From NCBI GenBank assembly GCA_037445995.1, contig JBBIJK010000004.1, positions 30,451-94,450 of the forward strand: a stretch of DNA of 64,000 bases, written 5' to 3'. The position numbers and the translations under genes were made by a program. The notes beneath the pieces were generated by a model that ran no database searches, was not told where the DNA came from, and worked only from the letters and a program-made list of their open reading frames with translations. Source of the stretch: Actinomycetota bacterium. GTDB taxonomy: Bacteria > Actinomycetota > Coriobacteriia > Anaerosomatales > D1FN1-002. Shown in pieces: positions 1-64,000 of this stretch (within the stretch, counting starts at the first letter, position 1; each line of letters opens with the position of its first letter).

Positions 1-1
1 C

Positions 2-448
2 CTGAAGCTCGAGCGGAACCCCGAGGACTCCGACGCGAGGCTGGAGCTGGCGAACATCTACTTCGACGTGCGGGACAGGACAGGCAGCCTGGACGCGGGT
101 CTGAAGGCCATCAAGCACTACGAACGCTACCTGTCCCGCCAGCCCGACGCGGTGAACGCCCGAGCCGACTACGCTGCCGTCCTGTTCTACACGGGCCAGA
201 CCGACGTGGCCATCCAGCAGATCAGCAAGGTCCTCGAGGCGGAGCCTCGGCACGTCAAGGCCAACTTCAACCTCGGCATCTTCTACTGGAAGGGCCGGGG
301 TGACCTCCGCGCGGCTCACGCGCAGTTCAAGAAGGTCGAAGAGGCCACGAAGGTGGGCGACCAGGTCACCCTCGGGATCAACGCCGAGGCGAAGACCAAC
401 GCCGCCGAGATAGAGAAGGAAGCCAAGGCGGCGGGGATCACGCTATGA
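2..448 (+). CDS. TPR-repeat protein, C-terminal part (5' end lies outside the window)
   Basis: Frame 2 is open from the first base (LKLERNPEDSDARLELANIYFDV...) into ORF 68..448. It has TPR-like helical repeats (NFNLGIFYWKGRGDLRAAHAQFKKV). The stop overlaps the trxB start (ATGA). Confidence 0.6.
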   Translation: MKLERNPEDSDARLELANIYFDVRDRTGSLDAGLKAIKHYERYLSRQPDAVNARADYAAVLFYTGQTDVAIQQISKVLEAEPRHVKANFNLGIFYWKGRGDLRAAHAQFKKVEEATKVGDQVTLGINAEAKTNAAEIEKEAKAAGITL

Positions 449-1425
449 GCGAAGCGGCTGCCGGAAGAGACGTCATCGACATCGCCATCATCGGCGCCGG
501 GCCTGCGGGCCTGACGGCGGCGCTGTACGCTTCACGTGCCCGCGCCAAGACCGTGGTGTTCGAGAAGGGCATACCCGGAGGCCAGATCGTCACCACGGAC
601 CACGTCGAGAACTACCCTGGGTTCCCCGGCGGGCTTTCGGGCGCGGAGCTCGGCGCGCTCATGACAAGGCAAGCCGAGGAGTTCGGCGCCGTCATCCGCA
701 CCTTCACCGACGTGTCGTCGGTCGAGCCCGCGGGGCTCGATTTCCTGCTGCGCACGGTCGACGGCGAGGAGTTCTTGGCCAGGGCGGTCATCCTGGCCAC
801 CGGCGCTGTGCCTCGCAAAATCGGCGTCCCCGGGGAGGCCGAGTACACCGGGCGAGGTGTCTCCTGGTGCGCGACGTGCGACGGCGCGCTCTTCCGCGAC
901 AAGGTGGTGGCGGTGATCGGAGGCGGCGACGCGGCCGTGGAGGAGGCTCTGTTCCTCACCAAGTTCGCCTCGCGGGTCCACATCGTCCACCGGCGGGACG
1001 AGCTTCGCGCGACCAAGTGCATCCAGGAGCGGTGCTTCGACAACCCGAAAGTGTCGTTAGAGTGGAGCAGGGTGGTAGCCTCCATCGAGGGGGACGGTGA
1101 GCGCGTCACGGGACTCGTGCTGGCCTCCACCAAGGGTGAGCCGGAGGTCGTCCTCCCGGTCGACGGGGTGTTCATCTTCGTGGGCGTCCATCCCGTGAGC
1201 GAGCTGGTGCGCGAGCTCGTGGCGTGCGACGATGCCGGCTACGTGCGGATCGACCACGACGGACGGACGGAGCAGCCGGGTATGTACGCAGCGGGCGACG
1301 TGACCGACTCCGAGCTCAAGCAGGTGGTGACCGCCGCCGCCAAGGGTGCGTCGGCAGCTTTCGAGGCGCTCCGCTACATTGATTCGAAGACGTGTGGTGT
1401 CCGGATGGAGGGAGAGGGAACGTGA
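445..1425 (+). CDS. trxB: Thioredoxin-disulfide reductase (FAD/NAD(P)-binding)
   Basis: 326 aa. GxGxxG dinucleotide motifs (IIGAGPAG, VIGGGDAAVEEA), the redox-active CATCDG motif, and a thioredoxin gene immediately downstream. Confidence 0.93.
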   Translation: MSEAAAGRDVIDIAIIGAGPAGLTAALYASRARAKTVVFEKGIPGGQIVTTDHVENYPGFPGGLSGAELGALMTRQAEEFGAVIRTFTDVSSVEPAGLDFLLRTVDGEEFLARAVILATGAVPRKIGVPGEAEYTGRGVSWCATCDGALFRDKVVAVIGGGDAAVEEALFLTKFASRVHIVHRRDELRATKCIQERCFDNPKVSLEWSRVVASIEGDGERVTGLVLASTKGEPEVVLPVDGVFIFVGVHPVSELVRELVACDDAGYVRIDHDGRTEQPGMYAAGDVTDSELKQVVTAAAKGASAAFEALRYIDSKTCGVRMEGEGT

Positions 1426-1751
1426 GCGAGAACATCATCGACGTAACCGACGCCAGCTTCGAGGAGGATGTGGTCGGCTCCAGCCTCCCCGTCGTCCTCG
1501 ACTTCTGGGCCCCTTGGTGCGGCCCGTGCCGCATGATGGAGCCCGTCCTCGAGGAGGTCGCAGCCGAGTACGCCGGCAAGCTCGTCGTCGGCAAGCTGAA
1601 CGTCGACGAGAACCCGCAGGTAGCCACCAGGTACGACATCCTGTCCATCCCCTCTCTCCTCGTTTTCGCGGACGGTCAGGTCGCCAAGAAGCTGGTGGGC
1701 GCGATGCCCAAGAAGCGGCTGCTCGAGGAACTGTCCGGCTTGGTCGGCTGA
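1422..1751 (+). CDS. trxA: Thioredoxin
   Basis: WAPWCGPCR active site. I place the start at GTG 1422, preceded by GGAGGGAGAGGGAA and overlapping the trxB stop, rather than at the ORF-track start 1392. Confidence 0.92.
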   Translation: MSENIIDVTDASFEEDVVGSSLPVVLDFWAPWCGPCRMMEPVLEEVAAEYAGKLVVGKLNVDENPQVATRYDILSIPSLLVFADGQVAKKLVGAMPKKRLLEELSGLVG

Positions 1752-1763
1752 GGGAGACTCGCG

Positions 1764-2009
1764 ATGTGCCAGCAGGGGATCAACATCGACCAGCTGAAGC
1801 TGTCCGTCGCCCAGACCGGCGATGTCATCGGCGTCGCCCAGTCCTCCCTCGAGCAGCTGCATCACGTCGCGGACAGCGGCGGACGGGCTGAGGCGAGCGC
1901 CCGTATCGCGCAGGCATCGGTGCTGCTTGGCGAGGCGCGCGCGAAGCTGGAGGAGGCCATCAGGGACCTCGGTGGCGAATCCGGCGGCTTCACGGTCGAG
2001 CTCGTCTGA
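1764..2009 (+). CDS. Small hypothetical helical protein (81 aa)
   Basis: Strong G/C third-position bias in this frame and co-directional with trxBA. No motif recognised. The competing minus ORF 1374..2069 looks like a shadow ORF. Confidence 0.4.
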   Translation: MCQQGINIDQLKLSVAQTGDVIGVAQSSLEQLHHVADSGGRAEASARIAQASVLLGEARAKLEEAIRDLGGESGGFTVELV

Positions 2010-2062
2010 CCGAACAGGACCCGACACACAGCGGCGCTCGCGCGTCGATGGCGAGAAGCCGT

Positions 2063-2090
2063 TTGACACCCTTCAGGCGGGTGCTACACT
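2063..2090 (+). promoter_or_regulatory. Sigma-70-like promoter of the nikR operon
   Basis: TTGACA (2063-2068), a 16-nt spacer, then TGc-TACACT (2082-2090, extended -10). Located about 35 nt upstream of the nikR start. Confidence 0.45.
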
Positions 2091-2126
2091 TTCTCCACTC
2101 GTGCTACCCGACGCGTGGAGGTACCC

Positions 2127-2546
2127 GTGTCCGACTTGGTGCGGTTCGGTGTCGCGATGGAGCGCTCCCTGTTGGAGCGGTTCGACGAGCTGGTAAAGAG
2201 ACGCGGTACGGCCCGCAACCGCTCCGAGGCGGTGCGTGACCTGGTCAGAGACGCACTGGTCGACGCCGCGTGGGAGAGCTCGCACGAGGAGGCGGTAGGC
2301 ACCGTCACGATGGTGTTCGATCATCACGCCGCCGAACTTGCCGACAAGCTCGACTCGCTCCAGCACGCTCACCACGACCGGGTGGTCTCGACACTCCACG
2401 TCCACCTTGACGCCCACAACTGCCTCGAGGTGCTGGTCGTCCGGGGCCGGAGCAGCGAGATCCGAGCGATCGCCGACACGCTTCTAGGAACCAAGGGCGT
2501 CAAGCACGGGAAACTCGTGATGACCACGACGGGCCAAGGACTCTAG
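2127..2546 (+). CDS. nikR: Nickel-responsive transcriptional regulator NikR (ribbon-helix-helix + C-terminal metal-binding domain)
   Basis: N-terminal RHH ([19 protein letters not shown]...[12 protein letters not shown]) and a C-terminal His-rich ACT-like domain ([21 protein letters not shown]). GTG 2127 follows GGAGG (2117-2121). A Ni/Co ECF transporter lies immediately downstream. Confidence 0.85.
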
Positions 2547-2554
2547 GAGGAGAG

Positions 2555-3484
2555 ATGCACATCCCTGACGGCATGCTGTCCGTCCCCACAGTGGCGATCA
2601 GCGGCGCCGCTTCCGCTGGCTACGTCGCGTTGGCGCTGCGGCGCATCCGGGCTGGATTCGACCAGCGGCGCGTCGTCCTCGCCTCGGTGACCGCAGCCCT
2701 CGTCTTCGCGCTGCAGATGCTGAACTTCCCGGTAGCAGCGGGGACCTCCGGGCACTTCGCGGGCGGAGCGTTCGCGGCGATACTGCTCGGCCCGCTGACC
2801 GCGAGCGTGGTGATGACAGCGGTGCTGGCGGTGCAGGCGTTCGTCTTCCAGGACGGCGGCGTCCTGGCCTTGGGTGCCAACATCCTCAACCTCGGAGTGA
2901 TAGCGCCGCTGACGGGGTGGGCCGTGTGGAGGTTCGTCACCGGGGTCTGGGCCGCAGCGCGCCCGCTCGCCGCGTTCGCGGCGGCATGGTGCTCGGTGGT
3001 CGTCGCGGCGCTGGCCGCCGGCGCCGAGATCTGGCTGTCGGGCAACGCGCGGCTGGACCTCATCCTCGGGGCGATGGGCGCGTGGCATGCGGTGATCGGC
3101 GTCGGCGAGGGGCTCATCACCGCCGGGATTGTCGGCTACGTCTGGAAGGTGCGTCCCGACCTCCTTGAAGCCGGTCCCGCGACGACCCGTGCCGGAGTGG
3201 CGGGACCGGCCCTCACCTTCGCGGCACTCGCGGTGGCAGCAGCCGGGCTGTCCTTCCTCGCATCGAGCCACCCTGACGGCCTGGAGTACGTCTATTTCGA
3301 GCGTGGCGTGGGACGCGCCTTCGAAGAACGCTCGCTTTTCGAAAGCCCCATCCCCGACTACGTGTTCCCAGGAGTGGGCAGTGAGGCTCTGGCCGGCGTC
3401 CTGGCGGGCCTCGCGGGCGTGATCGTCACAGGCACCCTCATCTGGGCCGGGGTGTCCGGAGCGCGCTACAGGCGAAAAGACTGA
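2555..3484 (+). CDS. ECF-type Ni/Co transporter substrate-capture component CbiM/NikM with C-terminal PDGLE-domain extension
   Basis: The N-terminus MHIPDGML is the hallmark metal-ligating start of CbiM/NikM. The protein is polytopic, and its C-terminal ~90 aa contain SHPDGLEY (PDGLE motif). Confidence 0.85.
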   Translation: MHIPDGMLSVPTVAISGAASAGYVALALRRIRAGFDQRRVVLASVTAALVFALQMLNFPVAAGTSGHFAGGAFAAILLGPLTASVVMTAVLAVQAFVFQDGGVLALGANILNLGVIAPLTGWAVWRFVTGVWAAARPLAAFAAAWCSVVVAALAAGAEIWLSGNARLDLILGAMGAWHAVIGVGEGLITAGIVGYVWKVRPDLLEAGPATTRAGVAGPALTFAALAVAAAGLSFLASSHPDGLEYVYFERGVGRAFEERSLFESPIPDYVFPGVGSEALAGVLAGLAGVIVTGTLIWAGVSGARYRRKD

Positions 3485-3487
3485 GGC

Positions 3488-4354
3488 GTGGCTCTCGACC
3501 ACGACGCCGGCCGGCACCAGCTGCACGGTCACGAGCACGCCCACGCCGACGAGCCCGAGCACCGGCATCCCCACCACCACGACCCCTCCGGCACCCATGA
3601 TCATGCGCACGCCATGGGCTTCGAGCGCCACGCGTACCTCGTCTCGCCTGTGCACGATCTTGACCCTCGCTTCAAGGTCGTGATGGCCCTGACGCTCGCT
3701 GTCGCCGCCGCCGGCGGCCCCCCGCTGCGAGCGGCAGAGTTCCTGGCCCTCTGCGCACTGCTGGCGGCCGTCGCCGTGATCGCCAAGCTCCCGCTGGGCT
3801 GGGCGCTGACCCGGAGCCTGGCTGTTCTGCCGTTCGCGCTGGGCATCGCAGCCTTCGCTCCTCTCGCCCGCGCGGACGCCCTGGAGTGGCCCGCGATCGT
3901 GAGGGCCTACTCGGAGGGGCACCCGATCGTCTGGTCCATCGCATCCAAGGCTTGGGTGTCGGCGTCGGCGGCCCTACTGCTCGTCGCGACGACGCCACTA
4001 CCCCGGCTGTTCAAGGCGCTCGCGTCTCTGCGGGTTCCCGACACGCTCCTGACCATGCTGACGTTCCTCTACCGCTTCACGGACGTCTTCTCTAGGCAGG
4101 TGGTGTCGATGAGGCGGGCGATCGCGGCAAGAGCCCCCCGGATGAGGCCGATTGCCCTGGCCACCGTGTACGGCGGACTGGCCGGCAACCTTCTGGTACG
4201 CGCCTATGAACGCGGCGAGCGGGTTCACGCCGCCATGCTCTCGCGCGGGTACACCGGGACCCTGCCCTCCCCTGAGCCGTTCAGGGCGCGGTCGTCCGAC
4301 TGGGTGGCGCTGGCGACGATCGTGATGGCGTCAGCCGCCTCGATCCTGTACTGA
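3488..4354 (+). CDS. ECF transporter transmembrane (T) component CbiQ/NikQ with His-rich N-terminal extension
   Basis: The core begins ...HAYLVSPVHDLDPRFKVV, typical of a CbiQ N-terminus, and has the conserved Arg-rich coupling region (FRFTDVFSRQVVSMRRAIAARA). It is preceded in frame by 42 codons containing 14 His, with coding-like GC3. Confidence 0.8.
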   Translation: MALDHDAGRHQLHGHEHAHADEPEHRHPHHHDPSGTHDHAHAMGFERHAYLVSPVHDLDPRFKVVMALTLAVAAAGGPPLRAAEFLALCALLAAVAVIAKLPLGWALTRSLAVLPFALGIAAFAPLARADALEWPAIVRAYSEGHPIVWSIASKAWVSASAALLLVATTPLPRLFKALASLRVPDTLLTMLTFLYRFTDVFSRQVVSMRRAIAARAPRMRPIALATVYGGLAGNLLVRAYERGERVHAAMLSRGYTGTLPSPEPFRARSSDWVALATIVMASAASILY

Positions 4355-4369
4355 ACGGAGGCGACACAG

Positions 4370-5119
4370 ATGACGCATCTCCCTCCGGCCTTGGACGTGA
4401 GCGGACTGGAGCACAGGTATCCCGACGGGACCGAGGCCCTCGCGGGCGTGGACATGCGGGTCGACGCGGGCGAACGGGTCGCCCTGCTGGGCCCCAACGG
4501 CGCTGGCAAGTCCACCCTGATCCTGCACCTGAACGGGATCGTGTTGCCACAGGTCGGCTCGGTCACGGTGGAGGGCCGGCGGTTGTCCGCCGACACCGCC
4601 GGAGAGATCCGCGCTCGGGTGGGCCTGGTGTTCCAGGATCCCGACGACCAGCTCTTCATGACCACCGTGTACGACGATGTCGCGTTCGGACCGCTGAACA
4701 TGGGTCTTAGCCGTGAGGAAGTCGACGCGCGGGTACGCTTCGCCCTCGATGCCGTGGGGCTCACATCGGCGGCCAGCAAGCCAGGGGCGAACCTCTCGGT
4801 GGGGCAGCGAAGGAGAGCCGCCCTGGCCACGGTCATCGCGATGGGCCCGGCGATCCTAGTTCTCGACGAGCCGACCTCCAACCTCGACCCTCGGTCACGG
4901 CGCGAGATGGAGGCGCTGCTCGCTTCGCTGGAGGTGACCTTGATCGTGGCGACCCACGACATGGATGTCGCGTGGCGCCTGTGCGAACGCGCCGTGGTGC
5001 TGGACGCAGGCCGGGTGGTCGCCGACGGCGCCGTCCGGGACCTTCTCTCAGACGAGGCGCTGATGGTCGGACACGGGCTGGAGCTCCCGCCCGCAGTGGC
5101 GGCGCGGTCTTCGCTATGA
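4370..5119 (+). CDS. ECF transporter ATPase CbiO/NikO
   Basis: Walker A GPNGAGKST, signature LSVGQRRR, Walker B ILVLDEPTSNLD. Confidence 0.88.
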   Translation: MTHLPPALDVSGLEHRYPDGTEALAGVDMRVDAGERVALLGPNGAGKSTLILHLNGIVLPQVGSVTVEGRRLSADTAGEIRARVGLVFQDPDDQLFMTTVYDDVAFGPLNMGLSREEVDARVRFALDAVGLTSAASKPGANLSVGQRRRAALATVIAMGPAILVLDEPTSNLDPRSRREMEALLASLEVTLIVATHDMDVAWRLCERAVVLDAGRVVADGAVRDLLSDEALMVGHGLELPPAVAARSSL

Positions 5120-5126
5120 TCGCCAG

Positions 5127-5771
5127 ATGAAGCGCAACCAGCACAAGCATGTGGTCCATGACCCGGGTGCCCAAGGCGTGCCCGCGTACTTCGAATGCCC
5201 CGAGTGCGGCTTCCTCTCGGCCGACGAAGCGTTCGGACGCGGCGAGCGCGGATGCCCCGAGTGCGGCCGCAGCGGCTCCGCGCCTAGGGACTTCCCCACC
5301 GAGAGGCTCCGCCGGCTAGACGGCCGGATCCGCGGCTACTATGCCGAGGGCGAGTGGGAGGTCGTCGTCATCCTGGCCGAGACCTTCCTCGAAGCCATCC
5401 TCGAGGACATCATCGACCGCATCCTCGGGGCGCACGGCGCGGACGTCGCCGTGCGCTCGGTGGTGCTCGACGGGCAGCGCGCCATCGGGGCCCGGATCGG
5501 CAGGCTCTTCCCTCACCTCGTCGGCGAGGAGTTCGAGGAGGTCGCCCACGAGCTGGGGTACCGTGAGTTCCCGAGACGCTGGAGGCGACTGCGCGAGGCG
5601 CGCAACGCGTTCATCCACGACTCGCCCTTCCGCGGTCCGCAGGAGGCACTCGACGAGAGAACGGCCCGCGAGGCCATGGAGCTGCTCGATCAGGCGTACC
5701 GGCTGTTCGTCCTCATCAACAACCGCTTCGTGGCCGACGGGCGTCACCGCGCGCAGCAGGCGGGCGGATGA
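5127..5771 (+). CDS. Hypothetical protein: N-terminal Zn-ribbon (CPEC-X15-CPEC) + ~150-aa helical domain
   Basis: High GC3. The start is 8 nt after the nikO stop and the stop overlaps the hypF start (ATGA). The N-terminus is MKRNQHKHVVHD followed by two CPECG knuckles. Confidence 0.6.
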   Translation: MKRNQHKHVVHDPGAQGVPAYFECPECGFLSADEAFGRGERGCPECGRSGSAPRDFPTERLRRLDGRIRGYYAEGEWEVVVILAETFLEAILEDIIDRILGAHGADVAVRSVVLDGQRAIGARIGRLFPHLVGEEFEEVAHELGYREFPRRWRRLREARNAFIHDSPFRGPQEALDERTAREAMELLDQAYRLFVLINNRFVADGRHRAQQAGG

Positions 5772-8116
5772 GGGCGCTTCACGTCCATGTGACCGGCGTG
5801 GTCCAGGGCGTCGGATTCAGGCCCTTCGTCTACGACCTGGCGGTCAGGCTCGGCCTGCGCGGCTGGGTCCGCAACAGCTCGGAGGGCGTCTTCGCGGTCG
5901 TCGAGGGAGAGCCGGGCGCCCTCGAGGAGTTCGCTCGTCGCATACGCGACGACGCGCCCCCGATGGCCGTGGTGGACTCGGTGACCGCACGGGAGGTCGC
6001 GGTCCAGGGATTCGAAGCGTTCCGCATCGAGGAATCCGAGGTACTTGAGGGGGCGATGACCCTCGTCTCCCCCGACATCGCGACGTGCGATCCCTGCCTT
6101 CGGGAGATGCGGGACCCATCGGACCGACGCTACCGCTATCCCTTCGTGAACTGCACCAACTGCGGACCGCGGTTCACCATCATCGCCGACGTCCCGTACG
6201 ACCGTCCCTCCACCTCGATGAGGGATTTCCCGATGTGCGAGGAGTGCGGCCGCGAGTACGGCGACCCCTCGGACAGGCGCTTCCACGCGCAACCCGACGC
6301 CTGCTTCGTCTGCGGTCCTAGGCTGTACCTGAACCCCTCCAGCGCGGCTTCGGTCGCCATGGACGCCGATTGGGTCTGGAGCCCGGATAGGCAGACCGCT
6401 CCGCGGCTGCACCGGGACCTCCAGACCGAGCGGGCCCGCTCCGGCGGCATCATAGACCGGGCGGCGGAGCTCCTGGCGGACGGCGGGACGCTGGCCCTCA
6501 AAGGCCTGGGCGGCTTCCAGTTGGTCTGCGACGCCACCTCGGAGGCGGCCGTCGCACGCCTTCGCGGACGCAAGCGCCGCTGGGGCAAGCCGCTGGCCGT
6601 GATGGCCCAGGACCTCGAGGCGGCTCGTGCCCTGGCGCGAATCGACGACGCGGAGGCCGACCTGCTCGCCAGCACCGCGCGTCCTATCCTCCTCGCACGA
6701 CGCGGGGGGTCGGACGTCCTCGCGCCCTCGGTGGCGCCCGGGGTCGCGGAGATCGGGCTGATGCTCCCCTACACCCCGCTGCACCATCTGCTGCTCGAGG
6801 CGGTCGGGCGCCCCGTGGTCATGACCTCGGGCAACCTGTCCGACGAGCCCATCGCGACCGGCAACTCAGAAGCGCTCGAGCGTCTGGACCCCATCGCCGA
6901 CGCGTTCCTCCTTCACGACCGGGAGATCCTCTCCCGGTACGACGACTCGGTCACGCGGGTCGTGGGCGGGTCCTTCCAGTCCGTCCGGCGAGCGCGCGGG
7001 TACGCCCCGTTCCCGCTGCGCATGCCCGTCGGCAGCGACGTGGACATCCTCGCCGTCGGACCCGAACAGAAGAACACGTTCACTTTGGTCCGCGGTGACC
7101 TCGCTTTCGTCTCCCAGCACATCGGGGACATGGAGAACGCCCAGACCCTCGAAAGCTTCGAGGAGACCATTGCTCTGTACGAGAGGCTCTTCCGCGTCAC
7201 TCCGGGCCTGGTCGCGCACGATCTCCACCCCGAGTACCTCTCGACCAAGCACGCCATGCGCCTGGACCTGCCTCGCGTGGGCGTGCAGCACCATCACGCG
7301 CACATCGCGAGCGTCATGGCGGAGAACGACGTCCGAGAGCGTGTCGTGGGCGTCGCGTTCGACGGCACCGGCTACGGCGTCGACGGCACGATCTGGGGTG
7401 GAGAGGTCCTCCTCGCGGACACGGCGGGGTTCGAGCGCTTCGCGCACCTGCGGGCGGTCCCGATGCCCGGGGGTGTTGCCGCGATCCGCCGCCCCGCGCG
7501 CATGGCGGTCGGGACGCTGGCCTCGCTGGGGCTGCTGGAGCACCCCGGCGCGGCCACGCTCCGCGCGCGACTGGCCGAGGGCGAGGAGGAGATCGTGCTC
7601 CGGATGGTGGAGCGCGCCGTGAACACCCCGCTCACCTCGTCGATGGGGAGGCTGTTCGACGCTGTGTCCGCGCTCGCGGGGGTGCGCGACGACGCCCTGT
7701 ACGAAGGCCAGGCCGCGGTGGAGCTCGAGGCGATCGCCGACCTCGCGTCCGACGGCGCCTACCGGTTCGCGATGGACGGCGCTGGGCCCTTGGTGATCGA
7801 CCCCGCGCCGGTGCTGGAAGCCGCGTTGGACGACCTGGCACGCGGGGTGCAGCCGTCCATGGTGTCCGCCCGCTTCCACCGGGCGGTGGTGGATGCCGTG
7901 GTCCGGGTCGCGGCCTTGGCCGCGGACGCTGCGCACACCGCCGACGTGGCGCTCGCCGGAGGGGTGTTCATGAACCGGATCCTGCTCGAGGGTTCGATGG
8001 TCGCCCTTGGCGAGGCCGGGCTCACGCCCCTCGTCCATCGGGACCTGCCCTCCAACGACGCGGCCGTGTCCCATGGGCAGGCGTTCGTTGCGTGCTCGAA
8101 GCTTCTTGCGATATAA
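5768..8116 (+). CDS. hypF: [NiFe]-hydrogenase maturation carbamoyltransferase HypF
   Basis: 782 aa. Acylphosphatase-like N-terminus (VTGVVQGVGFRPFV), two Zn-finger pairs (CDPCLREM...NCTNCGPRFTI; CEECGREY...CFVCGPR), and YrdC-like and Kae1-like C-terminal domains. Confidence 0.95.
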   Translation: MRALHVHVTGVVQGVGFRPFVYDLAVRLGLRGWVRNSSEGVFAVVEGEPGALEEFARRIRDDAPPMAVVDSVTAREVAVQGFEAFRIEESEVLEGAMTLVSPDIATCDPCLREMRDPSDRRYRYPFVNCTNCGPRFTIIADVPYDRPSTSMRDFPMCEECGREYGDPSDRRFHAQPDACFVCGPRLYLNPSSAASVAMDADWVWSPDRQTAPRLHRDLQTERARSGGIIDRAAELLADGGTLALKGLGGFQLVCDATSEAAVARLRGRKRRWGKPLAVMAQDLEAARALARIDDAEADLLASTARPILLARRGGSDVLAPSVAPGVAEIGLMLPYTPLHHLLLEAVGRPVVMTSGNLSDEPIATGNSEALERLDPIADAFLLHDREILSRYDDSVTRVVGGSFQSVRRARGYAPFPLRMPVGSDVDILAVGPEQKNTFTLVRGDLAFVSQHIGDMENAQTLESFEETIALYERLFRVTPGLVAHDLHPEYLSTKHAMRLDLPRVGVQHHHAHIASVMAENDVRERVVGVAFDGTGYGVDGTIWGGEVLLADTAGFERFAHLRAVPMPGGVAAIRRPARMAVGTLASLGLLEHPGAATLRARLAEGEEEIVLRMVERAVNTPLTSSMGRLFDAVSALAGVRDDALYEGQAAVELEAIADLASDGAYRFAMDGAGPLVIDPAPVLEAALDDLARGVQPSMVSARFHRAVVDAVVRVAALAADAAHTADVALAGGVFMNRILLEGSMVALGEAGLTPLVHRDLPSNDAAVSHGQAFVACSKLLAI

Positions 8117-8149
8117 GCATCTGGCACCCTCACGGAGGAGGTCCCGACG

Positions 8150-8410
8150 ATGTGTCTAGCGATCCCGGCCAAGATAGTGTCCATCGGAGAGCTGAACATG
8201 GCCGAAGTGGACATCTTGGGCGTGTCACGCCACGTGAGCCTCGACATGACACCTGAAGCGAAAGTCGGCGAGTTCGTGCTGGTACACGCCGGCTTCTCCA
8301 TCCAGGTCGTGGACGAGGCCTACGCCCAGGAGACCCTTGAGACCCTCAAGCAGCTCGACATCGTCGGGGACGAGATCGGGCCCCCTGACGCCGCCGAGAG
8401 CGACGCGTGA
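8150..8410 (+). CDS. hypC: Hydrogenase assembly chaperone HypC/HupF
   Basis: MCLAIPAKIV N-terminus (essential Cys2), 86 aa, RBS GGAGGAGG upstream. Confidence 0.9.
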   Translation: MCLAIPAKIVSIGELNMAEVDILGVSRHVSLDMTPEAKVGEFVLVHAGFSIQVVDEAYAQETLETLKQLDIVGDEIGPPDAAESDA

Positions 8411-8414
8411 CGCG

Positions 8415-9509
8415 ATGGACCTCAACACCGGCTTCCGCGACCCCGAGGTAGCCAAGCGCCTCATCGACTCGATCGCCGCGACCTCCAGGACGCCCGTGAA
8501 GATCATGGAGGTGTGCGGGACCCACACCGTCGCCATCGCCAAGAACGGGCTGCGCGAGGTGATGCCCGATAGCATCACGCTGCTGTCCGGGCCCGGTTGC
8601 CCCGTCTGCGTCACCGCCAACCGTGACATCGACACCGCCATCGAGTTCGGTCGCGTGCCCGGAGTGGTGCTCGCGACCTTCGGCGACATGATGAAGGTCC
8701 CGGGGTCCTACAGCTCACTCGCGCGCGAGAAGGCCGACGGCAGGGACATCCGCGTCGTCTACTCCCCCCTCGACGCGCTGCGGATCGCGGCCGACGAGCC
8801 TGACAAGCAGGTGGTGTTCCTAGGCGTGGGCTTCGAGACCACCGCGCCGACGATCGCCTCGGTCATCCGCCAGGCCAAGCTCCAGGAAGTCGGCAACTTC
8901 TCCGTCCATTCCGTCCACAAGACCGTCCCGGAGGCTCTTCGCGCGCTGGTCAACGATCCCGAGGTCAAGGTCAACGCTTTCATCCTCCCCGGTCACGTCT
9001 CCGTGATCATCGGCCTTGAGCCCTATCGATTCCTCGCAAGCGAGTTCGGCGTCCCTTCTGTCATCACCGGGTTCGAGCCGGTGGACATCCTCCAGGGCAT
9101 CCACATGATCGTGCAGCAGTTCGAGTCAGGGCGCGCGGAGGTGGAGATCGCCTACAAGCGGAGCGTCGCCCCCGAGGGCAACCCTGCGGCGCTGGCCATC
9201 CTCGAGCAGGTCTTCGAACCGGCCGACGCCGACTGGCGCGGCATCGGCGTCATACCCGGCACCGGGCTGGCGATCCGCGAGGAGTACGCGGACCTCGACG
9301 CCGCCAAGCGCTTCCAGATCGATCCTCCGGAGGTCAAGGAGATCGCCGGCTGCCAGTGCGGCGACGTGCTCCGGGGAGTGGTCCTTCCCTTCGAGTGCAG
9401 GCTGTTCGCCAAATCGTGCACGCCAGAGCACCCGATCGGGCCGTGCATGGTCTCCTCGGAGGGGTCCTGCGCAGCCTACTACCGCTTCACCGACTACGGG
9501 CGATCCTGA
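8415..9509 (+). CDS. hypD: Hydrogenase maturation factor HypD
   Basis: CGTHT and GPGCPVCV motifs and a C-terminal Cys cluster. ATG 8415 is chosen because the ORF-track start 8337 would overlap hypC. Confidence 0.93.
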   Translation: MDLNTGFRDPEVAKRLIDSIAATSRTPVKIMEVCGTHTVAIAKNGLREVMPDSITLLSGPGCPVCVTANRDIDTAIEFGRVPGVVLATFGDMMKVPGSYSSLAREKADGRDIRVVYSPLDALRIAADEPDKQVVFLGVGFETTAPTIASVIRQAKLQEVGNFSVHSVHKTVPEALRALVNDPEVKVNAFILPGHVSVIIGLEPYRFLASEFGVPSVITGFEPVDILQGIHMIVQQFESGRAEVEIAYKRSVAPEGNPAALAILEQVFEPADADWRGIGVIPGTGLAIREEYADLDAAKRFQIDPPEVKEIAGCQCGDVLRGVVLPFECRLFAKSCTPEHPIGPCMVSSEGSCAAYYRFTDYGRS

Positions 9510-9550
9510 CGGCCCCGACCAGTCCCGCCGGCTTGGGAAAAGGAGTCAAC

Positions 9551-10558
9551 GTGCAGGACCGCATCCTTCTTGCTCACGGAAGCGGCGGGACGATGATGCG
9601 CGAGCTCATCGAGGAGCTGTTCGTCGCCGAGTTCGGCGACGAGGCCCTGCGCCGCATGGACGACGCTGCGTCATTCGAGCTCCCCGCTGGAAGGGCCGCG
9701 ATGTCCACCGACACGTACGTCGTCAGCCCGCTTTTCTTCCCTGGCGCCGACATCGGCAGGCTGGCCGTCTGCGGGACGGTGAACGACATCGCCACCTCCG
9801 GCGCCACGCCGATGTTCCTCTCGGTCGGATTCGTACTTGAAGAGGGGCTGCCCGTCGAGGACCTGCGGCGGATCGTGGTGTCGATGCGCGAGGCGGCCAG
9901 CGAAGCGGGGGTCCGAATCGTCACGGGCGACACCAAGGTCGTCGACAAGGGCCACGGCGACGGCGTGTACATCAACACAGCCGGCTTGGGAGTGATCCCC
10001 GACGGCATCGATCTCTCAGGCTCATACGCCAAGCCCGGCGACAAGATCTTGCTCTCGGGTACCCTTGGCGACCACGGCATCGCGGTCGTCTCCACCCGCG
10101 AGGGGCTGTCCTTCTCCACCGACATCCTCTCCGACGCGGCCCCACTCTCGGCGATGGTGGCGGCCGTGCTCGACGCCGCCCCCGACGCACGCTGCTTCCG
10201 GGACCCCACCAGGGGCGGGCTGTCGTCGGCCCTGAACGAGATCGCGTCGGCGTCCGGCGTTTGCGTCGTGGTCGACGAGGCATCCGTCCCCGTCCGGGAC
10301 CAGGTCAGGGGCGCGTGCGAGATGCTAGGGTACGACGTGTTCCACGTGGCCAACGAAGGCAAGATGCTCGCGGTCGTACCCGCGGACGGAGCCGACGCGG
10401 CCCTTGGGGCGATGCGCGGAGCACCCTACGGCGAAGACGCCCAGATCATCGGCGAGGTCATCGAGGGGACGGGCGGCAGGGTCTATGTCGACACCGTCTT
10501 CGGCGCCCGACGGATCATGGACATGCTCGTCGGAGAGCAGCTGCCGCGCATCTGCTGA
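9551..10558 (+). CDS. hypE: Hydrogenase maturation carbamoyl dehydratase HypE
   Basis: PurM/AIR-synthase-like fold sequence and a C-terminal ...PRIC. GTG 9551 follows AAAGGAG; the ORF-track start 9356 lies inside hypD. Confidence 0.93.
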   Translation: MQDRILLAHGSGGTMMRELIEELFVAEFGDEALRRMDDAASFELPAGRAAMSTDTYVVSPLFFPGADIGRLAVCGTVNDIATSGATPMFLSVGFVLEEGLPVEDLRRIVVSMREAASEAGVRIVTGDTKVVDKGHGDGVYINTAGLGVIPDGIDLSGSYAKPGDKILLSGTLGDHGIAVVSTREGLSFSTDILSDAAPLSAMVAAVLDAAPDARCFRDPTRGGLSSALNEIASASGVCVVVDEASVPVRDQVRGACEMLGYDVFHVANEGKMLAVVPADGADAALGAMRGAPYGEDAQIIGEVIEGTGGRVYVDTVFGARRIMDMLVGEQLPRIC

Positions 10559-10600
10559 CGCGCGCCGCCCCGGGGGCCCACGCTGGGCTACACTCCGGGG

Positions 10601-11536
10601 ATGCCGGACCAGCCTGATACCGCGCGGATATCGACTCGCTCCGGCTTGGTGCGGATCGCCGCGGCGGCCACCGTATGGGGCTCGATACCGCTGTTCGTGC
10701 GCTGGGTGGACGCCTCCCCGCTGGTCATCGTGTTCTGGCGGCTGGTGTTCGAATGCGGCGCGCTGGCTGTCGTCATGGCCCTGAGGGGCACATCGCGCGA
10801 GTTCCTGACCCTCCCGGCTCGGACGCGGGCGGTGCTTGCCGGGATGGGGGCCCTGCTGGCCCTGAACTGGGTGCTGTTCTTCATCGGCCTGAAGCTCACC
10901 GACGTCGCCGTCGCGGTGCTGCTCGCCTACACCGGCCCCATCCTGGTCGCCGTCCTCGGACCGCTGATCCTGCGAGAGCCGCGAGACAGGCGGCTGGCGG
11001 CACCGCTCGCCCTGGCCGCGCTCGGGACCGCGCTGGTCGTCTCCCCCGGCGGACTGTCGCTCGATGCGCGGCACATCGCCGGTGCGGCGGCCGCCCTGGC
11101 GTCGGCGTTCACCTACGCGGCCCTCGTCCTGAACGCCAAACGCCTCATCCGCGGGATTTCCACCGACGTGTACATGCTGGCCGAGAGCCTCGCCGCCGCG
11201 CTGCTGCTCCTCCCGGCCGCACTGCTCCTTCCCAGCCCCGACTCCGCGCGCGAATGGGTCGGCCTGGCCACGCTCGGCATCGTGCACACCGCGCTGACGG
11301 GCATGCTGTTCCTGTCGGGACTGCGCGCGGTGAGGGCCGATCACGCCGCCGCGCTGACCTACGCCGAGCCGGCGGCGGCCGTGCTGTTCGCTGCGGCCTT
11401 CCTTGGCGAGCCGATCACGGTCACGTCGGCCGCCGGAGGGGTCGCCATCGTGTGCGCGGGCGTCGCGGTCGCCAGGCTGAGGCCCGTGGCAGCACCGGAG
11501 CAGATGCCGGCCGCAGGCCCCCCCTCCACCGCCTAA
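10601..11536 (+). CDS. EamA/DMT-family transporter
   Basis: 311 aa, about 10 TM helices in two EamA-like halves (WGSIPLFVR..., LFLSGLR...). Confidence 0.78.
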   Translation: MPDQPDTARISTRSGLVRIAAAATVWGSIPLFVRWVDASPLVIVFWRLVFECGALAVVMALRGTSREFLTLPARTRAVLAGMGALLALNWVLFFIGLKLTDVAVAVLLAYTGPILVAVLGPLILREPRDRRLAAPLALAALGTALVVSPGGLSLDARHIAGAAAALASAFTYAALVLNAKRLIRGISTDVYMLAESLAAALLLLPAALLLPSPDSAREWVGLATLGIVHTALTGMLFLSGLRAVRADHAAALTYAEPAAAVLFAAAFLGEPITVTSAAGGVAIVCAGVAVARLRPVAAPEQMPAAGPPSTA

Positions 11537-11631
11537 CTCCACCGCGACCAGACCCCTGCTCCAAGGGAAGGTCCCGCGCTGGCTGCCCGCGTCCGTTACT
11601 ATCGGGTGGAACTCACGACGGCGGAGGCTTG

Positions 11632-13275
11632 ATGGACTCTCTCGATCGCCTCATCGAAGCGGGAGCTGTCGAGCGCCTGCGGCAGCGGGACGCCTCACTG
11701 TTCGCCACGGACTACGACCGCCGCAAGAGGGTCATGCAGCGGCTCGGCTGGACGGACCTCGCCCACAAGGCCCCTTCGCGTTTCACGCTGCTGGACAACC
11801 TCGCGTCCCAGGTCGCCGCCGAGGGCTGCACGGACGTCGTCCTGGTCGGGATGGGCGGGTCGTCACTGGCGCCCATGGTCTTAGGGGAGGCCCTCGGGGG
11901 CCGGACGCCCGGCGCCCCGAGACTCCGCGTGCTGGACACAACCTGTCCCCGGACCGTCTTCGCGCTGCAGGAGGAGCTCGAGCGAGACACCACCTTCCTG
12001 GTCGTCTCGTCAAAGTCCGGGACCACAATCGAGCCGCTGTCCCTCTACGCCATACTGCGCGCCTGGCTGGAGGAGGGTATGGAGCGCCCCGACGCCGGCC
12101 GCCGCTGCATGGTCGTCACCGATCCCGGCAGCCCGTTGGAGGCCCTGCGGCTCCGGGAGGTGATGCGCCTCACTTTGCACGGGGTGCCCAGCGTGGGCGG
12201 CCGCTTCTCGGCACTGTCGATGTTCGGGCTGGCTCCCGCCGCGCTGGCCGGGGTCGACATCAGGGGCCTGGTAGAGAGAGCCCAGCGGATGGAGGTCGCG
12301 TGCGGCAGTCCGGCGGAGGCCAACCCGTCTGCGCTTCTCGCCGCCTGGCTTTCCGACCGATTCGATGAAGGTCGCGACAAGCTCACGCTGGTGTGTTCCG
12401 AGAGCCTCCGCTCGTTCGGGCTCTGGATCGAGCAGCTCATCGCCGAATCGACCGGCAAAGGGGGGGTGGGCGTCGTCCCGGTCCCCGAACTGCACACCGA
12501 GGACGCCCCGTCATACGGAGACGACCGCGCAGTCGCCATCGTCAGACTGGCAGCGGACACGCGACTGGCCGATTGGGCGGTTGTCACGGGGAAGCGGCAT
12601 CCAGTCTTCGAGATCGTCCTGGACGACCCGCTGGACATCGGCGGCGAGTTCGTCCGGTGGATGCACGCAACAGCCCTCCTCGGACACCTGCTTGGGATCG
12701 ACCCCTTCGACGAGCCCGACGTGGCCGCGGCGAAAGAGGCTACCGGGAGGATACTGTCGGGGTCCGCATCCGCGCCGCAGGCCAGCGACGACCTCGGCGG
12801 GGTATGGGCAACGTTCGCGGGCGGCCTGGAGCGCCCGGCTCAGGTGGACTCTCTCGAAACCGCGCTTGAGAGCCTGATCGGCTCGATGGCGCCGCGGGAC
12901 TACCTCGCGCTGCTCGCCTACCTGCCGGAGGACGAGTGGCTGTGCGGCCCGCTTCGAGCCGGACTCCACAGCGTCGGCTCCGCGACCAAGCGCGCAACCT
13001 GCCTCGAGATGGGTCCCCGCTACCTGCACTCCACCGGGCAGCTTCACAAGGGCGGCCCCAACACCGGAGCGTTCCTGATGGTGACCGCGCGGGACCGCAT
13101 CGATTCACTGGTCCCAGGGAGCCGCTACACACTGGGCGGCCTGTTCAGGGCGCAAGCCGAAGGCGACCTGCTGACGTTGGCCGCTGCGGGCCGCCGCGTG
13201 CTGAGACTGGACCTGCCAGAACCCACACTCGGCGCCGTCGACCGGTTGGCTGGCGCCCTTCACAACGCGCGCTGA
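11632..13275 (+). CDS. pgi: Glucose-6-phosphate isomerase
   Basis: SIS-domain signature VVSSKSGTTIEP plus conserved ...GPRYLHSTGQLHKGGP. ATG 11632 is preceded by GGAGG. The 866-aa ORF-track entry is an artefactual upstream extension overlapping the EamA gene. Confidence 0.8.
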   Translation: MDSLDRLIEAGAVERLRQRDASLFATDYDRRKRVMQRLGWTDLAHKAPSRFTLLDNLASQVAAEGCTDVVLVGMGGSSLAPMVLGEALGGRTPGAPRLRVLDTTCPRTVFALQEELERDTTFLVVSSKSGTTIEPLSLYAILRAWLEEGMERPDAGRRCMVVTDPGSPLEALRLREVMRLTLHGVPSVGGRFSALSMFGLAPAALAGVDIRGLVERAQRMEVACGSPAEANPSALLAAWLSDRFDEGRDKLTLVCSESLRSFGLWIEQLIAESTGKGGVGVVPVPELHTEDAPSYGDDRAVAIVRLAADTRLADWAVVTGKRHPVFEIVLDDPLDIGGEFVRWMHATALLGHLLGIDPFDEPDVAAAKEATGRILSGSASAPQASDDLGGVWATFAGGLERPAQVDSLETALESLIGSMAPRDYLALLAYLPEDEWLCGPLRAGLHSVGSATKRATCLEMGPRYLHSTGQLHKGGPNTGAFLMVTARDRIDSLVPGSRYTLGGLFRAQAEGDLLTLAAAGRRVLRLDLPEPTLGAVDRLAGALHNAR

Positions 13276-13292
13276 GCCTCAGCGGAAAGCAG

Positions 13293-13324
13293 AGGCGCCA
13301 GCCCGCGTATGCGGACCGGCGCCT
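13293..13324. terminator. Bidirectional hairpin between convergent pgi and the symporter gene
   Basis: AGGCGCC-agc-CCGC-gtat-GCGG-acc-GGCGCCT, i.e. 7 bp + 4 bp stems. There is no clear U-tract. Confidence 0.4.
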
Positions 13325-13344
13325 CACAGCGAACGCGGATCGTG

Positions 13345-15192
13345 CTACTTGCTCTTGAGCAGCCCGCCGACCTTGTCCAGACCGTGATCGCGCTCGTACC
13401 GCTCGTGGGCGGTGCCGTGGATGCGCATCCAGATCTCGTCGACGTTCTTGGGAAGCTGACCGTCGAGCTTGCTCACGACGATGATGGTGAGAAGCCCGAG
13501 CGGGAAGGTGAACAGCACGGGGAAGGTCAGAGACCCGAGGAAGCCGACGAGGCCTTCCTTGCCGACATGCCCGAGCTGCTGGAGGATGTTGAGCACGATG
13601 ACGCTGATGGAGCTCGTCAGGCCGACGACCATGCCTGCGATGGCGCCGCGCTCCGTCGCACCCTTCCACCAGATGCCCGCGAGCAGCATCGGCACGAAGG
13701 CCGACGCGCTGACGGAGAACGCCCACGTGACCATCATCGCGATCAGCGCCGGGTAGGCCTGGTCCAAACCGAGGTATGGGATGCCCAAGCCGATGAGGAG
13801 CGAGATCAGCGAGATGATGATGACAGACGTCTTGCCCACGAAGACCTTCTTGGCCTCGGAGGCGCCGGGGTTGATGTACTTCTCGTACACATCGTGTCCG
13901 ATGGACGCGGAGGCCGCGATGAGCAGTCCGCCGATGGTCGAGAACATGGCCGCGAAGGCGCCGGCAGCCACGACTCCCATCAGGAACTCGCCGCCAAGGA
14001 GCCTGCCCAAGGTGGGCATGACCGCGTCAGGCCTTATGAGCAGGCCGTTGACGTAGTCAGCCGTCGCGGGGGCGTTGCCCGCGGCCACAGCCGCCTTGAT
14101 GGCGTGGAGCCCGGCGATACCCGCGATCGGGGTCATGATGTAGAACGTGCCGATGAATACGAGGACCCAGAAGGTCGAGCGGCGAGCCGCCGACCCCGAG
14201 GGGTTCGTGTAGTACCTGTTGAGGATGTGCGGGAGTCCCGCCGTGCCAAGAACCAGCGCGAGGACCATGGAGAACTGGTCGAACGCGTTGTAGCGGTGAC
14301 CCGGCTCGTTGAGGAGCATCTCCCGAGTCTCGTGAAGCTTGTTCTTCGACGGCAGGGCGACGTTCACCTTGGCGGCAGGATCGCCGGCCGCTATGGCCGC
14401 CTCGACCTTCGCGAGATCCGCCGGGTCAGAATGCTCGGCCATGATCTTCCTGGCGCTGTCGATAGGCGCCTTACCGGTGGCGGGGTTGACCTTCGTCAGC
14501 TCGCCCACCGTCATCTTCTTGGTGTTGATGATGGGAGAGCCGCTGGCGCGCTTGAGGGCGTCCTGATAGTTGAAGCCGCCTCCGAACGCGAACGCCACGA
14601 CGAGGAACATCGCGAACCACAGCCACCAGAACTGGAATATCTGGTTGAGGGTGGTCCCCTTCATGCCGCCCATGGCGACGTAGAACATCATGACCACGGT
14701 GACGACGACGACACCCGAGTTGTAGGGGTCCATCCCGAAGATGCCTTGGCCCACCAGCACCCTCCAGGTGGTGCCAGATCCGAACATCTGCGGCGCCATG
14801 TAGAAGAAGCATGTGATCAGGACGCACAACACCGCCACGAGCCTGATGCGGTGGCTGCCGAACCGCCCGAACGCGAAGTCCGGGATGGTGTACTCACCGA
14901 AGCGGCGGAGCGCCGAGGCGATGAAGATGATGACGACCATGAAGCCGCCGGCGAATCCGGCGGCGAACCACACGCCGTCCAGCCCCGAGGCGTAGATCGC
15001 TCCGGCGACGCCGAGGAATGACGCCGCGGACAGGTAGTCGCCCGAAATCGCGGAGGCGTTGGCGAAGGAGCCGACCTTGCGGCCCGCCAGGTAGAAGTCC
15101 GCCGTGGTGCGGGTGAAGCGCCGCGAGAAGATCGAGAGCCCGATCGTGAAGGCCACGAGCACGACGACCAGGACGATGGCTAGAACGTTCAT
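13345..15192 (-). CDS. Sodium:solute symporter family transporter (ActP-like cation/monocarboxylate symporter)
   Basis: 615 aa, polytopic. N-terminus ...ADFYLAGRKVGSFANASAISGDYLSAASFLGVAG is typical of the SSS family. The start overlaps the stop of a DUF485-like gene. Confidence 0.87.
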   Translation of the reverse strand: MNVLAIVLVVVLVAFTIGLSIFSRRFTRTTADFYLAGRKVGSFANASAISGDYLSAASFLGVAGAIYASGLDGVWFAAGFAGGFMVVIIFIASALRRFGEYTIPDFAFGRFGSHRIRLVAVLCVLITCFFYMAPQMFGSGTTWRVLVGQGIFGMDPYNSGVVVVTVVMMFYVAMGGMKGTTLNQIFQFWWLWFAMFLVVAFAFGGGFNYQDALKRASGSPIINTKKMTVGELTKVNPATGKAPIDSARKIMAEHSDPADLAKVEAAIAAGDPAAKVNVALPSKNKLHETREMLLNEPGHRYNAFDQFSMVLALVLGTAGLPHILNRYYTNPSGSAARRSTFWVLVFIGTFYIMTPIAGIAGLHAIKAAVAAGNAPATADYVNGLLIRPDAVMPTLGRLLGGEFLMGVVAAGAFAAMFSTIGGLLIAASASIGHDVYEKYINPGASEAKKVFVGKTSVIIISLISLLIGLGIPYLGLDQAYPALIAMMVTWAFSVSASAFVPMLLAGIWWKGATERGAIAGMVVGLTSSISVIVLNILQQLGHVGKEGLVGFLGSLTFPVLFTFPLGLLTIIVVSKLDGQLPKNVDEIWMRIHGTAHERYERDHGLDKVGGLLKSK

Positions 15193-15572
15193 GCCTGCGC
15201 CCCCTCTCGCGCCGTGAGATCGGCCTCGGCCTTGTCGGCCATCTTGTTCAGGCGCTCGTCAAGACTGTCGGCCTGCTTGGAGTACATCCATGCCATGACC
15301 CACAGGAACACGTAGTACAGCAGGGAAACGACCATCCAGTTCGGGGTGAACCCCTTGCCCGTGCCCGCGTACCACCACTCGGATGTCACGGTGAGCGCGG
15401 GTATCGCGAGCGTCACGGCGAAGAACACGAAGCCGTACGCGAAGCTGAGCTTGCGCTGCTCGTGGAAGACCGCGTCGACCGTCTCGACCGTGTCGATGTG
15501 GTCGCCGTACTTGACGTACTTGACGCCGTTGATCGTGCCGCTCTCGTAATCCTGGCTCGTCATCCTGTGCAC
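15189..15572 (-). CDS. Small two-TM membrane protein, DUF485/YjcH-like partner of the symporter
   Basis: 127 aa with two hydrophobic helices and a C-terminal ...MYSKQADSLDERL resembling the DUF485 tail. 4-nt overlap with the symporter start; RBS AAGAGGAGGTG. Confidence 0.6.
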   Translation of the reverse strand: MHRMTSQDYESGTINGVKYVKYGDHIDTVETVDAVFHEQRKLSFAYGFVFFAVTLAIPALTVTSEWWYAGTGKGFTPNWMVVSLLYYVFLWVMAWMYSKQADSLDERLNKMADKAEADLTAREGAQA

Positions 15573-15660
15573 CTCCTCTTGCTGTGCCGGGGGCCGCCTG
15601 CCGGCCCGGTGTCTGTATCTTTCTTGTCGCTGCGTCTTTCAGTGTCCGGTCAGGCGGCCG

Positions 15661-16155
15661 CTAGTCGGCCTTGACGACCAGGACCGGGATGGGCGAGGCC
15701 TTCACGACGGCCTCGGCAACGCTGCCCAGCGCGATGCGCTTGAGGCCGGTGCGGCCGGTGTCGCCCATGACTATCATGTCGGCGCCCCACTCCTGCGCGG
15801 TGCCGACGATACGCTTTGCGACGCCGCCGAGGACGACCTCCGCCTCGCAATCGACGCCGTTGCGCTCGGCCATGGTCTTGGCGAGCACCAGGCCCTTGAT
15901 CGAGGGGTGGACGCCCTGGTAAAGGTCGTCGTCCATTACCTCCTCGGGAAGCTCCAGCTTCTCGAGTCCGGTGTCCACGAAGATGGCCTTGAGCTTGGCA
16001 CCGAACGTCTTCGCCATGATGACCGCGTGCTCGGTGGCGACGACGGACGGTTCCGACCCGTCGGTGGGCACGAGGATCTTCTCGACCTCGACGCACACCT
16101 CCTGGATGTCGCCGAGCCTCACCTCGTCGGCTGCACCCGTGATGCAGACCTTCAT
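15661..16155 (-). CDS. Universal stress protein (UspA family)
   Basis: ...ILVPTDGSE..., ...ADMIVMGDTGRTGLKRIALGSVAEAVV (ATP-binding G-2x-G-9x-G-S/T). ATG 16155 is preceded by GGGAGGTG. Confidence 0.8.
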   Translation of the reverse strand: MKVCITGAADEVRLGDIQEVCVEVEKILVPTDGSEPSVVATEHAVIMAKTFGAKLKAIFVDTGLEKLELPEEVMDDDLYQGVHPSIKGLVLAKTMAERNGVDCEAEVVLGGVAKRIVGTAQEWGADMIVMGDTGRTGLKRIALGSVAEAVVKASPIPVLVVKAD

Positions 16156-16330
16156 GCGATTCACCTCCCTGTCCGGTGTGGCGGGGCGGTGCACACGCCC
16201 CACGGAGTGCACGGTCTGCGCGCTTCTCCAAGAAGAATCCTCCGGCAGGGACCGGCCCGTGGGAACGCGGCCGCCGCGTACGGGGGCGCAACCTCGGTGA
16301 GAGGCGGCGGCGAGGGGGCGAACGGCGGGG

Positions 16331-16783
16331 CTAGAGGCGGTGGATACGGGCCCTGACCGTTCCGTCGGGCCCTATGTCCACCATCGCCACAGAGGGCGAT
16401 TCGCCGCGAGGGGCGACGGGCGAGCCGGGGTTCACGTAGAGAACGGCTCCGAGACGCACGACGCAGGCCTGGTGGGTATGTCCCGCGATGACGACAGCGT
16501 CGCTCATGGCGGCCAGGTTGTCGCCGCCGGGGGGAGAATGCGTGACGCTGAGCGAGACGCCGCCCGCGTCGACACGCCTGGAGTCAGGCAGGAAGGCCGT
16601 CTCTCCCTGATCGGTGTTGCCTCGCACCGCGACGACCGGTGCGATGGCCCCCACCTCTGTCAGGACATCCAAGCTGCCGACGTCGCCGGCGTGCACGATC
16701 AGGTCGACGCCGTCGAAGAGGCGCATCACCTCAGCCGGCAGCGGGTGCCCGTGCGTGTCCGATATGACGCCGATCCGGAACAC
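16331..16783 (-). CDS. YfcE/MJ0936-type metallophosphoesterase
   Basis: MFRIGVISDTHG..., ...HAGD..., ...GNTD..., ...GHTH... metal-ligand motifs. Confidence 0.8.
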   Translation of the reverse strand: MFRIGVISDTHGHPLPAEVMRLFDGVDLIVHAGDVGSLDVLTEVGAIAPVVAVRGNTDQGETAFLPDSRRVDAGGVSLSVTHSPPGGDNLAAMSDAVVIAGHTHQACVVRLGAVLYVNPGSPVAPRGESPSVAMVDIGPDGTVRARIHRL

Positions 16784-16795
16784 CGCCGCTCCGGC

Positions 16796-17503
16796 TCAGA
16801 TGCCCAGCGCGCGCTTGAGCGACGGAACGCGCCGGCGCGAGACCGGCACCTGGCTGGCGTCCTTGTCCTTGAGCGTGAGAAGGAGCGTGCCCCCGTACAT
16901 CGGCACCACCTCGCTGACGTGCGAGAGGTTGACAAGGAAGCGCCTGTGCACCCTGAAGAAGCCACGAGAGCCCAGACGCGTCTCCAGCTGAGCCAGGGAG
17001 GTGGTGGACAGATATCTCTCACCGTCCGTGTACAGGTAGGAGTAGTCGTCCTTTGCCATCACGTAGAAGATGTCCCCCACTTCAAGGAGCAGCTTCTTAC
17101 CCGCCTTCTCAACCGGTATCCGCTCGAAGCGCGCCGCGGGCTCGGAGGGGCCGACCCGCTCGATGGCCTGTCTGAGGCGGGGGATCTCGACGGGCTTGAC
17201 CAGGTAGTCCACCGCCGCGACCTCGAAGGCCTTCACGGCGTGCTCGCTGTGCGCGGTCACGAAGACCACGGAGGGCGGGTGCTCCATGTTCGCGATCAGT
17301 TCGGCGAACTGGACCCCGGACAGGCCGGGCATGTCGATATCTAGGAACACTACGTCGTAGGGGACCACCTTGATCAGCTGCAGGGCCTCCAGCGCGTCGG
17401 AAGCCTCACCCAGCACCTCCACGCCGCCGGCCTCGCCCAACAGGTACCGCAGCTCGGAACGCGCGGGCGCCTCGTCATCCACGATCAGTGCCTTCATCGG
17501 CAT
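16796..17503 (-). CDS. LytR/AlgR-family response regulator (REC + LytTR DNA-binding domain)
   Basis: REC domain (ALIVDDE...DVVFLDIDMPGLSG) and a C-terminal LytTR-like region (...FFRVHRRFLVNLSHV...). Confidence 0.9.
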   Translation of the reverse strand: MPMKALIVDDEAPARSELRYLLGEAGGVEVLGEASDALEALQLIKVVPYDVVFLDIDMPGLSGVQFAELIANMEHPPSVVFVTAHSEHAVKAFEVAAVDYLVKPVEIPRLRQAIERVGPSEPAARFERIPVEKAGKKLLLEVGDIFYVMAKDDYSYLYTDGERYLSTTSLAQLETRLGSRGFFRVHRRFLVNLSHVSEVVPMYGGTLLLTLKDKDASQVPVSRRRVPSLKRALGI

Positions 17504-18822
17504 GGCGTTCCCGCCTCGCCCGCCCGGTCCGCGGAGAAGATGTCCATCGTGATCTCCGTGCCCTCCCCTTCTACGCTGGCCACCGACAGACCTGAGCCCT
17601 TTCCGAAGTGACCACGCAGTCTATCGTCCACGTTCTTGAGCGCGATGCCTAGCCCCTTGCCGAAACCAGGCTCCAGCACCCGCGGCAGAACGGCGGCGGG
17701 AATCCCGACACCGTCGTCGGTCACCGAGACCCGCAAGCCGTTCTCGCACCGCGTCGCGGCGATCGTGATGGTCAGCCTTCGCCCTGTGGGCAACGCATGC
17801 TGGACGCAGTTCTCCACGACCGGCTGAAGAAGGAAGGAGGGGACGACGGCGTCGAGCGCGGCTGACTCCACGGACTCGATAACCTGGAGCCGGGGACCGA
17901 AGCGTGCGTGCTCGAAGCGAAGGTAGCTTCTGGTGAACTCCAGCTCCCGCTCGAGGGTGACCAGGGGGCCCGAACTCTCCAGCGTCCTGCGATAGAAGGA
18001 AGCGAACTCGCGCAGGAGCACGCGCGCCTCGGTGGGGTCGGTGCGGATGAGGCTGGCTATCGTGTTTATGGTGTTGAACAGGAAGTGCGGGTGTATCTGC
18101 GCCTGGAGCGCCTGGAGTTCCATGCGCGTGGCCAGCGCTGTCTGGCGGTCCAGCTCGGACAGTTCAAGCTGCGTCGACAGCAGCGTGGCGAGGCCCTGCG
18201 CGGTCGTCACCTGCGTCTCGTTGAGAAGGCGGGGGGTCGTGTAGTAGAACTTGAGCGTCCCCGCCGGGACGCCCCGAACCACCAGTGGGACGACTATCGC
18301 CGCCTTGAGCAGGCACCGCTCCAGCGGGCACCCGATCTCTTGCTTGCTGACCAGGATGCGATGCTCCACGGACTCCAGGGCCTCGCGTGTCGCCCTCGTG
18401 ATGATGGGCCGCCCGGGCAGGTGGTGCTCCTGGCCCAGCCCGGCGAACCCGAGGACACGGGTCGTGTCGGTGATCGCCACCGCCGCCGCCTCCATCTCCC
18501 TGAGCGCGATGTCGCACACCGCCTGGGCGGTATCGGCATCGAGGCCGCGCCTCATGTGCGCGAGGCTGCGATTGGCGATCTCGAGGATCCTGTGGGACTG
18601 CTCGGCCTGGATATGGTCAGGGCGCGTCAGGAAGCGGGCCGCCAGTGAACCGACCGAGATGATGGTCAGGCCCCCGAGCGCGGCAGTGACGACGTACTCG
18701 GGGACGGGCATCACAAGTGCAACCACGGCGGTAAGCGCGATGGCGGTGACGGTCACCGCTATCAAGGCGTCGATCACGACCGCCTGCACCGTGAAGAACC
18801 TCTGTCCCGACCGCTCCCTCAC
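17494..18822 (-). CDS. LytS/YehU-type sensor histidine kinase (2 TM + GAF + His_kinase + HATPase)
   Basis: The IHPHFLFNTINTI H-box is typical of the LytS family, with a GAF-like segment upstream and a C-terminal GxGxG ATPase (DDGVGI...GKGLGIAL). It overlaps the RR gene by 10 nt. GTG start follows GGAGGGA. Confidence 0.85.
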   Translation of the reverse strand: MRERSGQRFFTVQAVVIDALIAVTVTAIALTAVVALVMPVPEYVVTAALGGLTIISVGSLAARFLTRPDHIQAEQSHRILEIANRSLAHMRRGLDADTAQAVCDIALREMEAAAVAITDTTRVLGFAGLGQEHHLPGRPIITRATREALESVEHRILVSKQEIGCPLERCLLKAAIVVPLVVRGVPAGTLKFYYTTPRLLNETQVTTAQGLATLLSTQLELSELDRQTALATRMELQALQAQIHPHFLFNTINTIASLIRTDPTEARVLLREFASFYRRTLESSGPLVTLERELEFTRSYLRFEHARFGPRLQVIESVESAALDAVVPSFLLQPVVENCVQHALPTGRRLTITIAATRCENGLRVSVTDDGVGIPAAVLPRVLEPGFGKGLGIALKNVDDRLRGHFGKGSGLSVASVEGEGTEITMDIFSADRAGEAGTPCR

Positions 18823-18943
18823 GAGACCGTCCCTCCGACCCGCCCTCCGTCACCGAGTATCCCCGGCGACGGTCGGACGAGTATATTGCATCGGCGAGAC
18901 GCGCCGTGCTCGGCCGTGGAGCACCGACGGCTCCCGGTGCCGT

Positions 18944-19690
18944 TCAGCCAGCCAGGCGGCTGACCAGCAACCACGCGCCGACCGCCGCGAACAAGCCCGC
19001 GAGCAGGCCGCGGATGAGGCGCTCGTCGACACGGTGGGCGATGGCGGCCCCCGCCAACGCGCCCGGGAGCGTCCCGGCGGCAAGCGGTCCGGCTAACGCC
19101 CAGGAGATCTCGCCGACCCATGCGTGCATCAACGCCGACGGCGCCGCGAGGAACGGGATCGCCGCGAGACTGGTGCCCACCGCGCGGCCGGTTGGCATCC
19201 CGAGGAAGCGTCTGAAGACCGGGACCATCAGGAAGCCGCCACCCACCCCGACCAGTCCCGCGATCAGGCCGGCCGCCGCGCCGGCCGCGGCTGGCGCGGC
19301 GAGCTTGAGGGGCCCCTTGGACGCCGCGGACGGCGGGCGTTCCAGGGCCGTCATCGAGACCGCCGACCAGAGCAGGACGACCCCCAGAGCGAGGGCAACA
19401 ACGTCGTCACCCAATCGGTCCCCGAGCAACGAACCGACGGCGCCGGTACCCGACCCCGACAACCCGGCGATACACGCCACCCGGACGTCTACCTTCCCGG
19501 CGCGATGATGGGCCAGCGCGCCGGCCAACGCGGCTGGCAGCACGGCCGCGAGCGAGGTGCCCACCGCCGCAAGCGCACCGAGTCCGATACCGAGATAAAG
19601 GGCCGGGGTGAGGACGATCCCGCCGCCAATCCCCAGCATCCCCGACAGCACGCCGGCCAAGACGCCGAGGGCGACGACGCCGACCGCCAT
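18944..19690 (-). CDS. TauE/SafE (TSUP) family anion permease
   Basis: 248 aa with repeated GxGGG motifs (GMLGIGGGIV, GLVGVGGGFL), 7-8 TM. Confidence 0.8.
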   Translation of the reverse strand: MAVGVVALGVLAGVLSGMLGIGGGIVLTPALYLGIGLGALAAVGTSLAAVLPAALAGALAHHRAGKVDVRVACIAGLSGSGTGAVGSLLGDRLGDDVVALALGVVLLWSAVSMTALERPPSAASKGPLKLAAPAAAGAAAGLIAGLVGVGGGFLMVPVFRRFLGMPTGRAVGTSLAAIPFLAAPSALMHAWVGEISWALAGPLAAGTLPGALAGAAIAHRVDERLIRGLLAGLFAAVGAWLLVSRLAG

Positions 19691-19694
19691 CGCC

Positions 19695-20936
19695 TCAGCC
19701 GGAGCCGACGGGCGGGAACCGGCCGGTGATCGCCGACCGGTCCACGCTGCGCTCTCCGGTGAACAGCGTCTTGAGGGGCACGTCGTCCCAGACGCGCTCC
19801 ATCATGATCGGCCACCGCCGCTGGAACTCGAAGTAGTTGTCGCAGTTGCGCGTCGCGTACCTGGGCGCGTCTTTGCGGACCGCCTTGGCCACCTTGCGGT
19901 AGGTCTGGCGCTCAGCGCCCGCCGACAGGCTCCTGAGCATCGCGGTGACCCAGGCGCGCCACCCGACGGAGCCGCCTATGAACTCGCCCGGGAAGGGCGC
20001 CACGGACTCAGGGGAGACGGGACGGAGGTCCACCTGGGACTTCGCGAACTCCAGCTTCCGGTGCTCGTAGATGAACCTGTAGGCGTCCTGGCGAAGGCGT
20101 ATGGCCTCGCTGGGGCCGATCGGCGGCCTGTGGACCACCCTCCAGTCTCCGTCCATGAACACGTCGCCGCCGTGCATTCGCACGTTGATGACGTAGTCGA
20201 TGTCCTCGCCCCTCGTGACCCAAGGGTCGAACGACACGCTGCGGTACATGTCTTTGTGGATCACGAGGCAGCCGCCGAAGGCCACGTTGCTCGGCTTGAT
20301 CCTCGGGGGGGCGTCGACCACGGCGAGCGCCTGGTTGTACGCGTCGGCGGTGTGCCAGAAGGTGTTGGACCAGTGCGGGTCCTGGTGGACCTGGTACCGG
20401 CCATCCTCGTTGACGTAGTAGCCGGTCTTGGCCAGGATCCGGCCGTCCCCGTGCCGCTCCCCGACGCCGGCCATCGCTCTTTCAAGGAAGTCCGGGTCGG
20501 CGATCACCTGGTCGTCGTCCACGAACAGGACCGACTCCGACCCCAGCACCGCGGCGGTGAGAAGGCCGACGTTGCGGACCGCGCCGTAGCCGTGGAGCGA
20601 GACACCCGGGATCATGTCCGCGAACTCCAGTTGCTCGAGGCGACGGTGAAGCGACCCGATCTCCGCGGCCCCGAAGACAAGGGCGTCTATCTGCGGGAAG
20701 TCGGCTACCATCTCGCGGACGCGATCCTCCGCCTGGTGCTCGATGGAGGGCTCGGTGGCCGCGGTGAGGACCACGACCCGCTCGAGCCCGGGCAGCCCCG
20801 CGAGAGACCGCAGGCAATCAGGCAGGGTGCTCTCGCCGTCGATCGGCGTCGGATGGTCGTAGACGTCCAGCAGACGCCTGCCCAGCCGCGCCCGCCGCCT
20901 GGTCCAGAATGTAGAGATCACCACGCAGGGCGCCAA
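19695..20936 (-). CDS. GT-A fold (family-2-like) glycosyltransferase with C-terminal extension
   Basis: ...YGAVRNVGLL..., FVDDDQV (DxD), ...GGCLVIHKDMY..., ...GEDIDYVINV.... TTG start 20936 after GAGGAG. 4-nt gap to the TauE gene. Confidence 0.55.
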   Translation of the reverse strand: MAPCVVISTFWTRRRARLGRRLLDVYDHPTPIDGESTLPDCLRSLAGLPGLERVVVLTAATEPSIEHQAEDRVREMVADFPQIDALVFGAAEIGSLHRRLEQLEFADMIPGVSLHGYGAVRNVGLLTAAVLGSESVLFVDDDQVIADPDFLERAMAGVGERHGDGRILAKTGYYVNEDGRYQVHQDPHWSNTFWHTADAYNQALAVVDAPPRIKPSNVAFGGCLVIHKDMYRSVSFDPWVTRGEDIDYVINVRMHGGDVFMDGDWRVVHRPPIGPSEAIRLRQDAYRFIYEHRKLEFAKSQVDLRPVSPESVAPFPGEFIGGSVGWRAWVTAMLRSLSAGAERQTYRKVAKAVRKDAPRYATRNCDNYFEFQRRWPIMMERVWDDVPLKTLFTGERSVDRSAITGRFPPVGSG

Positions 20937-21014
20937 TTGGACTCCTCACAAGTGCCATCCGGTCAGGGCCGCGCCCGCGCGCGGGCCGGACCCACGACAT
21001 TCTATCGCTTCAAC

Positions 21015-21032
21015 GCGGCTGGCAGCAGCCGC
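21015..21032 (-). terminator. Hairpin terminating the queT-to-dsbA-like unit
   Basis: GCGGCUG-cugc-CAGCCGC, a 7-bp perfect stem starting 8 nt after the stop at 21040. No strong U-tract. Confidence 0.45.
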
Positions 21033-21039
21033 TCCCGTC

Positions 21040-21726
21040 TCACTGCTTCGGTCCGTCAGACGCCGCGCCGCGACCCGTGTCGCCCGGGGCGGCGACGCAG
21101 CGGTCCACGGCCGCCTGCATCACCTCGTAGGGACGGGCGCCGATGAGGAGCTCGTTGCAGATGACGGCCGCGGGCGTGGCGTCGATCCCCATGTGTTCCG
21201 CCACGTGGCGAAACACTTCGAGCCGCTCCTCGTGAAGACCGCCGACCCACGCCGCCTCGACCGCTGCGGCGTCCAGGCCTTCCAGGCCCTTCGCCAGCCC
21301 GAGGAGGACCTCACGGTCCCCGATGTCCGCCCCGTCGGCGTAGTAGGCGCTGAAGATCGCCATGTGGGTCGCCCAGTGGAGTGCCGACCCGCCATCCCTC
21401 GCGACCTCGCCCATGAGAAGCGCCAGGTGCGTGTTGGGGATGTGATCGGGGAGCGTCATCTTCACCCCCTCGTCCGCAGCCACACGGACCAGGTGCCCCT
21501 CGACCCTGTCGGAGTGCCCGAGGCCGTGCTCGACGGCGGAGAAGCCCTCGGCTGGCATACCAGGCCTGAGCTCGAACGGCACGAGCAGGAGCTCGAGGTC
21601 GTTCGCTGCCCGCAACCTGTCGAACCGGAACTGGTCGACGTAGCAGAAGGGTCAAGCGTAGTCGAAGAAGAGCAGCACCCTGGGCCGGTCGATCGACGCG
21701 CCGCTCGGACTCGCGTGAAGATCCAT
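21040..21726 (-). CDS. DsbA/FrnE-family thiol-disulfide oxidoreductase, candidate selenoprotein (in-frame TGA 21652..21654 read as Sec; U-P-F-C redox motif)
   Basis: ATG 21726 (AGGGAG 7 nt upstream) reads MDLHASPSGASIDRPRVLLFFDYA-TGA-PFCYVDQFRFDRLRAAN... It continues in frame into ORF-track ORF 21040..21615. The TGA replaces the first Cys of the DsbA CxxC motif, and a SECIS-like hairpin follows. Confidence 0.7.
21619..21639 (-). promoter_or_regulatory. Putative bacterial SECIS element
   Basis: Hairpin GUCGACC-AGUUCC-GGUUCGAC starting 12 nt after the UGA: 7 bp with one bulged U on the 3' arm and a 6-nt apical loop with G at position 2. Confidence 0.55.
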
Positions 21727-21730
21727 GTCC

Positions 21731-22741
21731 CTACTCCCTGATCCCGAGATCCGCGCCGCAGGCCGAGCAGATCCCGCCCGAGGTCCGCTTCGCAACCACC
21801 GAGTACCCGCGCCGCGTCACGGCCGTGGCCCCGCACGATGGACAAACCGTGTCCTCGAACCCACCGTCCGCCACATTCCCAAGGTACACGAAGCGCAACC
21901 CCTCACCTGTGGCGAGCTCCCGCGCCCGCCATAGGGTCTCGAACGGGGTCGCGGGTACGTGCGCCATGTCCAGGCACGGAAAGAACCTGGTGACGTGCCA
22001 CGGGGTGTCCTCCCCCAAAGCGTCCCTTATCCAGCCGGCGATGCCGCGGATCTCCGCTTCGCCATCGTTGATGCCAGGGACGACATTGGTGACGACCTCC
22101 ACGTGCATACCCCAGTGGTGCTTCGCGCGGACCGCCGCATCCAGCACCGGCCGCGCCGACGGCACCTTGCACAGCTCGTGGTAGCCTCGGTCGTCGAAAG
22201 CCTTGACGTCGACGCGCCAGACGTCCACCAGGGGACCGAGCAGGTCCAGAGCCTCGGGCGTGACGTATCCGTTCGTTACCATGACGGTGAAGAGGCCCTC
22301 ACCGCGGCAGATGGTGGCGACATCCAGCACGTACTCGAGCCAGATCACAGGCTCGTTGTAGGTGAAAGCCACGCCCGGGCATCGGTGCGCCCTCGCCAAG
22401 CGGACGGCGCCGTCGGGGTCCATGTGCCCGGCGTCCGGCACGTCTCCGGGGGCCGCTCGGCTGATCGACCAGTTCTGACAGTGACCGCACCTCATCGAGC
22501 AGCCCACGCTGCCTAGCGACAGCACCCGTGCTCCTGGGTGGTAGTGGAATACCGGCTTCTTCTCTATCGGGTCCGCCGCCACCGACGTGACGAGGCCGTA
22601 GGACAGGGGCTCCAGGACCCCGCCGGAGTTGCGCCTGACCCCACATCGGCCGACGTGCCCGTCAGCGATCAGGCAGCGGTGCGGGCAGACGGCGCATCTG
22701 ACCTTGCCAGCCTCGCCGGACCACAGCAGCGCCTCACGCAC
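21731..22741 (-). CDS. Radical SAM enzyme, AmmeMemoRadiSam/PflA-like activase type
   Basis: N-terminal Cys cluster (RCAVCPHRCLIADGHVGRCGVRRN), DPIEKKP, the CSMRCGHCQNW CxxxCxxC SAM cluster motif, and a C-terminal Zn-ribbon (CPSCG...CSACG). Confidence 0.85.
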   Translation of the reverse strand: MREALLWSGEAGKVRCAVCPHRCLIADGHVGRCGVRRNSGGVLEPLSYGLVTSVAADPIEKKPVFHYHPGARVLSLGSVGCSMRCGHCQNWSISRAAPGDVPDAGHMDPDGAVRLARAHRCPGVAFTYNEPVIWLEYVLDVATICRGEGLFTVMVTNGYVTPEALDLLGPLVDVWRVDVKAFDDRGYHELCKVPSARPVLDAAVRAKHHWGMHVEVVTNVVPGINDGEAEIRGIAGWIRDALGEDTPWHVTRFFPCLDMAHVPATPFETLWRARELATGEGLRFVYLGNVADGGFEDTVCPSCGATAVTRRGYSVVAKRTSGGICSACGADLGIRE

Positions 22742-22749
22742 ACGTCCCC

Positions 22750-24582
22750 CTAATCCGGCGCGATCTCCACCCTGTCTCGCCCGTTCTCCTTCGCGCGATA
22801 AAGGGCCCTGTCAGCGGCCTCCAGCAGGCGGTCCGGCTCGACCCCGGCACCAGAGATGGCGGAGACGCCGACGGAGAGGGTGACCCGCGACACTCCGTCC
22901 GCCCCGCTGCCCCCGACACTGATCGCCCGAACCGCGCTCCTCAGCTTCTCGGCCACCGCGAACGCGGCCGTCTTGCCTATCCCGGGAAGGAGCACCCCGA
23001 ACTCATCCCCCCCATACCTTGAGGGGAGGTCGGTCCCTCTGAGCACCTTGGGGATGATCGCTCCGATGGACCGCAACACCGAGTCGCCGACCCGGTGGCC
23101 ATACGTGTCGTTGATCCCCTTGAACGCGTCCACGTCGACCATGAGCAGCGAGAGCTCTCCACCGTAGCGGTTGACCCGCTCGACCTCCTCCCTGAGCCGC
23201 GCCTCGAACTCACGGCGGTTCGGCAGCCCTGTCAGCGGGTCGGTGGTGGCGGCCTCCGCGAGCGCCGCGAGGCTAGCCTCCAGGCGCTCGGCTTGGCGAG
23301 GCCAGCACATGTCCCACGTCGACCTGCCCTGCGCGATCGCGACAGCGTGATCGGCGCAGGTTCTCTGGCCGCACGCGCCGCAGTCCAAGGCCTCATCCCG
23401 GGACGCCACGCCGCCCTCCGCGAGGATACGGTCGACCTCCTCAGGCGAAGGAACGACCGTCATCACCGGCGAAGCCGTGAACGAGCGGCGAAGGTCCGGC
23501 CGGGGGAGATAGGCCAAGAGGCGTCGGCATCCCACCGACGCCGCGGACCTCGACGCCTCGCCGTGGGCGACCGCGATGGTGCGCTTGGCGTGCACCGATA
23601 GCTGTGGGGCCACAGTGGGGCCGTCGATACACCCGTCGCAGTGCAACGTGTCGACCAGCGACGGGGCAGCCTCGCCGTCTGCGATGGCGTCCAAGAGGCG
23701 GTCGAGTGGCTCCAGACCGCGCACCACGGCCGTGTCCACCCGCGAGTCCCCCCCGCACTCCACGAACGAGCGCGGAAACCCGTCCGTCAGCGACACCTCC
23801 TTGAGCGGCGCGGGCCGGCGAGCGCCAGGCGGCTCGACGCCGGGCGCGAGCGGCGGCGCGTCCGCCAGGAGTTCCTCGAGCTCAGCGAAGTCGATCGCGG
23901 CGTCGACCGCGCCCCCGTACTGCGGATCGGAGCAGTCGTCCTTGCGGGCGAAGCACGGACTCACGTACACGACGACCGTGCCTTCGGGATAGAGCGACTT
24001 CACGAGCTTGGCTTGCGCGATGTAAGGGGGGACCAGGGGCACGAGGGCGCCGGTCAGCTTGGGGTGGAAGCGAAGGACCCACGACACGACCACCGGGCAT
24101 GTCGACCTGATGGCGGGCATGTGCTCCCGGCCCACCACCAGACGCTCGAACTCGGATGCGACCATCTCCTCGCCGAGCAAGGTGGTCTCGACGGCGTGGA
24201 AGCCCATCGCCTCGAGCGCGCACTCTAAGTCGCGTGTCGTCTTGGGATGCAGAGCTGCGACCGCCTCCGTCGCGAGGACGGCGACCACCGGTCCGCCGCC
24301 GTGGAGCAGCGCCCGGACCGCGGCGGTGTCATCCCTGACCACATGGCCGCGAAAGCCGCACTCCTTGACGCACGCCCCGCAGGAAACGCATCTCTCGTGG
24401 ATCACGAGCGTCCCGGCCTCGGAGACGCCGATCGCGCCGGCGGGGCAAACCCGGACGCAGCCACGGCATCGACGGCAGTCGTCCTCCTGGTGCTGTATCA
24501 GCCGGCGGCCGACATGCCTGCGCGTCGACCCGGACCGGGACACCGGCTCCGAATCACCCCAAGGCAGCGGCTCGCTGCTCAC
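22750..24582 (-). CDS. Fusion protein: 2x[4Fe-4S] ferredoxin + [FeFe]-hydrogenase-like (H-cluster/Nar1-type) domain + CxxCGxxxC Fe-S domain + GGDEF diguanylate cyclase
   Basis: CRRCRGCVRVCP / CVSCGACVKEC ferredoxin motifs. H-domain motif equivalents are RSTCPVVVSW (L1), VSPCFARKDD (L2) and LHCDGCIDGP (L3), followed by DCGACGQRTCADHA. The C-terminal GGDEF has RYGGDEFGVLL. GTG start overlaps the queT-like stop (GTGA). Confidence 0.8.
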   Translation of the reverse strand: MSSEPLPWGDSEPVSRSGSTRRHVGRRLIQHQEDDCRRCRGCVRVCPAGAIGVSEAGTLVIHERCVSCGACVKECGFRGHVVRDDTAAVRALLHGGGPVVAVLATEAVAALHPKTTRDLECALEAMGFHAVETTLLGEEMVASEFERLVVGREHMPAIRSTCPVVVSWVLRFHPKLTGALVPLVPPYIAQAKLVKSLYPEGTVVVYVSPCFARKDDCSDPQYGGAVDAAIDFAELEELLADAPPLAPGVEPPGARRPAPLKEVSLTDGFPRSFVECGGDSRVDTAVVRGLEPLDRLLDAIADGEAAPSLVDTLHCDGCIDGPTVAPQLSVHAKRTIAVAHGEASRSAASVGCRRLLAYLPRPDLRRSFTASPVMTVVPSPEEVDRILAEGGVASRDEALDCGACGQRTCADHAVAIAQGRSTWDMCWPRQAERLEASLAALAEAATTDPLTGLPNRREFEARLREEVERVNRYGGELSLLMVDVDAFKGINDTYGHRVGDSVLRSIGAIIPKVLRGTDLPSRYGGDEFGVLLPGIGKTAAFAVAEKLRSAVRAISVGGSGADGVSRVTLSVGVSAISGAGVEPDRLLEAADRALYRAKENGRDRVEIAPD

Positions 24583-25145
24583 CCGTCCCTCGACATCCCC
24601 TCGAACACCCCGGCCAAGCCGGTGCGACGCATCGCCGCGAGCAGCGGCCAGCCCAATCCGTAGACGACGAGAACCTGACCCGCGCCTACAGCGGCCATGC
24701 CGAGAAGGTACATCGCGAACCAGGAGTCCTCAAGCCTCCAGCCAAGCGCCGGTATGTCGTAAAAGCCGCTGCCAGCCAGGATAAGGGGCAGGTACGCTGG
24801 CACTATCAGGGCGTTGGCCACGACCGGCCCGGCGAGCGCCACGCCCGTGCGGCCTCGCATCCGCCAGCTCCAGGCGGCGCCCGCCAGCGACCCGAGCGGG
24901 CCGAAGACCATGTCCAGCCAGCCCATGGGCTGCGAGAGGTTCCACGCGTTGGCTATCAGCGCCCCGAGCCACAGCCCGGGGATCGCGGCGGGCGTCACGC
25001 ACCCCAGCACTGTGAGCGCCTCGCTGATCCGAAGCTGGACGGGCCCCCAGGCCAGGGCCTGGAACGTGGAGAGCGTGAGAAGCGTGGCGGCGGCGTAGAG
25101 GGCCGCGATCACTCCGGCCTGTGCGACGAGACGTGAGGCGCGCAA
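24579..25145 (-). CDS. QueT-family (ECF S-component-like) membrane transporter
   Basis: 188 aa, about 5-6 TM. AALYAAATLL...GPVQLRISEALTVL...IPGLWLGALIAN matches QueT-family hallmarks as I remember them. TTG start after GGAGA. Confidence 0.7.
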   Translation of the reverse strand: MRASRLVAQAGVIAALYAAATLLTLSTFQALAWGPVQLRISEALTVLGCVTPAAIPGLWLGALIANAWNLSQPMGWLDMVFGPLGSLAGAAWSWRMRGRTGVALAGPVVANALIVPAYLPLILAGSGFYDIPALGWRLEDSWFAMYLLGMAAVGAGQVLVVYGLGWPLLAAMRRTGLAGVFEGMSRDG

Positions 25146-25181
25146 GGTCTGTCTCCGGGGAACGGCTGGGCGGGCGGGCGC

Positions 25182-25193
25182 ATTCTAGCACAC
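25182..25193 (-). promoter_or_regulatory. Extended -10 promoter element (GTG-c-TAGAAT) upstream of the queT-like gene
   Basis: Minus strand reads TGTGTGCTAGAATG about 37 nt upstream of the TTG start. The perfect palindrome GGCTCCGGAGCC (25195-25206) lies just upstream in the spacer/-35 region. Confidence 0.4.
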
Positions 25194-25210
25194 AGGCTCC
25201 GGAGCCCCGC

Positions 25211-27334
25211 TCACATCGGGAGCCGCCGCTCCTCTCGCCGGTCCACCGCGAGCAACCCTGTCATGCCCGCTGCCACCTGGGCGTCGAGGATCCTCGACAT
25301 CGCCGCCACCACAGCCGGGTCGAACTGGCTGCCGGCGCCCCGCTCGAGCTCGGCGCGGGCGGCCATGGGAGGCAGCGCGGCCCTGTAAGCGGAATCGCTG
25401 GTCATGGAGTCGTAGGCGTCGGCGACCGCCAGGATCCTCGCGGCCAGCGGGATGTCCTCGCCCGTAAGTCTCATCGGGTACCCTTCGCCGTCCCATCGCT
25501 CGTGGTGGTGCAGGACGATCGGTGCGACGGCATTCAGGAACTCGACCTGCTCAAGGAGGCTGGCGCCGATCTGGCTGTGCATCATCACCCGGTCCATCTC
25601 ACCCTCGGAGAGCTTCGAGGGCTTGAGGAGGATCTCCTCGGAGACGCCCACCTTGCCGATGTCGTGGAGCAGCCCGGCGAAACGCAACGCCTCGACCTCC
25701 TCGAAGACAAGGCCAATCTCCTCCCCCAGCGCGACAGCGTAGTCCATGACCCGCTTGGAGTGACCGGCCTCGCGGCGCTCGCTGGCGTCCAAGGCCGTCG
25801 AGAGGGCGGCCAGCGCCCGGGTGTAGTCGTCACGCAGTCGCCCGAACAGCGCCGCCCGATCGAGCGCCGGCCCCACCTGAGCCGACATCTGCCACAGCAG
25901 CCGCTCGACCGACGCGTCGAAATCTCCGGGCCGGTCCGACGCGACGAACAGTGCGCCGATGCCGACGTCGCGTACGGTCAGCGGCACCGAGAGCACGGTC
26001 CACTCCTCGCACACACGCTCGTCGCCCAGGAGAAGGTCGCCCTCCCGGACGACGACGCGGGCAGTGGGCGCCGACGGCACGATCGCGACCCCTGAGGCCT
26101 CCTCTGTGACGGCCGCAATGTCGTGAGCGCCGACGTCGCCGCGCGCGAACAGGGACGCGCACTCCTGCGCGTGACCCGAGAGGACGATCCCGCCGATACG
26201 CAGGTCCACGCTCTTCTCCAGGACCTCGCCCACCAGCCTCACCACGTCCTCAGCGGCGACGTCCCCCTGCAGCAGGCGGGCCAGCTCGACCAGGCTGGCG
26301 GTCCTTGCGAACTCCCGTTCGCCAGCCGCCATCGCAGCGCCAAACCGCAACCCTGGGCCGACGAGCTTGGCGAACTCCTCGATCGCGTCGACGACCCGGC
26401 CTTGGACCGGACCGACTTCCCGGGGGAACGACAGCTCGAAGACCCCCGTGAGCGAATCGCCGTCGAACACAGGCGAGCACAACGAAGCGCCCTCGCTCGG
26501 GTCCATGCCGGAAGCCACCACGACCGAACGCCCGGTCGCGGCCGCGTGACCGGCCGGCCCCTCGCCGACGCGGGAGAGCGAGCCGACGGTACCGGAGGGC
26601 CTGCCGCCCGACGCGGCGACCACCTCCAGCAGGTCCGAGCCCGGCCTGCGAACCCTCAGGGTCCCGCCTTCCGCTCCGACCAGAGCGATCGCGAGGGCTA
26701 AGGCGCCAAGGCCGGCCTGCTCCCCGGCCAGCTCCCCATCGACGAGCGCGCGGAAGGCCGACGACGTCGCGGCGACGGCTCTGCCGGCGGCGAGAGCCGC
26801 CTCGCGGTCCCGCGCAGCCGCGATCGTGGCCGCGGCATGCGTCGCCACCATGAAGGCGATCGAAGCCGCCCGCTTGTGGCTGATGACAGGCACCGAAACC
26901 AGCGCCTGTCGGGCCTGCGCTTCGCTGGCTCCGCGAGCCAGCAGCTGCTCGAAGAGCCGACGCCGCTCGCGAGTGGATGTGACGAAGCCCGCGATGACGA
27001 CGTGAAGTTCCGGATCGGCGCCCTCGACCCGCTGGAAGTAACACGCGAAGCCCGATCGGCAGAAGCTCCTCCAGGAGTCGCCAGCCGCCCAAGGCGGGGC
27101 GTCGAAGCACTCCGAGACGACCTCGGGCCTGGAGTCGCCGGGGTGCAGGGTGTGGCAGTACGGCCCGCGCGGTCCCGAGTGCACGAACATCCCCGCAGCC
27201 AGATCCGCGACCGCCACGCTGACACCCATGGTGTCGAAGAGCGTCTCCGTCCAGACACGCCAGTCATCCGACCGGAACATCGAGATGTGCTGGCGCTCTT
27301 CGGGCGGCAACGTTCCTCCTCGCAGGGCGGGCAT
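25211..27334 (-). CDS. Cys-rich (PocR-like?) sensor + 2x GAF + HD-GYP c-di-GMP phosphodiesterase
   Basis: HD-GYP motifs LLHDIGKVGV and HHHERWDGEGYP. Two GAF-like segments. The N-terminal ~170 aa have conserved Cys (YCHTLH, SFCRSGFACYF). Confidence 0.83.
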   Translation of the reverse strand: MPALRGGTLPPEERQHISMFRSDDWRVWTETLFDTMGVSVAVADLAAGMFVHSGPRGPYCHTLHPGDSRPEVVSECFDAPPWAAGDSWRSFCRSGFACYFQRVEGADPELHVVIAGFVTSTRERRRLFEQLLARGASEAQARQALVSVPVISHKRAASIAFMVATHAAATIAAARDREAALAAGRAVAATSSAFRALVDGELAGEQAGLGALALAIALVGAEGGTLRVRRPGSDLLEVVAASGGRPSGTVGSLSRVGEGPAGHAAATGRSVVVASGMDPSEGASLCSPVFDGDSLTGVFELSFPREVGPVQGRVVDAIEEFAKLVGPGLRFGAAMAAGEREFARTASLVELARLLQGDVAAEDVVRLVGEVLEKSVDLRIGGIVLSGHAQECASLFARGDVGAHDIAAVTEEASGVAIVPSAPTARVVVREGDLLLGDERVCEEWTVLSVPLTVRDVGIGALFVASDRPGDFDASVERLLWQMSAQVGPALDRAALFGRLRDDYTRALAALSTALDASERREAGHSKRVMDYAVALGEEIGLVFEEVEALRFAGLLHDIGKVGVSEEILLKPSKLSEGEMDRVMMHSQIGASLLEQVEFLNAVAPIVLHHHERWDGEGYPMRLTGEDIPLAARILAVADAYDSMTSDSAYRAALPPMAARAELERGAGSQFDPAVVAAMSRILDAQVAAGMTGLLAVDRREERRLPM

Positions 27335-27388
27335 AGTGACAGTGCTGGTATCGGCTGCCGCTCCGCGCCGCTTGAGGGATGAAACGGA

Positions 27389-28870
27389 TCAGGGACGACC
27401 TCGTGGAAGGCGCACGGTGAATGTGCTGCCGGAGCCTAGGGTGCTTCGCACCTCGATCTCGCCTCCGGCAGCCTCGATGATGCGCTTGGCGATGGCGAGC
27501 CCCAGGCCGAACCCGCCGGTCTCAGCCGAACGCGACGCGTCAGACCGATAGAACCTGTCGAAGATGTGGGGCAGGTCCTCGTCCGGGATCCCGGCGCCCG
27601 TGTCGCTCACCTCGACGAGCACGTGATCTCGCCTGCGGCGCGTCGTCACGCTCACCTGTCCGCCAGCCTGCGAGTACTTCGCGGCGTTGTCCACCAGAAT
27701 CGAGATCGCCTCCTCGACCCGGTCCGGGTCGCCCACCATCGCCAACTGACCTTCGCCCGGACCGATGAACTCGAGTTGTCTTCCCAGGTTGCGCGTCGCG
27801 GCGTCAGCCAGCACCTCGCGGCATCGGGCGTTGACGTCGAAGCGCACGCTGCGGAACTCCGTCTCCCGATCGCCGCGAACGAGAGACAGCAGCTCCGCGC
27901 AGAGCCTGGCCATCCGCCTGGACTCCCTGTCGATGGCTCCTACCGCCTCGTCACGCAGAGCGGGGTCCTCAGCCCCCCAGACCCTGAGTATGTTGACGTA
28001 GCCACGGATGCCCGCGACCGGGGTGGCCAGCTCGTGCGAGGCATCCGCCACGAACCGCGCCTGCGCCTCCGCCCGCCGGTCGAGCTTGCGGATCACCTCG
28101 TTGATCGAGCGGGCCAGGTCACCGACCTCGTTGTCACCGACCTCGGGGAGGCGCACCTCCGGCTCCCCCGCCTGGATCGAATCCGCCGCCTTGCGGAGTA
28201 CTTCCACCAGGCCCAGCACCCACGCCGCCCCGCTCTGCATGATGAACAGCGACAACATCGCCGCGATCACGGCGAGCAGGGTCATGGGCGCTCGCACGGA
28301 GTCGATAACCGCCTCCTCGCGGTGTGGCGAGTAGACGACGTCGAGCACCGCGGCTCCGGAAAAGGGCAGCTCGACCGGGATGTGCATCGCCAGGTCGCCC
28401 ATGTCCGCGGACCCGAGGAGTCCGGACAGGGGTCTGGCTCCGTACTGGGTCACGTCGCCCGACGCTCCCGCCGCAAGCACCCGTGCCCGTGCCGGGCCCG
28501 CTGGAAGCACATGGCCGTCCGTGGTGGACCACAGCAGCTCGCCGCTCGCGTCGTGCAAGGCGTAACCGGCCGCGCCGAGGGCCCCGGTAGAGTCAAGTTC
28601 GTCCAGCCCGTCCAGCAGGGCCTTCTCCACGGCGGCGGACGACGCCCCCGCGCCGGACGGGTCCGCAGCGACGCTCTCGCGCGCCATCTCGGTCCGCCGG
28701 TCGAAGGCGACCTTAGCCGGCACGGCGAGCTGGGCCACGCCGGCCTCCGCGGTGTCCCGCATCGCCTTGGTGACGACCAGGTAGGTGACCAACAGGATGG
28801 CCCCTACGAGCGCCGCGGAGAACGCCACGGACAGCCCGAGCAGGCGAATCTTCAGGGAGGTACGGTGCAT
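27389..28870 (-). CDS. Sensor histidine kinase (2 TM, periplasmic domain, HAMP, HisKA, HATPase_c)
   Basis: H-box FVADASHELATPVAGIRGY, N/G boxes (LVDNAAKYS, DTGAGI, GGFGLGLAIAK). Adjacent to an OmpR-type RR. Confidence 0.88.
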   Translation of the reverse strand: MHRTSLKIRLLGLSVAFSAALVGAILLVTYLVVTKAMRDTAEAGVAQLAVPAKVAFDRRTEMARESVAADPSGAGASSAAVEKALLDGLDELDSTGALGAAGYALHDASGELLWSTTDGHVLPAGPARARVLAAGASGDVTQYGARPLSGLLGSADMGDLAMHIPVELPFSGAAVLDVVYSPHREEAVIDSVRAPMTLLAVIAAMLSLFIMQSGAAWVLGLVEVLRKAADSIQAGEPEVRLPEVGDNEVGDLARSINEVIRKLDRRAEAQARFVADASHELATPVAGIRGYVNILRVWGAEDPALRDEAVGAIDRESRRMARLCAELLSLVRGDRETEFRSVRFDVNARCREVLADAATRNLGRQLEFIGPGEGQLAMVGDPDRVEEAISILVDNAAKYSQAGGQVSVTTRRRRDHVLVEVSDTGAGIPDEDLPHIFDRFYRSDASRSAETGGFGLGLAIAKRIIEAAGGEIEVRSTLGSGSTFTVRLPRGRP

Positions 28871-29551
28871 CTAGCCCCCCGCGAAGAAGTACCCGACCCC
28901 CCGGATCGTCTGGATCGTGCTGTTCTCGTGATCCCCTATCTTGCCGCGGAGGTGGCAGACGAACACCTCGATGACGTTGCTGTCGGTGGAGTGCTGACCT
29001 CCCCAGACAGCCGAGAGGATCTCGTCGCGAGAGATAACGCGACCGGCGTTGGCCACGAGGAAGAAGAGCAGGTCGAACTCCTTGGCCGTCAGGTCGAGCT
29101 GCTGCTCTCCCAAGGTCGCGCGTCGGTTGACCAGGTCCACGGTCACGCCGGAGGCGGAGTACTCCGTACGCTCCCTGCCCTTCTCCGTTCGTCGCAGGAG
29201 GGCCGCCACTCGAGAGAGCAGCTCGGGCATCTCGAAGGGCTTGCGCAGGTAGTCGTCGGCACCGGCGTCGAACCCGCTGACGAGGTCCTCGAGCTGCGCG
29301 CGAGCCGTCAACATCAGTATCGGCACCTCGGGGTCGGCCTCGGTCATGTTACGGGCGACCTCCAGGCCGTCCATCCCGGGCAGCATAAGGTCGAGTATCA
29401 CGACGTCCGGCCTGCTCTGATTGAAAGCCTCCAGCCCGGCTGGGCCGTCTCCGGCGTGCGTCACGTCGTAGCCCGCGTGTCTGAGCTCGAGTTCGACGAA
29501 CCGAGCGATCGTGCTGTCGTCCTCGACGACCAGTATCTGCGCCTCAGGCAC
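28871..29551 (-). CDS. OmpR/PhoB-family response regulator
   Basis: REC (ILVVEDDSTIA...VVILDLMLPGMDG) + winged-helix (LTAKEFDLLFFLV...IQTIRGVGYFF). GTG 29551 is chosen; the 363-aa ORF-track version carries an Arg/Gly-rich upstream extension that is implausible for an OmpR-family regulator. Confidence 0.88.
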   Translation of the reverse strand: MPEAQILVVEDDSTIARFVELELRHAGYDVTHAGDGPAGLEAFNQSRPDVVILDLMLPGMDGLEVARNMTEADPEVPILMLTARAQLEDLVSGFDAGADDYLRKPFEMPELLSRVAALLRRTEKGRERTEYSASGVTVDLVNRRATLGEQQLDLTAKEFDLLFFLVANAGRVISRDEILSAVWGGQHSTDSNVIEVFVCHLRGKIGDHENSTIQTIRGVGYFFAGG

Positions 29552-29589
29552 CAGAGAATCCCTTCGCCTTGGCCCCGCCCCTGCCGATT

Positions 29590-30615
29590 CTACCGCGCGA
29601 GCAGTGCCTCGGCTATCTGGACGGCGTTGAGCGCGGCCCCCTTGCGGAGCTGGTCGGCGACGCACCAGAACTGCACGCCGCTCGCGACGGTGCCGTCGGC
29701 CCGCAGCCTCCCGACGTACACGTCGTCGGTCCCGGCCAGCGCCGCGGGCATCGGGTACGTGCCCGACGCCGGGTCGTCCAGCAGGGTCACGCCGGGGGCG
29801 GCCGCCAGAGCGGAGCGGGCGGCCTCCAGGGACACCGGCCCGTCGAACTCCACGAAGACCGCCTCGGAGTGGCAGCGAAGCACTGGCACCCGCACGCACG
29901 TCGCGGTGATATCCATCCCGGGCGCGTGCATGATCTTGCGGGTCTCGACCACCATCTTCCACTCCTCCTTAGTGGACAGGTCGTCGAGGAAGACGTCTAT
30001 CTGCGGGATGCAGTTGAAGGCGATGCGGTGAGCGAACTGCTCTGGCCGGACCTCACGCCCGGCGAGGAGGTCGCCGGTCTGCTCGCAAAGCTCGCGCATC
30101 GCGGCCGCTCCGGCACCCGACGCCGCCTGATACGTGGCCACGACCACGCGCCTGACCGGTACCAGGTCGTGCAGAGGCTTGAGCGCGACGACCATCTGGA
30201 TCGTCGAGCAGTTCGGGTTCGCGATCACGCCCTGGTGCCACTCGAGATCCTCGGGGTTCACCTCGGGCACCACCAGCGGCACCTCGTCCTCCATCCGGAA
30301 GGCGGAGGAGTTGTCGATCATCACGCAGCCAGCGTCCACCACGGAGTCGCGGAACTCACGGGACACTCCGGCGCCAGCTGAGAACAACGCGACGTCGACG
30401 TCCGCGAAGGCGTCCTCGGTAAGCTCGCGCACCGTCAGCTCGCCCTGTGCGAACGGGACCCGACGGCCCGCCGACCGCGAGGAGGCGAGGGCGCGCACCT
30501 CCCCGGCGGGGAATCCCCGCTCGGCAAGGACAGCCAGCATCTCCTCGCCGACAGCGCCGGTGGCGCCGACGACCGCCACCACGGGGCGAGCGGGGATCGG
30601 ACAGCTCCGGCTCAT
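29590..30615 (-). CDS. asd: Aspartate-semialdehyde dehydrogenase
   Basis: VAVVGATGAVG NAD(P) motif, active-site region ...IANPNCSTI..., 341 aa. The start overlaps the ask stop. Confidence 0.93.
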   Translation of the reverse strand: MSRSCPIPARPVVAVVGATGAVGEEMLAVLAERGFPAGEVRALASSRSAGRRVPFAQGELTVRELTEDAFADVDVALFSAGAGVSREFRDSVVDAGCVMIDNSSAFRMEDEVPLVVPEVNPEDLEWHQGVIANPNCSTIQMVVALKPLHDLVPVRRVVVATYQAASGAGAAAMRELCEQTGDLLAGREVRPEQFAHRIAFNCIPQIDVFLDDLSTKEEWKMVVETRKIMHAPGMDITATCVRVPVLRCHSEAVFVEFDGPVSLEAARSALAAAPGVTLLDDPASGTYPMPAALAGTDDVYVGRLRADGTVASGVQFWCVADQLRKGAALNAVQIAEALLAR

Positions 30616-31871
30616 CGGGACGCGCCCCCCTCGCCAGCGCCTATCTCGATGGTGACGTCGTCGGCGTCCAACCCAAAGGCGGTGTGGAGCGCTGCGACTG
30701 CCCTCTCGATCTGGCCGGTGGCCACCACCGCTGTGATGCGGATGGTGGAAGTAGAGATCATCCCGATGTTCACGCCGGCGTCCGCGAGCGCTCGGAACAT
30801 GCGGGCCGCCACGCCCGGATGCGTCTTCATGCCCGCGCCCACCAGGGAGATCTTCGCGATCTCGTCGTCGACGGTCCAGTCGCGCGCACCCAGGTCCGCG
30901 ACCAGCCCTTCGGCCACGAGGCGGGTGCGCGGGATGTCGGTCTTCGGGACCGTGAAGGAGATATCGGTCGTCCCCTGCTCCGAGACGTTCTGGATGATCA
31001 TGTCCACATTGACGTTGGCGTCGGCCATCCGCTCAAAGACGTCCGCGGCGGCTCCGGGACGGTCCGGCACATCGCGGATCGTGACCTTGGCCTCGGAGGT
31101 GTCGTGCGCGACCCCTGAGATGACCGCTTGCTCCATGCTTTCGTCAGCCTCCTTCACCATGGTCCCTGGCAGCTCGTTGAAGCTCGACCGGCAGTGGATG
31201 GCGACCCCGTGGTTGCGGGCGAACTCGACCGATCTGAGGTTGAGGACGCCGGCGCCACCCGCCGCGAGTTCCAGCATCTCCTCGTAGCTGATCGCCTCTA
31301 TGCGCCTGGCCGAGGGCACCACACGCGGGTCGGCGGTGTAGACACCGTCCACGTCGGTCAGTATCTCGCACACGTCGGCGCCCGCGCCGACTGCCACCGC
31401 GACGGCCGTGGTGTCCGAACCGCCCCGGCCCAAGGTGGTGATCTGCCCGTCCTCGGTGACCCCTTGGAAGCCGGCCACGATGACTATCGCGCCTGAGGCG
31501 AGGGCCTCGCGAAGGCGCTCCGCCCTGACCTCCCTGATCCGGGCCTTCGTGTGCCCGGTGTCGGTGATGATGCCGACCTGAGGGCCGGTCAAGGAGATCG
31601 CCCCATGACCCAGAGCGTGGATCGCCATCGCGAGCAGCGCGATCGAGACCTGCTCCCCTGTGGCCAGGAGCATGTCCATCTCGCGATCTGGGGGATCAGA
31701 CGTGATCTGCGAGGCGAGCTCGGTGAGTTCATCGGTGACGTCGCCCATGGCGGAGACGACAGCCACGACCGAGTCGCCCGACTCCTTGCGCGCGATGAGT
31801 CGATGCGCGACCGTCATCAGCCGGTCCACCGAACCGACGGACGTGCCTCCGAACTTCATCACGGCGAGCAT
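30612..31871 (-). CDS. ask: Aspartate kinase (with tandem ACT domains)
   Basis: MLAVMKFGGTSVGS N-terminus and C-terminal ACT repeats. ATG 31871 follows GGAGG; the ORF-track upstream extension is discarded. Confidence 0.93.
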   Translation of the reverse strand: MLAVMKFGGTSVGSVDRLMTVAHRLIARKESGDSVVAVVSAMGDVTDELTELASQITSDPPDREMDMLLATGEQVSIALLAMAIHALGHGAISLTGPQVGIITDTGHTKARIREVRAERLREALASGAIVIVAGFQGVTEDGQITTLGRGGSDTTAVAVAVGAGADVCEILTDVDGVYTADPRVVPSARRIEAISYEEMLELAAGGAGVLNLRSVEFARNHGVAIHCRSSFNELPGTMVKEADESMEQAVISGVAHDTSEAKVTIRDVPDRPGAAADVFERMADANVNVDMIIQNVSEQGTTDISFTVPKTDIPRTRLVAEGLVADLGARDWTVDDEIAKISLVGAGMKTHPGVAARMFRALADAGVNIGMISTSTIRITAVVATGQIERAVAALHTAFGLDADDVTIEIGAGEGGASR

Positions 31872-31956
31872 CGGGCCTCCAGGTATCCACCTCGCCTCAG
31901 GGACGGGCTGGCGGGTCGGACAAGTGTACACCCCGTGTATGGAAGCACGTCCGGGC

Positions 31957-34500
31957 TCAGCGGCCTCGGCGCAAGCGCATCCGCTGCGCGGTGGCGCGCA
32001 TCCGCTCAGACATGCGATCGAGCGCCTCGGCGTAGAAGTGGTCGACCAGTGTCGCGCCCGAGGTCCGCTCGATGAGGGCGCAGAGGAGCGTGAGCGCCTC
32101 CCGCATCGCCTCGACCTCGGTCTCCAGGTCGCGCCCCTCACCCCCGGACACGCTCATACGGCCGCCCGCAAGCTTGAACGGCAGGCGCCCGGCTTCGATA
32201 GCCTCGGTGAGCCTCTCCTCGAGGTTCACCGCCAGTTTCGGGCCGCCCAGCCGACGGTAGCTGGTGAACATGCCGTCGCAGAGAGCCACGAACACCGCGC
32301 GGGCTTCGTCCCGCTCATACCCCGCGCCGTGACCCGCCGATTCCGCCACGGGCCCGGAGTGCGCCCGGAGCGCCTTGACGAAAGCGTCGACGACCCTGGC
32401 ATCGAACTGAGTGCCCGCGCACCTCTCAAGCTCGCCGATGGCCTCGTCGGCATCGCGCCCTGCGCGGTAGGGCCGGTCAGAGATCATGGCCTCATATGCG
32501 TCTGCGACAGACAGTATCCTCGCAAGCAGAGGTATCTCCTCGCCTTTGAGCCCCGCGGGATAACCCCGACCATCCCAGTGCTCGTGATGGTGCCGAACCA
32601 CGGGGGTGATGGGCCAGGGGAACGCGACCGGGCGCAGGATGTTGGCGCCTATAAGCGGATGATGCCGCATCTGATCCATCTCGTCCTCGGTCAGGCGACC
32701 CGGCTTGAGCAGGATGCCCTCCTTGACGCCGATCTTGCCGATGTCGTGAAGGTACGCCGCCATCTCCAGCGCGATCCTCTGCTCCGAGGACAGGCCCATA
32801 GCCTCGCCGATGGTCTTGGCGTACTCAGCCACGCCGTCCGAGTGGCCGCGGGTATAGGTGTCCTTTGCGTCGACCGCGGCCGCCAGCGACCTGACGGTGG
32901 CCAGGTAGGCGTCTTGCAGCGAGGTGAACAGCTCGATGTTGCCGATGGCGATGGCAACGTGGTTGGCGACCGTCAGAAGCAGCCTCACATCCTCAGACCC
33001 GAACCTGAAGGCCGGGTCGTGAGTGCCCACCGTTATCGCGCCGATCGCGCCCTCCGGGCCCATCAGCGGCGCTGACACAGCGGCGGCGGACCCGGTGACG
33101 GCGTCGACCTGCTGGTCCTTCCCGCCCGTCGAGGGGTTGAATATCAGCGGCCGCCCCTCCCTGACGACCCACTCGGCCATGGACCCGGTGAGGGCGTGGG
33201 CGTCCGCACGCTGCTCGCGCGGGCCGCGGATGGCGCGGGTCACGAGCTCGCCGGTCTCCCTGTCACGGAGGCTGACGTAGCCGCTCTCCACGTCGAATAT
33301 CCGCAACGACGACTCGAGCACTGAGCCCACGAGTTCGTCGAGGTCGAACGTCGATCCCAGTGACCTGCTCATCTCGTACAAAGTCGCAAGCTCCAGGACC
33401 TTCTTCGTCAGATGCTCGGTCCTCTCGCGAAGGGACTGCGTCATCTGGTTGAAGCTCTCGCCCAGAGCGCGTATCTCAGTCGCACCGGCGAGCGCCACCT
33501 TCGTGGCGAAATCGCCCTCCGCGACCCGCCGCGCGCCGACGGCGAGCCCGCCGAGCGGACCCGACACGCTCTGGGCGATCCAGACGCCTAGACCCGTCAG
33601 AAGCACGACGGCGAACACCGACCACATGGTGATCAAACGGATGGTCGTGGACGTCGCCCTGTCGGTGACCTCGGTGCTCATCAGCGCCACGAGGCGTCTC
33701 TCCGCCGCGCTCGGATCCCCGGGCAGCGTCACGACCGTGGACACGAGGTGGTAACTTCCAGAACCGGTCTTGACCGTATCGGACGCGCGCGGCCCTTCGG
33801 GGATCCGCGCGGACAGAAGACCGCCCTTGTGACTCGCGTCGCCGAACACCTCACGCGAGACGGGGTCCGACACCGACGGGGACCGCGCGGCGAGGCGGCC
33901 TCGATCGTCGTACAGCCCGAACAGGCCGTCGGCCCCGGAGGTCACCCGTTTGAGCAGCCGGTCGTCCAGCACGTCGGCCACGACCAGCACTTCCCCCCCG
34001 GCCCCCAGCGGCCTGACGGCCGCGACCGTGTCGACATCGTTCACACGGGCGAAGGTCAGGTACGATCCCGCGCCGCCTGACCCGATGTCGCGCCCGAGAG
34101 GCCTGTCACCGGGGTCGACCCCGGTGACCCAGCTCACTCCCGCCACGACCCGGCCCTGCCGGTCGAGAACCAGGATCATGTCGGCGTCGACGGCCCTGTT
34201 GACGGACGCGAGCACCGCGCGCAGCGACCCGGGGTCCCGGCGCGCAAGCGCGTCCGTCACCCGCTCGTCCCTCGTCACCAGGGCACCGACATCGGCGAGC
34301 CGCTCACCCGCCTCCGCGATGCGCCCGGCGGTGGCTAGCGCCAGGGAGTCGGAGCTCCTGTCGACCCACCCGTCTGTGAGCTCAGTGAGGAGGAGGACCG
34401 CCACGATCGTCGCCACGATGCCCACCGTGACGGCGACGAGGACGAGCGGTAGCACTATCTGATAGTGGAGCCGTCCGAAGGCGCTCCCGAACCTGCTCAT
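31957..34500 (-). CDS. Membrane sensor (extracytoplasmic domain) + HAMP + GAF + HD-GYP phosphodiesterase + ~170-aa unassigned C-terminal domain
   Basis: LHDIGKIGV and HHHEHWDGRGYP. There is a HAMP after the second TM and a GAF between. Start moved to ATG 34500 (GGAAGGG RBS) because 34501-34560 has poor GC3 and contains a promoter-like GTGCTAGAAT. Confidence 0.83.
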   Translation of the reverse strand: MSRFGSAFGRLHYQIVLPLVLVAVTVGIVATIVAVLLLTELTDGWVDRSSDSLALATAGRIAEAGERLADVGALVTRDERVTDALARRDPGSLRAVLASVNRAVDADMILVLDRQGRVVAGVSWVTGVDPGDRPLGRDIGSGGAGSYLTFARVNDVDTVAAVRPLGAGGEVLVVADVLDDRLLKRVTSGADGLFGLYDDRGRLAARSPSVSDPVSREVFGDASHKGGLLSARIPEGPRASDTVKTGSGSYHLVSTVVTLPGDPSAAERRLVALMSTEVTDRATSTTIRLITMWSVFAVVLLTGLGVWIAQSVSGPLGGLAVGARRVAEGDFATKVALAGATEIRALGESFNQMTQSLRERTEHLTKKVLELATLYEMSRSLGSTFDLDELVGSVLESSLRIFDVESGYVSLRDRETGELVTRAIRGPREQRADAHALTGSMAEWVVREGRPLIFNPSTGGKDQQVDAVTGSAAAVSAPLMGPEGAIGAITVGTHDPAFRFGSEDVRLLLTVANHVAIAIGNIELFTSLQDAYLATVRSLAAAVDAKDTYTRGHSDGVAEYAKTIGEAMGLSSEQRIALEMAAYLHDIGKIGVKEGILLKPGRLTEDEMDQMRHHPLIGANILRPVAFPWPITPVVRHHHEHWDGRGYPAGLKGEEIPLLARILSVADAYEAMISDRPYRAGRDADEAIGELERCAGTQFDARVVDAFVKALRAHSGPVAESAGHGAGYERDEARAVFVALCDGMFTSYRRLGGPKLAVNLEERLTEAIEAGRLPFKLAGGRMSVSGGEGRDLETEVEAMREALTLLCALIERTSGATLVDHFYAEALDRMSERMRATAQRMRLRRGR

Positions 34501-34550
34501 CAGGCCCTTCCGTCGACTGCGGGGTTGTGTCAGAGGACCGTCCGCGCCCG

Positions 34551-34560
34551 ATTCTAGCAC
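34551..34560 (-). promoter_or_regulatory. Extended -10 element GTGCTAGAAT upstream of the HAMP-GAF-HD-GYP gene
   Basis: The same 10-mer as at 25182-25191. It sits about 50 nt upstream of ATG 34500. Confidence 0.4.
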
Positions 34561-34714
34561 CGGAGGGGGCGCGAAGCCGCAGCCACGGGGCCCTCTAAGC
34601 GACAGCGTACCGGTCCTGCCCTAGCCGTCAGCGGCACCGGTAGAGGCGTGGCGAGAGGACATCTGCGCAATGTGGCCCAGGAGGCAGACCCTCTCAGTCC
34701 GAGCTTACCAAGAC

Positions 34715-35314
34715 TCAGATCTCGCGCCGGGCCTCGAGAGCGCGCCCCAGAGTGACCTCATCCGCGTACTCGAGATCCCCCCCGACCGGGAGCCCGCTGG
34801 CGATCCGGGTCACCCTCATACCCAGTGGTTTGAGCAGGCGCGCCAGGTACAGCGCAGTGGTCTCTCCCTCGACGTTCGGGTTCGTCGCTACGACGACCTC
34901 TATCAGCGCTCCCTCCGAGACCCTGTCCAGGAGCTCGCGGATGCGCAGCTGCTCGGGACCCACCCCGTCGATCGGGGAGATCGCTCCCTGCAGGACGTGG
35001 TAGAGCCCTGAGTACTCGCCGGTCCTCTCGATGGCGACGACGTCGCGCGGCTCCTCGACCACGCAGACCTGCGTTAGGTCACGGGCCGGGTCCGCGCACA
35101 CGGCGCAAAGCTCACCCTCGGACAGGTTGAAGCATCGCGAGCAGAACCGGATGGTCCGCTTGACCTCCAGCACGGCCTCTGAGAGCCGTCGCGCCGAGTC
35201 CTCGTCGGCTCGCAGGATGTGGTAGGCGATCCGCTGCGCCGACTTGGGGCCCACGCCCGGGAGCCGCTCCAGCTCGGCCAGCAGACGCGCTATGGAGGGA
35301 GCCCACAGACCCAT
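34715..35314 (-). CDS. recR: Recombination protein RecR
   Basis: HhH N-terminus ([13 protein letters not shown]), C4 Zn finger ([16 protein letters not shown]), Toprim domain. Confidence 0.95.
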
Positions 35315-35317
35315 GGG

Positions 35318-35641
35318 TCACATCAGGCCCGGGAGGCCCATGCCACCCATCCCGCCGGTGACCGACGCCATCTTCTCGGCGGCGAGCTCCTGGGCGGCGC
35401 GCATTCCCTCGTTCACAGCGGCGACCAACAGGTCCTGCAGCATTTCGACATCGTCTGGGTCCACCACCGCGGGGTCGAGAGCGACCGACAGAAGGCGCAT
35501 GTCCCCTGACACCGCGACCTTGACAGCTCCGCCGCCGGCCGAGGCCTCTACGCGCTCGTCCTTGAGCTCCTCCTGGACGCGCGCCATCTGCGCCTGCATC
35601 CTCTGGACCTGCTTCATCATCTTCCCGAGATCGGGGCTCAT
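35318..35641 (-). CDS. ybaB: Nucleoid-associated protein YbaB/EbfC
   Basis: 107 aa, MMKQVQRMQAQMARVQEEL..., located between dnaX and recR. Confidence 0.9.
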   Translation of the reverse strand: MSPDLGKMMKQVQRMQAQMARVQEELKDERVEASAGGGAVKVAVSGDMRLLSVALDPAVVDPDDVEMLQDLLVAAVNEGMRAAQELAAEKMASVTGGMGGMGLPGLM

Positions 35642-37368
35642 GCGCTCTCCTCTCCTGCCGCGACATGGGTCGCCGGCCCCGCCGGCGTCTCCGATATGAC
35701 CTCAGCTCCGAGCTCGTCGATCACCGAACCCCGCGACCCGTCGGCGTCCGCATGCCAGTTCGCGCTCTCCGTGGGCGCCGCGACCCCCCGCCCCACCTGG
35801 AAGCGGAAGGGTGGCACCGCGCCCACGACGACGGTGAGGGCCTGGCGCAGCAGCTCCAGAGTCGCGGGCTGCTCGGCGATGTCGCGGCTCGCCTCCTGCT
35901 CGGCCGGGAACTCGATGCGAAGGGTCCCGTCCTCGTCCAGGTCCACCTCGACCCCGGCGAAGAGACTGGCTCTCGACTGCCGCACCTTCTTGATCTCGGC
36001 GACGACGGCCGGCCACAGCCGCTTGACCCGCGAGCGATCTAGCGCTGTCGTCTGGGAGGGCGCCGAGGCGGAAACAGCGTCAGGGGGGGCCTCCGCCACG
36101 ACGGGCTCGCCGGGCGCGGCGGGCTCGGGAACCTCGGGGCGCGCCGCAGGGGGCGCCTTGTCCGGCCGGGATGGCGAGGTGCTCTCCGGGGGCGGAGAGA
36201 CGAGCGGCTCAGGGAAGGCCAGGGCGCCGCGCTCCAAGGCGTCGAGCCGCTCGGCGAGCGAAGCGAGCGTGACCTCGCCCGCGGGACGGGCGAGCCGGGT
36301 CAGCGCGACCTCCAGCGCCAGCCTGGGGTCGGAGCTCCAACGGAGTCCGGCGCTGACCTCGCCAAGGACGTCGAGCGCTCTTGCCAACCTGTCAGCCCCG
36401 TATTCACGCGCCTGCGATGCGAGGCGGACCGCCTCGTCGCCCGTGGCGTCCACGACCCCGGCAGGCTCACCGATGAGCGCCGCCACGTACAGGTCGCGGT
36501 AGTGGCCGAGCAGCTCGCGGACGAACTCGGAGAAATCCACACCGGTCTCCGCGAGCTGCGCGACGAACCGGAAGGAGCCGCCCACGTCGCGCCTGGCGAT
36601 CAGGCCCGAGAGGTCGAACAGCAGCTGGCGGTCGACCTCGCCCAGCAGCCCCGCGACGTCCTCGATGTCGACCTTGGGCCCGGTGAAGGACACGACCTGC
36701 TCGAAGGTGGTGAGCGCGTCCCGCATGCCGCCGCCGGCGTGTCGCGCCACGAGGACCAGTGCCGAGTCGTCGACCGAGACGGACTCCGCCTTGGCGATGA
36801 CGGACAGCTTGGCGACGATGTCGTCGACCCCTATGCGATGGAAGTCGAAGCGCTGACAGCGCGAGTGGATCGTCTCGGGGATCTTGTTGGGGTGTGTCGT
36901 GCAAAGGACGAAGACCGTGTGAGCTGGGGGCTCCTCGAGCGTCTTGAGCAGAGCGTTGAACGAGTGCGTGGAGAGCATGTGCACCTCGTCGATGATGTAG
37001 ACCTTCCAGGTGCCGCGGGTCGGCGCGTACGCGAGCCGCCCGATGATCTCCTCGCGGACGTTCTCGACTTGTGTCCGGGAGGCGGCGTCCAGCTCGTGCA
37101 CGTCGGGATGGCGCCCCTCGGCGATGTCCCGGCACTGCTCGCAGGTGTCGTCGGGCTCGGGCGTGGGGCCCTGCGCGCAGTTGAGCGCCTTGGCGAGTAT
37201 CCGGGCGGTGGTCGTCTTCCCGGTGCCGCGGGGGCCCGTGAACAGGTACGCGTGCGCCACCCGGCCCTCCCTGACGGCGTTTCGCAGGGTGCGGGTGATG
37301 TGCTGCTGGCCCACGACGTCGTCGAACGTCTGGGGACGGTACTTCCGGTAAAGCGAGAGATGGCTCAA
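35638..37368 (-). CDS. dnaX: DNA polymerase III subunit gamma/tau
   Basis: YRPQTFDDVVGQ, Walker A GPRGTGKTT, Zn module CxxC (CAQGPTPEPDDTCEQC), SRC motif (IHSRCQRF). TTG start after GTGGAGG. Confidence 0.93.
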   Translation of the reverse strand: MSHLSLYRKYRPQTFDDVVGQQHITRTLRNAVREGRVAHAYLFTGPRGTGKTTTARILAKALNCAQGPTPEPDDTCEQCRDIAEGRHPDVHELDAASRTQVENVREEIIGRLAYAPTRGTWKVYIIDEVHMLSTHSFNALLKTLEEPPAHTVFVLCTTHPNKIPETIHSRCQRFDFHRIGVDDIVAKLSVIAKAESVSVDDSALVLVARHAGGGMRDALTTFEQVVSFTGPKVDIEDVAGLLGEVDRQLLFDLSGLIARRDVGGSFRFVAQLAETGVDFSEFVRELLGHYRDLYVAALIGEPAGVVDATGDEAVRLASQAREYGADRLARALDVLGEVSAGLRWSSDPRLALEVALTRLARPAGEVTLASLAERLDALERGALAFPEPLVSPPPESTSPSRPDKAPPAARPEVPEPAAPGEPVVAEAPPDAVSASAPSQTTALDRSRVKRLWPAVVAEIKKVRQSRASLFAGVEVDLDEDGTLRIEFPAEQEASRDIAEQPATLELLRQALTVVVGAVPPFRFQVGRGVAAPTESANWHADADGSRGSVIDELGAEVISETPAGPATHVAAGEESA

Positions 37369-37392
37369 GGGGCCTCCACGGGGGACTCGCCG

Positions 37393-37402
37393 AGAAGTAT
37401 AC
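37393..37402 (-). promoter_or_regulatory. -10-like element (GTATACTTCT) upstream of dnaX
   Basis: TATACT hexamer about 28 nt upstream of the dnaX start. The same 10-mer recurs at 37566-37575. Confidence 0.35.
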
Positions 37403-37430
37403 AGGCCCTACCCACATCGGGCCGGGCCAC

Positions 37431-37560
37431 CGCTCGCGGTCGGCAGGCGCCCCCGGACGAGCCCCGAGCACCCGGCAGAGGACGCTTATGGCTGCTTCCT
37501 CCCGGATCTGACCAGGTTCACGACTTACCGCCGCCCGGGGCCCGACCGGGAGCGCCTCGC
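37431..37560 (-). ncRNA. ffs: Signal recognition particle RNA (4.5S/SRP RNA); boundaries approximate
   Basis: Minus strand contains CCUGGUCAGAUCCGGGAGGAAGCAGCC (cf. E. coli 4.5S ACCAGGUCAGGUCCGGAAGGAAGCAGCC) with a GNRA tetraloop GGGA. Closing helices are GCCCCGGGC/GCUCGGGGC and CGCUCCCGGUCGG/CCGACCGCGAGCG. It occupies the classic position upstream of dnaX. Confidence 0.8.
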
Positions 37561-37565
37561 ATCGC

Positions 37566-37575
37566 AGAAGTATAC
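37566..37575 (-). promoter_or_regulatory. -10-like element (GTATACTTCT) upstream of ffs
   Basis: TATACT lies about 8-14 nt upstream of the predicted SRP RNA 5' helix. Confidence 0.35.
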
Positions 37576-37716
37576 CCTCGCGAAGGACGCGATTCGGGGA
37601 TAATCAAGCCATGACACGCTGCGGAGACCACGTGATCGCGCTCACCGCCGCAGCCGCCGTGTCGATTCGCGCCGGCACCTCCGAGAGGTGGCCGGACGGC
37701 AAGGGGGGTGCGCTCC

Positions 37717-38865
37717 ATGGATCTCCTCACCGTCGAAGCGCTGCGCGAACTGGTGCGAGGCTGCGGGGGCGAACACGTGTCCCTGTTCATGCCCACTCAC
37801 GGCGCAGCGCCGGACAACCGCAAGGACCCGCTGCAGTTCCGCGCGCTCCTGCGCCAGGCGGAGGGCGCCCTGATCGCCCGGGGGAAACGTCTGGCTGAAG
37901 CGGGCAGGCTGCTGTCTCCGGCGCACGAGCTTGCCGAGGACGGCATAATCTGGCGCCCGCACCCAGGCGGGCTTGCCGCGTTCGTCTGCGATGACGGCAT
38001 GCGGGTGTACAGGTCCCCGGTCCGCCTCGAACCCGCAGTCAGGGTGGGCGACCGGTTCTCCATCCGTCCGGCGCTGGCCGCGGCGGATCGCGGCGAACGC
38101 TTCTTCGTGCTCGCGCTCTCACAGAACTCGGTGAGGCTGTTCAGGGGCACGCGCGACGGGCTCACCGAGCTCGACCTTGGTGATCTGCCGCAAGACATCC
38201 TCGACGCCTTGCGGATCGATGGCTTCGAGCAGCAGCTCCAGTCCCACAGCAGCTCGAGCGGACCGGCCCCCGGGAAAGGCCGCGGGGCGGTGGTCTTCCA
38301 CGGGTCCGGGGCGGACACCGGGGTGACGACCCGCTACCTGACCGAGTTCGTCAAGCGCATCGCGGCTGGCCTGTTCGACCTCGTGCACGACCGCGAGGCG
38401 CCCTTCGTGGTCGCGGCGGTGGCGGAGCTCGCGGCGATGTACCGCGAGGCCGACCGCACGCACAACGTGACCGAGGCCTTTGTCGCGGGCAACCCGGAGG
38501 CCACCTCGCAGACGGACCTGCACGCGGCCGCGTGGAACGCGGCCCGCCGAGCGTTCGAAGCGGAGCTGGCCGCGATCGAGGAGCGCTTCGGCGAGTCGCT
38601 GGGGACCTCGCACGCCTCGTCAGACCCGGCGGAGATAGTCGCGGCGGCCGCATTCGGCCGCGTGGAGACACTGCTCGTGTCGTCTGGCGCGACTCTCCGG
38701 GGCCGGTTCGATGAGGACTCCGGCCGCGTCGAGATCCTGGACGATCCGGAGCAGGGCGGCGAGGACCTCGTGGAGTTGGCGATCGCGCACACCATCGCGC
38801 GCTCCGGTGACGTCCATCTCAGCGAGCGCGGGCCGCATGGCCTGGGCGCCCTGCTGCGCTACTAG
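37717..38865 (+). CDS. Hypothetical protein, possibly eRF1/Pelota-like (baeRF-type) fold
   Basis: 382 aa. The N-terminus ...HVSLFMPTHGAAPDNRKDPLQFRALLRQAEG... and central ...GRGAVVFHGSGAD... resemble bacterial eRF1-like families as I recall them. The assignment is from memory only. ATG 37717 follows AAGGGGGG. Confidence 0.45.
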   Translation: MDLLTVEALRELVRGCGGEHVSLFMPTHGAAPDNRKDPLQFRALLRQAEGALIARGKRLAEAGRLLSPAHELAEDGIIWRPHPGGLAAFVCDDGMRVYRSPVRLEPAVRVGDRFSIRPALAAADRGERFFVLALSQNSVRLFRGTRDGLTELDLGDLPQDILDALRIDGFEQQLQSHSSSSGPAPGKGRGAVVFHGSGADTGVTTRYLTEFVKRIAAGLFDLVHDREAPFVVAAVAELAAMYREADRTHNVTEAFVAGNPEATSQTDLHAAAWNAARRAFEAELAAIEERFGESLGTSHASSDPAEIVAAAAFGRVETLLVSSGATLRGRFDEDSGRVEILDDPEQGGEDLVELAIAHTIARSGDVHLSERGPHGLGALLRY

Positions 38866-38873
38866 GAGGCGAC

Positions 38874-39353
38874 ATGCGGCTCTACCTGATCAGGCACGCA
38901 GTCGCGGAGCCCCGCGAGACCTGGACGTCCGACGACTCGTCCCGGCCCCTGACCCGCAAGGGGGTCCGCTCGGCGCAGCGCGTCGCGTCGGCGCTGGGAC
39001 GCATGGGGCTGGACCCGGGGGTCGTGATAACGAGCCCGTACGTCCGGTGCGCTCAGACCGCGGACATCCTGGCCGAAGCGCTCGGATCACCGGGGCTGGT
39101 CGATCACGACGATCGGCTCGAGCCGGGATTCGGCCCGAGAGCGCTCGCCGACGTACTGTCCGGACGCCAAGGCCAGGACGAGGTCGTCCTGGTCGGGCAC
39201 GAGCCGGACATGAGTGACGTCGTGGCGGCCCTGACCGGAGGATCGCGCGTGGACTTCAAGAAGGGGGCCGTCGCGAGGATCGACCTCTACGCGCTCGATC
39301 CGCCCGCCGGCCTGCTGGCCTGGCTCGCTCCCCCGTCAGTGCTGGCGCCCTGA
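38874..39353 (+). CDS. sixA: SixA-type phosphohistidine phosphatase (histidine phosphatase superfamily)
   Basis: MRLYLIRHAVAE (RHx motif), ...LVGHEPDMS..., 159 aa. Confidence 0.78.
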   Translation: MRLYLIRHAVAEPRETWTSDDSSRPLTRKGVRSAQRVASALGRMGLDPGVVITSPYVRCAQTADILAEALGSPGLVDHDDRLEPGFGPRALADVLSGRQGQDEVVLVGHEPDMSDVVAALTGGSRVDFKKGAVARIDLYALDPPAGLLAWLAPPSVLAP

Positions 39354-39363
39354 GCCGGTTTCC

Positions 39364-41472
39364 CTAGCGGCTGCGCCTGCGGACAGGCTTGCGGGCCAGG
39401 AGCCGCTCCTGCGCGTCCACGCCCCGGCCCGTCGCCCGGCGCTCGTACCTGCCATCAGGAAGAAGCGCAAGGGCGCGCTGATCGTCGAGCATGTAGGTGT
39501 GGAGCACCTCGTCGCGAAGGCGACGGACAACCTCCGGGTCGAGCACCGGAGCCAGCACCTCGACGCGCCTGTCGAGGTTGCGCGTCATAAGGTCCGCCGA
39601 GCCGATCAGGCACGCGGGGTCCCCCGCGTTCTCGAAGTACAGGACCCGGGTGTGCTCGAGAAAGCGGCTGACGATGCTGGTGACGCGTATGTTCTCGCTC
39701 ATCCCTGGCACCCCGGGCCTGAGCGTGCACACCCCGCGGACCAGCAAGTCGATCTCCACTCCGGCCGAGGAAGCCTCGTACAGCAGCTCGATCACCTTGG
39801 AGTCGACGACCGCGTTCAGCTTGAGGATCATCTGACCGCCGCGTCCCGCCCGGGCGTGTTCCATCTCCCGGCGGACGAGCGTCTCGAACCCGGGCCTGAT
39901 GCCGTGGGGAGCGACCAGGAAGCGCCTGAACGACGACTCCTCGGCGTACCCCGTGAGGTAGTTGAAGAGCCGGGAAGCGTCGGCGCCCATGTCGTCGCGG
40001 CACGTCAACAGGTCGAAGTCGGTGTACTGCGTCGCCGTCACGACGTTGTAGTTGCCGGTGCCCACATGCAGGTACCGGCGGATGCCGCGACCTTCCCGGC
40101 GTACCACCAGCAGCAGCTTGCTGTGGGTCTTCAGCCCCAGGAGGCCGTATACCACGTGCACGCCCTCGCGCTCGAGCGCTCTGGCCCACTCGATGTTCGA
40201 CTCCTCGTCGAAGCGCGCCTTGAGCTCGACGAGGGCCGTGACCTCCTTGCCTGCCGACGCGGCGGCCATGAGCGCCTCGACGACCGGGGAGTTCCGACCG
40301 ACCCTGTACAGCGTGCACTTGATGGCCAGCACGTCGGGGTCGTGGGCGGCCTGCCAGAGCATCCTGACGACAGGCTCGAACGACTCATACGGACGGTGGA
40401 TCATCATGTCGCGCTCGCGGACGAGGGCGAACATGTCGACCGAGCGGATGTCGTCGGTGCCGTCGGGCAGAGCCGGGACGAACGGCGCGGACTTCAGGTC
40501 GGGCCGGTCGATCGCCATCAGTTCGAACAGGTCGCTCGCCCGGAGGGGCGGTTCGAGAATGACCACGTCCTCTGGATCGACCTGCAGGTTGTGCATGAGG
40601 ATGTCCCTGAGGTACGCAGGCATGTCCGGCTCGAGCTGCACGCGCACGACCGACCCGAAGCGTCGGCGGCGCACCCCTTCCTCGATGGTCTCGAGAAGGT
40701 CGTCGGCCTCCATCTCCTGGATGGTGAACTCGGCGTCACGGGTGACCGCGAAGCAGTGGGCCTCGACCACCTCATGACCGGGGAACAGGGTCCCTAGGTG
40801 AGCGCGGACGATGTCCTCGAGCCATACGAAGTGGTGACCACGGCCGTCGCTCGAGACGCCGCCCGACGGCGCGCACACCTCGACGAGGCGCGGCAGGGAC
40901 TGTGGGATCTTCACGCGCGCGAAGCGGTCCTCGCCGCCGGGTGTCCTGACCAGGACGGCGAGGTTCAGCGAGAGGTTGGAGATATGCGGAAACGGCCTCC
41001 CGGGATCGAAGGCCAGCGGGGTCAGCACAGGAAACGCGGTCCTCTCGAAGTACCCGCCCGCCATCGACCGCTGCGCCTCGTCCAGATCGGAATGGCGGTG
41101 CAGGTGCACTCCCGCGGCGGCGAGCTCGGCGCGCAGCGACCGAAATACCTCACGCGCCTGGCACTGCAGTTCGCGTGCCCCCTCCAGGGACGTCGTCAGC
41201 TGCTCGGAGGGCGTGAGTCCGTCCGGGGACAGGTCGTCCACGCCCGCGCGGACCTGCTGCTTCAGGCCCGCGATACGGACCATGTAGAACTCCGAGAGGT
41301 TCGATGACAGGATGGCGAGGAACTTGATCCGCTCCAGCAGCGGCGTTCGCTCGTCGGTCGCCTGAGCCAAGACGCGCTCCTGGAACCGCAGCAGCGACAA
41401 CTCGCGGTTGAAGTAGCGCGGGCCTCCGTCGGGCCCGCATGCGGATTGGCCCGGAGCCTCCCTGCCGCCCAT
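39364..41472 (-). CDS. ppk: Polyphosphate kinase 1
   Basis: RYFNRELSLLRFQERVL N-terminus and two PLD-like HKD-type C-domains (..KTHSKLLLVVRRE..). ATG 41472 follows GGGAGAGGTGA; the ORF-track upstream extension is discarded. Confidence 0.92.
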   Translation of the reverse strand: MGGREAPGQSACGPDGGPRYFNRELSLLRFQERVLAQATDERTPLLERIKFLAILSSNLSEFYMVRIAGLKQQVRAGVDDLSPDGLTPSEQLTTSLEGARELQCQAREVFRSLRAELAAAGVHLHRHSDLDEAQRSMAGGYFERTAFPVLTPLAFDPGRPFPHISNLSLNLAVLVRTPGGEDRFARVKIPQSLPRLVEVCAPSGGVSSDGRGHHFVWLEDIVRAHLGTLFPGHEVVEAHCFAVTRDAEFTIQEMEADDLLETIEEGVRRRRFGSVVRVQLEPDMPAYLRDILMHNLQVDPEDVVILEPPLRASDLFELMAIDRPDLKSAPFVPALPDGTDDIRSVDMFALVRERDMMIHRPYESFEPVVRMLWQAAHDPDVLAIKCTLYRVGRNSPVVEALMAAASAGKEVTALVELKARFDEESNIEWARALEREGVHVVYGLLGLKTHSKLLLVVRREGRGIRRYLHVGTGNYNVVTATQYTDFDLLTCRDDMGADASRLFNYLTGYAEESSFRRFLVAPHGIRPGFETLVRREMEHARAGRGGQMILKLNAVVDSKVIELLYEASSAGVEIDLLVRGVCTLRPGVPGMSENIRVTSIVSRFLEHTRVLYFENAGDPACLIGSADLMTRNLDRRVEVLAPVLDPEVVRRLRDEVLHTYMLDDQRALALLPDGRYERRATGRGVDAQERLLARKPVRRRSR

Positions 41473-41648
41473 GTCACCTCTCCCTCGGGACTCACGACGT
41501 CCGGCCTCACATCGGAAGCAGATGGTACCGCTTCTCGCCGCTCCGCGTGCGCGAGGGCGGGCACGACCCGGCTGCCAACGAACCCCGCCCGTCCGTTTGG
41601 AAAACACTGAACGTTGGGAACAATCACTCGGGTGACGGGAGGGTCGAC

Positions 41649-42122
41649 GTGGAGACCGTAGACGAGGCGGACCTGACCCGTGTCGCCGACGCCTTCGCGG
41701 CGAGGCTAGCCCAGAGCGGGCTTCCCCGCACCACGGGCCGACTCCTCGGGTGGCTGCTGGTGTGCGACCCGCCTTCGCAGTCCACCACCGACCTGGTGGA
41801 GGGCTTACGGATCAGCAAAGCCTCTATCACCACCGGCATGCAGTTCCTCGTCGGCACGGGGCTGGTCGAGCGCGTCCACCTCCGCGGCTCGCGGCAGGCC
41901 CACTACCGGGCCGACACGAAGAGGTGGGCCGACCTCATGGCGTCCAAGCTCGACGCGATCCGCGCGATGCGGACGTTGGCCGATGAGGGCCTGGCCGCGA
42001 TGGGGGCCGATTCGGCCAGGGGTACCCGCCTCCGGGATGTGCGTGACCTCTACGGCTACTTCGAGCAGGGCTACGCGGACCTCGTCCGCGGATGGACCGA
42101 GATGAAGGAGGAGCGACGATGA
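41649..42122 (+). CDS. GbsR/MarR-family transcriptional regulator
   Basis: ...SGLPRTTGRLLGWLLVCDPPSQSTTDLVEGLRISKASITTGMQFLVGTGLVERV winged-HTH pattern. GTG 41649 follows GGGAGGG. The stop overlaps the ABC ATPase start. Confidence 0.7.
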   Translation: METVDEADLTRVADAFAARLAQSGLPRTTGRLLGWLLVCDPPSQSTTDLVEGLRISKASITTGMQFLVGTGLVERVHLRGSRQAHYRADTKRWADLMASKLDAIRAMRTLADEGLAAMGADSARGTRLRDVRDLYGYFEQGYADLVRGWTEMKEERR

Positions 42123-42982
42123 CCGCACCGGCTATCCAGGCGGAGGGCATCCGGTTCAGCTACGGGAACATCGAGGCGGTCAGGGGTATCGACTTCGAGG
42201 TCGCGCCCGGCGAGGTGCTGGGGTTCCTCGGCCCCAACGGCGCCGGGAAGTCCACGACGATCAAGATGCTGACCGGGCAGCTGACGCCCGACGCGGGCAC
42301 TGCTCGCATCCTCGGTGTGGACGCGCGAGGGGACGTCCCTGAAGTCCAGGCCAGGATCGGCGTCTGCTTCGAGGAGAAGAACCTGTACCTCAACATGTCT
42401 GCCAAGGAGAACCTCGACTTCTTCGCGAGCCTGTTCGGGATCAAAGACCCCGACACCGAGGGCGCGCTCCGGCGAGTCGGGCTCCACGACCGGATGAGGG
42501 ACCGGGTTAGCACCTACTCGAAGGGGATGCGACAGCGGCTGATGGTCGCACGCTCCTTCATCAACTCCCCCGCCGTGCTCTTCCTCGACGAGCCGACCGA
42601 CGGGCTCGACCCCGTCTCATCCGCGGCCATACGCAGAACGATCAGGGAGGAGGCCCGACGCGGCGCGGCCGTTCTCCTCACCACGCACGACATGTTCGAG
42701 GCCGACGAGCTGTCTGACAGGGTGGCGTTCATCAACGACGGCGAGATAGTGGCTATGGACACCGCGGAGAACCTCAAGCTCAAGTACGGGAAGCGCGCCG
42801 TGAAGGTGCGCCTCCGTGAGGGCGCGGGGGTCCGCGAGGTCGTCCTGGAGCTGGACGGAGGAGGGTCATCGGCACGACTCGCCGAGCTGGCCTCCTCGCC
42901 GGACCTCCTGACGATCCACACCGAGGAGGCGACGCTGGAGGACATCTTCATTCAGCTCACCGGGAGGGGGCTCGAGGGATGA
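42119..42982 (+). CDS. ABC transporter ATP-binding protein (ABC-2 exporter type)
   Basis: Walker A GPNGAGKST, signature YSKGMRQRL, Walker B LFLDEPTDGLD. Confidence 0.9.
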   Translation: MTAPAIQAEGIRFSYGNIEAVRGIDFEVAPGEVLGFLGPNGAGKSTTIKMLTGQLTPDAGTARILGVDARGDVPEVQARIGVCFEEKNLYLNMSAKENLDFFASLFGIKDPDTEGALRRVGLHDRMRDRVSTYSKGMRQRLMVARSFINSPAVLFLDEPTDGLDPVSSAAIRRTIREEARRGAAVLLTTHDMFEADELSDRVAFINDGEIVAMDTAENLKLKYGKRAVKVRLREGAGVREVVLELDGGGSSARLAELASSPDLLTIHTEEATLEDIFIQLTGRGLEG

Positions 42983-44220
42983 GCGCCCCGGTCTCGCGCG
43001 CGGCCGTGGTCGCGGCGCTCCTTCGCAAGGAGCTCAAGGCCTACTCGCGCGACAAGCTATATGTCTTCCTGACGCTGCTGACGCTCATCGCCGTCGTCGT
43101 CATGTTCCGCTTCCTCCCCGACTCGGTGGACGAGACGCTGACCTTGGCCGTGTCGCCGCCGCTGGCCACGGTGATCGAAGACGCGAGGGGCGCACTAAGC
43201 GCCATGGGAGTCACCCCCGAGCAGCTGGCCGAGTTGGACGAGGCGGACCTCGCGACGGAAGAGGGCCTGGAGCTGGTCGAGTTCGAGGACCCGTCACAGA
43301 TGTCCGCGGTCATCGAGGGGCGGCTCGAGGCGTGGCGTGGTGCCGACGGAGAGCTGATGCTCAGGGACCTCGACTCCGGCGACCCCAAGCCCGACGGCGC
43401 GGACAGGGTCGACGTCTCCGTCGGCATCGCCTTCCCCGAGCGGTTCGTGGCCGACCTCACTGCCAGCCGGAAGGTCTCGGTCAAGATCTACTCCGACGCG
43501 GGGGTTCCTGGCGAGATCCGGGACGCGGTGAGGGGCATCGTGCGGGAGGTCGGCTACGGGCTTGCCGGGCGTGGACTCCCCGTGACCGTCCCGGACGAGG
43601 AGACCGTGATCCTGGGCGAGGACCGCTCGGGCGACCAGATGACCCTGCGTCAGAAGTTCAGGCCGATGATCATCTTCATGGTGCTGCTGATGGAGACCTT
43701 CTCTCTGGTATCGCTGGTTTCGATCGAGGTACTTCAGCGAACCGTCACCGCGGTGCTCGTGACGCCCGCGCGGATCTCGGACTTCCTGGCGGCCAAAGCC
43801 ATCTTCGGGACTCTCATGGCGTTCGGCCAGGGCCTGCTGGTGGCCCTGCTCGTAGGAGGCTTCAACGCCGACAACTGGTCGCTGATGCTCACCGTCCTGC
43901 TGCTGGGCGCGATGATGTTCACCGGCGCGGCGCTCATGATAGGTGCGGCGGGCAAGGACTTCCTCGGCCAGCTGTTCTACGCGATGGGGTTCACGGTGCC
44001 GATGATCGTCCCGACCTTCGCGGTGCTCTTCCCGGGCACGGCCGCTCCGTGGGTCAAAGCGATCCCCACCTACCCGATCATAGAGCTGATGGTCAGGACC
44101 ATGGACTACGGAGCGACCTGGGGAGACTCCTGGTCGTTGCTGTCCTACGCGGCGGCGTGGCTGGCGGTGTTGTTCGCGGGCGGCCTGCTCGTCCTCAGGC
44201 GAAAGGTGGCCACCCTATGA
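42979..44220 (+). CDS. ABC-2 type transporter permease
   Basis: 413 aa. An N-terminal TM, a large extracytoplasmic loop, then 5 C-terminal TM. Overlapping start/stop codons with both neighbours. Confidence 0.75.
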   Translation: MSAPVSRAAVVAALLRKELKAYSRDKLYVFLTLLTLIAVVVMFRFLPDSVDETLTLAVSPPLATVIEDARGALSAMGVTPEQLAELDEADLATEEGLELVEFEDPSQMSAVIEGRLEAWRGADGELMLRDLDSGDPKPDGADRVDVSVGIAFPERFVADLTASRKVSVKIYSDAGVPGEIRDAVRGIVREVGYGLAGRGLPVTVPDEETVILGEDRSGDQMTLRQKFRPMIIFMVLLMETFSLVSLVSIEVLQRTVTAVLVTPARISDFLAAKAIFGTLMAFGQGLLVALLVGGFNADNWSLMLTVLLLGAMMFTGAALMIGAAGKDFLGQLFYAMGFTVPMIVPTFAVLFPGTAAPWVKAIPTYPIIELMVRTMDYGATWGDSWSLLSYAAAWLAVLFAGGLLVLRRKVATL

Positions 44221-45281
44221 GCCCCTATCGCATCCTCAAGGTGCTCCGAAAGGATCTGTCGCTGGGGCCGAGGTCTCCGTTCTTCCTCTACGCCATCGTC
44301 CTGCCCTTCGTGCTCACGCTGATCCTTCAGTTCGCGTTCGGCTCGCTGTTCGACCCGCATCCGCGGCTGGGTGTCGTAGACCTCGGCGATTCTCAGATCA
44401 CCGCCGCGGTCGAGGAGATGGAGTGGATCACGCTCTCCAAGCCCGACTCGGCCGAGCGGCTCAAGGAGATGGTCGAGGCCAACGACCTCGACGCCGGGCT
44501 CATCCTGCCTGCGGGCTTCGACGACGCTGTCAGGGCGGGCGACAGGCCCGAGCTGCAGCTGTTCATCGGCGGGGAGAGTTACGCCTCCAACCGCCTCATC
44601 CTCAGCGTCACGGCCATCGACCTGATCCGCGAGGTGGAGGGCGGCGAGTCTCCCGTCACCGTGGAGGTCGTCTCCTTCGGCGAAGCGGGACTCCCCATCT
44701 CGACAAGGTTGGTGCCGGTCATCGTGTTCTACGCGCTGACGATGGCTGGCATCTTCGTGCCCGGCTCCAGTCTCGTCGAGGAGAAGGAGCGCGGGACGCT
44801 CATGGCCATGCTGGTGACCCCTGTGCGCATCGGCGAGGTGCTGACTGCGAAGTGGGTGCTGGGCACCGTGTTCGCGGCCGTGATGTCGGCGGTGACGCTG
44901 GCGCTCAACCAAGCGCTCGGCGCCAACTGGCTCGACGTGCTCGTGGTCGTGGCGGTGGCCGGCGCGCTCTCGGCGATGATCGGACTGCTGATAGGCGTCT
45001 TCTCGAAGGACTCGGCGGTGTTGTTCGGAGTAGTCAAGGGGCTGGGCATCTTCCTGTTCGCCCCGGCGCTGTTCTACATCTTCCCTGACTGGCCCCAGTG
45101 GATCGCTCGCCTGTTCCCGCTCTACTGGATCATCGAGCCGATCTGGCGGGTGTCGGTGATGGGCGGCGCGCTGTCCGAGGTCTGGACCGAGCTCGCGGTG
45201 GCGCTCGCCATCACCGTCGGGCTCGTGCCGGTGGTGGCGCTTCTCGCAAGAAGAACACGGGCGCAGATGGCCGCCGCCTGA
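44217..45281 (+). CDS. ABC-2 type transporter permease (second subunit)
   Basis: Same topology as the preceding gene. ATG 44217 overlaps the upstream stop (ATGA); the ORF-track 649-aa version is an artefactual extension. Confidence 0.75.
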   Translation: MSPYRILKVLRKDLSLGPRSPFFLYAIVLPFVLTLILQFAFGSLFDPHPRLGVVDLGDSQITAAVEEMEWITLSKPDSAERLKEMVEANDLDAGLILPAGFDDAVRAGDRPELQLFIGGESYASNRLILSVTAIDLIREVEGGESPVTVEVVSFGEAGLPISTRLVPVIVFYALTMAGIFVPGSSLVEEKERGTLMAMLVTPVRIGEVLTAKWVLGTVFAAVMSAVTLALNQALGANWLDVLVVVAVAGALSAMIGLLIGVFSKDSAVLFGVVKGLGIFLFAPALFYIFPDWPQWIARLFPLYWIIEPIWRVSVMGGALSEVWTELAVALAITVGLVPVVALLARRTRAQMAAA

Positions 45282-45324
45282 CCGCAGATCCGCAGGGGTG
45301 GCCGAGCGGGCCGGCGACCGGCCC

Positions 45325-45714
45325 TCAGCCGCCCGCGGCGGAGATCCCCAGAGCCATGCCGCCGAAGTAGGGCACCAGCCAGACGGCCCAGACGGCGAGG
45401 CTGTAGCGGTGGAATGTGCTTCGCGACCTATCGCTGCCCCTCCGCACCACCCATGTCGCCCACACGGTGTGCGCCAGCATCAGCCAGATTGCGAGCTGTC
45501 CGGTGATGGTGTGGGGGTCGCTCCAGTCAAGGGGGCCGGGCGACAGCAGGCTCATCGCATAGGTGCCGGAGGCGTCGAAGACCATCCCCGACCAGAACAG
45601 CGCCAGGTGCCAACCGTGCAACATGCGCTGGGCTCGCTCAGCGAACACCGCGACCGTGTAGAGAAGAAGCGCGAGCGTGATCAGCGCCGATGAGGCGACC
45701 TGCTCGAACGACAC
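45325..45714 (-). CDS. Small integral membrane protein (HsmA-like, 4 TM)
   Basis: GTG 45714: VSFEQVASSALITLALLLYTVAVFAER...HGWHLALFWSGMVFDASGT.... Only the last ~129 codons of the 267-aa ORF look protein-like. Confidence 0.5.
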   Translation of the reverse strand: MSFEQVASSALITLALLLYTVAVFAERAQRMLHGWHLALFWSGMVFDASGTYAMSLLSPGPLDWSDPHTITGQLAIWLMLAHTVWATWVVRRGSDRSRSTFHRYSLAVWAVWLVPYFGGMALGISAAGG

Positions 45715-45886
45715 CGCGGGCCCTCCGTCCGTCGAGGCACCGAGTGACGCGCTCACGCCGTCGGCGCCGCTCCCTCTCGGCGATGATAGCGCTCCACGCT
45801 GGCGCCGGTGGCGCCGCTGGTCATGCGATACGATGGACGCGAGGAGCCGGCTGGCGCCCCAGAGCGCGCGGACCGAGGAGGGGCCC

Positions 45887-46684
45887 ATGACCCTTGGACG
45901 GACGGTCGAGGTCGCAGGGATGCCCGCTTGCCGGATCCTCCCCGGCTCGGGTCCCGTGGTCGCCGCGGCGGTCCACGCCGGCAGTGCTGTCCGCGAAGAC
46001 CTGAGGGGGGAGATGATGCTCCCGGCACAGGACCGGTTGCGCGAGGAGGACCCCCACACCTGGCGCTTCGTGCCTGACGGAATCGCGGCCGTCGTCGGGG
46101 AACGCAGCCGGTTCGAGGTCGACCTCAACCGTCCGCGCGAGCGTGCCGTGTACCTGAGTCCCGAGGACGCATGGGGACTCGATGTCTGGGCGCGACCTCC
46201 CGGCGAGGATGTGGTCAGGGGGTCGCTCGAGGTCTACGACGCCTTCTACGCCGAACTCCGGGCGCTGCTGGACGAGAGGGCCGCACACGGCCCCTTCGTG
46301 CTGCTGGACCTCCACAGCTACAACCACCGCCGGTCGGGGGCACTCGCGCCGCCTGACGACCCGGCGGCCAATCCCGAGGTGAACCTGGGGACCGGCACGC
46401 TGGACGCGGTGCGCTGGCGCAGGGTCGCCGAGGCGTTCGTGTCCGCGATGGCCGAGCGAGGCCACGACGTTCGCGAGAACGTGCGGTTCCGCGGGGGTGC
46501 CGTCTCCGCATGGGTCAACGCCGAGTACGCGGGACGCGGGTGCGCTCTGGCGGTGGAGTTCAAGAAGACCTTCATGGACGAGTGGACCGGCGCCGTAGAC
46601 GACGGGGCGGTCGAAGCGATACGCGAGTCGCTGGGGTCGACCGTGCCACGCCTCGTGGCCGCGCTCGCCAGGATCCGGCCATGA
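45887..46684 (+). CDS. N-formylglutamate amidohydrolase-family hydrolase
   Basis: ...SRFEVDLNRP..., ...FVLLDLHSYNHRR..., ...EFKKTFMDEW.... ATG 45887 follows GAGGAGGGG. Confidence 0.72.
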   Translation: MTLGRTVEVAGMPACRILPGSGPVVAAAVHAGSAVREDLRGEMMLPAQDRLREEDPHTWRFVPDGIAAVVGERSRFEVDLNRPRERAVYLSPEDAWGLDVWARPPGEDVVRGSLEVYDAFYAELRALLDERAAHGPFVLLDLHSYNHRRSGALAPPDDPAANPEVNLGTGTLDAVRWRRVAEAFVSAMAERGHDVRENVRFRGGAVSAWVNAEYAGRGCALAVEFKKTFMDEWTGAVDDGAVEAIRESLGSTVPRLVAALARIRP

Positions 46685-47079
46685 GCAGGCCCTCGCGCCT
46701 GACCGAGGTGATGACCGAGAAGATCGGCGGCCGCCTGCGTGAAGAGACATACCGGGCCCTCGTCGATCGCGGGTTCCCCAGCCGCGCCGCCTTCACGATC
46801 ACTGTGCGGGTGCATCGCGGAGGGGGGCTGGCCAAGGACGCCATGCAACTGCGAGGATTGTCTAGACTGCTCGAGTACCTCTCAGGCGGCGGCGCCTTCG
46901 ACAGGCTGTTCGTAGGGAAGTACGCTTTCGTGCATGCACCGGTCGTCGAAGAGCTGCTCCTGCGCGGCGTGCTTCGCGAACCGGATGTTCTGCCGCTGTA
47001 CCTTTCGCGACCGGATGTCGAGAGAAGGCTCTCGGCGTTGCAGGCCGGGATGGGACCGATGGACCTCGTGAGGGGATGA
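46681..47079 (+). CDS. Short ORF matching only the C-terminal region of DUF1704 (QEGLA-motif / Tyr-Phe carboxypeptidase-like) proteins
   Basis: 132 aa. ...VHRGGGLAKDAMQLRGLSRLLEYLSGGG...LFVGKYAFVHAPVVEEL... resembles the DUF1704 C-terminus from memory. The start overlaps the FGase stop (ATGA). Confidence 0.45.
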   Translation: MSRPSRLTEVMTEKIGGRLREETYRALVDRGFPSRAAFTITVRVHRGGGLAKDAMQLRGLSRLLEYLSGGGAFDRLFVGKYAFVHAPVVEELLLRGVLREPDVLPLYLSRPDVERRLSALQAGMGPMDLVRG

Positions 47080-47086
47080 CACGCGG

Positions 47087-48130
47087 ATGAAGATTGGCTT
47101 CTTGGTCAACAGCGTCGAAGGCGAGCTGCCTGGGTACACCACCACCCGGCTGGCGATGACCGCCATCAACCGGGGGCACGAGGCATGGGTGATCGATCCC
47201 GGGTCGTTCGCCTACGATCCCGACGAGAAGATCCGGGCGCGCGCGACCCACGCCCCCAAGGCCAACTACAAGAACGGTGCGACGTACCTCACGGGCCTGA
47301 GGAGCGCCAAGGCCAGGACACGGCGGATCACCGTCGACGACCTTGACGTCCTGATGCTGCGAAACGATCCGGCGCAGGACGCCGACAGGGCTTGGGCACA
47401 GCATGCGGGCATCGATTTCGGCCGCGTGGCCATGCGCAACGGCGTCATCGTCCTGAACGATCCCAACGGCCTCGCGCGCGCGATGAACAAGATGTACCTT
47501 CAGATGTTCCCCGAGGAAGTGCGCCCCCGGACCTTGGTGACCAGAGACCGCGACGAGATCCGCGAGTTCGTCAAGGAGGAGGGCGGCCGTGCCGTCATCA
47601 AACCCCTCCAAGGTTCGGGAGGCAAGGGCGTCTTCCTGGTAGATCATGCCTCCAGCAGGAACCTCAACCAGATGGTCGACGCGCTCACGCGGGACGGCTA
47701 TGTGATCGTGCAGGAGTACCTGGAGAAGGCCGAGCAGGGCGACGTGCGCCTGTTCGTGATGAACGGCCAGCCCCTTCGCTACAAGGGGAGGTACGCGGCG
47801 TTCAAACGGATCGGGGCGGCGGGCGATATCCGCAGCAACGTCCATGCTGGCGGCACCATCGCGCAGGCGAACATCAGCGATGAGCACCTGCACGTGGCGG
47901 AGTTCGTGCGCCCGAAGCTGGTCGCGGACGGCATGTTCTTCGTCGGGCTGGACATAGTCGGCGGCAAACTCATGGAGGTCAACGTCTTCTCCCCCGGGGG
48001 CCTGGGGAGCGCCCAGAAGTTCGAGAAGGTCAACTTCTCACACGCGGTGGTCGACGCGCTGGAGCGCAAGGTGGACTACGTGACCTTCTACCGCAGGCAC
48101 TTCAGCAACGTCCAGATGGCCACGTTGTAG
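47087..48130 (+). CDS. ATP-grasp ligase, glutathione-synthase (GshB)-like
   Basis: The N-terminal pre-ATP-grasp region (MKIGFLVNSV...RGHEAWVIDPGSF) has GshB-like organisation. ATP-grasp motifs are present (AVIKPLQGSGGKGVF, ...IVQEYL..., ...GGKLMEVNVFSPGG). Confidence 0.75.
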   Translation: MKIGFLVNSVEGELPGYTTTRLAMTAINRGHEAWVIDPGSFAYDPDEKIRARATHAPKANYKNGATYLTGLRSAKARTRRITVDDLDVLMLRNDPAQDADRAWAQHAGIDFGRVAMRNGVIVLNDPNGLARAMNKMYLQMFPEEVRPRTLVTRDRDEIREFVKEEGGRAVIKPLQGSGGKGVFLVDHASSRNLNQMVDALTRDGYVIVQEYLEKAEQGDVRLFVMNGQPLRYKGRYAAFKRIGAAGDIRSNVHAGGTIAQANISDEHLHVAEFVRPKLVADGMFFVGLDIVGGKLMEVNVFSPGGLGSAQKFEKVNFSHAVVDALERKVDYVTFYRRHFSNVQMATL

Positions 48131-48172
48131 CGCCGGCCGGGCCGGTCGCACTCCCTCGCGGCGGCCCTGAAG

Positions 48173-48880
48173 TCAGGGCTTGGGGGGTGCGGGGTACGGG
48201 TAGCCGCCGGGAGGCCCGACCGACACCCATACGTCGACTGAGGTCCCCAGCGGTTCGTAACTCTCGGGCGCCGGCTCCTGATGATAGATCAGACCGGCCG
48301 CGACGTCGGTGGTCGAGGGCCCGTAGCTGGCAGAGCCGAGCGCGTAGCCTGCGGCGCTGAGCAGGGAGCGTGCCTCCTCCAGCGTCATCCCGAAGACCTG
48401 CGGCACCCTCGGGCCGGGGGACGCCGTCCGCGGCGCCCACGCGGTCCCGCGCGGGCCCCCGGAAGAACCGCGGCCCCAGGGGATGTCCTCGTCGGCCAGG
48501 GTTCGCACGCCATCCGAAGAACTGTCGGCCTCTGCCCCGGGCACGGCCCCGACCTGGATGTCGACGCCCGAGCCCAGCAGCTTGCGGACCCCGCCGAACG
48601 GATCCTGGTCGACGACCGTCCCCGCCTCCTGGGGGGTCGCTGTCACGGTAGTGACATCACCCACGACAAAACCGGCCTTCACAATGGTGGCCTTCGCCCT
48701 GTCGCGCGACAGCCCGACGACGTCCGGGACGATGGCCGTGCGGTTCAGGTACCACCACACGACGACGAGCAGCAGGAGCACAAGGAGGGTGGCCGCCAGC
48801 AGTCCCCTGCGACGGTCGATCCCCCGCTCCCCGCCGGACCCTGCGACGAGCTCGTGTGCGGTGTCGTCCACGCCGAGCAT
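48173..48880 (-). CDS. Membrane-anchored protein with two PASTA domains (no kinase or transpeptidase domain)
   Basis: ATG 48880, one TM (LLAATLLVLLLLVVVWWYL), then IVPDVVGLSRDRAKATIVKAGF... and VPQVFGMTLEEARSLLSAAGY... PASTA repeats. Confidence 0.7.
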   Translation of the reverse strand: MLGVDDTAHELVAGSGGERGIDRRRGLLAATLLVLLLLVVVWWYLNRTAIVPDVVGLSRDRAKATIVKAGFVVGDVTTVTATPQEAGTVVDQDPFGGVRKLLGSGVDIQVGAVPGAEADSSSDGVRTLADEDIPWGRGSSGGPRGTAWAPRTASPGPRVPQVFGMTLEEARSLLSAAGYALGSASYGPSTTDVAAGLIYHQEPAPESYEPLGTSVDVWVSVGPPGGYPYPAPPKP

Positions 48881-48948
48881 CCTTTCGTCCCATGAAGCAA
48901 GGTACCAGACCGCGGACCTCGCCGACAGCGCCTGCTCCCCTCCCGCGC

Positions 48949-49806
48949 TCAGTACCTCGCCGGCACGAAGGTCTGCGAGTCGATCGGCGGCCTGATATAG
49001 CCCTTGCTCGCCGGCTTCCGCGCCGGAAGGGGGTAGGGATCGCGGTGGATTGGCTCGAAGGGCACGACCGAAAGAAGGTGTGCGATGCAGTTCAGGCGCG
49101 CCTTCTCCTTGTCGTCCCCGTCCACGACCCACCAGGGGGAGTCCTTGGTGTCGGTGTACCTGAGCATCTCGTCCTTCGCCCGGGAGTACTCCTCCCACCG
49201 GTCACGGCCCTCCAGGTCCATCTCGGAGATCTTCCAGTACTTGGTCGGATCGTCCACGCGAGCCTGGAACCTGCGATCCTGCTCCTCGTCAGAAACGGAG
49301 AACCAGTACTTCACCAGCACGATCCCCGAGCGGATGAGCATCCGCTCGAACTCCGGGCAGTCGCGGTAGAACTCCTGGACCTGCTCAGGGGTGCAGAACC
49401 CCATGACCCGGTCGACCCCGGCGCGGTTGTACCAGGAGCGGTCGAACACCACGATCTCACCGGCTGCGGGAAGATGCGCCACGTAGCGCTGGAAGAACCA
49501 CTGTGTGGCCTCGCGCTCGGTGGGCGCGGGGAGAGCGACGACTCGGGCCACACGCGGATTGAGCGGCTCGGTGATCCTCTTGATGACACCGCCCTTGCCG
49601 GCGGCGTCCCTGCCCTCGAACAGCACCACGACCTTGTGGCCTTTGGCGCGCACCCACTCCTGGAGGCGCACCAGCTCCGTCTGGAGCCTCTTGAGCTCCG
49701 CCTCGTAAAACGACTTCCTCAGCCGCCCGTCGGGCCTGTACCGCTCGCCGGGCGGCACCTCGTGTTCGGGCTCGCCGGGCCTCTTCATTCGCTTCCCCAT
49801 CGCCAT
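48949..49806 (-). CDS. ppk2: Polyphosphate kinase 2
   Basis: VVLFEGRDAAGKGG P-loop, ...FDRSWYNRAGV..., 285 aa. Confidence 0.9.
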   Translation of the reverse strand: MAMGKRMKRPGEPEHEVPPGERYRPDGRLRKSFYEAELKRLQTELVRLQEWVRAKGHKVVVLFEGRDAAGKGGVIKRITEPLNPRVARVVALPAPTEREATQWFFQRYVAHLPAAGEIVVFDRSWYNRAGVDRVMGFCTPEQVQEFYRDCPEFERMLIRSGIVLVKYWFSVSDEEQDRRFQARVDDPTKYWKISEMDLEGRDRWEEYSRAKDEMLRYTDTKDSPWWVVDGDDKEKARLNCIAHLLSVVPFEPIHRDPYPLPARKPASKGYIRPPIDSQTFVPARY

Positions 49807-49881
49807 CGCTCCTCGGCGCCTCGGACAGGACCCTCCTGCGGATATCCTAGCCGACGGCGAGGGGGTGCGGTCGCGGGCTGA

Positions 49882-50298
49882 TCACGCCTCACCCGACGGG
49901 TCACCCGGCCCGGCGGTCGGCCTTGTCAGTATGTAGATCGTGACCCCGCCTGCCACGAGCGCGAGGAACGCCGGGGCACCGATCCTCACTGTCGCGCTCC
50001 GGGCGCCAAGTGCGCTCAGTAGCGACGACACCGCGATCGCCGCCCAGAGCGCTGCCACAGACCGCCTCTTCGCGCTGGCGGAGATCCCGCCGCCGTAGAC
50101 GAAGCCCTCCATGTAGGGCCCTAGGCGCGGGTGTCTCACGAGCCAGCCGTGCAGCCGGCCCGACGATCGCGCGAAGCAGGCGGCGGCCAGCAGCAGGAAG
50201 GGCGTCGTAGGCAGCACCGGGAGCAGCGCGCCGGCGACTCCGAGCGCGAGCGAGAGGCAGCCCAGACTCACCAGAGCGATGCGGAGGACCTTCGACAT
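49882..50298 (-). CDS. YbaN/DUF454-family inner membrane protein
   Basis: ...GALLPVLPTTPFLLLAAACFARSS..., 138 aa, about 4 TM. Confidence 0.75.
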   Translation of the reverse strand: MSKVLRIALVSLGCLSLALGVAGALLPVLPTTPFLLLAAACFARSSGRLHGWLVRHPRLGPYMEGFVYGGGISASAKRRSVAALWAAIAVSSLLSALGARSATVRIGAPAFLALVAGGVTIYILTRPTAGPGDPSGEA

Positions 50299-50383
50299 AT
50301 GTTCGCGCCCTTCGCCGGCCCCTTGCAGGATGACCCGCCCTCACTTCCGCTCACACTCGCACGCCCTTCCCCGTAGCGGTACG

Positions 50384-52465
50384 ATGCCACCGATGGACCG
50401 AAGGACCCCCACAGTGGCGCGCGCCTCAGCTCTGCGTCTCATTGTGACGCTCGGGGCGGCCTTGGCGTTGGCGCTCTCGGCCGCAAGCACCGCAGCGGCG
50501 CAGTCCCATCCCCTGCGCATCGGCGTCTACGACAACCCCCCTCTGTCCAAAGTCGAGAACGGCCAGGTGGCCGGGGGCCTGTTCGTCGAGCTGTTCGAGC
50601 AGGTGGCGGAGGCCGAAGGGTGGGAGTACGAGTGGGTCACGCTCGACTTTGGCGAGGGGATGGCGCTGGTCGAGAAGGGGGACCTGGACGCGCTCCTCGT
50701 GGTGGCCGTGACCGAGGAGCGGCGCGAGCAGTTCGACTTCACCAAGTCCTCCATCTGGGCCAACTGGGGGGTCGTCGCCGTCCGCGACGGTTCGCCGATC
50801 CGCAGTCTGGCGCAGCTGAAGGGGAAGAAGATCGCGGTTCTGGAGGAGGACACCTACTACTCGGGGTCCCAGGGGGTGCGCGATCTGCTGGAGGGCCTCG
50901 GCATCGAGGCGAACTACCTCTTCCTCCCCGATTACGAAGCGGCCCTTGACGCCCTCGACGACCGCGCCGTGGACGCCGCGGTCGTCAGCCGGGTGGCCCA
51001 CAGGATGCACCGCGGTGAATCCGGTCTGACGCAGCTGGCGGTGGTCAAGCCGGTGCAGCTGGGCATCGCCTTCCCGCGATCCGCTCACTCGCTCAGGCTG
51101 GCCTCCGCGATCGACGCGCACATCCCGGGGCTGATCGCCGACCCCGCGGGCGCGTACAACCGGACGCTGCGCGAGCTGTTCGAGGCGCCTGAGCCGGCGG
51201 TCCAGCAGCGCATCCCCACCTGGGCGCTCTGGGCGCTGGCGGCGCTGGCGGCAGGGGTCGGGGGTCTCGCGGCCGTGGCTTGGGGGCTGCGGCGGGTGGT
51301 GCGCCTGCGGACGCAGGACCTGCGCCGAGCCCTCGACAGGATGGAGACCCTGTTCGCCGCGAACCCCGACATGCAGTTCGTCCTGGACGCCGAGGGCCGC
51401 ATGCTGCGGTTCGAGCCGTCGCCCGAGCTCGCGCCGTACGTGCCGCCCGAGGAGTTCCTCGGCAAGACGGTCTCCGAGGTGCTCCCTCCCGAGGCGTCGT
51501 CGATCATCGTGCCCGCGCTCGCTCGAGCGCTCGACTACGCAGGCACGCCGGTACGCTGCAGTTACGCCCTGCCCGGCGCGGACGGGGCTCCTCGTCACTA
51601 CGACTGCCACATGGCGGCCACAACCCGCGGCGAGATCCTCGCGATCGTGCACGACTCCACCGAAGTGCACGAGCTTCTGGCGGAGCTTCAGCGGGAGCGC
51701 GACAACCTGGAGGCGGAGGTGGAGGCCAGGACGGTCGAGCTGCGCTCCGCCGCGACGGAGCTGCGGCACGCGTCCGCCGCCAAGTCCCGGTTCCTTTCGC
51801 ACGTGAGCCACGAGCTGAGGACCCCCCTCAACTCCATAGTGGGATTCACCGAAACGCTGCTGGCTGGCATGGCCGGCCCGCTCAACGAGGAGCAAACCCG
51901 GCAGCTTGAGATGGTCCGGCGCTCCGGCTCTCACCTGGTCGACCTGGTCAATGAGATCCTCGACCTGTCCCGCATCGAATCGGGACGCACCCATGTGGAT
52001 CCGTCGGAGTTCACGACATCGGACGTGCTGGCGGATGTGACCGCGGCGATGGGAAGCGCCGCTTCGAGCAGGGGGCTGGAGTTCAGGCTGGACGACTGCG
52101 ACACCGTCACCCTGCACACCGACAGGCGCATGCTCCGGCAGATACTGCTCAACCTCACGGTCAACGCGGTCAAGTTCACCAGCGAGGGCGGTGTCTCGGT
52201 GGAGTGTAGGGAGGACCGGGACCGCGTGCGCTTCCACGTCCTTGACACCGGTCCGGGCATCCCCGAATCCGCGCGTGCCTCTATCTTCGACCCCTTCACC
52301 CGCGTGGGCACAGACGAGGAGGCCGTGCCGGGCGGGTTCGGTCTCGGGTTGTCGATCAGCGCCGGGCTGGCTGAGACTCTGGGCGGGAGGCTGGAGCTGG
52401 TCTCCAGCTCCGGGAGGGGGAGCGAGTTCGTTCTCGAGATACCGAAGAGGTTCCCAGAGTCCTGA
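50384..52465 (+). CDS. Sensor histidine kinase with periplasmic solute-binding (SBP_bac_3/VFT) domain, PAS, HisKA, HATPase_c
   Basis: Signal/TM, then LRIGVYDNPPLS...LDALLVVAVTEERREQFDFT (type 3 SBP pattern), a TM, a PAS, the H-box FLSHVSHELRTPLNSI and the ATPase G-boxes. Confidence 0.85.
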   Translation: MPPMDRRTPTVARASALRLIVTLGAALALALSAASTAAAQSHPLRIGVYDNPPLSKVENGQVAGGLFVELFEQVAEAEGWEYEWVTLDFGEGMALVEKGDLDALLVVAVTEERREQFDFTKSSIWANWGVVAVRDGSPIRSLAQLKGKKIAVLEEDTYYSGSQGVRDLLEGLGIEANYLFLPDYEAALDALDDRAVDAAVVSRVAHRMHRGESGLTQLAVVKPVQLGIAFPRSAHSLRLASAIDAHIPGLIADPAGAYNRTLRELFEAPEPAVQQRIPTWALWALAALAAGVGGLAAVAWGLRRVVRLRTQDLRRALDRMETLFAANPDMQFVLDAEGRMLRFEPSPELAPYVPPEEFLGKTVSEVLPPEASSIIVPALARALDYAGTPVRCSYALPGADGAPRHYDCHMAATTRGEILAIVHDSTEVHELLAELQRERDNLEAEVEARTVELRSAATELRHASAAKSRFLSHVSHELRTPLNSIVGFTETLLAGMAGPLNEEQTRQLEMVRRSGSHLVDLVNEILDLSRIESGRTHVDPSEFTTSDVLADVTAAMGSAASSRGLEFRLDDCDTVTLHTDRRMLRQILLNLTVNAVKFTSEGGVSVECREDRDRVRFHVLDTGPGIPESARASIFDPFTRVGTDEEAVPGGFGLGLSISAGLAETLGGRLELVSSSGRGSEFVLEIPKRFPES

Positions 52466-52570
52466 CGGAGGCTGTCCTGAGGAAGCTTCGCACACCGCCC
52501 GCACTTGTGGCATGCTACGCGCTCAAACCCCCGACCACGGGCCGCGCGCTCCCGACGGAAGGACCAACCG

Positions 52571-53227
52571 ATGCCTCGCATGCACCCGAGAGTCGTGATC
52601 CTGTCGGTGATCGCGGCGGTGATCGTCCTGGTAGTCATCCCGGTCCTGCTCGAGGACCAGCCCGGGGCGGTCCGCAGCGAAGCAGGCTCCGTGACCAAGA
52701 CGTTCTCCGCCACCGAGGCCGACAGCGAGGCGGTCTATCCCGTCTTGCTGACGGAGGGCTCCGACGCGGCGCAGGAGGCGACCCGCATCTTCGACGCGCT
52801 GTCGGGCGTGCAGGGCGTGGTCAGCGCATCGATCGACGTGTCCACCCTGGACCTCACCGTGAAGTACGCGTCCCAGCAGGCGGACAACGCCGTCATCCGG
52901 GCCAGCCTTCTCGCCTCGGGCTACCTGAAGCCCACGGCGGAAGACGCCGAACCGGCGGTGCTGGACGCCAGCGGCAAGGTCCAGCGGATCGCGGTGAAGG
53001 ACGAGCACGGCTTCTCGCCCTCCTATATCCGCGCGAAGGCCGGCGTGCCCCTCGAGATCGAGTACGGGCCCGGGACAGCGTGCCGCGTGGGAGTCAAGTT
53101 CCCCGAGTTGGGCGTCGAAGCCGACATCTCCAAGGGCGGGCTCGTCAAGCTCCCTGCGATGAAGCCCGGCACCTACACCATCCTGTGCAGCGGGGACGCG
53201 ACCGAGGGGGCCGTCTTCGTCGAGTGA
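52571..53227 (+). CDS. Membrane-anchored protein: HMA-like ferredoxin-fold domain + cupredoxin-like (PF13473-type) domain, both apparently lacking canonical metal ligands
   Basis: ATG 52571 and one TM. ...FDALSGVQGVVSASIDVSTLDLTVKY... has an HMA-like fold but no CxxC. ...IRAKAGVPLEIEY...KPGTYTILCSGDATEG... is cupredoxin-like but has no His/Met after the Cys. Confidence 0.5.
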   Translation: MPRMHPRVVILSVIAAVIVLVVIPVLLEDQPGAVRSEAGSVTKTFSATEADSEAVYPVLLTEGSDAAQEATRIFDALSGVQGVVSASIDVSTLDLTVKYASQQADNAVIRASLLASGYLKPTAEDAEPAVLDASGKVQRIAVKDEHGFSPSYIRAKAGVPLEIEYGPGTACRVGVKFPELGVEADISKGGLVKLPAMKPGTYTILCSGDATEGAVFVE

Positions 53228-53235
53228 CCCCCGCC

Positions 53236-53271
53236 GCGGGCGGACCCGCCCGCCTTCGCCGGGCGGGTTCT
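53236..53271 (+). terminator. GC-rich terminator with two overlapping alternative hairpins
   Basis: GCGGGCG-gacc-CGCCCGC (53236-53253) and CCCGCCCG-ccttcgc-CGGGCGGG (53245-53267), followed by TTCT. Confidence 0.5.
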
Positions 53272-53329
53272 GGCGACGCACCCCGCCGAATCGCTATGAT
53301 GTCCGCGGGCTGACGCCGGGCGGATCGGA

Positions 53330-55570
53330 GTGACAGTGGCCGGGTTCGACGCGCTCCAGCTGGCAGCGGCGGCGCTGCTTGCGGCGAGGCTCGCGGGGCT
53401 GCTCGCATTCATTGCCATGACGGTCAGCCCGGGGGGGCGCCGTCATGTCCCGCTGCTCTTGGGCTGGGGCGTCTACACCGCGTCGCCGGTCGCCGCGCTG
53501 ACCTTAGGGGCGACGAATCCGTGGTTTCCCGCGCTGGCCGCGGCGGGCACGATCGGTGTCGCTATCGCGGCGCTCTCCGCCTTCGACCTGCTGACGACGG
53601 GCCGAGCGGCCGGCCTGATCGGGCTGACCCTCACCGTGAGCGGCGCCGTCGCGATCGCGGCGCCCGGGGCCCTCGGGGCGCTCACGGTGGCGACCCAGGC
53701 AGCGGCGGTCCTTTCCCTCGCCGTGGCGGCCGTGGCATTCGGCTCAAGGCTCCGGGCGCGAACGCCCCGAGGGTATCGGATGCTCGTCCTGCTGGCGCTG
53801 CTCCACGGCGCCTTCCTGTTCGCGCTGCTGCTCGCGCGTCAGCCGCCGAACGCCCTCTCGCTGGTCGGGACGGTCGGCCTGAACGTACTGGCCATCGCGT
53901 TCTTCCTGCGCCTGGAGGAGGACTTCGCGTTGGCGGCCATGCGGCGGGCGGAAGGCCTGGCCGGGGCGATCATCGAGAGCGTCCCGCAGCGCCTCTTCTT
54001 CAAGGACCTGGACGGCGCCTACGGTATCGCCAACCAGCTGTTCGCAAGGGACCTCGGAGTCACCCCGGACTCCCTTGTCGGCAAGAAGTACCCGGCGCTT
54101 GCCCTGCGCGGCCTCGCGAGCTCACTGGAGGACTTCGACGCGCGGGACTGCGGCGCGGAGGGCACGTTGCGCTACGACGTCACCGTCACTGAGGCCGACG
54201 AGCACCAGGTGGTGCAGGTGACGAAGTCGCGGGTCAGGGCGGACGGCGAGGTAATCGGGTTCGTCGGCATGTACGAGGACGTCACCTACGACAGAATGGC
54301 AGAAGGCCTCCTGCGAGAGAGCGAGTCCCGCTTCCGCACGACGTTCGAGACCGCCGGAGCGGGCATCTCGCATGTCTCGCTCGACGGGACCGTCCTGCGA
54401 GCGAACCGCAAGCTCGCCGCGATGCTCGGATACGAGGTCTCCGAGCTGGTGGGGGGACCGGTGTCGAAGTACGTCCACCCCCGGCACGCGAGGGAGGACC
54501 TGGGCCTGACTGGTCGACTGCTCTCCGGCGAACTCAGGGACTTCAGTGGCGAGCGACTCTTCATCCGGAAGGACGGCTCCTCCCTGTGGGTTCTTCTGTG
54601 CGTGGCCCTGGCCCGCGACGTCGCCGGAGCGCCCGCCTACTTCGTCAGGGTGACGGAGGACGTCACGGAGCTCAAGGCGGCCCGCGACGACCTCGCCAGG
54701 AGCAAGGATCTCCTGGAGGTGAGGGTCGAGCAGCGGACGAGGGAGCTTCAGGACGCCGTCGAGGAGGCCCAGTCGCTGTCGGAGGAGCTGGCCGCCACCA
54801 ACGAGGAGCTGACCTCCGCCAACGAGAATCTGACGGTGGCGAACCAGCAGCTGGAAGAGGCGACACGGGTGAAGAGCGCCTTCATGGCCTCGGTCAGTCA
54901 CGAGCTGAGAACCCCGCTGAACTCCATCATCGGGTTCTCCAAGATCCTCCTGGACGGATTGGCGGGGCCACTCAACGACGAGCAATCCAAGCAGATGTCC
55001 ATGGTGCAAAACGCGGCGGTCAGGCAGCTGGAGCTTGTGGACACGCTGCTCGACCTCGAGAAGATCGAGGCGGGCGCCCTTCGGCCTGAGCCGGTCGAGT
55101 TCGACCTTGCTGAGACGGTGCGCGAGGTTGGCGACCTCCTCGCCGGGCAGGCCGCCGACAAGGGGCTGACCTTGACCGTGGAGACCGGGGCCGGGCCCCG
55201 CATGGTATGCACGGACCGCCGCTTCGTCTGGGAGATCGTGCTGAACCTCGCAGCCAACGCAGTGAAGTACACCGACGCGGGTCGCGTCGACATCGCGCTG
55301 CCGTCGCCGAGCGTGCCGGGATGGTTCGCGGTGCGCGTCAGGGACACCGGATGCGGCCTGGACAGTGACGAGATCGCCCGCATCTTCGACCCCTTCTTCC
55401 AGGCGGGCGAGGGCGGCAGGAGGCGGTTGCGGGACAGCATCGGCCTGGGACTCGCCATCGCCTCAGGGCTCGCGGAGGTGATCGGCGGGCGAATCGAGGT
55501 CCACAGCGAGCCGAAAGCGGGAGCCACCTTCACGCTGTTCGCCCCGGCTGAGTGCCCGTCCGCCGACTAG
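53330..55570 (+). CDS. Sensor histidine kinase: ~7-TM N-terminal domain + 2x PAS + coiled coil + HisKA + HATPase_c
   Basis: Polytopic N-terminus, PAS segments, a heptad coiled coil (SEELAATNEELTSANENLTVANQQLEEA), the H-box FMASVSHELRTPLNSI and G-boxes. A TATGAT -10 lies at about 53294-53299. Confidence 0.85.
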   Translation: MTVAGFDALQLAAAALLAARLAGLLAFIAMTVSPGGRRHVPLLLGWGVYTASPVAALTLGATNPWFPALAAAGTIGVAIAALSAFDLLTTGRAAGLIGLTLTVSGAVAIAAPGALGALTVATQAAAVLSLAVAAVAFGSRLRARTPRGYRMLVLLALLHGAFLFALLLARQPPNALSLVGTVGLNVLAIAFFLRLEEDFALAAMRRAEGLAGAIIESVPQRLFFKDLDGAYGIANQLFARDLGVTPDSLVGKKYPALALRGLASSLEDFDARDCGAEGTLRYDVTVTEADEHQVVQVTKSRVRADGEVIGFVGMYEDVTYDRMAEGLLRESESRFRTTFETAGAGISHVSLDGTVLRANRKLAAMLGYEVSELVGGPVSKYVHPRHAREDLGLTGRLLSGELRDFSGERLFIRKDGSSLWVLLCVALARDVAGAPAYFVRVTEDVTELKAARDDLARSKDLLEVRVEQRTRELQDAVEEAQSLSEELAATNEELTSANENLTVANQQLEEATRVKSAFMASVSHELRTPLNSIIGFSKILLDGLAGPLNDEQSKQMSMVQNAAVRQLELVDTLLDLEKIEAGALRPEPVEFDLAETVREVGDLLAGQAADKGLTLTVETGAGPRMVCTDRRFVWEIVLNLAANAVKYTDAGRVDIALPSPSVPGWFAVRVRDTGCGLDSDEIARIFDPFFQAGEGGRRRLRDSIGLGLAIASGLAEVIGGRIEVHSEPKAGATFTLFAPAECPSAD

Positions 55571-55583
55571 CCTCGCGGGTGGG

Positions 55584-56537
55584 CTACTCCTTTTCGTAGG
55601 GCTTGCCGATGGCGGAGGGCGCGATCGCGCGGCCCATCACGCCCGCGAGCACGACCACCGTCAGCACGTAGGGGACCATCGCGAAGATCTGCGGCGGGAT
55701 GTGGACGACCTCGCGCAGTATCTGCAGCTTGATCTGGAGCGCGTCGCCGAAGCCGAACAGGAGCGAGGCGAGGTAGCTGCCAACGGGCGTCCAGCGGCCG
55801 AAGATGTTGGCCGCAAGGGCGATGAAACCCCGTCCGCTGGTCATCCCCTCGGTGAACGACCCCACCTGCTCAAGCACGAGGTTCGCTCCCGCGAGGCCCG
55901 CGAGGGCGCCCGAGAGCATGACCGCGACGTACCTCCCGCGCGCGACGCTCACGCCCACGGTGTCCGCGGCCCTTGGGTGCTCGCCCAGCGCGCGCAGCCT
56001 CAACCCCCACCGGGTGCGGTACATGGCCCACTGCGCCGCCACCGCGGTGGCCACGGCGATGTACACCAGCGGGGTGTGGGACAGGAAGATCGTGTACACC
56101 CAGCGCCACACCTCGCCCAAGGCCCCTTGGGTGGGGCCGAAGAAGGGGAACACCGGCGCAAGCGTGCGCGCGGCGTCGGTGGTGCCCGGATGGCCGTAGA
56201 TAACCTCCATCAGGAAGCCGGTCAACCCCAGCGCCAGTATGTTGATCGCTGTCCCGACCACGACCTGGTCGGCACGAAGGTTTATGGAGGCGAACGCGTG
56301 GACCACCGAGAAGACGGTCCCGACGAGTACGGCCGCGAGCAGTCCGAGCCAGGGGCTCCCGGTCGCCAGCGCGGTCACGGCGCCGGCGAACGCCGCGGCG
56401 AGCATGAGGCCCTCGAGCGCGATGTTGACCACGCCGGATCGCTCGCAGATGGTCCCGCCGATGGCGGCCAGCGCCAGCGGGGTCGCCATCCTCAGGGTGG
56501 AGGCGAACAGGTCCGGGGTCAGGATGTCACCCAGCAC
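55584..56537 (-). CDS. ABC transporter permease (BMP/nucleoside-sugar uptake family)
   Basis: 317 aa, polytopic, in an operon with a BMP lipoprotein and a tandem ATPase. Confidence 0.83.
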   Translation of the reverse strand: MLGDILTPDLFASTLRMATPLALAAIGGTICERSGVVNIALEGLMLAAAFAGAVTALATGSPWLGLLAAVLVGTVFSVVHAFASINLRADQVVVGTAINILALGLTGFLMEVIYGHPGTTDAARTLAPVFPFFGPTQGALGEVWRWVYTIFLSHTPLVYIAVATAVAAQWAMYRTRWGLRLRALGEHPRAADTVGVSVARGRYVAVMLSGALAGLAGANLVLEQVGSFTEGMTSGRGFIALAANIFGRWTPVGSYLASLLFGFGDALQIKLQILREVVHIPPQIFAMVPYVLTVVVLAGVMGRAIAPSAIGKPYEKE

Positions 56538-57627
56538 CGGCCGTCACCTCCTTCTGCCGCCTCTTGACGAACCACGTGACCAGCGCCTCGGCGGCCACGA
56601 CGAAGATGACGATGGCCTGGATGATGAAGATGACCTTATGCGGGACGTCGGCCTCGAGCTGCATCGTGCCCGCGCCGGCCGACAGGGCCCCGAACAGTAT
56701 CGCGGCAGCGATGACACCCAAGGGGTGGTTCTTCGCAAGAAGGGCTACCGCGATCCCGGTGAAGCCGTAGCCGGTGGAGAACTGGTCGAACAGGCGATGA
56801 TGCACGCCGATGACCTCGGACACACCCGCCAGCGCCGCGAAGGCGCCGGCGATGCACAGCGCGCGCACCGTCGTCCAGGGCACCGATATCCCGGCGTTCT
56901 CGGACGCAGAGGGGTTGAACCCCACCGCGCGGACCTCGTATCCCAGCGTCGTGTACTTGAGCGCCCACCACGCGACGATGGCGAGCGCGACCGCGAGCGC
57001 GAAACCGAAGTGCGCGCGGCTTGGCGGCAGGAACGTCAGCACCTCGTGGAAGCGCGGCAGCATCGACTCGGGCGGGATGGCGTCGGTCTGCGGTATCTGG
57101 CCAGGCGCCTTGAGCGGGCCCGCTATCAGGGCGGAGACGAAGAAGCGGCCGATGTAGGTGAACATCATCGTGGTGATGACCTCGTGGGCGCCCACCTTGG
57201 CCTTGAGTATGGCAGGGACGAACGCCCAGGCCGCTCCTGCGAACGCGCCGGCGACGAGGATGGCCGGGAGGTTCACGTACCAGGGGAGACCGGCCAGCGC
57301 GACCCCCACCCATGCCGCGGCCAGCCCGCCGAGGAACAGCTGCCCCTCGGCGCCGATGTTGAACAGGCCCGCCCGGAACGCCCACGCAACCGACAGGCCG
57401 GCGAAGAGCAGCGGGGTGGCTCGCAGAAGGGTCTCGCCGATCTGGCGTGGACCTCCGAACGCCCCCTTGAACAGCGCGGCGAACGCCGCCACCGGGTCGT
57501 AGCCGCTCGCCGCGATGATCACCGACCCGATCGCCACCGCGACCAGCACTGACGCGACGGGGACGCCTCCAGTGCGTGCGGCGGTCATCCACCACTTGGC
57601 CTGAGTAGCCGCGCCGGGCCCGCTCAT
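56527..57627 (-). CDS. ABC transporter permease (BMP/nucleoside-sugar uptake family)
   Basis: 366 aa, polytopic. Overlaps both neighbours. Confidence 0.83.
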   Translation of the reverse strand: MSGPGAATQAKWWMTAARTGGVPVASVLVAVAIGSVIIAASGYDPVAAFAALFKGAFGGPRQIGETLLRATPLLFAGLSVAWAFRAGLFNIGAEGQLFLGGLAAAWVGVALAGLPWYVNLPAILVAGAFAGAAWAFVPAILKAKVGAHEVITTMMFTYIGRFFVSALIAGPLKAPGQIPQTDAIPPESMLPRFHEVLTFLPPSRAHFGFALAVALAIVAWWALKYTTLGYEVRAVGFNPSASENAGISVPWTTVRALCIAGAFAALAGVSEVIGVHHRLFDQFSTGYGFTGIAVALLAKNHPLGVIAAAILFGALSAGAGTMQLEADVPHKVIFIIQAIVIFVVAAEALVTWFVKRRQKEVTAGAG

Positions 57628-59246
57628 CGCGAACCGCCGCCGCTCGTCGGCGCCGCGCCGCCGGCGTCTCCCCCGGCGCCGGTCATGTACAGCCCGAGGG
57701 TCTGCTCGTCGGCCTCCCCGGCGGCGAACTCCTTGACGACCCTGCCCTCATACAGCACCAGGATCCGGTCGCCGAGCGCGAGCACCTCCTCGAGCTCGAA
57801 ACTCACCAGGAGGACCGCCTTGCCAGCATCCCGCTCGGCGATGACGCGGCGATGCACGAATTCGATGGCGCCCACGTCCAGCCCTCGTGTCGGCTGGGCC
57901 GCGACGAGGAGCTCAGGATCCCGGCCGAGCTCCCTGGCGAGCACCAGCTTCTGCTGGTTGCCACCCGAGAGGTTGCCCGCCGCGATACGCTCGGACGGTG
58001 TCCGGACGTCGTACTCCTTGATGCGCTCGCGGGCCACCCTGCCGATGGCCTCGGTATCGAGCACGCCCAACCTCGCGTAAGGTGGGCCGGTGTGGTCGCC
58101 CAGCACCACGTTCTCCGCGAGGTCGAACTCGAGGACGAGCCCGCGGCGGTGCCGGTCCTCGGGGACGTGGCTGACGCCAGCGGCGATGGAATCGCGTGGC
58201 GGAGCGTTGGTCATGTCCCGCCCTCCGATCATGACGCGCCCGGAGGACGGCCGCCTGAGCCCGACGATGGCCTCGACCAGCTCGCGCTGGCCGTTGCCGT
58301 CCACGCCCGCGACGGCCACGACCTCGCCCCCGCGGACCTCCATAGACAGACCCCTGACCGCCTCGAGTCCGCGATCGCCGCGCACCCGCAACTCCTCCAC
58401 TCGCAGCACGACGTCCGCCGGGGAGGCCTTGGCCTTCTCGACGGTGAGCGAGACGTCGCGGCCCACCATCATCTTGGCGAGTCCCAGGCGGTCCACCTCG
58501 GACGGAGTGGTCTGGCCGACAAGGTGGCCGTCCCGCATGACCGCGATGCGGTCCGCGACGGCGAGCACCTCCTCGAGTTTGTGCGTGATGAACACCACCG
58601 CCAGACCCTCGGCGACCAGGGAGCGCACCACCCCGAAGAGCTCGCGCACCTCCTGCGGGGTGAGGACGGCTGTGGGTTCGTCCAGGATCAGGATGCGGGC
58701 GCCCTGATAAAGCGCCTTGAGGATCTCGACCCGCTGCTGCATCCCGACCGAAAGGTCCTCGATGCGAGCGTCCGGGTCGATCCTCAGGCGGTAACGCTCC
58801 GAGATAGCCTGGACCGCGGCCCTCGCACCGGCCAGGTCGATCACACCGCCCCTGCCGGGCTCGCGACCCAGGATGATGTTCTCGGTGACGGTCAAAGGCT
58901 CCACCAGCATGAAGTGCTGGTGGACCATCCCGATCCCAAGGTCGATGGCGTGTCGCGGAGCCCTGATGCGCGCACGAGCGCCGTCCACGAGCACCTCGCC
59001 GGCGTCGGCCGAGAGGAGACCGTAGACCACGTTCATCAGCGTCGACTTGCCCGCTCCGTTCTCACCCAGGAGCGCGAGGATCTCTCCGGAGCGCAACTTG
59101 AGCGAGACGTCGTCGTTCGCAACCACCCCGGGGAAGACCTTGCGGATGCCTCGCAGCTCCAGCACGGGCGCCGCGAGGTCGCCGCCCGAAGCGAAGGGGC
59201 GGCCGTCGCCGACCGCCCCCCGCTCTTCGGATACCCTACGCGTCAC
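57624..59246 (-). CDS. ABC transporter ATP-binding protein with duplicated ATPase domains
   Basis: Walker A GENGAGKST, signature LSVGMQQRV, Walker B ILILDEPTAVL, and a second degenerate NBD (LSGGNQQKL...LLVAAQPTRGLD). GTG 59246 lies just after the lipoprotein gene stop. Confidence 0.87.
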   Translation of the reverse strand: MTRRVSEERGAVGDGRPFASGGDLAAPVLELRGIRKVFPGVVANDDVSLKLRSGEILALLGENGAGKSTLMNVVYGLLSADAGEVLVDGARARIRAPRHAIDLGIGMVHQHFMLVEPLTVTENIILGREPGRGGVIDLAGARAAVQAISERYRLRIDPDARIEDLSVGMQQRVEILKALYQGARILILDEPTAVLTPQEVRELFGVVRSLVAEGLAVVFITHKLEEVLAVADRIAVMRDGHLVGQTTPSEVDRLGLAKMMVGRDVSLTVEKAKASPADVVLRVEELRVRGDRGLEAVRGLSMEVRGGEVVAVAGVDGNGQRELVEAIVGLRRPSSGRVMIGGRDMTNAPPRDSIAAGVSHVPEDRHRRGLVLEFDLAENVVLGDHTGPPYARLGVLDTEAIGRVARERIKEYDVRTPSERIAAGNLSGGNQQKLVLARELGRDPELLVAAQPTRGLDVGAIEFVHRRVIAERDAGKAVLLVSFELEEVLALGDRILVLYEGRVVKEFAAGEADEQTLGLYMTGAGGDAGGAAPTSGGGSR

Positions 59247-59250
59247 GTCT

Positions 59251-60321
59251 CTACTTCGCGCGCGTCGCGGAAACCACGACCGTCCCCGCCTTGATGTCCG
59301 CCGTGGCCTTGGCCACCGCGTCCTTGATGGCCTGCGGCACCTTGCTCTCGAAGTCGTGCCACGGTGCGAGACCAACGCCGTCCTCGGCCAGACCGTAGGT
59401 CTTGAGCGTCCCGCCGGGGAAACTGCCCTCGACCGCGAGACGGACGATGTCGTAGACAGCGTTGTCCACGCGCTTGACGGCCGAGGTCAGCATGACGTCG
59501 CCGGAGCCCGGCACCGTCTCGTACTGGTCGGCGTCGACGCCGATGAACAGCGCGCCCTTCTCCTGGCACGCCTTGATCGAGCCCAGGCCGGTCTGGCCGG
59601 CGGCGGCGAAGACGACGTCCGCACCCTGGTCGATCATGGACAGGGCGAGTTCCTTGCCCTTGGCCTGGTCATCGAACTTGTTGGCGTACAGGATGATGAC
59701 CTTGGCGTCGGGGTTGACGGCCTTGACGCCCTCGACGAACCCGACCTCGAAGCGCTCCACCGGCGGGATGTCCATTCCGCCGACGAACCCGACCACGTTC
59801 TTGTCGTTGATGCGGGAGTCGAGCGTCTTGTCCTTGGTCGCCAGCCCCGCCACGACACCTGCGAGGTAAGCGGCCTCCTGCTCCTTGAACAGGATGCCCG
59901 CCACGTTCGCCGGCACCGGGTCGAAGAACTGGTCGATGCCGCCGAAGCCGACGTCAGCGTAGGTCGGCGCGACCTTGCCCACGACGTCCTGCATCAGGAA
60001 CCCGACGGCGAATATCGGGTTGAACCCGGCGTTGACCAGCTGGTCGATGTTGGACTCGTAGTCGGTCGGGTCCTTCGACTCGATGACCTCGATCTCGACG
60101 CCGAAGTCGGCCTTGGCCCTTTCGAGGCCGGCGTACGACAGGTCGTTGAACGACTTGTCGCCAAGGCCGCCGATGTCAGTGACCATCGCCGCCTTCACGT
60201 CGCTCTTCTTGGGCTCCTCTACGGGCTTCTCAGCCTCCTTGGGCGCGCAGCCGGCCCCGAAGGGCAGCGCCAGCGCGACCACGAGGAGCGCGACCAACAG
60301 TGCAGTCACCCTACGGTCCAC
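59251..60321 (-). CDS. BMP-family (PnrA/Med-like) ABC substrate-binding lipoprotein
   Basis: Signal peptide with lipobox ...LPFGAGC. ...VTDIGGLGDKSFND... is typical of the BMP family. GTG start after AGGAGG. Confidence 0.87.
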   Translation of the reverse strand: MDRRVTALLVALLVVALALPFGAGCAPKEAEKPVEEPKKSDVKAAMVTDIGGLGDKSFNDLSYAGLERAKADFGVEIEVIESKDPTDYESNIDQLVNAGFNPIFAVGFLMQDVVGKVAPTYADVGFGGIDQFFDPVPANVAGILFKEQEAAYLAGVVAGLATKDKTLDSRINDKNVVGFVGGMDIPPVERFEVGFVEGVKAVNPDAKVIILYANKFDDQAKGKELALSMIDQGADVVFAAAGQTGLGSIKACQEKGALFIGVDADQYETVPGSGDVMLTSAVKRVDNAVYDIVRLAVEGSFPGGTLKTYGLAEDGVGLAPWHDFESKVPQAIKDAVAKATADIKAGTVVVSATRAK

Positions 60322-60335
60322 GCGATCATCCTCCT

Positions 60336-60369
60336 ATTCATGGAAGAGCGTTTCCGATGCACCATGAAT
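60336..60369 (-). promoter_or_regulatory. Perfect 8-bp inverted repeat (ATTCATGG-N18-CCATGAAT) abutting the SD of the BMP transporter operon
   Basis: Read directly from the sequence. It lies in a locally AT-richer patch, and the proximal arm ends 1 nt before AGGAGG (60330-60335). Confidence 0.4.
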
Positions 60370-60419
60370 GTACCGCATCCGACGCCGCACTTCACCTGCC
60401 GTTTGCGGGTTGAGCGCGT

Positions 60420-60902
60420 TCAGGGACCCTGGCGCTCCAGAAGACGGGCGAGGGCCTCGCTGAACCGCTCGCGATCGTCCTCGTCGAAGACCCTGGGGCC
60501 CCCTGTTCTGCCCCCGGAGCGCCTGTGCTTCGCCTCGGCATGCCTGACTTCGAGCTCGATGTCGATGGTCTCCCTGGAGAAGACCCGGCCACGCACGCTC
60601 AGGGCGCTGGCCCCGCGACCCAACGCCATGGCCGCGAGCCCGATGTCCTGGGTCACCACGACGTCCTGCGGCTGCAGGCGCTCGACGATCGCGAAGTCCG
60701 CGGCGTCGCGACCGCTGGAGACGGCGACCGCCTCGACCCCGGACCTGCCGGTGAACCGCGCAAGGTTCTGCGTCGTGTTGCCTACCAGGACCACGCCGGC
60801 GCCGCGCGAACGGGCCACCGAGATCGCCTCTCGCGTCACCGGGCATGCGTCGGCGTCGACAAAGACGGTGGTCCCGCGAAGGCTCCTGTCCGCAGCGCAC
60901 AT
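60420..60902 (-). CDS. YaiI/YqxD family protein (DUF188)
   Basis: ...VFVDADACPV... and ...VVVTQDIGLAA... motifs, 160 aa. Confidence 0.8.
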   Translation of the reverse strand: MCAADRSLRGTTVFVDADACPVTREAISVARSRGAGVVLVGNTTQNLARFTGRSGVEAVAVSSGRDAADFAIVERLQPQDVVVTQDIGLAAMALGRGASALSVRGRVFSRETIDIELEVRHAEAKHRRSGGRTGGPRVFDEDDRERFSEALARLLERQGP

Positions 60903-61049
60903 GCACCGAGTCTAGCATCGCGGCAGGAACTCCCATCTGCGCGCCAGTATGGATATACTCACTGCACGGGCGGGGACGACCCGTCATCCGCCTCGGCACT
61001 TGGGGAGGTCGTGGAGGAGCTCTCGGGCGACGGCGCCGAGGCGCTGACG

Positions 61050-63221
61050 ATGGGCCGCGTCAGGCGCTGGTCCTGGGTCGGGCTGCCCTTGCTGGGGCTT
61101 GTGTTCCTCTCCGCTGGCCGCAGCCCGCTCCCGTTTGACGCGAGCACCCTCATCGAGCGCTCCGCGTATGCGCTGCCCGTGGCGCTGACCGTGGTCCTCG
61201 GCCTGGTGGCCGCTTCCCGCTCGGGGGATGTCGAACGCAGGTTCTGGCGGTTCCTCGCGCTGGCCAACGCCGCACTCCTGGCCTGCGAGATCCTGCTTGT
61301 GTGGTGGCTACTGGCGCTGGATCCCAACGGGCCCCCTCGAATCTCCTGGCCGTTCCAGTCCCTGCACCTGGTCGCGGTCATCTCGCTCGCGGGGGTGCTG
61401 TGGTCCATGTCGCGGCTGACGATCGCTGCGGCCACGACCAGGGCGCGATACCTGCTGGACGTGGGCGCGCTCTCGCTGTTGGCGTACGCGGCCGCGCTCA
61501 CCCTGCACGTCAGGCCGCTCATGGAACCCGCCGGAGCGCCGATGTCGCACGTCTTGGCCGGGGCCGGCTACCCGGTGGCCGGGTCGCTGATGCTCGCTGG
61601 CGCCGTGGCGAACGTCGCGGGGCTCAAGCTCGCGAAGTGGCGCTCGTGGGAACGGCTGGTGGTCGTGTCGCTGACCGTCTACGTCGTCGGGATGCTCCTG
61701 TGGCCGTCATGGTACGCGGGAGCGCAGCAGACCTCTCGCACCGATGAACGCGGGCTGCTCGACCTCGTCCAGCTCACGGGGCACTACCTTCTGATGATGG
61801 CGGCCGTCTACCGAGTCACCGAGGGCAGAGGGCTGGTCCGCAGGCCACTGCCGCCGACCACCAAGGCACGCGGCCGACTCGCCGCGGCAGCGGTACCCCT
61901 GCTCGCCTTGAGCGCAGCCGCTGCCTTGACGGTGGTCGCCCTCAGCTCCGAGGGCCCCTGGGCCTGGGCGTACGGCGGAATCGCGGCCGCGCTGGCGGTC
62001 CTTCTGGGGGTCCGGGGCGTCCTGCAAAGCCTGGAGCACGGGGTCCTGTTCCATCGCTCGCTCACCGACCCCCTCACCGGACTGTATAATCACCGGTTCT
62101 TCCATGACCGGCTGGCCGAGGAGCTGGAAGCCGCGAGCGCGGCCGGAGAGCCTCTCTCGCTCCTGCTGCTCGACGTCGACGACTTCGCCGCCGTCAACGC
62201 GCGAGAGGGCCGCGCGGCTGGCGAGCGGACGCTCGCGGCACTGGCCGACCGCTTGCGGACCGGGGCGGGCGCCGACGCCATCATCGCCCGCCTGGGAGGA
62301 GACGAGTTCGCGATCGTGCTCCCCGCGACCGCCGCCCCCGAGGCGGAAGCCGAGGCGCAGCGGCTGGCGGACCGGGTAGCGGTCGCAAGTGCCAGCGATC
62401 CCAACCGCCTGACGCTGTCGGTGGGCGTGGCCGCGTTCCCCGAGCACGCTGGGGGGGCCGACGAGCTGTTCCTGCTGGCCGAGTGCGCGCTGACGTCGGC
62501 CAAGGAGCGCGGCAAGGACCGCGTAAGCACCTTCGACCCGGACCGGATGCCTGCCGTGACCGGTCGCGAGCGGGCTCGACAGCTCGAGAAGCAGGTGCGG
62601 CTCTCCTCGATCAGGGCGCTGGCCGCCGCGGTCGACGCCCGCGATCCCGAGACGCGGGACCACTCCCGCTCGGTGGCGCGGCTGGCCGAGCAGTTCGCGC
62701 CCATCGCGGGCCTCGACGAGGAGAGGGCCGGTCTGCTCGCCACGGCTGCCCTCCTTCACGACGTGGGCAAGATCGGTGTCCCCGACGAGCTTCTTCGCAA
62801 GAGCCGTCCCCTGACGGCAGAGGAGTTCCGCCGTGTAGCGCAGCATCCGGTGCTCGGGCAGCAGATCCTGTCCGCCGCCGACCTCGGGGAGATCCTGGCG
62901 TGGGTGCGCTCCCATCACGAGCGCTGGGACGGTTCGGGCTACCCCGACGGCCTTGCGGGCGAGGAGATACCGCCCGAATCGCGGATCCTCGCCCTGTGCG
63001 ACTCGTTCGACGCGATGACCTCCGACCGGCCCTACCGGCGCGCAATGTCCGATGAGGCGGCGCTCCTCGAGATCGATCACTGCATGGGCTCGCAGTTCGA
63101 CCCGCACTTGGGCGACCTGTTCATCCGGGCGGTGTGCGAGGGGCGCGTGACCGCCGTCGGCGAGACGCCGGTTCCGGCGGGCGGCCCGCAGACGCTCCCT
63201 CTCGAGCCCTCGAACGCCTAG
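61050..63221 (+). CDS. Multi-TM sensor + GGDEF diguanylate cyclase + HD-GYP phosphodiesterase (tandem c-di-GMP turnover domains)
   Basis: About 10 TM helices, GGDEF with intact RLGGDEFAIVL, HD-GYP with LLHDVGKIGV and HHERWDGSGYP. ATG 61050 is chosen; the ORF-track start 60525 lies antisense to the YaiI gene. Confidence 0.85.
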   Translation: MGRVRRWSWVGLPLLGLVFLSAGRSPLPFDASTLIERSAYALPVALTVVLGLVAASRSGDVERRFWRFLALANAALLACEILLVWWLLALDPNGPPRISWPFQSLHLVAVISLAGVLWSMSRLTIAAATTRARYLLDVGALSLLAYAAALTLHVRPLMEPAGAPMSHVLAGAGYPVAGSLMLAGAVANVAGLKLAKWRSWERLVVVSLTVYVVGMLLWPSWYAGAQQTSRTDERGLLDLVQLTGHYLLMMAAVYRVTEGRGLVRRPLPPTTKARGRLAAAAVPLLALSAAAALTVVALSSEGPWAWAYGGIAAALAVLLGVRGVLQSLEHGVLFHRSLTDPLTGLYNHRFFHDRLAEELEAASAAGEPLSLLLLDVDDFAAVNAREGRAAGERTLAALADRLRTGAGADAIIARLGGDEFAIVLPATAAPEAEAEAQRLADRVAVASASDPNRLTLSVGVAAFPEHAGGADELFLLAECALTSAKERGKDRVSTFDPDRMPAVTGRERARQLEKQVRLSSIRALAAAVDARDPETRDHSRSVARLAEQFAPIAGLDEERAGLLATAALLHDVGKIGVPDELLRKSRPLTAEEFRRVAQHPVLGQQILSAADLGEILAWVRSHHERWDGSGYPDGLAGEEIPPESRILALCDSFDAMTSDRPYRRAMSDEAALLEIDHCMGSQFDPHLGDLFIRAVCEGRVTAVGETPVPAGGPQTLPLEPSNA

Positions 63222-64000
63222 CCCCGCGAGTCCCCGGCCCCTGGAGGAGGCTCGAGGTCTGACGTGTCCCCCAACGGCGCCGGAGGGTGCCGCGGGAGGC
63301 CTAGGGTGAAGGTGGACCCGGTGCCGACCTTGCTCTGCACCGTCAGAGTGCCCCCCAGCACCTCCGCGAGGCCCTTGGACAGAGACAACCCCAGACCCGT
63401 GCCGCGCGTCTTGGCGGCATCCCCGTTGTGCTCGCGGCACTGCACGAACGCCGCGAAGACGGCCTCCAGGCAGCCCTCCGCGATCCCCGGCCCGGTGTCG
63501 CGCACCCACAGCCGCACGCCGCCGTCGGGCGAGTCCTCCGCACCGATGACCACATCGCCGACGTCGGTGAACTTGACGGCGTTGCCCGCGAGGTTGAGCA
63601 GGACCTGCCGGACCTTGCGGCGGTCGGTGACCAGCTCCGGCATCGCGTCGGGAACATCCACCCGCAGGACCAGCCCGCGCTCTTCCGCAAGGGGCGCCAT
63701 CATCTCGCCTACCTCCCGCACCAGCCCGGGCAAATCGACGCTCTCGAGCTCGAGGACCGACTCGCCGGCCTCGACCTTGACCAGGTCCAGTATGTCGTCG
63801 ATCAGCTGGTGAAGGTGACGGCCGGCCACGTCGATCATCGCCACCTGGCGCGCCTGCTCCTCGTTCAGCTCTCCGGCCAAGCCTCTGCCGAGAAGCCCGG
63901 AAAACCCCACGATGGAGTTCAGGGGGGTCCGGAGCTCGTGACTGACGTTAGCGAGGAAGGTCGTCTTCGCCCTGCCGGCGGCAGCCAGCTTCCTGTTGGT
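63218..64000 (-). CDS. Sensor histidine kinase, C-terminal part (5' end beyond the right window edge)
   Basis: The frame stays open to base 64000 (TNRKLAAAGRAKTTFLANVSHELRTPLNSIVGFSGLL...) and includes the H-box, followed by HATPase_c (LNLAGNAVKFT, DTGPGI, GTGLGLSLSK). Confidence 0.8.
   Translation of the reverse strand, partial: TNRKLAAAGRAKTTFLANVSHELRTPLNSIVGFSGLLGRGLAGELNEEQARQVAMIDVAGRHLHQLIDDILDLVKVEAGESVLELESVDLPGLVREVGEMMAPLAEERGLVLRVDVPDAMPELVTDRRKVRQVLLNLAGNAVKFTDVGDVVIGAEDSPDGGVRLWVRDTGPGIAEGCLEAVFAAFVQCREHNGDAAKTRGTGLGLSLSKGLAEVLGGTLTVQSKVGTGSTFTLGLPRHPPAPLGDTSDLEPPPGAGDSRG

What the first reader, a model, noticed from the sequence alone, without database searches (positions are those of the whole stretch)
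2063..10558. Single nikR-led super-operon joining a Ni/Co ECF importer to hypFCDE, with no hypA/hypB and no hydrogenase structural genes
From the promoter at 2063-2090 to the hypE stop, ten genes are co-directional with gaps of 45 nt or less and several overlapping stop/start codons: nikR, nik/cbiM-PDGLE, Q, O, Zn-ribbon ORF, hypF, hypC, hypD, hypE. The Fe(CN)2CO-building half of the [NiFe] maturation pathway (HypCDEF) is thus physically fused to nickel uptake and to its repressor. The canonical nickel-insertion pair HypA/HypB is missing from the unit, and no hydrogenase large or small subunit or maturation protease lies within 64 kb. The only hydrogenase-like protein in the window is an [FeFe]-type sensor, which would not use Hyp proteins.
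Basis: partly seen in the sequence, partly recalled or inferred. Interest (0 to 1): 0.6.

Follow-up and report, generated by a model that had tools for sequence, protein, structure and literature searches.

The report
Nickel importer joined to hypFCDE genes
A nickel-uptake gene set and its nickel-sensing repressor sit directly in front of four hydrogenase-maturation genes in an uncultured relative of the hydrogen-oxidising Anaerosomatales. The layout is real and common in that group, but it looks like an ordinary split of the maturation genes across the genome, not a new pathway.

Summary
On the + strand lie nikR, a fused nik/cbi(MN), Q, O, a 214-aa Zn-ribbon ORF, then hypF, hypC, hypD and hypE. 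That is nine ORFs with gaps of 41 nt or less. No HypA, HypB, [NiFe] hydrogenase subunit or maturation protease lies in the 64 kb.

The interpretation needs revision.
1. In 80 related species genomes the backbone trxB-trx-s81-ZnR-hypFCDE-eamA-pgi is fixed. The Ni module is a variable insert at one junction: absent in about 27, and present in four layouts drawn from two unrelated transporter lineages.
2. The Zn-ribbon gene has its own conserved leaderless-type promoter (TGnTACAAT 6-7 nt before the start codon in 67/79 relatives; TATGAT in the window). The "super-operon" is therefore most likely two nested units.
3. The nikR promoter carries a conserved NikR box (GTGCTAC-N13-GTGCTAC, 2081-2107).
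4. Cultured Parvivirga hydrogeniphila has the same locus. The published description of that strain lists a group 1i [NiFe] hydrogenase and a further pair of hyp genes elsewhere.
5. hypFCDE sets without hypAB are already documented in Clostridium acetogens.

The Zn-ribbon protein is not HypA. It resembles a HEPN protein of defence-island ancestry. I could not scan this genome for hypAB.

Verdict: a new member of a known kind, of modest interest.

The parts
445..2009 (+). Conserved upstream backbone: trxB (445-1425), trx (1422-1751) and an 81-aa ORF 's81' (1764-2009).
   Evidence: Pfam families in the gene calls. The same three genes precede the locus in nearly all of the 80 relatives.
2063..2090 (+). 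Promoter P1: TTGACA, 16-nt spacer, TACACT, with a TG extension.
   Evidence: Best of only two promoter-like matches in 1-15500, where shuffles give 0.8 on average. A TTGAC -35 and a -10 inside the first NikR half-site recur in nikR-led relatives.
2081..2107 (+). NikR operator: GTGCTAC-N13-GTGCTAC, overlapping the -10 element and the likely transcription start.
   Evidence: It is the only match in the 64 kb, where 0.03 are expected by chance. Exact matches occur only in loci that carry nikR, once each, in 28 of the 95 loci held. Phylogenetic footprint. The half-site matches the published NikR consensus GTGTTAC-N13/14-GTAACAC (PMC545781).
2127..2546 (+). nikR, a nickel-responsive ribbon-helix-helix repressor (139 aa).
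   Evidence: RHH_1 plus NikR_C. NF003381 scores 208 bits against a cut-off of 105. The HxH...C metal-site residues are present ([10 protein letters not shown]).
2555..3484 (+). nik/cbi(MN): the ECF substrate-capture component fused to a PDGLE (N-like) domain.
   Evidence: CbiM at 1.9e-57 and PDGLE at 1.2e-10. The N-terminus is MHIPDG, His67 is present and the motif HPDGLE is present. All CbiM equivalog models score below their cut-offs.
3488..4354 (+). nik/cbiQ (T component) with a His-rich N-terminal tail. About 18 His fall in the first 48 residues, encoded by roughly 3488-3630.
   Evidence: TIGR02454 scores 116.1 against a cut-off of 111.8. Sequence. The tail (core HRHPHHH, 12-17 His) recurs in the CbiQ of the co-directional module lineage and is missing from the divergent-layout lineage.
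4370..5119 (+). nik/cbiO, the ECF ATPase.
   Evidence: ABC_tran. TIGR01166 scores 212.0 against a cut-off of 211.8.
5115..5120 (+). Promoter P2 -10 element (TATGAT), 6 nt upstream of the ZnR ATG. It overlaps the cbiO stop codon and implies a leaderless transcript.
   Evidence: The same position holds TGnTACAAT or TAGAAT in 67/79 relatives. Ten control genes show 0-2 hits each (alignment). The nearest relative, L097, has TGgTACAAT inside cbiO.
5127..5771 (+). ZnR: a 214-aa protein with a Zn ribbon (C24, C27, C43, C46) and a helical HEPN-like domain (E89, R159-N160-x3-H164). It is the first gene of the hyp unit and overlaps hypF by 4 nt.
   Evidence: 414 homologues, the listed ones 59-84% identical, all from Coriobacteriia or Anaerosomatales assemblies. 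Invariant residues. AF2 model with pLDDT 83. The top PDB folds are HEPN proteins but the matches are weak. The motif holds in a wider superfamily of 287 representatives. Not HypA: hhalign probability 1.4%.
5768..8116 (+). hypF, the carbamoyltransferase.
   Evidence: TIGR00143 scores 774 bits against a cut-off of 466. All five domains are present. Both CxxC-x18-CxxC fingers are present.
8150..8410 (+). hypC, the chaperone.
   Evidence: PF01455 and TIGR00074. The N-terminus is MCLAIP with the essential Cys2.
8415..9509 (+). hypD, the scaffold for Fe(CN)2CO assembly.
   Evidence: TIGR00075 scores 474 against a cut-off of 193. The CGTH, GPGCPVC and C-terminal Cys motifs are present.
9551..10558 (+). 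hypE, the carbamoyl dehydratase.
   Evidence: TIGR02124 scores 451 against a cut-off of 252. The C-terminal PRIC motif is present.
10589..11536 (+). Downstream boundary: a -10-like TACACT (10589-10594) lies 6 nt before the eamA ATG (10601-11536). pgi follows at 11632-13275.
   Evidence: EamA and PGI appear in the gene calls. A TANNNT at the same distance occurs in 18/49 relatives. The hypE-eamA-pgi order is conserved.

Best explanation
This is a nickel-uptake module placed directly upstream of a self-sufficient hydrogenase-maturation operon. The two most likely form nested transcription units rather than one operon.

Unit 1. P1 (2063-2090) drives nikR-nik(MN)-nikQ-nikO. When nickel is plentiful, Ni-NikR binds GTGCTAC-N13-GTGCTAC (2081-2107) over the -10 element and shuts off its own synthesis and that of the importer. 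When nickel is scarce, the ECF-type importer is made. NikMN captures Ni2+ with its MHIPDG N-terminus, and NikQ and NikO energise transport. The His-rich NikQ tail may receive or buffer the incoming nickel. Because there is no terminator, transcription probably runs on into the hyp genes.

Unit 2. A -10 element (TATGAT, 5115-5120) lies 6 nt before the ZnR start codon. It should give a leaderless ZnR-hypF-hypC-hypD-hypE transcript whatever the nickel level. HypF and HypE make cyanide from carbamoyl phosphate. HypC and HypD build Fe(CN)2CO and load it into a [NiFe] hydrogenase large subunit.

Nickel insertion (HypA/HypB), the hydrogenase and its protease are most likely encoded elsewhere in the genome, as reported for cultured relatives.

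What is shown: gene identities, spacing, the conserved operator, the conserved internal -10 element and the variable presence of the module. What is inferred: promoter activity, read-through, nickel rather than cobalt specificity, the role of the His tail, and the presence of hypAB and a hydrogenase in this genome.
For: - Gene identities and intact catalytic motifs.
- P1 is the better of only two promoter-like matches in 15.5 kb. No terminator-like site lies on the + strand between 1169 and 15225.
- The NikR box is unique in the window, with 0.03 expected. Exact matches occur only in nikR-bearing loci and the box is conserved by footprinting. Its half-site equals the published NikR consensus (PMC545781).
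- The internal promoter: TANNNT lies 6-8 nt before the ZnR start in 67/79 relatives (57 are TACAAT, 54 have a TG extension). Ten other genes of the locus show 0-2 hits each. The element persists even when it is embedded in the cbiO coding sequence.
- Modularity: of 80 species genomes, about 27 have no Ni module at the s81|ZnR junction, 15 have the window's layout, 17 lack nikR, 12 have a divergent layout and 6 have another.
- The modules belong to two lineages. CbiMN is about 35% identical between them, while HypD is about 75% identical across the same genomes.
- Split arrangement in a cultured relative: the P. hydrogeniphila ZnR is MCL4078356. Its locus is cbiMN-Q-O-ZnR-hypFCDE-eamA-pgi, with no hypAB or hydrogenase within 10 kb either side. 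The species description lists hyp proteins MCL4078352-4 plus MCL4079307-8, and a group 1i hydrogenase with protease at MCL4078930-2 (PMC9686372).
Against: - hypA, hypB and a [NiFe] hydrogenase were not demonstrated in this genome. The species is not in the searchable genome collection (best hit 71% identity). Only contigs carrying this one locus could be retrieved, and there is no way to list the other contigs of an assembly.
- The window's P2 lacks the TG extension and differs from TACAAT at two positions. It may be weaker than in relatives, which would make hyp expression depend more on P1.
- There are no transcript data. Leaderless initiation is inferred from geometry and from what is established for Actinobacteria.
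- A survey of mud-volcano MAGs does not name its Anaerosomatales MAG among the examples it gives of hyaB/hybC carriers (PMC11279179).
Confidence: 0.6

Rival explanations
1. This is a true single NikR-governed super-operon in a genome that lacks HypA and HypB. Nickel would reach the hydrogenase directly from the co-expressed importer, for example through the His-rich NikQ tail or the Zn-ribbon protein.
For: - The gene string is compact and has no terminators.
- The window's internal -10 element is the most degenerate among those aligned.
- NikQ carries about 18 His in 48 residues. This recalls the His-rich nickel-storage domains of some HypB proteins (PMC12134894).
- E. coli hypB mutants are rescued by high nickel (PMC12134894).
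- Clostridium autoethanogenum, C. ljungdahlii and others have hypFCDE but no detectable hypAB (PMC9431212).
Against: - The P2 element is conserved across the clade and TATGAT is still a 5/6 match to the -10 consensus.
- A nickel-repressed hyp operon would switch off maturation exactly when nickel is available.
- About 27 of 80 relatives keep ZnR-hypFCDE with no importer beside it.
- The published description of cultured relatives that carry ZnR reports HypABCDEF.
- ZnR shows no similarity to HypA. Its distant relatives sit in defence-island contexts.
Confidence: 0.15
2. The co-location has no functional meaning. The s81|ZnR junction is simply a permissive insertion site, and the importer serves other nickel (or cobalt) enzymes.
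For: - The module is absent in about a third of relatives and comes in four layouts and two lineages.
- The whole region is strongly syntenic, so adjacency alone carries little information.
- The hyp unit has its own promoter.
Against: - Two unrelated importer lineages were installed at the same junction, and a module is present there in at least 50 of 80 species.
- The other extra genes seen beside this locus are also nickel-related: a DUF3842-CooT pair in 19 loci.
- In every layout that carries nikR, the importer gene or genes adjacent to ZnR point into it from a promoter region that holds a NikR box.
- Clustering of nikMNQO with genes for nickel enzymes is a recognised pattern (PMC545781; PMC2667541).
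Confidence: 0.2
3. The transporter is a cobalt importer (CbiMNQO), and the link to hydrogenase maturation is spurious.
For: The best NCBIfam names for the M component are 'cobalt transporter CbiM', and the Q and O models are also named for cobalt.
Against: - Every CbiM equivalog model scores far below its cut-off.
- The operon is led by NikR and carries a NikR box.
- No B12 riboswitch or any other Rfam element lies in the region.
- The neighbours are hyp genes and, in relatives, CooT.
Confidence: 0.05

Closest known systems
nik(MN)QO / NikR regulons described by comparative genomics (Rodionov et al. 2004, PMC545781; Zhang et al. 2009, PMC2667541)
   Same: - An ECF-type M(N)QO importer.
- A NikR gene adjacent to it.
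- A NikR box with GTGTTAC-type half-sites 13 nt apart.
- Frequent location next to hydrogenase or urease genes.
   Different: - Here the half-sites are in direct rather than inverted orientation.
- N is a PDGLE domain fused to M.
- Q carries a His-rich tail.
- The neighbour is the hypFCDE half only, not a hydrogenase structural operon.
E. coli nikABCDE-nikR plus hypABCDE and hypF
   Same: The logic is the same. NikR represses nickel import, which feeds [NiFe] hydrogenase maturation. The hyp genes are split between loci (hypF lies apart from hypABCDE).
   Different: - The transporter class differs (a peptide/nickel ABC system with a periplasmic binding protein).
- The transporter is not linked to hyp genes.
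- The split falls between F and ABCDE, not between AB and FCDE.
Parvivirga hydrogeniphila and Anaerosoma tenue (Anaerosomatales; PMC9686372)
   Same: The backbone is the same: trxB-trx-s81-[Ni importer]-ZnR-hypFCDE-eamA-pgi (L098). ZnR falls in a cluster whose representative is 66% identical to the window's protein.
   Different: The P. hydrogeniphila module lacks nikR and a NikR box. It has a DUF3842-CooT pair instead. Its hydrogenase and second hyp pair are documented. Those of the window's genome are not.
hypFCDE clusters of Clostridium autoethanogenum, C. ljungdahlii, C. coskatii and C. ragsdalei (PMC9431212)
   Same: The genes are adjacent in F-C-D-E order, with no hypA or hypB beside them.
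   Different: In those genomes hypAB were not found anywhere. No nickel importer or NikR is reported next to the cluster.
HEPN-domain proteins (for example ST0689 / PDB 1wol and AF_0298 / PDB 2hsb; defence and toxin RNases)
   Same: - An invariant R-N-x3-H motif fitting Rx4-6H.
- A conserved acidic residue on an early helix.
- An all-helical domain.
- Distant homologues lie next to MmeI-type restriction enzymes or AbiJ.
   Different: - No Pfam, PADLOC or PHROG HEPN model matches.
- The fold match is weak (E about 1).
- The protein has an N-terminal Zn ribbon.
- In this clade it is a conserved single-copy gene fixed in front of hypF, not a mobile defence gene.

Membership tests
NikR | N-terminal ribbon-helix-helix domain plus a C-terminal nickel-binding ACT-like domain. 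| tested here: met
   PF01402 and PF08753 match. NF003381 scores 208 bits against a cut-off of 105.
NikR | High-affinity nickel-site residues (His-x-His, Cys and a His from the neighbouring subunit). | tested here: met
   The sequence contains QHAHHD...[10 protein letters not shown]. The assignment is by inspection against my own knowledge of the E. coli H76/H87/H89/C95 pattern.
NikR | A two-half-site operator, 13-16 nt apart, in the promoter of a nickel-uptake operon. | tested here: met
   GTGCTAC-N13-GTGCTAC lies at 2081-2107. The orientation is direct, not inverted as in the published consensus. Binding was not tested.
Group I ECF Ni/Co importer (Nik/Cbi MNQO) | M, Q and O components encoded together, with an N (or K+L) partner for M. 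| tested here: met
   CbiM plus PDGLE in one ORF, then CbiQ, then an ABC ATPase. TIGR02454 and TIGR01166 score above their cut-offs.
Group I ECF Ni/Co importer (Nik/Cbi MNQO) | Metal-binding N-terminus of M (Met1-His2) and a conserved His at about position 67. | tested here: met
   MHIPDG... and ...GTSGH67F. The functional meaning rests on my own knowledge of the NikM2 and CbiM structures.
Group I ECF Ni/Co importer (Nik/Cbi MNQO) | Nickel rather than cobalt specificity. | not testable with these tools
   Only context argues for nickel: NikR, a NikR box and hyp neighbours. The CbiM equivalog models all score below their cut-offs.
HypCDEF Fe(CN)2CO assembly set | All four proteins present with their catalytic motifs. 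| tested here: met
   TIGR00143, TIGR00074, TIGR00075 and TIGR02124 all score above their cut-offs. HypC Cys2, HypD CGTH and CPVC, HypE PRIC and the HypF double zinc fingers are present.
Complete HypABCDEF maturation system with a [NiFe] hydrogenase | HypA, HypB, a large subunit, a small subunit and an endopeptidase in the same genome. | not testable with these tools
   All are absent from the window and from the 10-kb flanks in 80 relatives. The published description of cultured relatives reports them elsewhere in the genome. The rest of this genome could not be reached.
HypA | An N-terminal MHE nickel site plus a CxxC...CxxC zinc domain, with homology to PF01155. | tested here: not met
   The ZnR N-terminus is MKRNQHK. 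No Pfam hit. hhalign against E. coli HypA gives a probability of 1.4%. Only the generic CxxC pairs are shared.
HEPN domain | A conserved Rx4-6H motif on a helix of an all-alpha bundle. | tested here: met
   R159-N160-A-F-I-H164 is invariant in 30 clade members. R159 and H164 are kept in at least 90% of the 20 aligned sequences, 17 of which are distant homologues about 19-28% identical to the window's protein. The model is helical from residue 59 to 212.
HEPN domain | Recognisable fold or profile similarity to known HEPN families. | tested here: inconclusive

The most novel reading that the evidence does not exclude
The Zn-ribbon/HEPN-like protein is a defence-type HEPN protein domesticated in this clade. 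It would be a dedicated first gene of the hypFCDE operon, with a real role in [NiFe] hydrogenase biogenesis or its control. One example would be an RNA-level regulator of hyp or hydrogenase transcripts. In the window's lineage it might act together with the His-rich NikQ tail to pass nickel from the importer to the maturation machinery, reducing or removing the need for HypA and HypB.
Probability: 0.12. Interest if true: 0.65.

Novelty: new member of a known kind. Interest (0 to 1): 0.3.

Why it matters
Clustering of nickel uptake with genes for nickel-enzyme maturation, under NikR control, is an established theme. This locus adds an example from a little-studied group of subsurface hydrogen oxidisers.

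Three things it offers beyond that:
1. A natural series of about 80 related genomes in which two unrelated nickel importers were installed, inverted or lost at one junction in front of a fixed hyp operon. This could be used to study how metal supply becomes coupled to cofactor assembly.
2. A conserved uncharacterised gene (Zn ribbon plus a HEPN-like domain) that always leads hypFCDE in this clade. It is a concrete candidate for knockout in the cultured species.
3. A His-rich tail on the importer's T component, which suggests a testable hand-off point for nickel.

None of these overturns current understanding.

Tried and rejected
- **Zn-ribbon ORF as a divergent HypA.** Rejected. There is no profile similarity, no MHE N-terminus, and distant homologues sit in defence contexts.
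- **Direct search for hypA, hypB or a hydrogenase in the same genome.** Not possible. An exact look-up of HypF failed. The species is not among the genome contigs representatives. Only contigs that carry this one locus could be retrieved. Using E. coli HypB as a bait was judged useless, because the top hits would all be enterobacterial, so that search was not spent.
- **A NikR-box scan of metagenomes to find other regulon members.** Rejected on paper. I estimated hundreds to thousands of chance matches.
- **Known riboswitch in front of the importer.** None found in the window or in five nikR-less relatives.
- **Bifunctional transaldolase/PGI after hypE.** My first ORF choice (10675-13275) was wrong. 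The gene calls show eamA followed by pgi.

Full report
**Observation**

The window is 67-71% G+C. Its + strand from 2127 to 10558 encodes nine tightly packed ORFs:
- nikR, 2127-2546
- a CbiM-type S component fused to a PDGLE (N-like) domain, 2555-3484
- cbiQ, 3488-4354
- cbiO, 4370-5119
- a 214-aa ORF with two CPEC pairs, 5127-5771
- hypF, 5768-8116
- hypC, 8150-8410
- hypD, 8415-9509
- hypE, 9551-10558

Pfam and NCBIfam support every assignment except the 214-aa ORF, which matches nothing. An independent gene call on a contig of the same species gives the same starts. That contig is GCA_964592805.1, CAZQHX010000001.1, with 118 mismatches over 15,771 nt.

The gaps are 8, 3, 15, 7, -4, 33, 4 and 41 nt. 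The diagnostic residues are all present: HypC Cys2, HypD CGTH and CPVC, HypE PRIC, the two HypF zinc fingers, the NikR HxH...C site and the NikM MHIPDG/His67 residues.

Otherwise the description is accurate.

The rest of the window holds signalling proteins, transporters, polyphosphate kinases and housekeeping genes. Neither those Pfam scans nor a six-frame phmmer search with E. coli HypA, HypB, HybF, HycE, HycG, HycI, HybC, HybO and HybD found a hydrogenase or Ni-insertion gene. The hydrogenase-like protein at 22750-24582 (minus strand) is an [FeFe] H-domain fused to GGDEF, so it is a sensor.

**Who it belongs to**

The 214-aa protein (ZnR below) has 414 homologues. The 120 listed are 59-84% identical. 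Nearly all the named ones come from MAGs labelled Coriobacteriia, Anaerosomatales or Actinomycetota, apart from one mislabelled Clostridiales.

A scan of one genome per species returned 80 loci from this clade. The window's own species is not among them; the best hit is 71% identical.

**The locus is a fixed backbone with a variable nickel insert**

I annotated the 80 loci with phmmer, using the window's proteins and the E. coli references. The backbone trxB-trx-s81-ZnR-hypF-hypC-hypD-hypE-eamA-pgi is essentially invariant.

Between s81 and ZnR the content varies:
- nothing, in about 27 genomes
- nikR>MN>Q>O>, as in the window, in 15
- MN>Q>O> without nikR, in 17
- O<Q<nikR< | MN>, in 12
- MN< | nikR>Q>O>, in 6
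- partial or unclassified, in 3

The co-directional and divergent layouts use different transporter lineages. CbiMN is about 35% identical between them and 52-78% identical within them. HypD is 70-77% identical across the same genomes. At least two importers were therefore installed independently at the same junction.

No hypA, hypB or hydrogenase gene lies within 10 kb of the locus in any relative.

**Regulation of the first unit**

TTGACA-16-TACACT at 2063-2090, with a TG extension, is the better of only two promoter-like matches in the first 15.5 kb. No terminator-like site lies on the + strand between 1169 and 15225.

Aligning the nikR upstream regions of relatives exposes GTGYTAC-N13-GTGYTAC overlapping the -10 element. 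In the window it sits at 2081-2107. It is the only match in 64 kb, where 0.03 are expected. Exact matches occur only in nikR-bearing loci, once each, in 28 of the 95 loci held.

The half-site equals the NikR consensus GTGTTAC-N13/14-GTAACAC derived for delta-proteobacteria (PMC545781). Here the halves are usually in direct orientation. One relative, L013, has the inverted form. Nickel-dependent autorepression of nikR and the importer is thus well supported by sequence, though not by experiment.

**The second unit has its own promoter**

In relatives that have a spacer upstream of ZnR, a motif cTGnTACAATc ends 6-7 nt before the ZnR start codon. The same motif is present when the upstream sequence is the coding 3' end of cbiO.

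Counting TANNNT at 6-8 nt before an in-frame start gives 67/79 for ZnR (57 are TACAAT, 54 have TG). TrxB, Trx, s81, HypF, HypC, HypD, HypE, PGI, CbiQ and CbiO each give 0-2. EamA gives 18/49.

A -10 element at this distance from a start codon is the established signature of leaderless transcripts in Actinobacteria (my own knowledge). The window has TATGAT at 5115-5120, 6 nt before ATG 5127, overlapping the cbiO stop codon. It keeps TAnnAT but lacks the TG extension. Its nearest relative (84% ZnR identity, same layout) has TGgTACAAT.

The likeliest architecture is therefore two nested units. One is a NikR-controlled importer operon that may read through. The other is a nickel-independent ZnR-hypFCDE operon. 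This also removes a paradox in the single-operon reading, in which nickel sufficiency would shut off cofactor assembly. How much the window's weaker-looking P2 contributes remains open.

**Are HypA, HypB and a hydrogenase missing?**

I could not scan this genome. Two lines of evidence bear on the question.

First, a cluster-member look-up shows that the ZnR homologue of cultured Parvivirga hydrogeniphila is MCL4078356.1. Its locus is trxB-trx-DUF3842-CooT-s81-cbiMN-Q-O-ZnR-hypFCDE-eamA-pgi (L098). The species description lists hyp proteins MCL4078352-4 and MCL4079307-8. It also lists a group 1i [NiFe] hydrogenase with cytochrome b and a protease at MCL4078930-2, and says both strains encode HypABCDEF (PMC9686372).

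By consecutive numbering, 52-54 are hypE, hypD and hypC of this locus. The 9307-8 pair lies about 950 genes away. That assignment is my inference. An obligate hydrogen oxidiser with this same locus therefore appears to keep its remaining hyp genes and its hydrogenase elsewhere.

Second, hypFCDE clusters with no hypAB anywhere in the genome are already described for C. autoethanogenum, C. ljungdahlii and relatives (PMC9431212). In addition, hypB mutants are rescued by high nickel (PMC12134894). So neither reading of the 'missing' pair would be unprecedented.

**The Zn-ribbon ORF**

- Thirty clade members share four invariant cysteines and many invariant residues in a helical domain, including E89 and R159-N160-x3-H164.
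- A profile search of 1.84 billion representatives finds 287 relatives.
- Members 19-28% identical to the window's protein keep the cysteines, E89, R159 and H164.
- The AF2 model (pLDDT 83) is a small ribbon plus a helical bundle. Its best PDB matches are the HEPN proteins 1wol, 2hsb, 2q00 and 1ufb, but only at E about 1.
- Distant members sit immediately after MmeI-type restriction-modification enzymes or beside AbiJ. These are defence-island settings, not hyp loci.
- There is no similarity to HypA.

I read ZnR as a HEPN-like protein recruited in this clade as the leading gene of the hyp operon. Its function is unknown, and a link to hydrogenase maturation is possible but untested.

**Other features**

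The Q component begins with about 18 histidines in 48 residues. This tail (core HRHPHHH, 12-17 His) is conserved in the co-directional module lineage and absent from the other. A cytoplasmic location and a nickel-buffering role are inferences.

**Comparison and verdict**

- ECF nik(MN)QO genes beside hydrogenase or urease genes, and NikR boxes in front of them, were described two decades ago.
- Split hyp loci are common. E. coli itself separates hypF from hypABCDE.

The locus is a new member of that kind in a poorly studied clade. Its variant details are the leaderless ZnR-led hyp operon, the direct-repeat operator, the His-tailed Q component and the recurrent installation of importers at one junction.

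I score interest at 0.3. The most novel reading that the evidence still allows is that ZnR and/or the NikQ tail take part in nickel delivery or hyp control. I give that about 12%.

Noticed in passing
window 3488-3630 (N-terminus of cbiQ): The ECF T component starts with a His-rich tail (HDAGRHQLHGHEHAHADEPEHRHPHHHDPSGTHDHAH), with about 18 His in 48 residues. The tail, with 12-17 His, is conserved in the CbiQ of relatives with the co-directional module and absent from the divergent-layout lineage.
   Followed up: partly
L027, L029, L031, L036, L049, L050, L053, L055, L063, L067, L068, L075 (s81-cbiMN spacer, about 95 nt upstream of cbiMN): Relatives whose module lacks nikR have no NikR box. 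Instead they share a conserved element, GCGCGYTCCCnCGAAGGGnCGCACGA. Its invariant GCACGA can pair with TCGTGC, which covers the cbiMN GTG start codon: six invariant pairs plus three pairs with compensatory changes. No Rfam family matches. It may be a cis-acting translational regulator that replaces NikR.
   Followed up: partly
L098 6377-6992, and 18 other loci (for example L027, L031, L049, L088): A DUF3842 gene and a 64-aa CooT-family gene (a nickel-binding chaperone family) sit between trx and s81 in 19 of 80 relatives. These are essentially the nikR-less loci. The pair is absent from the window.
   Followed up: partly
window 2081-2107; L013: The NikR half-sites are direct repeats (GTGYTAC-N13-GTGYTAC) in most of this clade. 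The published consensus is an inverted repeat. One relative (L013) has the inverted form GTGTTAC-N13-GTAACAC at the same position.
   Followed up: partly
window 21731-25145, minus strand: An [FeFe]-hydrogenase H-domain protein with ferredoxin-like clusters is fused to a GGDEF diguanylate cyclase (22750-24582). It is flanked by a radical-SAM gene (21731-22741) and QueT (24579-25145). It may link hydrogen or redox sensing to c-di-GMP signalling.
   Followed up: no
window 10589-10603: eamA, a DMT-family transporter that always follows hypE in the clade, has TACACT 6 nt before its ATG. A similar -10-like hexamer occurs in 18/49 relatives, so eamA may also be transcribed as a leaderless mRNA. That would mark the 3' end of the hyp unit.
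   Followed up: partly
ENA ERZ1426824, 79,249-nt contig (locus not numbered); L092 2701-6510; L093 990-2844: Distant homologues of the Zn-ribbon/HEPN-like protein lie immediately downstream of about 1070-aa MmeI-type restriction-modification enzymes (two independent contigs) or next to an AbiJ-family gene. This points to a defence-island origin for the family.
   Followed up: partly
L007 / L010 (MFD04716.bin.2.67), 10650-13400: In this long-read MAG, hypF and hypC are broken into several ORFs. This may be frameshift errors from assembly, or it may be real decay. I did not resolve which.
   Followed up: no
window 25211-27334, 31957-34560 (minus strand) and 60525-63221 (plus strand): Three large HD-GYP-type (HD_5) signalling proteins carry GAF, HAMP or GGDEF domains. 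Several histidine kinases lie in the same window. The density of c-di-GMP signalling genes is unusually high.
   Followed up: no
window 37452-37547 (minus strand); 37708-38865 (plus strand): A bacterial small SRP RNA (68 bits) lies here. Next to it is a baeRF-family (archaeo-eukaryotic release-factor-like) protein.
   Followed up: no

Follow-up and report, generated by a model that had tools for sequence, protein, structure and literature searches.

Sensory [FeFe]-hydrogenases are the closest described systems to the central protein of this locus. The group D (M2e) protein TamHydS of Thermoanaerobacter mathranii binds the [2Fe] subcluster, reacts with H2 and carries a change of M353 to Ser and of M497 to Leu (PMC8163306); its signalling route has been described as unknown (PMC8163306, PMC13104023). 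Group D is recognized by a non-conserved C299, Ser or Thr in place of M353, a Cx2Cx4Cx16C motif and no PAS domain (PMC8163306). The [FeFe] subtypes in HydDB are kinase-, chemotaxis- or phosphatase-linked and none is diguanylate-cyclase-linked (PMC5037454). Described relatives also exist for the genes that accompany the sensor. The queK-queT-queL cluster of C. difficile is documented with a radical enzyme (bioRxiv 10.1101/2023.12.05.570228), and queuine salvage has been predicted for the majority of Actinomycetota (PMC11130926). The “DsbA-like form 1, PF01323, UxxC” group is a known predicted selenoprotein family (PMC13188914, PMC1088965). The earlier note on this DNA knew of no described system that joins these functions, and the literature search likewise found no paper describing the four-function combination.

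The locus lies in a window of 64,000 nt, the whole stretch analysed here, from an Actinomycetota bacterium (Coriobacteriia; Anaerosomatales; D1FN1-002; GCA_037445995.1, contig JBBIJK010000004.1, positions 30,451-94,450 of the forward strand). Its features, in window coordinates, are as follows.

24579-25145, minus strand: 188-aa membrane protein resembling QueT-family ECF S-components (full-length PF06177 match, E=3e-32)
22750-24582, minus strand: predicted sensor diguanylate cyclase, 610 aa (Fer4 dicluster, Fe_hyd_lg_C, PF04060 and GGDEF matches)
21731-22741, minus strand: AmrS-type radical SAM enzyme, 336 aa (TIGR04337 and PF04055)
21040-21726, minus strand: cytoplasmic thiol oxidoreductase of DsbA/FrnE-like type, 228 aa with Sec counted, active site U-P-F-C (PF01323, E=1e-21)
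21652-21654, minus strand: in-frame UGA, predicted to be read as Sec (codon 25, first position of CxxC, FFDYA-U-PFC; TGA and Cys codons alternate among orthologues)
21619-21639, minus strand: SECIS-like hairpin GUCGACC-AGUUCC-GGUUCGAC with a bulged U, stem beginning 12 nt past the UGA
25182-25194, minus strand: extended -10 promoter-like element TGTGTGCTAGAAT; the TTG start of QueT lies 36 nt downstream
25196-25207, no strand assigned: palindrome GGCTCCGGAGCC, right behind the stop codon of the HD-GYP gene upstream and not followed by a T-run
21015-21032, minus strand: 7-bp GC-rich hairpin without a U-tract, 7 nt past the DsbA-like stop
20999-21006, minus strand: -10-like GATAGAAT of the next unit (GT-like and TauE), GnTAnnAT conserved in the species loci
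25211-27334, minus strand: context, GAF-GAF-HD-GYP protein (HD_5, E=4e-35, and GAF domains)
27389-28870, minus strand: context, HAMP-HisKA histidine kinase (Pfam matches)
28871-29560, minus strand: context, OmpR-type response regulator (Pfam matches)
19695-20936, minus strand: context, 413-aa GT-A-like protein (weak Glyco_tranf_2_3 match, no PDB relative)
18944-19690, minus strand: context, TauE-family membrane protein (TauE, E=6e-48)

The QueT stop and the GTG start of the sensor overlap as GTGA, and gaps of 8 nt and 4 nt separate the sensor from the radical SAM gene and the latter from the DsbA-like ATG. The four minus-strand genes, these junctions and the in-frame TGA are as the earlier note had given them, and its QueT, Fe_hyd_lg_C, GGDEF, TIGR04337 and DSBA domain calls are all upheld by profile matches. 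Two of its details are corrected: the span of TGTGTGCTAGAAT is 25182-25194 rather than 25182-25193, and the hairpin begins 7 nt, not 8 nt, after the last stop.

Loci from 80 GTDB species of Anaerosomatales-type Coriobacteriia were compared with 10 kb on either side. QueT is found directly upstream of the sensor in all 79 assessable loci, at a median gap of -7 nt, and directly downstream comes the radical SAM gene in 77 of 78 (median gap 11 nt). The DsbA-like gene is present in about 40 of 76 species loci, with a median gap of 20 nt to the radical SAM gene, and is missing from 36 of about 76 that keep the others. Co-occurrence is near-invariant for QueT, sensor and radical SAM enzyme, whereas about half of the species do without the fourth gene. 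Even where the sensors are only about 50% identical, the stop/start overlaps and the gaps of some 10 nt are still there. The recurrence of this order and spacing in 80 species-level genomes points to more than chance, and the tightly packed four-gene operon, as predicted by sequence comparison, appears to be a real one, conserved in about 80 species of subsurface Coriobacteriia. However, the order ask, asd, response regulator-histidine kinase, then GT-like, TauE, GNAT, LytS-LytTR, Usp and DUF485-SSF is constant in the clade over about 20 kb, and this block includes the unrelated LytS/LytTR-ActP module. Because synteny extends this far, a constant order by itself says little about a common function, and co-location is in part a matter of inheritance.

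Co-transcription of the four genes is very probable from their arrangement and from the signals at both ends. A sigma-70 two-hexamer and terminator scan made no call in the region, missing both TGTGTGCTAGAAT and the hairpin at 21015-21032. Despite this null scan, the promoter-like element that had been assigned to the unit is conserved across species: the extended -10 reads TGnTAGAATCC in the cross-species comparison, and 29 of 77 species loci have TGnTA[GC]A[AC]T(CC) at a distance of 29-75 nt upstream of QueT, as against 0.7% of random 120-nt windows. At the 3′ end the proposed bracketing holds in part. A downstream boundary is conserved, with a spacer of median length 84 nt holding the hairpin (84-120 nt to the next gene), but the hairpin itself has no T-run and gave no call in the terminator scan. 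In 64 of 72 species loci a GnTAnnAT lies 50-70 nt upstream of the GT-like gene (2.7% of random windows), and the GT-like and TauE genes are themselves a median of 12 nt apart; on these grounds the pair is predicted to be a separate downstream unit with its own conserved -10. The upstream side is less fixed. The positions of the HD-GYP and histidine kinase genes swap between species and extra genes are inserted; in roughly half of the species, those without an intervening HD-GYP gene, the histidine kinase stop overlaps the QueT start. An HD-GYP gene adjoins the unit or sits within about 6.5 kb in most loci. The description of the four genes as a self-contained module thus does not fit, given this overlap and the HD-GYP phosphodiesterase that is usually near.

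The sensor has, in order, a 2x[4Fe-4S] ferredoxin-like domain, an [FeFe]-hydrogenase H-domain-like region, a Cx2Cx4Cx16C cluster domain and GGDEF, with matches to Fer4 dicluster, Fe_hyd_lg_C (PF02906, E=2e-27), PF04060 FeS and GGDEF (E=2e-44); the profile search revealed no PAS domain. Its H-site motifs are RSTCP, SPCFARKDD and LHCDGCIDG; in alignments with hydrogenases of solved structure, RSTCP, SPC and CDGC fall opposite TSCCP, MPC and CPGGC. The cysteines that correspond to the four of the H-cluster (CpI C300, C355, C499 and C503) do not vary among 120 orthologues or among 118 diverse relatives, and the Cx2Cx4Cx16C pattern matches all 120 orthologues. Thr is found at C299, Ser at M353 and Leu at M497. 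By these motif hallmarks the protein would belong with the putative sensory hydrogenases of group D (M2e). With TamHydS (PMC8163306, PMC13104023) it shares the N-terminal 2x[4Fe-4S] domain, the four H-domain cysteines, a non-conserved C299, the Ser and Leu replacements, the C-terminal Cx2Cx4Cx16C and the lack of PAS. It differs in its fused GGDEF, TamHydS having no fused output, in Arg for K358 and Thr/Glu for P231/S232, and in having no adjacent catalytic hydrogenase gene. With HydS of Thermotoga maritima (group C, M2f) and the HydDB subtypes C1-C3 (PMC5037454) it has in common a Fer4/H-domain/FeS input coupled to signalling outputs, but it lacks PAS and has Ser, not Gly, at M353. The logic of H2 sensing leading to c-di-GMP has been proposed for [NiFe] group 2c, “diguanylate cyclase-linked (putative)” in HydDB (PMC5037454); there, however, the metal centre and protein family are unrelated and the cyclase is encoded by a linked gene of its own, while here both parts form a single polypeptide.

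In 72 diverse relatives the same module is fused to outputs that include histidine kinases (about 30), GGDEF (14) and sigma-54 activators (8), which marks it as a signalling input. The GGDEF domain reads RYGGDEF with an RxxD I-site (RGTD) five residues upstream, and motif and I-site are intact in 111 of 120 orthologues. The earlier proposal of an Fe-S/H-cluster-type input wired to c-di-GMP synthesis is thus supported by the domains, the four cysteines and the intact GGDEF, with the cofactor a prediction. The protein is probably a redox- or H2-controlled diguanylate cyclase, with the likelihood divided roughly evenly between true H2 sensing and an Fe-S-only redox response.

The DsbA-like gene encodes, almost certainly, a selenoprotein, as had been claimed. 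Codon 25 is TGA in 21 distinct orthologues and TGC or TGT in 15-16 others, where it specifies the catalytic Cys, and the frame is conserved on both sides. Gene callers shorten the protein (172 aa at NCBI, 191 aa in Logan), as they would if the TGA were a normal stop codon, a lesion in a pseudogene or an error of sequencing. That explanation is effectively refuted by the recurrence of the codon in diverged orthologues with intact coding on either side, and by the SECIS-like hairpin: its loop G24-U25 is present in 21/21 Sec forms, where it is invariant, and in 4/15 Cys forms (Fisher p=2e-6). The stem has on average 6.2/7 pairs in Sec forms and 5.6/7 in Cys forms; overall folding energy does not separate the two. 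No tRNA-Sec was found in the 64-kb window or in 91 loci. The protein resembles DsbA-like selenoprotein form 1 (PF01323/COG2761, UxxC) in its DSBA fold, in Sec for the first Cys of CxxC and in a bacterial SECIS-type hairpin after the UGA, and its closest solved structure, FrnE of Deinococcus radiodurans (PDB 5CP1), has the same cytoplasmic FrnE-like architecture. It differs from both as a clade-specific Coriobacteriia subfamily within a predicted signalling operon, and in the alternation of Sec and Cys forms among close relatives. The text of a 2026 review covering DsbA-like selenoproteins has no match to the words Coriobacter or Actinomycetota.

The radical SAM enzyme scores 304.5 bits against TIGR04337 (cut-off 220), has a Cx3Cx2C motif (CSMRCGHC) and Cys-rich segments at its N- and C-terminus, and finds its nearest solved structure in the PFL-activating enzyme. 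In family score, motif and Cys-rich termini it is like AmrS of the AmmeMemoRadiSam system; it differs in that its gene is locked behind a sensor diguanylate cyclase, with no AmrA or AmrB within about 10 kb. AMMECR1 (AmrA) and Memo (AmrB) are absent from the Pfam-annotated neighbourhoods of 6 loci (about 10 kb), and a crude search for their motifs over 1.57 Mb from 91 loci detected neither. The “orphan” position ascribed to this gene is thus correct as to its neighbours. It is not remarkable, since an amrS-type gene without adjacent AMMECR1 or Memo is found elsewhere, as in Trichlorobacter, where amrS stands alone. In Segatella amrS adjoins amrB. The QueT-like protein matches PF06177 with 112 bits (gathering 33.7) over profile positions 1-140 of 141.

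How far the sensor departs from a true H2 sensor, and whether its neighbours serve it, can be considered together. The H-domain may hold a [4Fe-4S] cluster and nothing more, like eukaryotic proteins of the Nar1/NARF type, and report cellular redox state, O2 or NO, not H2, to GGDEF. This is a considerable possibility, though it falls short of an even chance. K358 and A230-P231-S232 of CpI, which we take to be the residues that hold the CN ligands of [2Fe], are replaced in the clade, the first by R in 120/120 orthologues and the second by A-[T/S]-E in 104/104 readable ones, while other sensory-type relatives retain K358 in 87/107 and APS in 75/107. H-cluster binding is therefore uncertain, and the canonical [2Fe] subcluster may not bind. 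An Arg can still hydrogen-bond a CN ligand, however, and the P231/S232 contacts are partly through the backbone. All four cluster cysteines are retained as well, and the Ser and Leu replacements are those of the [2Fe]-binding, H2-reactive TamHydS. The genomic context is similarly divided. None of the 80 loci has a second hydrogenase gene within 10 kb, whereas one is present at about 22/45 distant sensor loci; no hyd maturase genes were detected in the 64-kb window, which has hypF, hypD, hypE, nikR and a Ni/Co ECF transporter. The growth of cultured Anaerosomatales on H2 speaks for a H2 signal, but only [NiFe] hydrogenases and Hyp proteins are reported for them (PMC9686372).

For the neighbours, the earlier note proposed a role for Sec-DsbA and the radical SAM enzyme in maturing the cofactor of the sensor or a partner, with the QueT-like protein importing a precursor. 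The near-invariant, tightly coupled adjacency of QueT, sensor and radical SAM genes and the atypical H-site of the clade are in keeping with this, and of the three H-cluster maturases known, two belong to the radical SAM enzymes. The proposal is nevertheless improbable. The DsbA-like gene, missing from so many species, cannot be an obligatory maturation factor; one species keeps the sensor without a radical SAM gene; and about 45 distant sensor homologues, GGDEF-linked ones included, have no QueT, radical SAM or DsbA neighbour. The link is thus clade-specific and, given also the clade synteny, maturation stays speculation. By its score, moreover, the enzyme is an unexceptional member of TIGR04337, and it shares 34-42% identity with annotated amrS genes from unrelated contexts. 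An importer and radical SAM pair acting on a queuosine-type 7-deazapurine precursor, with the sensor gene merely inserted between, is very improbable. The QueT family assignment is solid, the queK-queT-queL cluster likewise has a radical enzyme gene nearby, and queuine salvage is predicted for most of the phylum, but the enzyme here is of another family, strong only for TIGR04337 and with no queuosine-pathway family among its NCBIfam matches. No preQ1 riboswitch was found at gathering or permissive thresholds, and no tgt, queK or other queuosine gene in the annotated neighbourhoods; the QueT-like gene is translationally coupled to the sensor or the histidine kinase, not to salvage enzymes. Finally, the QueT-like, radical SAM and DsbA-like genes could be passengers, sharing the promoter of the sensor with no mechanistic link and held in order by synteny and operon inertia. 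This is rather unlikely, although the conserved block, the distant sensors without such neighbours and the optional DsbA-like gene are all in its favour. Mirror-tree partial correlations are 0.00 for sensor and QueT, and 0.27 for sensor and radical SAM enzyme against 0.31 for the known pair LytS-LytTR, so that sensor and radical SAM enzyme show no special co-evolution. However, the three-gene core is unbroken in all but one assessable locus while the upstream side has been rearranged, and its overlaps and short gaps have survived the divergence of the sensors.

The explanation we favour, and with somewhat better than even confidence, is that a signalling island of Anaerosomatales-type Coriobacteriia includes the four genes as a single transcription unit, with the Fe-S sensor-cyclase at its centre. 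Transcription would start at the conserved extended -10, or in other species read through from the upstream response regulator and histidine kinase genes, and would proceed through QueT-like, sensor, radical SAM and, where present, DsbA/FrnE-like genes, ending before the separately promoted GT-like/TauE unit. In the sensor, presumably soluble, the [4Fe-4S] pair would act as an electron relay to the H-domain-like site with its four cluster-ligating cysteines, from which the Cx2Cx4Cx16C domain and a helical linker would lead to a GGDEF domain predicted to be catalytically intact. The redox state of this Fe-S chain may switch c-di-GMP synthesis, that state being set by H2 if the protein carries a [2Fe] subcluster and by cellular reductant or oxidants if it does not, and the neighbouring GAF-HD-GYP protein, the likely phosphodiesterase counterpart, would degrade the signal. 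The DsbA/FrnE-like protein, made by UGA-to-Sec recoding through the SECIS-like hairpin, may be an optional redox accessory, while the QueT-like and AmrS-type proteins appear to be obligate co-transcribed partners of the sensor in this clade only. The predicted diguanylate cyclase output of this [FeFe]-type sensor is one that HydDB does not list for [FeFe] enzymes.

The four genes lie on the minus strand at 21040-25206, exactly as described in the earlier note, and are listed here from the upstream end of the unit.

24579-25145, minus strand: QueT-like transporter gene
22750-24582, minus strand: gene of the hydrogenase-like sensor with a GGDEF domain
21731-22741, minus strand: AmrS-type (TIGR04337) radical SAM gene, referred to as rSAM
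21040-21726, minus strand: DsbA-like gene with an in-frame TGA

In the sequence read-out, GTGA is common to the QueT-like stop and the GTG start of the sensor gene, 8 nt separate the sensor stop from the rSAM GTG, and 4 nt separate the rSAM stop from the DsbA-like ATG, all as claimed. HMM searches upheld the four family calls: QueT (PF06177, 112 bits vs a cut-off of 33.7), rSAM (TIGR04337, 304 bits vs a cut-off of 220), DsbA-like (PF01323, E=1e-21) and the sensor, which has a Fer4 dicluster, Fe_hyd_lg_C (E=2e-27), a PF04060 FeS domain and GGDEF (E=2e-44).

Sensor orthologues form >120 clusters with identities of 52-69%, with Coriobacteriia or "Actinobacteria" MAGs as the source of almost all. 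When a single genome was scanned for each GTDB species, 111 sensor relatives turned up; the best 80 of these loci, all from Anaerosomatales-type Coriobacteriia, were taken for comparison, and their neighbouring genes were scored by tblastn with the proteins of the window. QueT is found directly upstream of the sensor gene in 79/79 assessable loci, and rSAM directly downstream in 77/78. The DsbA-like gene is present in about 40 of the 80 species loci, and in 36 it is absent with the remaining genes intact. The sole species locus with rSAM cleanly missing is from a UBA912 MAG (L054), where a TGA-containing DsbA-like gene comes straight after the sensor gene.

Median junction distances between neighbouring genes.
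QueT to sensor: -7 nt
sensor to rSAM: 11 nt
rSAM to DsbA-like: 20 nt
DsbA-like to next gene: 84 nt
rSAM to next gene where DsbA-like is missing: 120 nt
GT-like (the next gene) to TauE: 12 nt

These distances mark out a packed unit of QueT, sensor, rSAM and optional DsbA, with GT-like and TauE forming a second, separate unit downstream. It should be noted that a whole block of ~20 kb keeps its order across the clade, well beyond the operon (ask, asd, RR, HK, then GT-like, TauE, GNAT, LytS-LytTR, metallophosphatase, Usp and DUF485-SSF), and gene order alone is therefore weak evidence. Rearrangements between species are confined to the outside of the operon core, and this sparing of the core, together with the tight spacing, is stronger evidence than gene order. 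The genes of the region form a conserved set, tightly coupled and resembling a transcription unit. Within the block, a LytS-type kinase/LytTR regulator followed by metallophosphatase, Usp and a DUF485 + SSF (ActP-like) transporter (13345-18822, minus strand) is a separate module of the carboxylate-sensing/uptake type, syntenic with the operon in all species; synteny thus extends past functional units. A mirror-tree analysis of nine block proteins gave partial r values of 0.27 for sensor-rSAM and 0.00 for sensor-QueT, and only 0.31 for the known pair LytS-LytTR, so that the method does not discriminate. The top partial correlation of the sensor was with the upstream histidine kinase (0.49).

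A scan of 20700-25500 for sigma-70 promoters and intrinsic terminators returned no calls, and boundaries were assessed through motif conservation across species (footprinting). On the QueT side the motif TGnTA[GC]A[AC]T, mostly TGCTAGAATCC, stands 29-75 nt ahead of QueT in 29 of the 77 loci, with a background rate of 0.7% of random 120-nt windows. On the GT-like side, 64/72 loci have GnTAnnAT at 50-70 nt before the gene, vs 2.7% of random windows. This footprinting supports both of the proposed unit boundaries. In many loci that lack the QueT-proximal motif the histidine kinase gene continues directly into QueT, their stop and start overlapping, and transcription of the unit there probably includes the RR-HK pair. 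Alternative operon heads are seen upstream of QueT when related loci (L009-L088) are compared with the window: an HD-GYP gene with a spacer that carries TGCTAGAATCC, or the HK-QueT overlap. In the window itself the promoter-like string is present, with its end corrected (25182-25194); the palindrome is also present and is now placed at 25196-25207, right behind the stop of the GAF-HD-GYP gene upstream. Past the operon, the hairpin (21015-21032) exists as well, but its onset is 7 nt past the last stop and a T-run is absent. A structured 5′ leader ahead of the GT-like gene, following its -10, was considered and dropped (mean z = -0.26 vs shuffles).

Alignment of the sensor to solved hydrogenases shows the following changes in the H-domain motifs, in the numbering of the hydrogenase CpI.

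Cofactor-site motifs of CpI and of the sensor.
L1: CpI TSCCP, sensor RSTCP; proton-relay C299 is Thr, ligand C300 is retained
L2: CpI MPCxxKK, sensor SPCFARK; M353 is Ser, K358 is Arg
L3: CpI MxCxxGC, sensor LHCDGC; M497 is Leu

The C-terminal Cx2Cx4Cx16C motif is found in 120/120 sensor orthologues. Group D (M2e) proteins such as TamHydS of Thermoanaerobacter mathranii have two N-terminal [4Fe-4S] motifs, Cx2Cx4Cx16C and no PAS domain, and in these C299 is not conserved, M353 is Ser/Thr and M497 is Leu (PMC8163306). The sensor resembles them in its N-terminal 2x[4Fe-4S] domain, in Cx2Cx4Cx16C, in the lack of a PAS domain, in Thr at C299 and in the M353 and M497 changes, but differs in that its module is fused to a GGDEF output, with an RYGGDEF motif and an RxxD I-site. 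Thus a hydrogenase-like Fe-S sensor is fused to an intact diguanylate cyclase within a conserved gene set.

The first 440 residues of the sensor, used as query in an exhaustive search, gave 339 cluster representatives at E<1e-30, and 72 diverse ones were scanned with Pfam for module architecture. The H-domain is present in 72/72 and the FeS domain in 69/72, and the fused outputs are HisKA/HATPase (29-31), PAS (18), GGDEF (14) and sigma-54 activators (8). With outputs this varied, the module serves as a general input for signalling. Fusion to GGDEF recurs as one of its outputs and is widespread, with >100 species in this comparison. In HydDB a diguanylate-cyclase-linked class is given for [NiFe] group 2c only, which the sensor resembles in this link; the [FeFe] sensory subtypes are tied to kinases, chemotaxis proteins and phosphatases (PMC5037454), and differ from the sensor, whose output is a diguanylate cyclase. 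A GGDEF-linked [FeFe] type did not come up in full-text literature searches. The sensor would belong among the putative sensory [FeFe]-hydrogenases, a known kind, with the GGDEF-fused variant apparently new.

The sensor would convert redox state, possibly H2, into c-di-GMP, which an HD-GYP partner would degrade. Further genes of the window are listed below.

25211-27334: GAF-GAF-HD-GYP protein, c-di-GMP turnover
31957-34560: HAMP-GAF-HD-GYP protein, c-di-GMP turnover
60525-63221: membrane GGDEF+HD-GYP protein, c-di-GMP turnover
18944-20936, minus strand: 413-aa GT-A-like protein and TauE-family membrane protein
2115-10558, plus strand: nikR, CbiM/CbiQ/CbiO-type Ni/Co ECF transporter, hypF, hypD and hypE (Pfam)

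With three further c-di-GMP turnover proteins within 64 kb, c-di-GMP signalling genes are unusually dense in this region. Across the block, conservation is highest in the 413-aa GT-like protein (60-78% identity between species); its GT2 match is only sub-threshold, and a PDB sequence search found no relative. Its gene is preceded by a separate conserved -10 and closely coupled to TauE, usually followed by a GNAT acetyltransferase. This protein could be an output of c-di-GMP signalling.

Some findings favour an H2 context for the sensor. Cultured Anaerosomatales isolates grow on H2 (PMC9686372), and nikR, cbiMQO, hypF, hypD and hypE are within the window, 10-19 kb from the operon. The hyp genes are [NiFe]-maturation genes, and the organism therefore matures [NiFe] hydrogenases. 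Several results speak against canonical H2 sensing. Cultured Anaerosomatales are described with [NiFe] hydrogenases and Hyp proteins only (PMC9686372). At the H-site, Arg occupies the K358 position in 120/120 Coriobacteriia-clade orthologues and A-T/S-E replaces A-P-S in all readable ones, whereas other sensory-type relatives retain K in 87/107 and APS in 75/107. In addition, a second hydrogenase gene within 10 kb is found in 0/80 loci; among 45 distant sensor loci, about 22 have one. The lineage appears to use only [NiFe] hydrogenases, with a sensor H-site that lacks K358 and P231/S232.

By family the rSAM is unexceptional, a TIGR04337 (amrS) protein. Among solved structures, PFL-activating enzyme comes nearest to it in sequence. 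Orthologues of the rSAM within the clade are 60-71% identical and carry the NCBI name AmmeMemoRadiSam enzymes; amrS on unrelated replicons is 34-42% identical, adjoining amrB in Segatella and standing alone in Trichlorobacter. As the earlier note had it, the usual partners are missing nearby: AMMECR1 and Memo were not seen near any locus examined, and a search for their signature motifs in 1.57 Mb of loci gave out-of-frame noise only. A metagenome scan with GGDEF-linked sensors yielded about 45 distant loci with the H-domain module, none with QueT, TIGR04337-like, DsbA-like, GT-like or TauE homologues nearby; the association is therefore specific to the Coriobacteriia clade. An alternative reading of the QueT-like and rSAM pairing would follow the C. 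difficile queK-queT-queL cluster, where QueT is paired with a radical enzyme (bioRxiv 10.1101/2023.12.05.570228). Against this analogy, the rSAM matches include no queuosine family, and neither neighbouring Q genes nor a riboswitch was found. In the Rfam search (gathering threshold on the window, permissive on 20850-25350) preQ1, c-di-GMP and other riboswitches were not found and matches were at chance level; the bacterial small SRP RNA at 37452-37547 (minus strand) is the only family above gathering score in the window. As to the proposal that rSAM, the DsbA-like protein and the QueT-like transporter mature or supply the sensor, no evidence for either role was found. It is very improbable that the AmrS-type rSAM makes or mends a non-canonical cofactor at the sensor H-site, with the QueT-like protein and, where present, the Sec-FrnE assisting. 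If true, this would amount to maturation independent of HydEFG, or to an Fe-S gas/redox sensor of a new kind, and would be the first function assigned to the AmmeMemoRadiSam radical SAM family.

The in-frame TGA of the DsbA-like gene was confirmed as codon 25 (21652-21654, context FFDYA-U-PFC). Among readable active sites, the first Cys codon of CxxC is TGA in 21 distinct orthologues and TGC/TGT in 15-16, and conservation of the coding sequence extends to either side of this codon. A hairpin with a bulged U (GUCGACC-AGUUCC-GGUUCGAC) can form 12 nt past the UGA; its stem follows in part from the conserved peptide VDQFRFD and is nearly as good in Cys forms (5.6/7 pairs vs 6.2/7 in Sec forms, p=0.04). 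Folding energy after the UGA is not better than in shuffles and does not separate the two forms, which are separated only through the stem register and a specific GU in the apical loop, G24-U25, present in 21/21 Sec forms vs 4/15 Cys forms (p=2e-6). It differs in position by at most one nt from G23-U24 in the E. coli fdhF SECIS. Judged from the orthologue alignments, the DsbA/FrnE-like gene is a genuine Sec/Cys-alternating gene. Its closest match is the cytoplasmic FrnE of Deinococcus, and it is a new member of an already predicted selenoprotein family, "DsbA-like form 1, PF01323/COG2761, UxxC" (PMC13188914, PMC1088965). A tRNA-Sec was not found in the window or the compared loci. Three Cys-form orthologues (L015, L018, L025) retain the full Sec-type hairpin loop, CAGUUC[C/A]GG, and a fourth (L013) retains G24-U25 only; these four may be recent Sec-to-Cys conversions. 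In a long-read assembly (L004, 11100-11150) the gene call is truncated because of an apparent frameshift, probably an assembly error.

The sensor role of group C/D [FeFe]-hydrogenases is still disputed, and how the signal passes on from PAS-less group D proteins is called unknown in the TamHydS papers (PMC8163306, PMC13104023). A group D-like module naturally fused to GGDEF comes with a built-in enzymatic read-out, c-di-GMP synthesis, and thus makes the sensor hypothesis testable in vitro under H2, N2 and O2. The Sec/Cys-alternating FrnE-like gene offers a clean natural series for Sec-to-Cys exchange and for SECIS constraints within coding sequence, and the strict coupling of an AmrS-type rSAM and a QueT-like gene to a signalling protein is a lead on two poorly characterised families. 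In the little-studied subsurface Coriobacteriia (OPB41/Anaerosomatales), the sensor-cyclase would tie H2/redox status to c-di-GMP-controlled behaviour.

Follow-up and report, generated by a model that had tools for sequence, protein, structure and literature searches.

The window, by which we mean the whole 64 kb stretch of DNA that was analysed (about two-thirds of one 98 kb MAG contig), contains on its minus strand an open reading frame that runs from an ATG at 21726-21724 to a stop at 21040 and comprises 228 codons (229 with the stop). Codon 25 of this frame is a TGA, the sole internal TGA of the gene, and other disabling mutations are absent. The Shine-Dalgarno-like hexamer in front of the ATG overlaps the 3' end of the upstream gene, whose TAG stop (21733-21731) is separated from the ATG by 4 nt. 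A preliminary description of this locus had placed the ATG at 21726, the TGA at 21652-21654, the AGGGAG upstream of the ATG, a TTG at 21615 and a hairpin at 21639-21619, and all of these coordinates were found to be correct when read against the sequence. In the mechanical list of open reading frames the gene begins at the TTG, which lies 3' of the TGA, and the NCBI protein for the window locus (P0001, 172 aa) starts even later. Truncated public proteins occur elsewhere in the orthologue group as well (P0085, 209 aa; P0025, 180 aa), with the active site missing in each, and all of the public calls that were checked for TGA-bearing orthologues are truncated. The features of the gene and its surroundings are collected in Table 1.

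Table 1. Features of the candidate selenoprotein gene and of its surroundings, in window positions
Feature	Position	Strand	Basis
Predicted selenoprotein gene, full length, FrnE-type DsbA-like oxidoreductase, U-P-F-C	21040..21726	-	Translation, PF01323, 28-homologue alignment, PDB match
Predicted Sec-encoding UGA, at first Cys of CPFC	21652..21654	-	Orthologue codons, re-assembly L173, second MAG L174
Putative resolving Cys codon, C28 of UxxC	21643..21645	-	Invariant across all homologues
Shine-Dalgarno-like AGGGAG, 7 nt 5' of ATG 21726	21734..21739	-	Read from sequence
Predicted bacterial SECIS core hairpin, GUCGACC-AGUUCC-GG(U)UCGAC	21619..21639	-	RNAalifold consensus, pairing, pS
Possible extended stem around core hairpin, window sequence only, -12.3 kcal/mol	21610..21646	-	Local fold enumeration
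AmmeMemoRadiSam-type radical SAM enzyme, upstream gene	21731..22741	-	NCBIfam TIGR04337, 304.5 bits (cutoff 220); adjoins DsbA gene at all loci examined
FeFe-hydrogenase-like / Fe-S / GGDEF fusion protein, two genes upstream	22750..24582	-	Pfam Fe_hyd_lg_C + GGDEF; synteny kept
Conserved 413-aa protein, no curated family, downstream	19695..20936	-	Pfam Glyco_tranf_2_3, 24.2 bits, below cutoff (weak GT2-like); synteny kept
TauE/SafE-family permease, last in conserved block	18944..19690	-	Pfam PF01925, E=6.5e-48; position same in L001, L002, L173, L174
Thioredoxin reductase + thioredoxin, candidate reductant system (putative link)	445..1751	+	Pfam Pyr_redox_2, Thioredoxin

With Cys substituted for the TGA, the translated protein matched the Pfam DSBA family (PF01323) over residues 17-207 with 77.9 bits (cutoff 25.6; E=1e-21), an alignment that takes in profile positions 2-190 of 191, and since the match covers this span, homology runs across the TGA. 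Database homologues, which are mostly 220-250 aa in length and derive from Coriobacteriia, Anaerosomatales or Actinomycetota MAGs, share the motif ...PRVLxFFDYACPFCYVDQFRF..., and in an alignment of 28 homologues the TGA column is the first Cys of CPFC. Full-length homologues have Cys at this column, within FFDYACPFCYVDQFRF. In the PDB, Deinococcus radiodurans FrnE is the protein closest in sequence (E=1.5e-10, full length), and its CPWC aligns with the (U)PFC of the window protein. The PF01323 match, the homologue alignment and the FrnE match together bear out the preliminary reading that the TGA replaces the nucleophilic first Cys of the CxxC in a DsbA/FrnE-family protein.

For the fold, an AlphaFold (AF2) model of a Cys orthologue, P0002, was used in place of the window protein. 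Searching with this model (pLDDT 93.7) in Foldseek gave FrnE (TM 0.76) and SCO1869 as the best PDB matches, and helix 1 of the model starts at residue 26, after a strand at residues 16-21, with the motif located at the start of the helix. Two cysteines, C190 and C210, are invariant throughout the orthologue group. The C-terminus of the window protein (...DRCVAAPGDTGRGAASDGPKQ) contains a single Cys, and neither an FrnE-style C-terminal CxxxxC tail nor an obvious signal peptide was found in this protein. No NCBIfam model covers the DsbA subfamily; the sole match, to the Rcas_1661 family thioredoxin-like (seleno)lipoprotein (NF041057), was rejected, as it reached 28.6 bits against a cutoff of 190 and covered the C-terminal half only.

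Orthologues were gathered by scanning metagenome contigs with a pattern and one genome per species with a protein as guide, and were then extracted by script. At the codon in question, TGA is present in 24 distinct orthologues and TGC or TGT in 31 distinct others (referred to below as Sec forms and Cys forms). Counted by species-level genomes, 14 of about 47 have the TGA, all among Coriobacteriia/Anaerosomatales-type MAGs, and the contigs behind three truncated database homologues read FDYA-TGA-PFCY in 3/3 cases. The 24 TGA orthologues show 50-65% amino-acid identity and come from unrelated samples and assemblers. As the coincidence of TGA with the Cys column recurs in this many distinct orthologues, it is not a product of chance. 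On an NJ tree the Sec forms do not separate from the Cys forms but are interleaved with them, which implies several switches between Sec and Cys. The TGA of the window was also reproduced independently: in the Logan re-assembly of SRR11582157 (L173) the region is identical and the TGA is kept, and a second MAG, GCA_964592805.1 (L174), which has 231 mismatches to the window in 20.5 kb (98.9% identity), keeps it too. An assembly artefact, which the preliminary description had put forward for checking, does not account for the TGA. Finally, TGA terminates 32 of the 47 confident genes in the window and is thus the usual stop, so UGA has not been reassigned in the genetic code of this lineage.

The hairpin 3' of the TGA has 7 bp, one bulged U and a 6-nt loop, AGUUCC, in which a G at loop position 2 is followed by U; the spacing from the UGA to the loop is 19 nt and the local energy is -8.7 kcal/mol. 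The published bSECIS model specifies a stem of 4-16 bp, a loop of 3-9 nt, a spacing of 16-37 nt from the UGA to the loop, a G among the first two loop nucleotides (mostly G[G/U]) and an MFE of -7.5 kcal/mol or lower (PMC13188914, Fig. 2), and the hairpin lies within every one of these limits. Taken as a feature of a single sequence, the hairpin is little evidence, because the 71-nt region around it (21590-21660) folds no better than its shuffles (MFE z=0.09), the 50-nt global MFE structure does not include it, and of 300 TGA triplets drawn at random from the window (69% GC), 69% are followed by a model-compatible hairpin and 24% by one at least as good. Rfam likewise returned no SECIS match on 21500-21760, even at E up to 10, and the lower part of the possible extended stem was not recovered in the RNAalifold consensus across orthologues.

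The support for the predicted hairpin comes from comparative data, not from single-sequence folding. RNAalifold applied to the 24 Sec forms independently gave exactly this hairpin, which is present in 24/24, and 94.6% of the cells in the hairpin columns of the Sec forms are paired, compared with 14-58% when the partners are slid. The earlier proposal that the hairpin fits published bSECIS geometry is upheld. Covariation in the stem is modest (4 cells in 2 pairs), with pair 16-36 changing from G-C to A-U in L041 and L042 and pair 18-34 changing from C-G to G-C in L135 and L144. In the Sec forms only, loop residues G24 and U25 never vary and the Arg residue is encoded by xGG throughout; the Cys forms have mostly QH, WP, QS and similar pairs at these positions, use CGC/CGT/AGA codons as well, and are often unable to form the hairpin. 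Across the hairpin codons (+5 to +11), pS is 0.24 in the Sec forms and 0.54 in the Cys forms, with values of 0.55-0.67 in the flanking codons. Two Cys forms, L134 and L136, retain the complete hairpin, which in these two sequences resembles the fossil SECIS elements that Zhang et al. described (PMC1794560). The pattern scan also recovered other DsbA-like clades with U-P-F-C-Y (marine VGLGRLD, soil VGLARAEW, IGKGIVD, VGERRLAR and VATVGG groups), each with a separate hairpin that begins roughly 13-16 nt 3' of the UGA. That of the marine clade, GUCGGCCU-GGGC-AGGC(U)CGAC, has the register and the 3' bulge of the window hairpin.

Genes for the Sec machinery were sought by tblastn in the window and the fetched loci, using E. 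coli SelA, SelB and SelD queries. Neither the 64 kb window nor the fetched loci (1.4 Mb) yielded selA, selB, selD or tRNA-Sec. ARAGORN detected zero tRNAs in the window and no tRNA-Sec in the fetched loci, Pfam annotation of nearly all window ORFs did not find SelA, SelB or SelD, and the 4 kb beyond the window start contained nothing relevant to the Sec machinery. The sole tblastn match, a SelD-like one at 9659-10492, was identified as a HypE-like AIR-synthase-family gene inside a HypFCDE cluster. Searching for a second selenoprotein in the window with a GC3-based scan yielded ordinary gene ends only, and an all-against-all scan for Cys/TGA pairs across 1.4 Mb yielded DsbA only, its other hits being the shadow-frame noise that GC-rich DNA usually produces. 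The conserved genes next to DsbA also showed in-frame stops; these were rejected as Sec codons, each being either the end of a gene or a frameshift from a single error-prone MAG.

The same null result for the Sec machinery in the window and fetched loci would be compatible with a UGA that is recoded through the same hairpin to an amino acid other than Sec, with Cys inserted by a tRNA(ReC)-type or SelB-like system or the codon passed by near-cognate read-through, and no result here tells which amino acid goes in. Cys-recoding tRNAs occur in some bacteria. However, DsbA-like proteins have repeatedly been classed as a Sec family with Cys homologues, the Sec trait is on record in Coriobacteriia (PMC5029168), and the alternation of Sec with Cys together with a hairpin carrying a G[U/G] loop is the canonical Sec signature (PMC13188914). 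On this evidence we regard recoding to anything but Sec as very unlikely.

If the UGA were instead a true stop, the product would start downstream, at TTG 21615 or at the ATG chosen by NCBI, and would lack the CxxC, with the first 24 codons serving as a leader peptide or remaining untranslated. Such an arrangement agrees with the output of the ORF callers, but the resulting product would miss strand 1 and the start of the active-site helix of the thioredoxin fold, the downstream starts are not conserved, and the truncated calls begin at differing sites. The ATG at 21726, by comparison, has its own Shine-Dalgarno sequence and closely follows the upstream gene. In addition, the codons upstream of the TGA (PRVLxFFDYA) are kept as protein in Sec and Cys forms alike. 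Over the 10 codons 5' of the TGA the Sec forms have a pS of 0.53, a pN of 0.11 and a pN/pS of 0.21, which is similar to the pN/pS of the Cys forms (0.13), so these codons are under protein-level purifying selection; downstream of the TGA, pN/pS in the Sec forms ranges over 0.03-0.46. The orthologue alignment and this pN/pS value are in accord with the preliminary description, in which the first 24 codons were taken to be conserved as coding, and they make termination at the UGA highly improbable.

The idea that the gene is a pseudogene, or that its TGA arose from TGC/TGT by mutation or by an error of sequencing or assembly, so that no full-length protein is made, would suit the truncated public calls for P0001 and P0085 and the lack of visible Sec machinery in the window, but it is for practical purposes refuted by the conservation data and retains almost no probability, given a TGA that is shared by 24 divergent orthologues from unrelated sources and recurs in a second MAG and a re-assembly, purifying selection 5' of this codon and an otherwise intact gene.

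Based on these sequence comparisons, the in-frame TGA almost certainly does encode selenocysteine. The gene product is very probably a cytoplasmic FrnE-type DsbA-like thiol-disulfide oxidoreductase with Sec as the N-terminal, nucleophilic residue of its active site, the UGA being decoded via a SelB-recognised hairpin. We infer both Sec insertion and SelB binding at this UGA and hairpin. In the mechanism proposed here, the hairpin, through the GU in its loop, would recruit SelB with GTP and Sec-tRNA(Sec) during translation, and the UGA at codon 25 would then direct the insertion of Sec and not termination. The resulting U25-P-F-C28 would sit at the start of helix 1 in the thioredoxin fold, where the selenolate of U25 may attack a substrate disulfide or other oxidised sulfur, and Cys28 would resolve the mixed intermediate to leave a selenenylsulfide. 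The selenenylsulfide would be re-reduced by a reductant of the cell, for which the thioredoxin system and a low-molecular-weight thiol are plausible candidates, the thiol because a glutathione-synthetase-like gene is present in the window at 47072-48130.

The gene resides in a neighbourhood whose order is conserved at all loci, whether Sec or Cys: QueT, the FeFe-hydrogenase-like/GGDEF protein, the radical SAM enzyme, DsbA, the 413-aa protein and a LytS-type kinase. In the called-gene tables of L001, L002, L173 and L174 the TauE gene lies between the gene for the 413-aa protein, for which there was no NCBIfam match, and the kinase gene. The radical SAM gene is probably co-translated with the DsbA gene. 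Conserved adjacency and the 4-nt gene spacing are the features that bear on a specific partnership between the two products, and it is conceivable, though on balance doubtful, that DsbA(U/C) is a dedicated redox partner in this conserved Anaerosomatales-type Coriobacteriia block, with the selenolate acting on a sulfur-containing product or cofactor of the coupled radical SAM enzyme. If so, the selenolate would reduce or isomerise one specific product or cofactor, and the protein would not be a general disulfide reductase.

Selenoproteins of the DsbA-like type (COG2761, UxxC) have been known since 2005, when 9 sequences from the Sargasso Sea were described (PMC1088965). Further reports came from Anaeromyxobacter, Desulfovibrio and Desulfotomaculum in 2006 (PMC1794560) and from 41 organisms, with 45 genes, in a 2016 survey (PMC5029168), and a 2026 review carries the entry 'DsbA-like protein form 1, PF01323, UxxC' (PMC13188914). 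The Sec-decoding trait is likewise documented in cultured Coriobacteriia, namely Eggerthella lenta, Slackia heliotrinireducens (7 selenoproteins) and Coriobacteriaceae JC110 (PMC5029168 supplement). Neither the DsbA-like selenoprotein family nor the use of Sec in Coriobacteriia is new. The preliminary description was right that such selenoproteins had already been reported, as this 2005-2026 literature confirms, and it overstated how noteworthy a Sec-containing DsbA is in an Actinomycetota-like genome, given the 2016 survey and the records from Coriobacteriia. What is new is limited to a well-defined Anaerosomatales-type orthologous group with truncated public calls, no NCBIfam model and a fixed, uncharacterised neighbourhood.

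General knowledge of selenoproteins is left unchanged by this group, and its value is that of an annotation fix, as the 24-sequence alignment of SECIS element and protein could seed a model with which pipelines would call the Sec codon. In terms of evolution, the group provides a natural Sec/Cys series of one enzyme in one gene context, including Cys forms that retain the SECIS hairpin, and this series would be useful for studies of Sec-to-Cys replacement and of SelB recognition in Actinomycetota.

Among characterised proteins, FrnE is a cytoplasmic disulfide reductase/isomerase in which a C-terminal CxxxxC tail regenerates the active site, and some FrnE homologues also lack this tail (PMC8945050). 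The window protein resembles D. radiodurans FrnE (DR_0659; PDB 5CNW, 5CO3) in the position of the CP(W/F)C motif, in its fold and in that neither has an obvious signal peptide. It differs in that the FrnE active site uses Cys in place of Sec, the two proteins share only about 26% identity, and the CxxxxC tail belongs to FrnE alone, whereas the window group has the invariant C190 and C210. At the RNA level, the SECIS stem of E. coli fdhF has a functionally important bulged U on its 5' side, while the single-nucleotide bulge of the window hairpin is on the 3' side of the stem. The closest known system is DsbA-like selenoprotein form 1, with which the window group has in common PF01323, U-x-x-C with Sec at the first Cys position, widespread Cys homologues and a SECIS hairpin just 3' of the UGA. 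It is set apart from form 1 as a distinct orthologous group confined to Anaerosomatales/Coriobacteriia-type MAGs, with its own SECIS sequence, GUCGACC-AGUUCC-GGUUCGAC, and a fixed gene neighbourhood.

The DsbA(U/C) gene, which encodes a FrnE-type DsbA-like oxidoreductase with Sec or Cys at the first motif position, sits in a block of genes that is found at about 55 loci (for example, L122-L172). The order within this block is strictly conserved: QueT, a FeFe-hydrogenase-like/Fe-S/GGDEF fusion, an AmmeMemoRadiSam-type radical SAM enzyme, DsbA(U/C), a 413-aa protein without a curated family, TauE, and a LytS/LytTR two-component pair. The fusion looks like a hydrogenase-like redox sensor with c-di-GMP as its output. 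As no AMMECR1 or Memo domain was found in the scanned ORFs of the window, the radical SAM enzyme appears to lack the customary partners of its family there. In one MAG (L162, CAWKMJ010000001.1), several block genes carry frameshifts or stops, which account for the MAG's long tree branch and are probably long-read assembly errors.

Two of the Cys forms (L134 and L136) retain the complete SECIS-like hairpin, including the GU loop, over codons +5 to +11 after the TGC, with the sequence GUSGACCAGUUCMGGUUCGAC. This retention is consistent with a recent replacement of Sec by Cys at these two loci.

Elsewhere in the window, the gene for an eRF1-like paralogue adjoins the SRP RNA and the dnaX-ybaB-recR genes, and the genes for polyphosphate kinases 1 and 2 lie less than 10 kb apart. 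No structural gene for a hydrogenase was recognised in the window, which also contains a cluster of nickel and hydrogenase-maturation genes.

Coordinates and content of features in the window
Feature	Position	Strand	Content
Nickel and hydrogenase-maturation cluster	2067-10500	+	NikR, CbiM/Q/O-type transporter genes, HypF, HypC, HypD, HypE-like gene
Conserved block	18944-25184	-	
DsbA(U/C)	21040-21726	-	
Fusion protein	22750-24582	-	610 aa; 4Fe-4S ferredoxin-like domains, FeFe-hydrogenase large-subunit C-terminal domain, GGDEF diguanylate cyclase
SRP RNA	37452-37547		
eRF1-like paralogue (baeRF-like protein)	37636-38865	+	Matches baeRF (bacterial archaeo-eukaryotic release factor) families 3, 7 and 6, E=1.5e-31
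Polyphosphate kinase 1	39364-41811	-	
Glutathione-synthetase-like ATP-grasp gene	47072-48130		
Polyphosphate kinase 2	48949-49881	-	

Metagenome loci L005-L121 yielded at least five further clades of DsbA-like U-P-F-C-Y selenoproteins (e.g., L006, L005, L023, L059 and L024), among them a marine VGLGRLD clade, a soil VGLARAEW clade, and the IGKGIVD, VGERRLAR and VATVGG clades. Each has a separate hairpin starting ~13-16 nt past the UGA, and that of the marine VGLGRLD clade is identical in register to the window hairpin, with a 3' bulged U in both. Finally, two additional cysteines encoded within the window gene, C190 (in CNELLIG) and C210 (in RC), are invariant in all 36 aligned orthologues. 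They might serve as another redox pair, form a disulfide with a structural role or bind a metal. These residues stand in place of the CxxxxC tail found in D. radiodurans FrnE.
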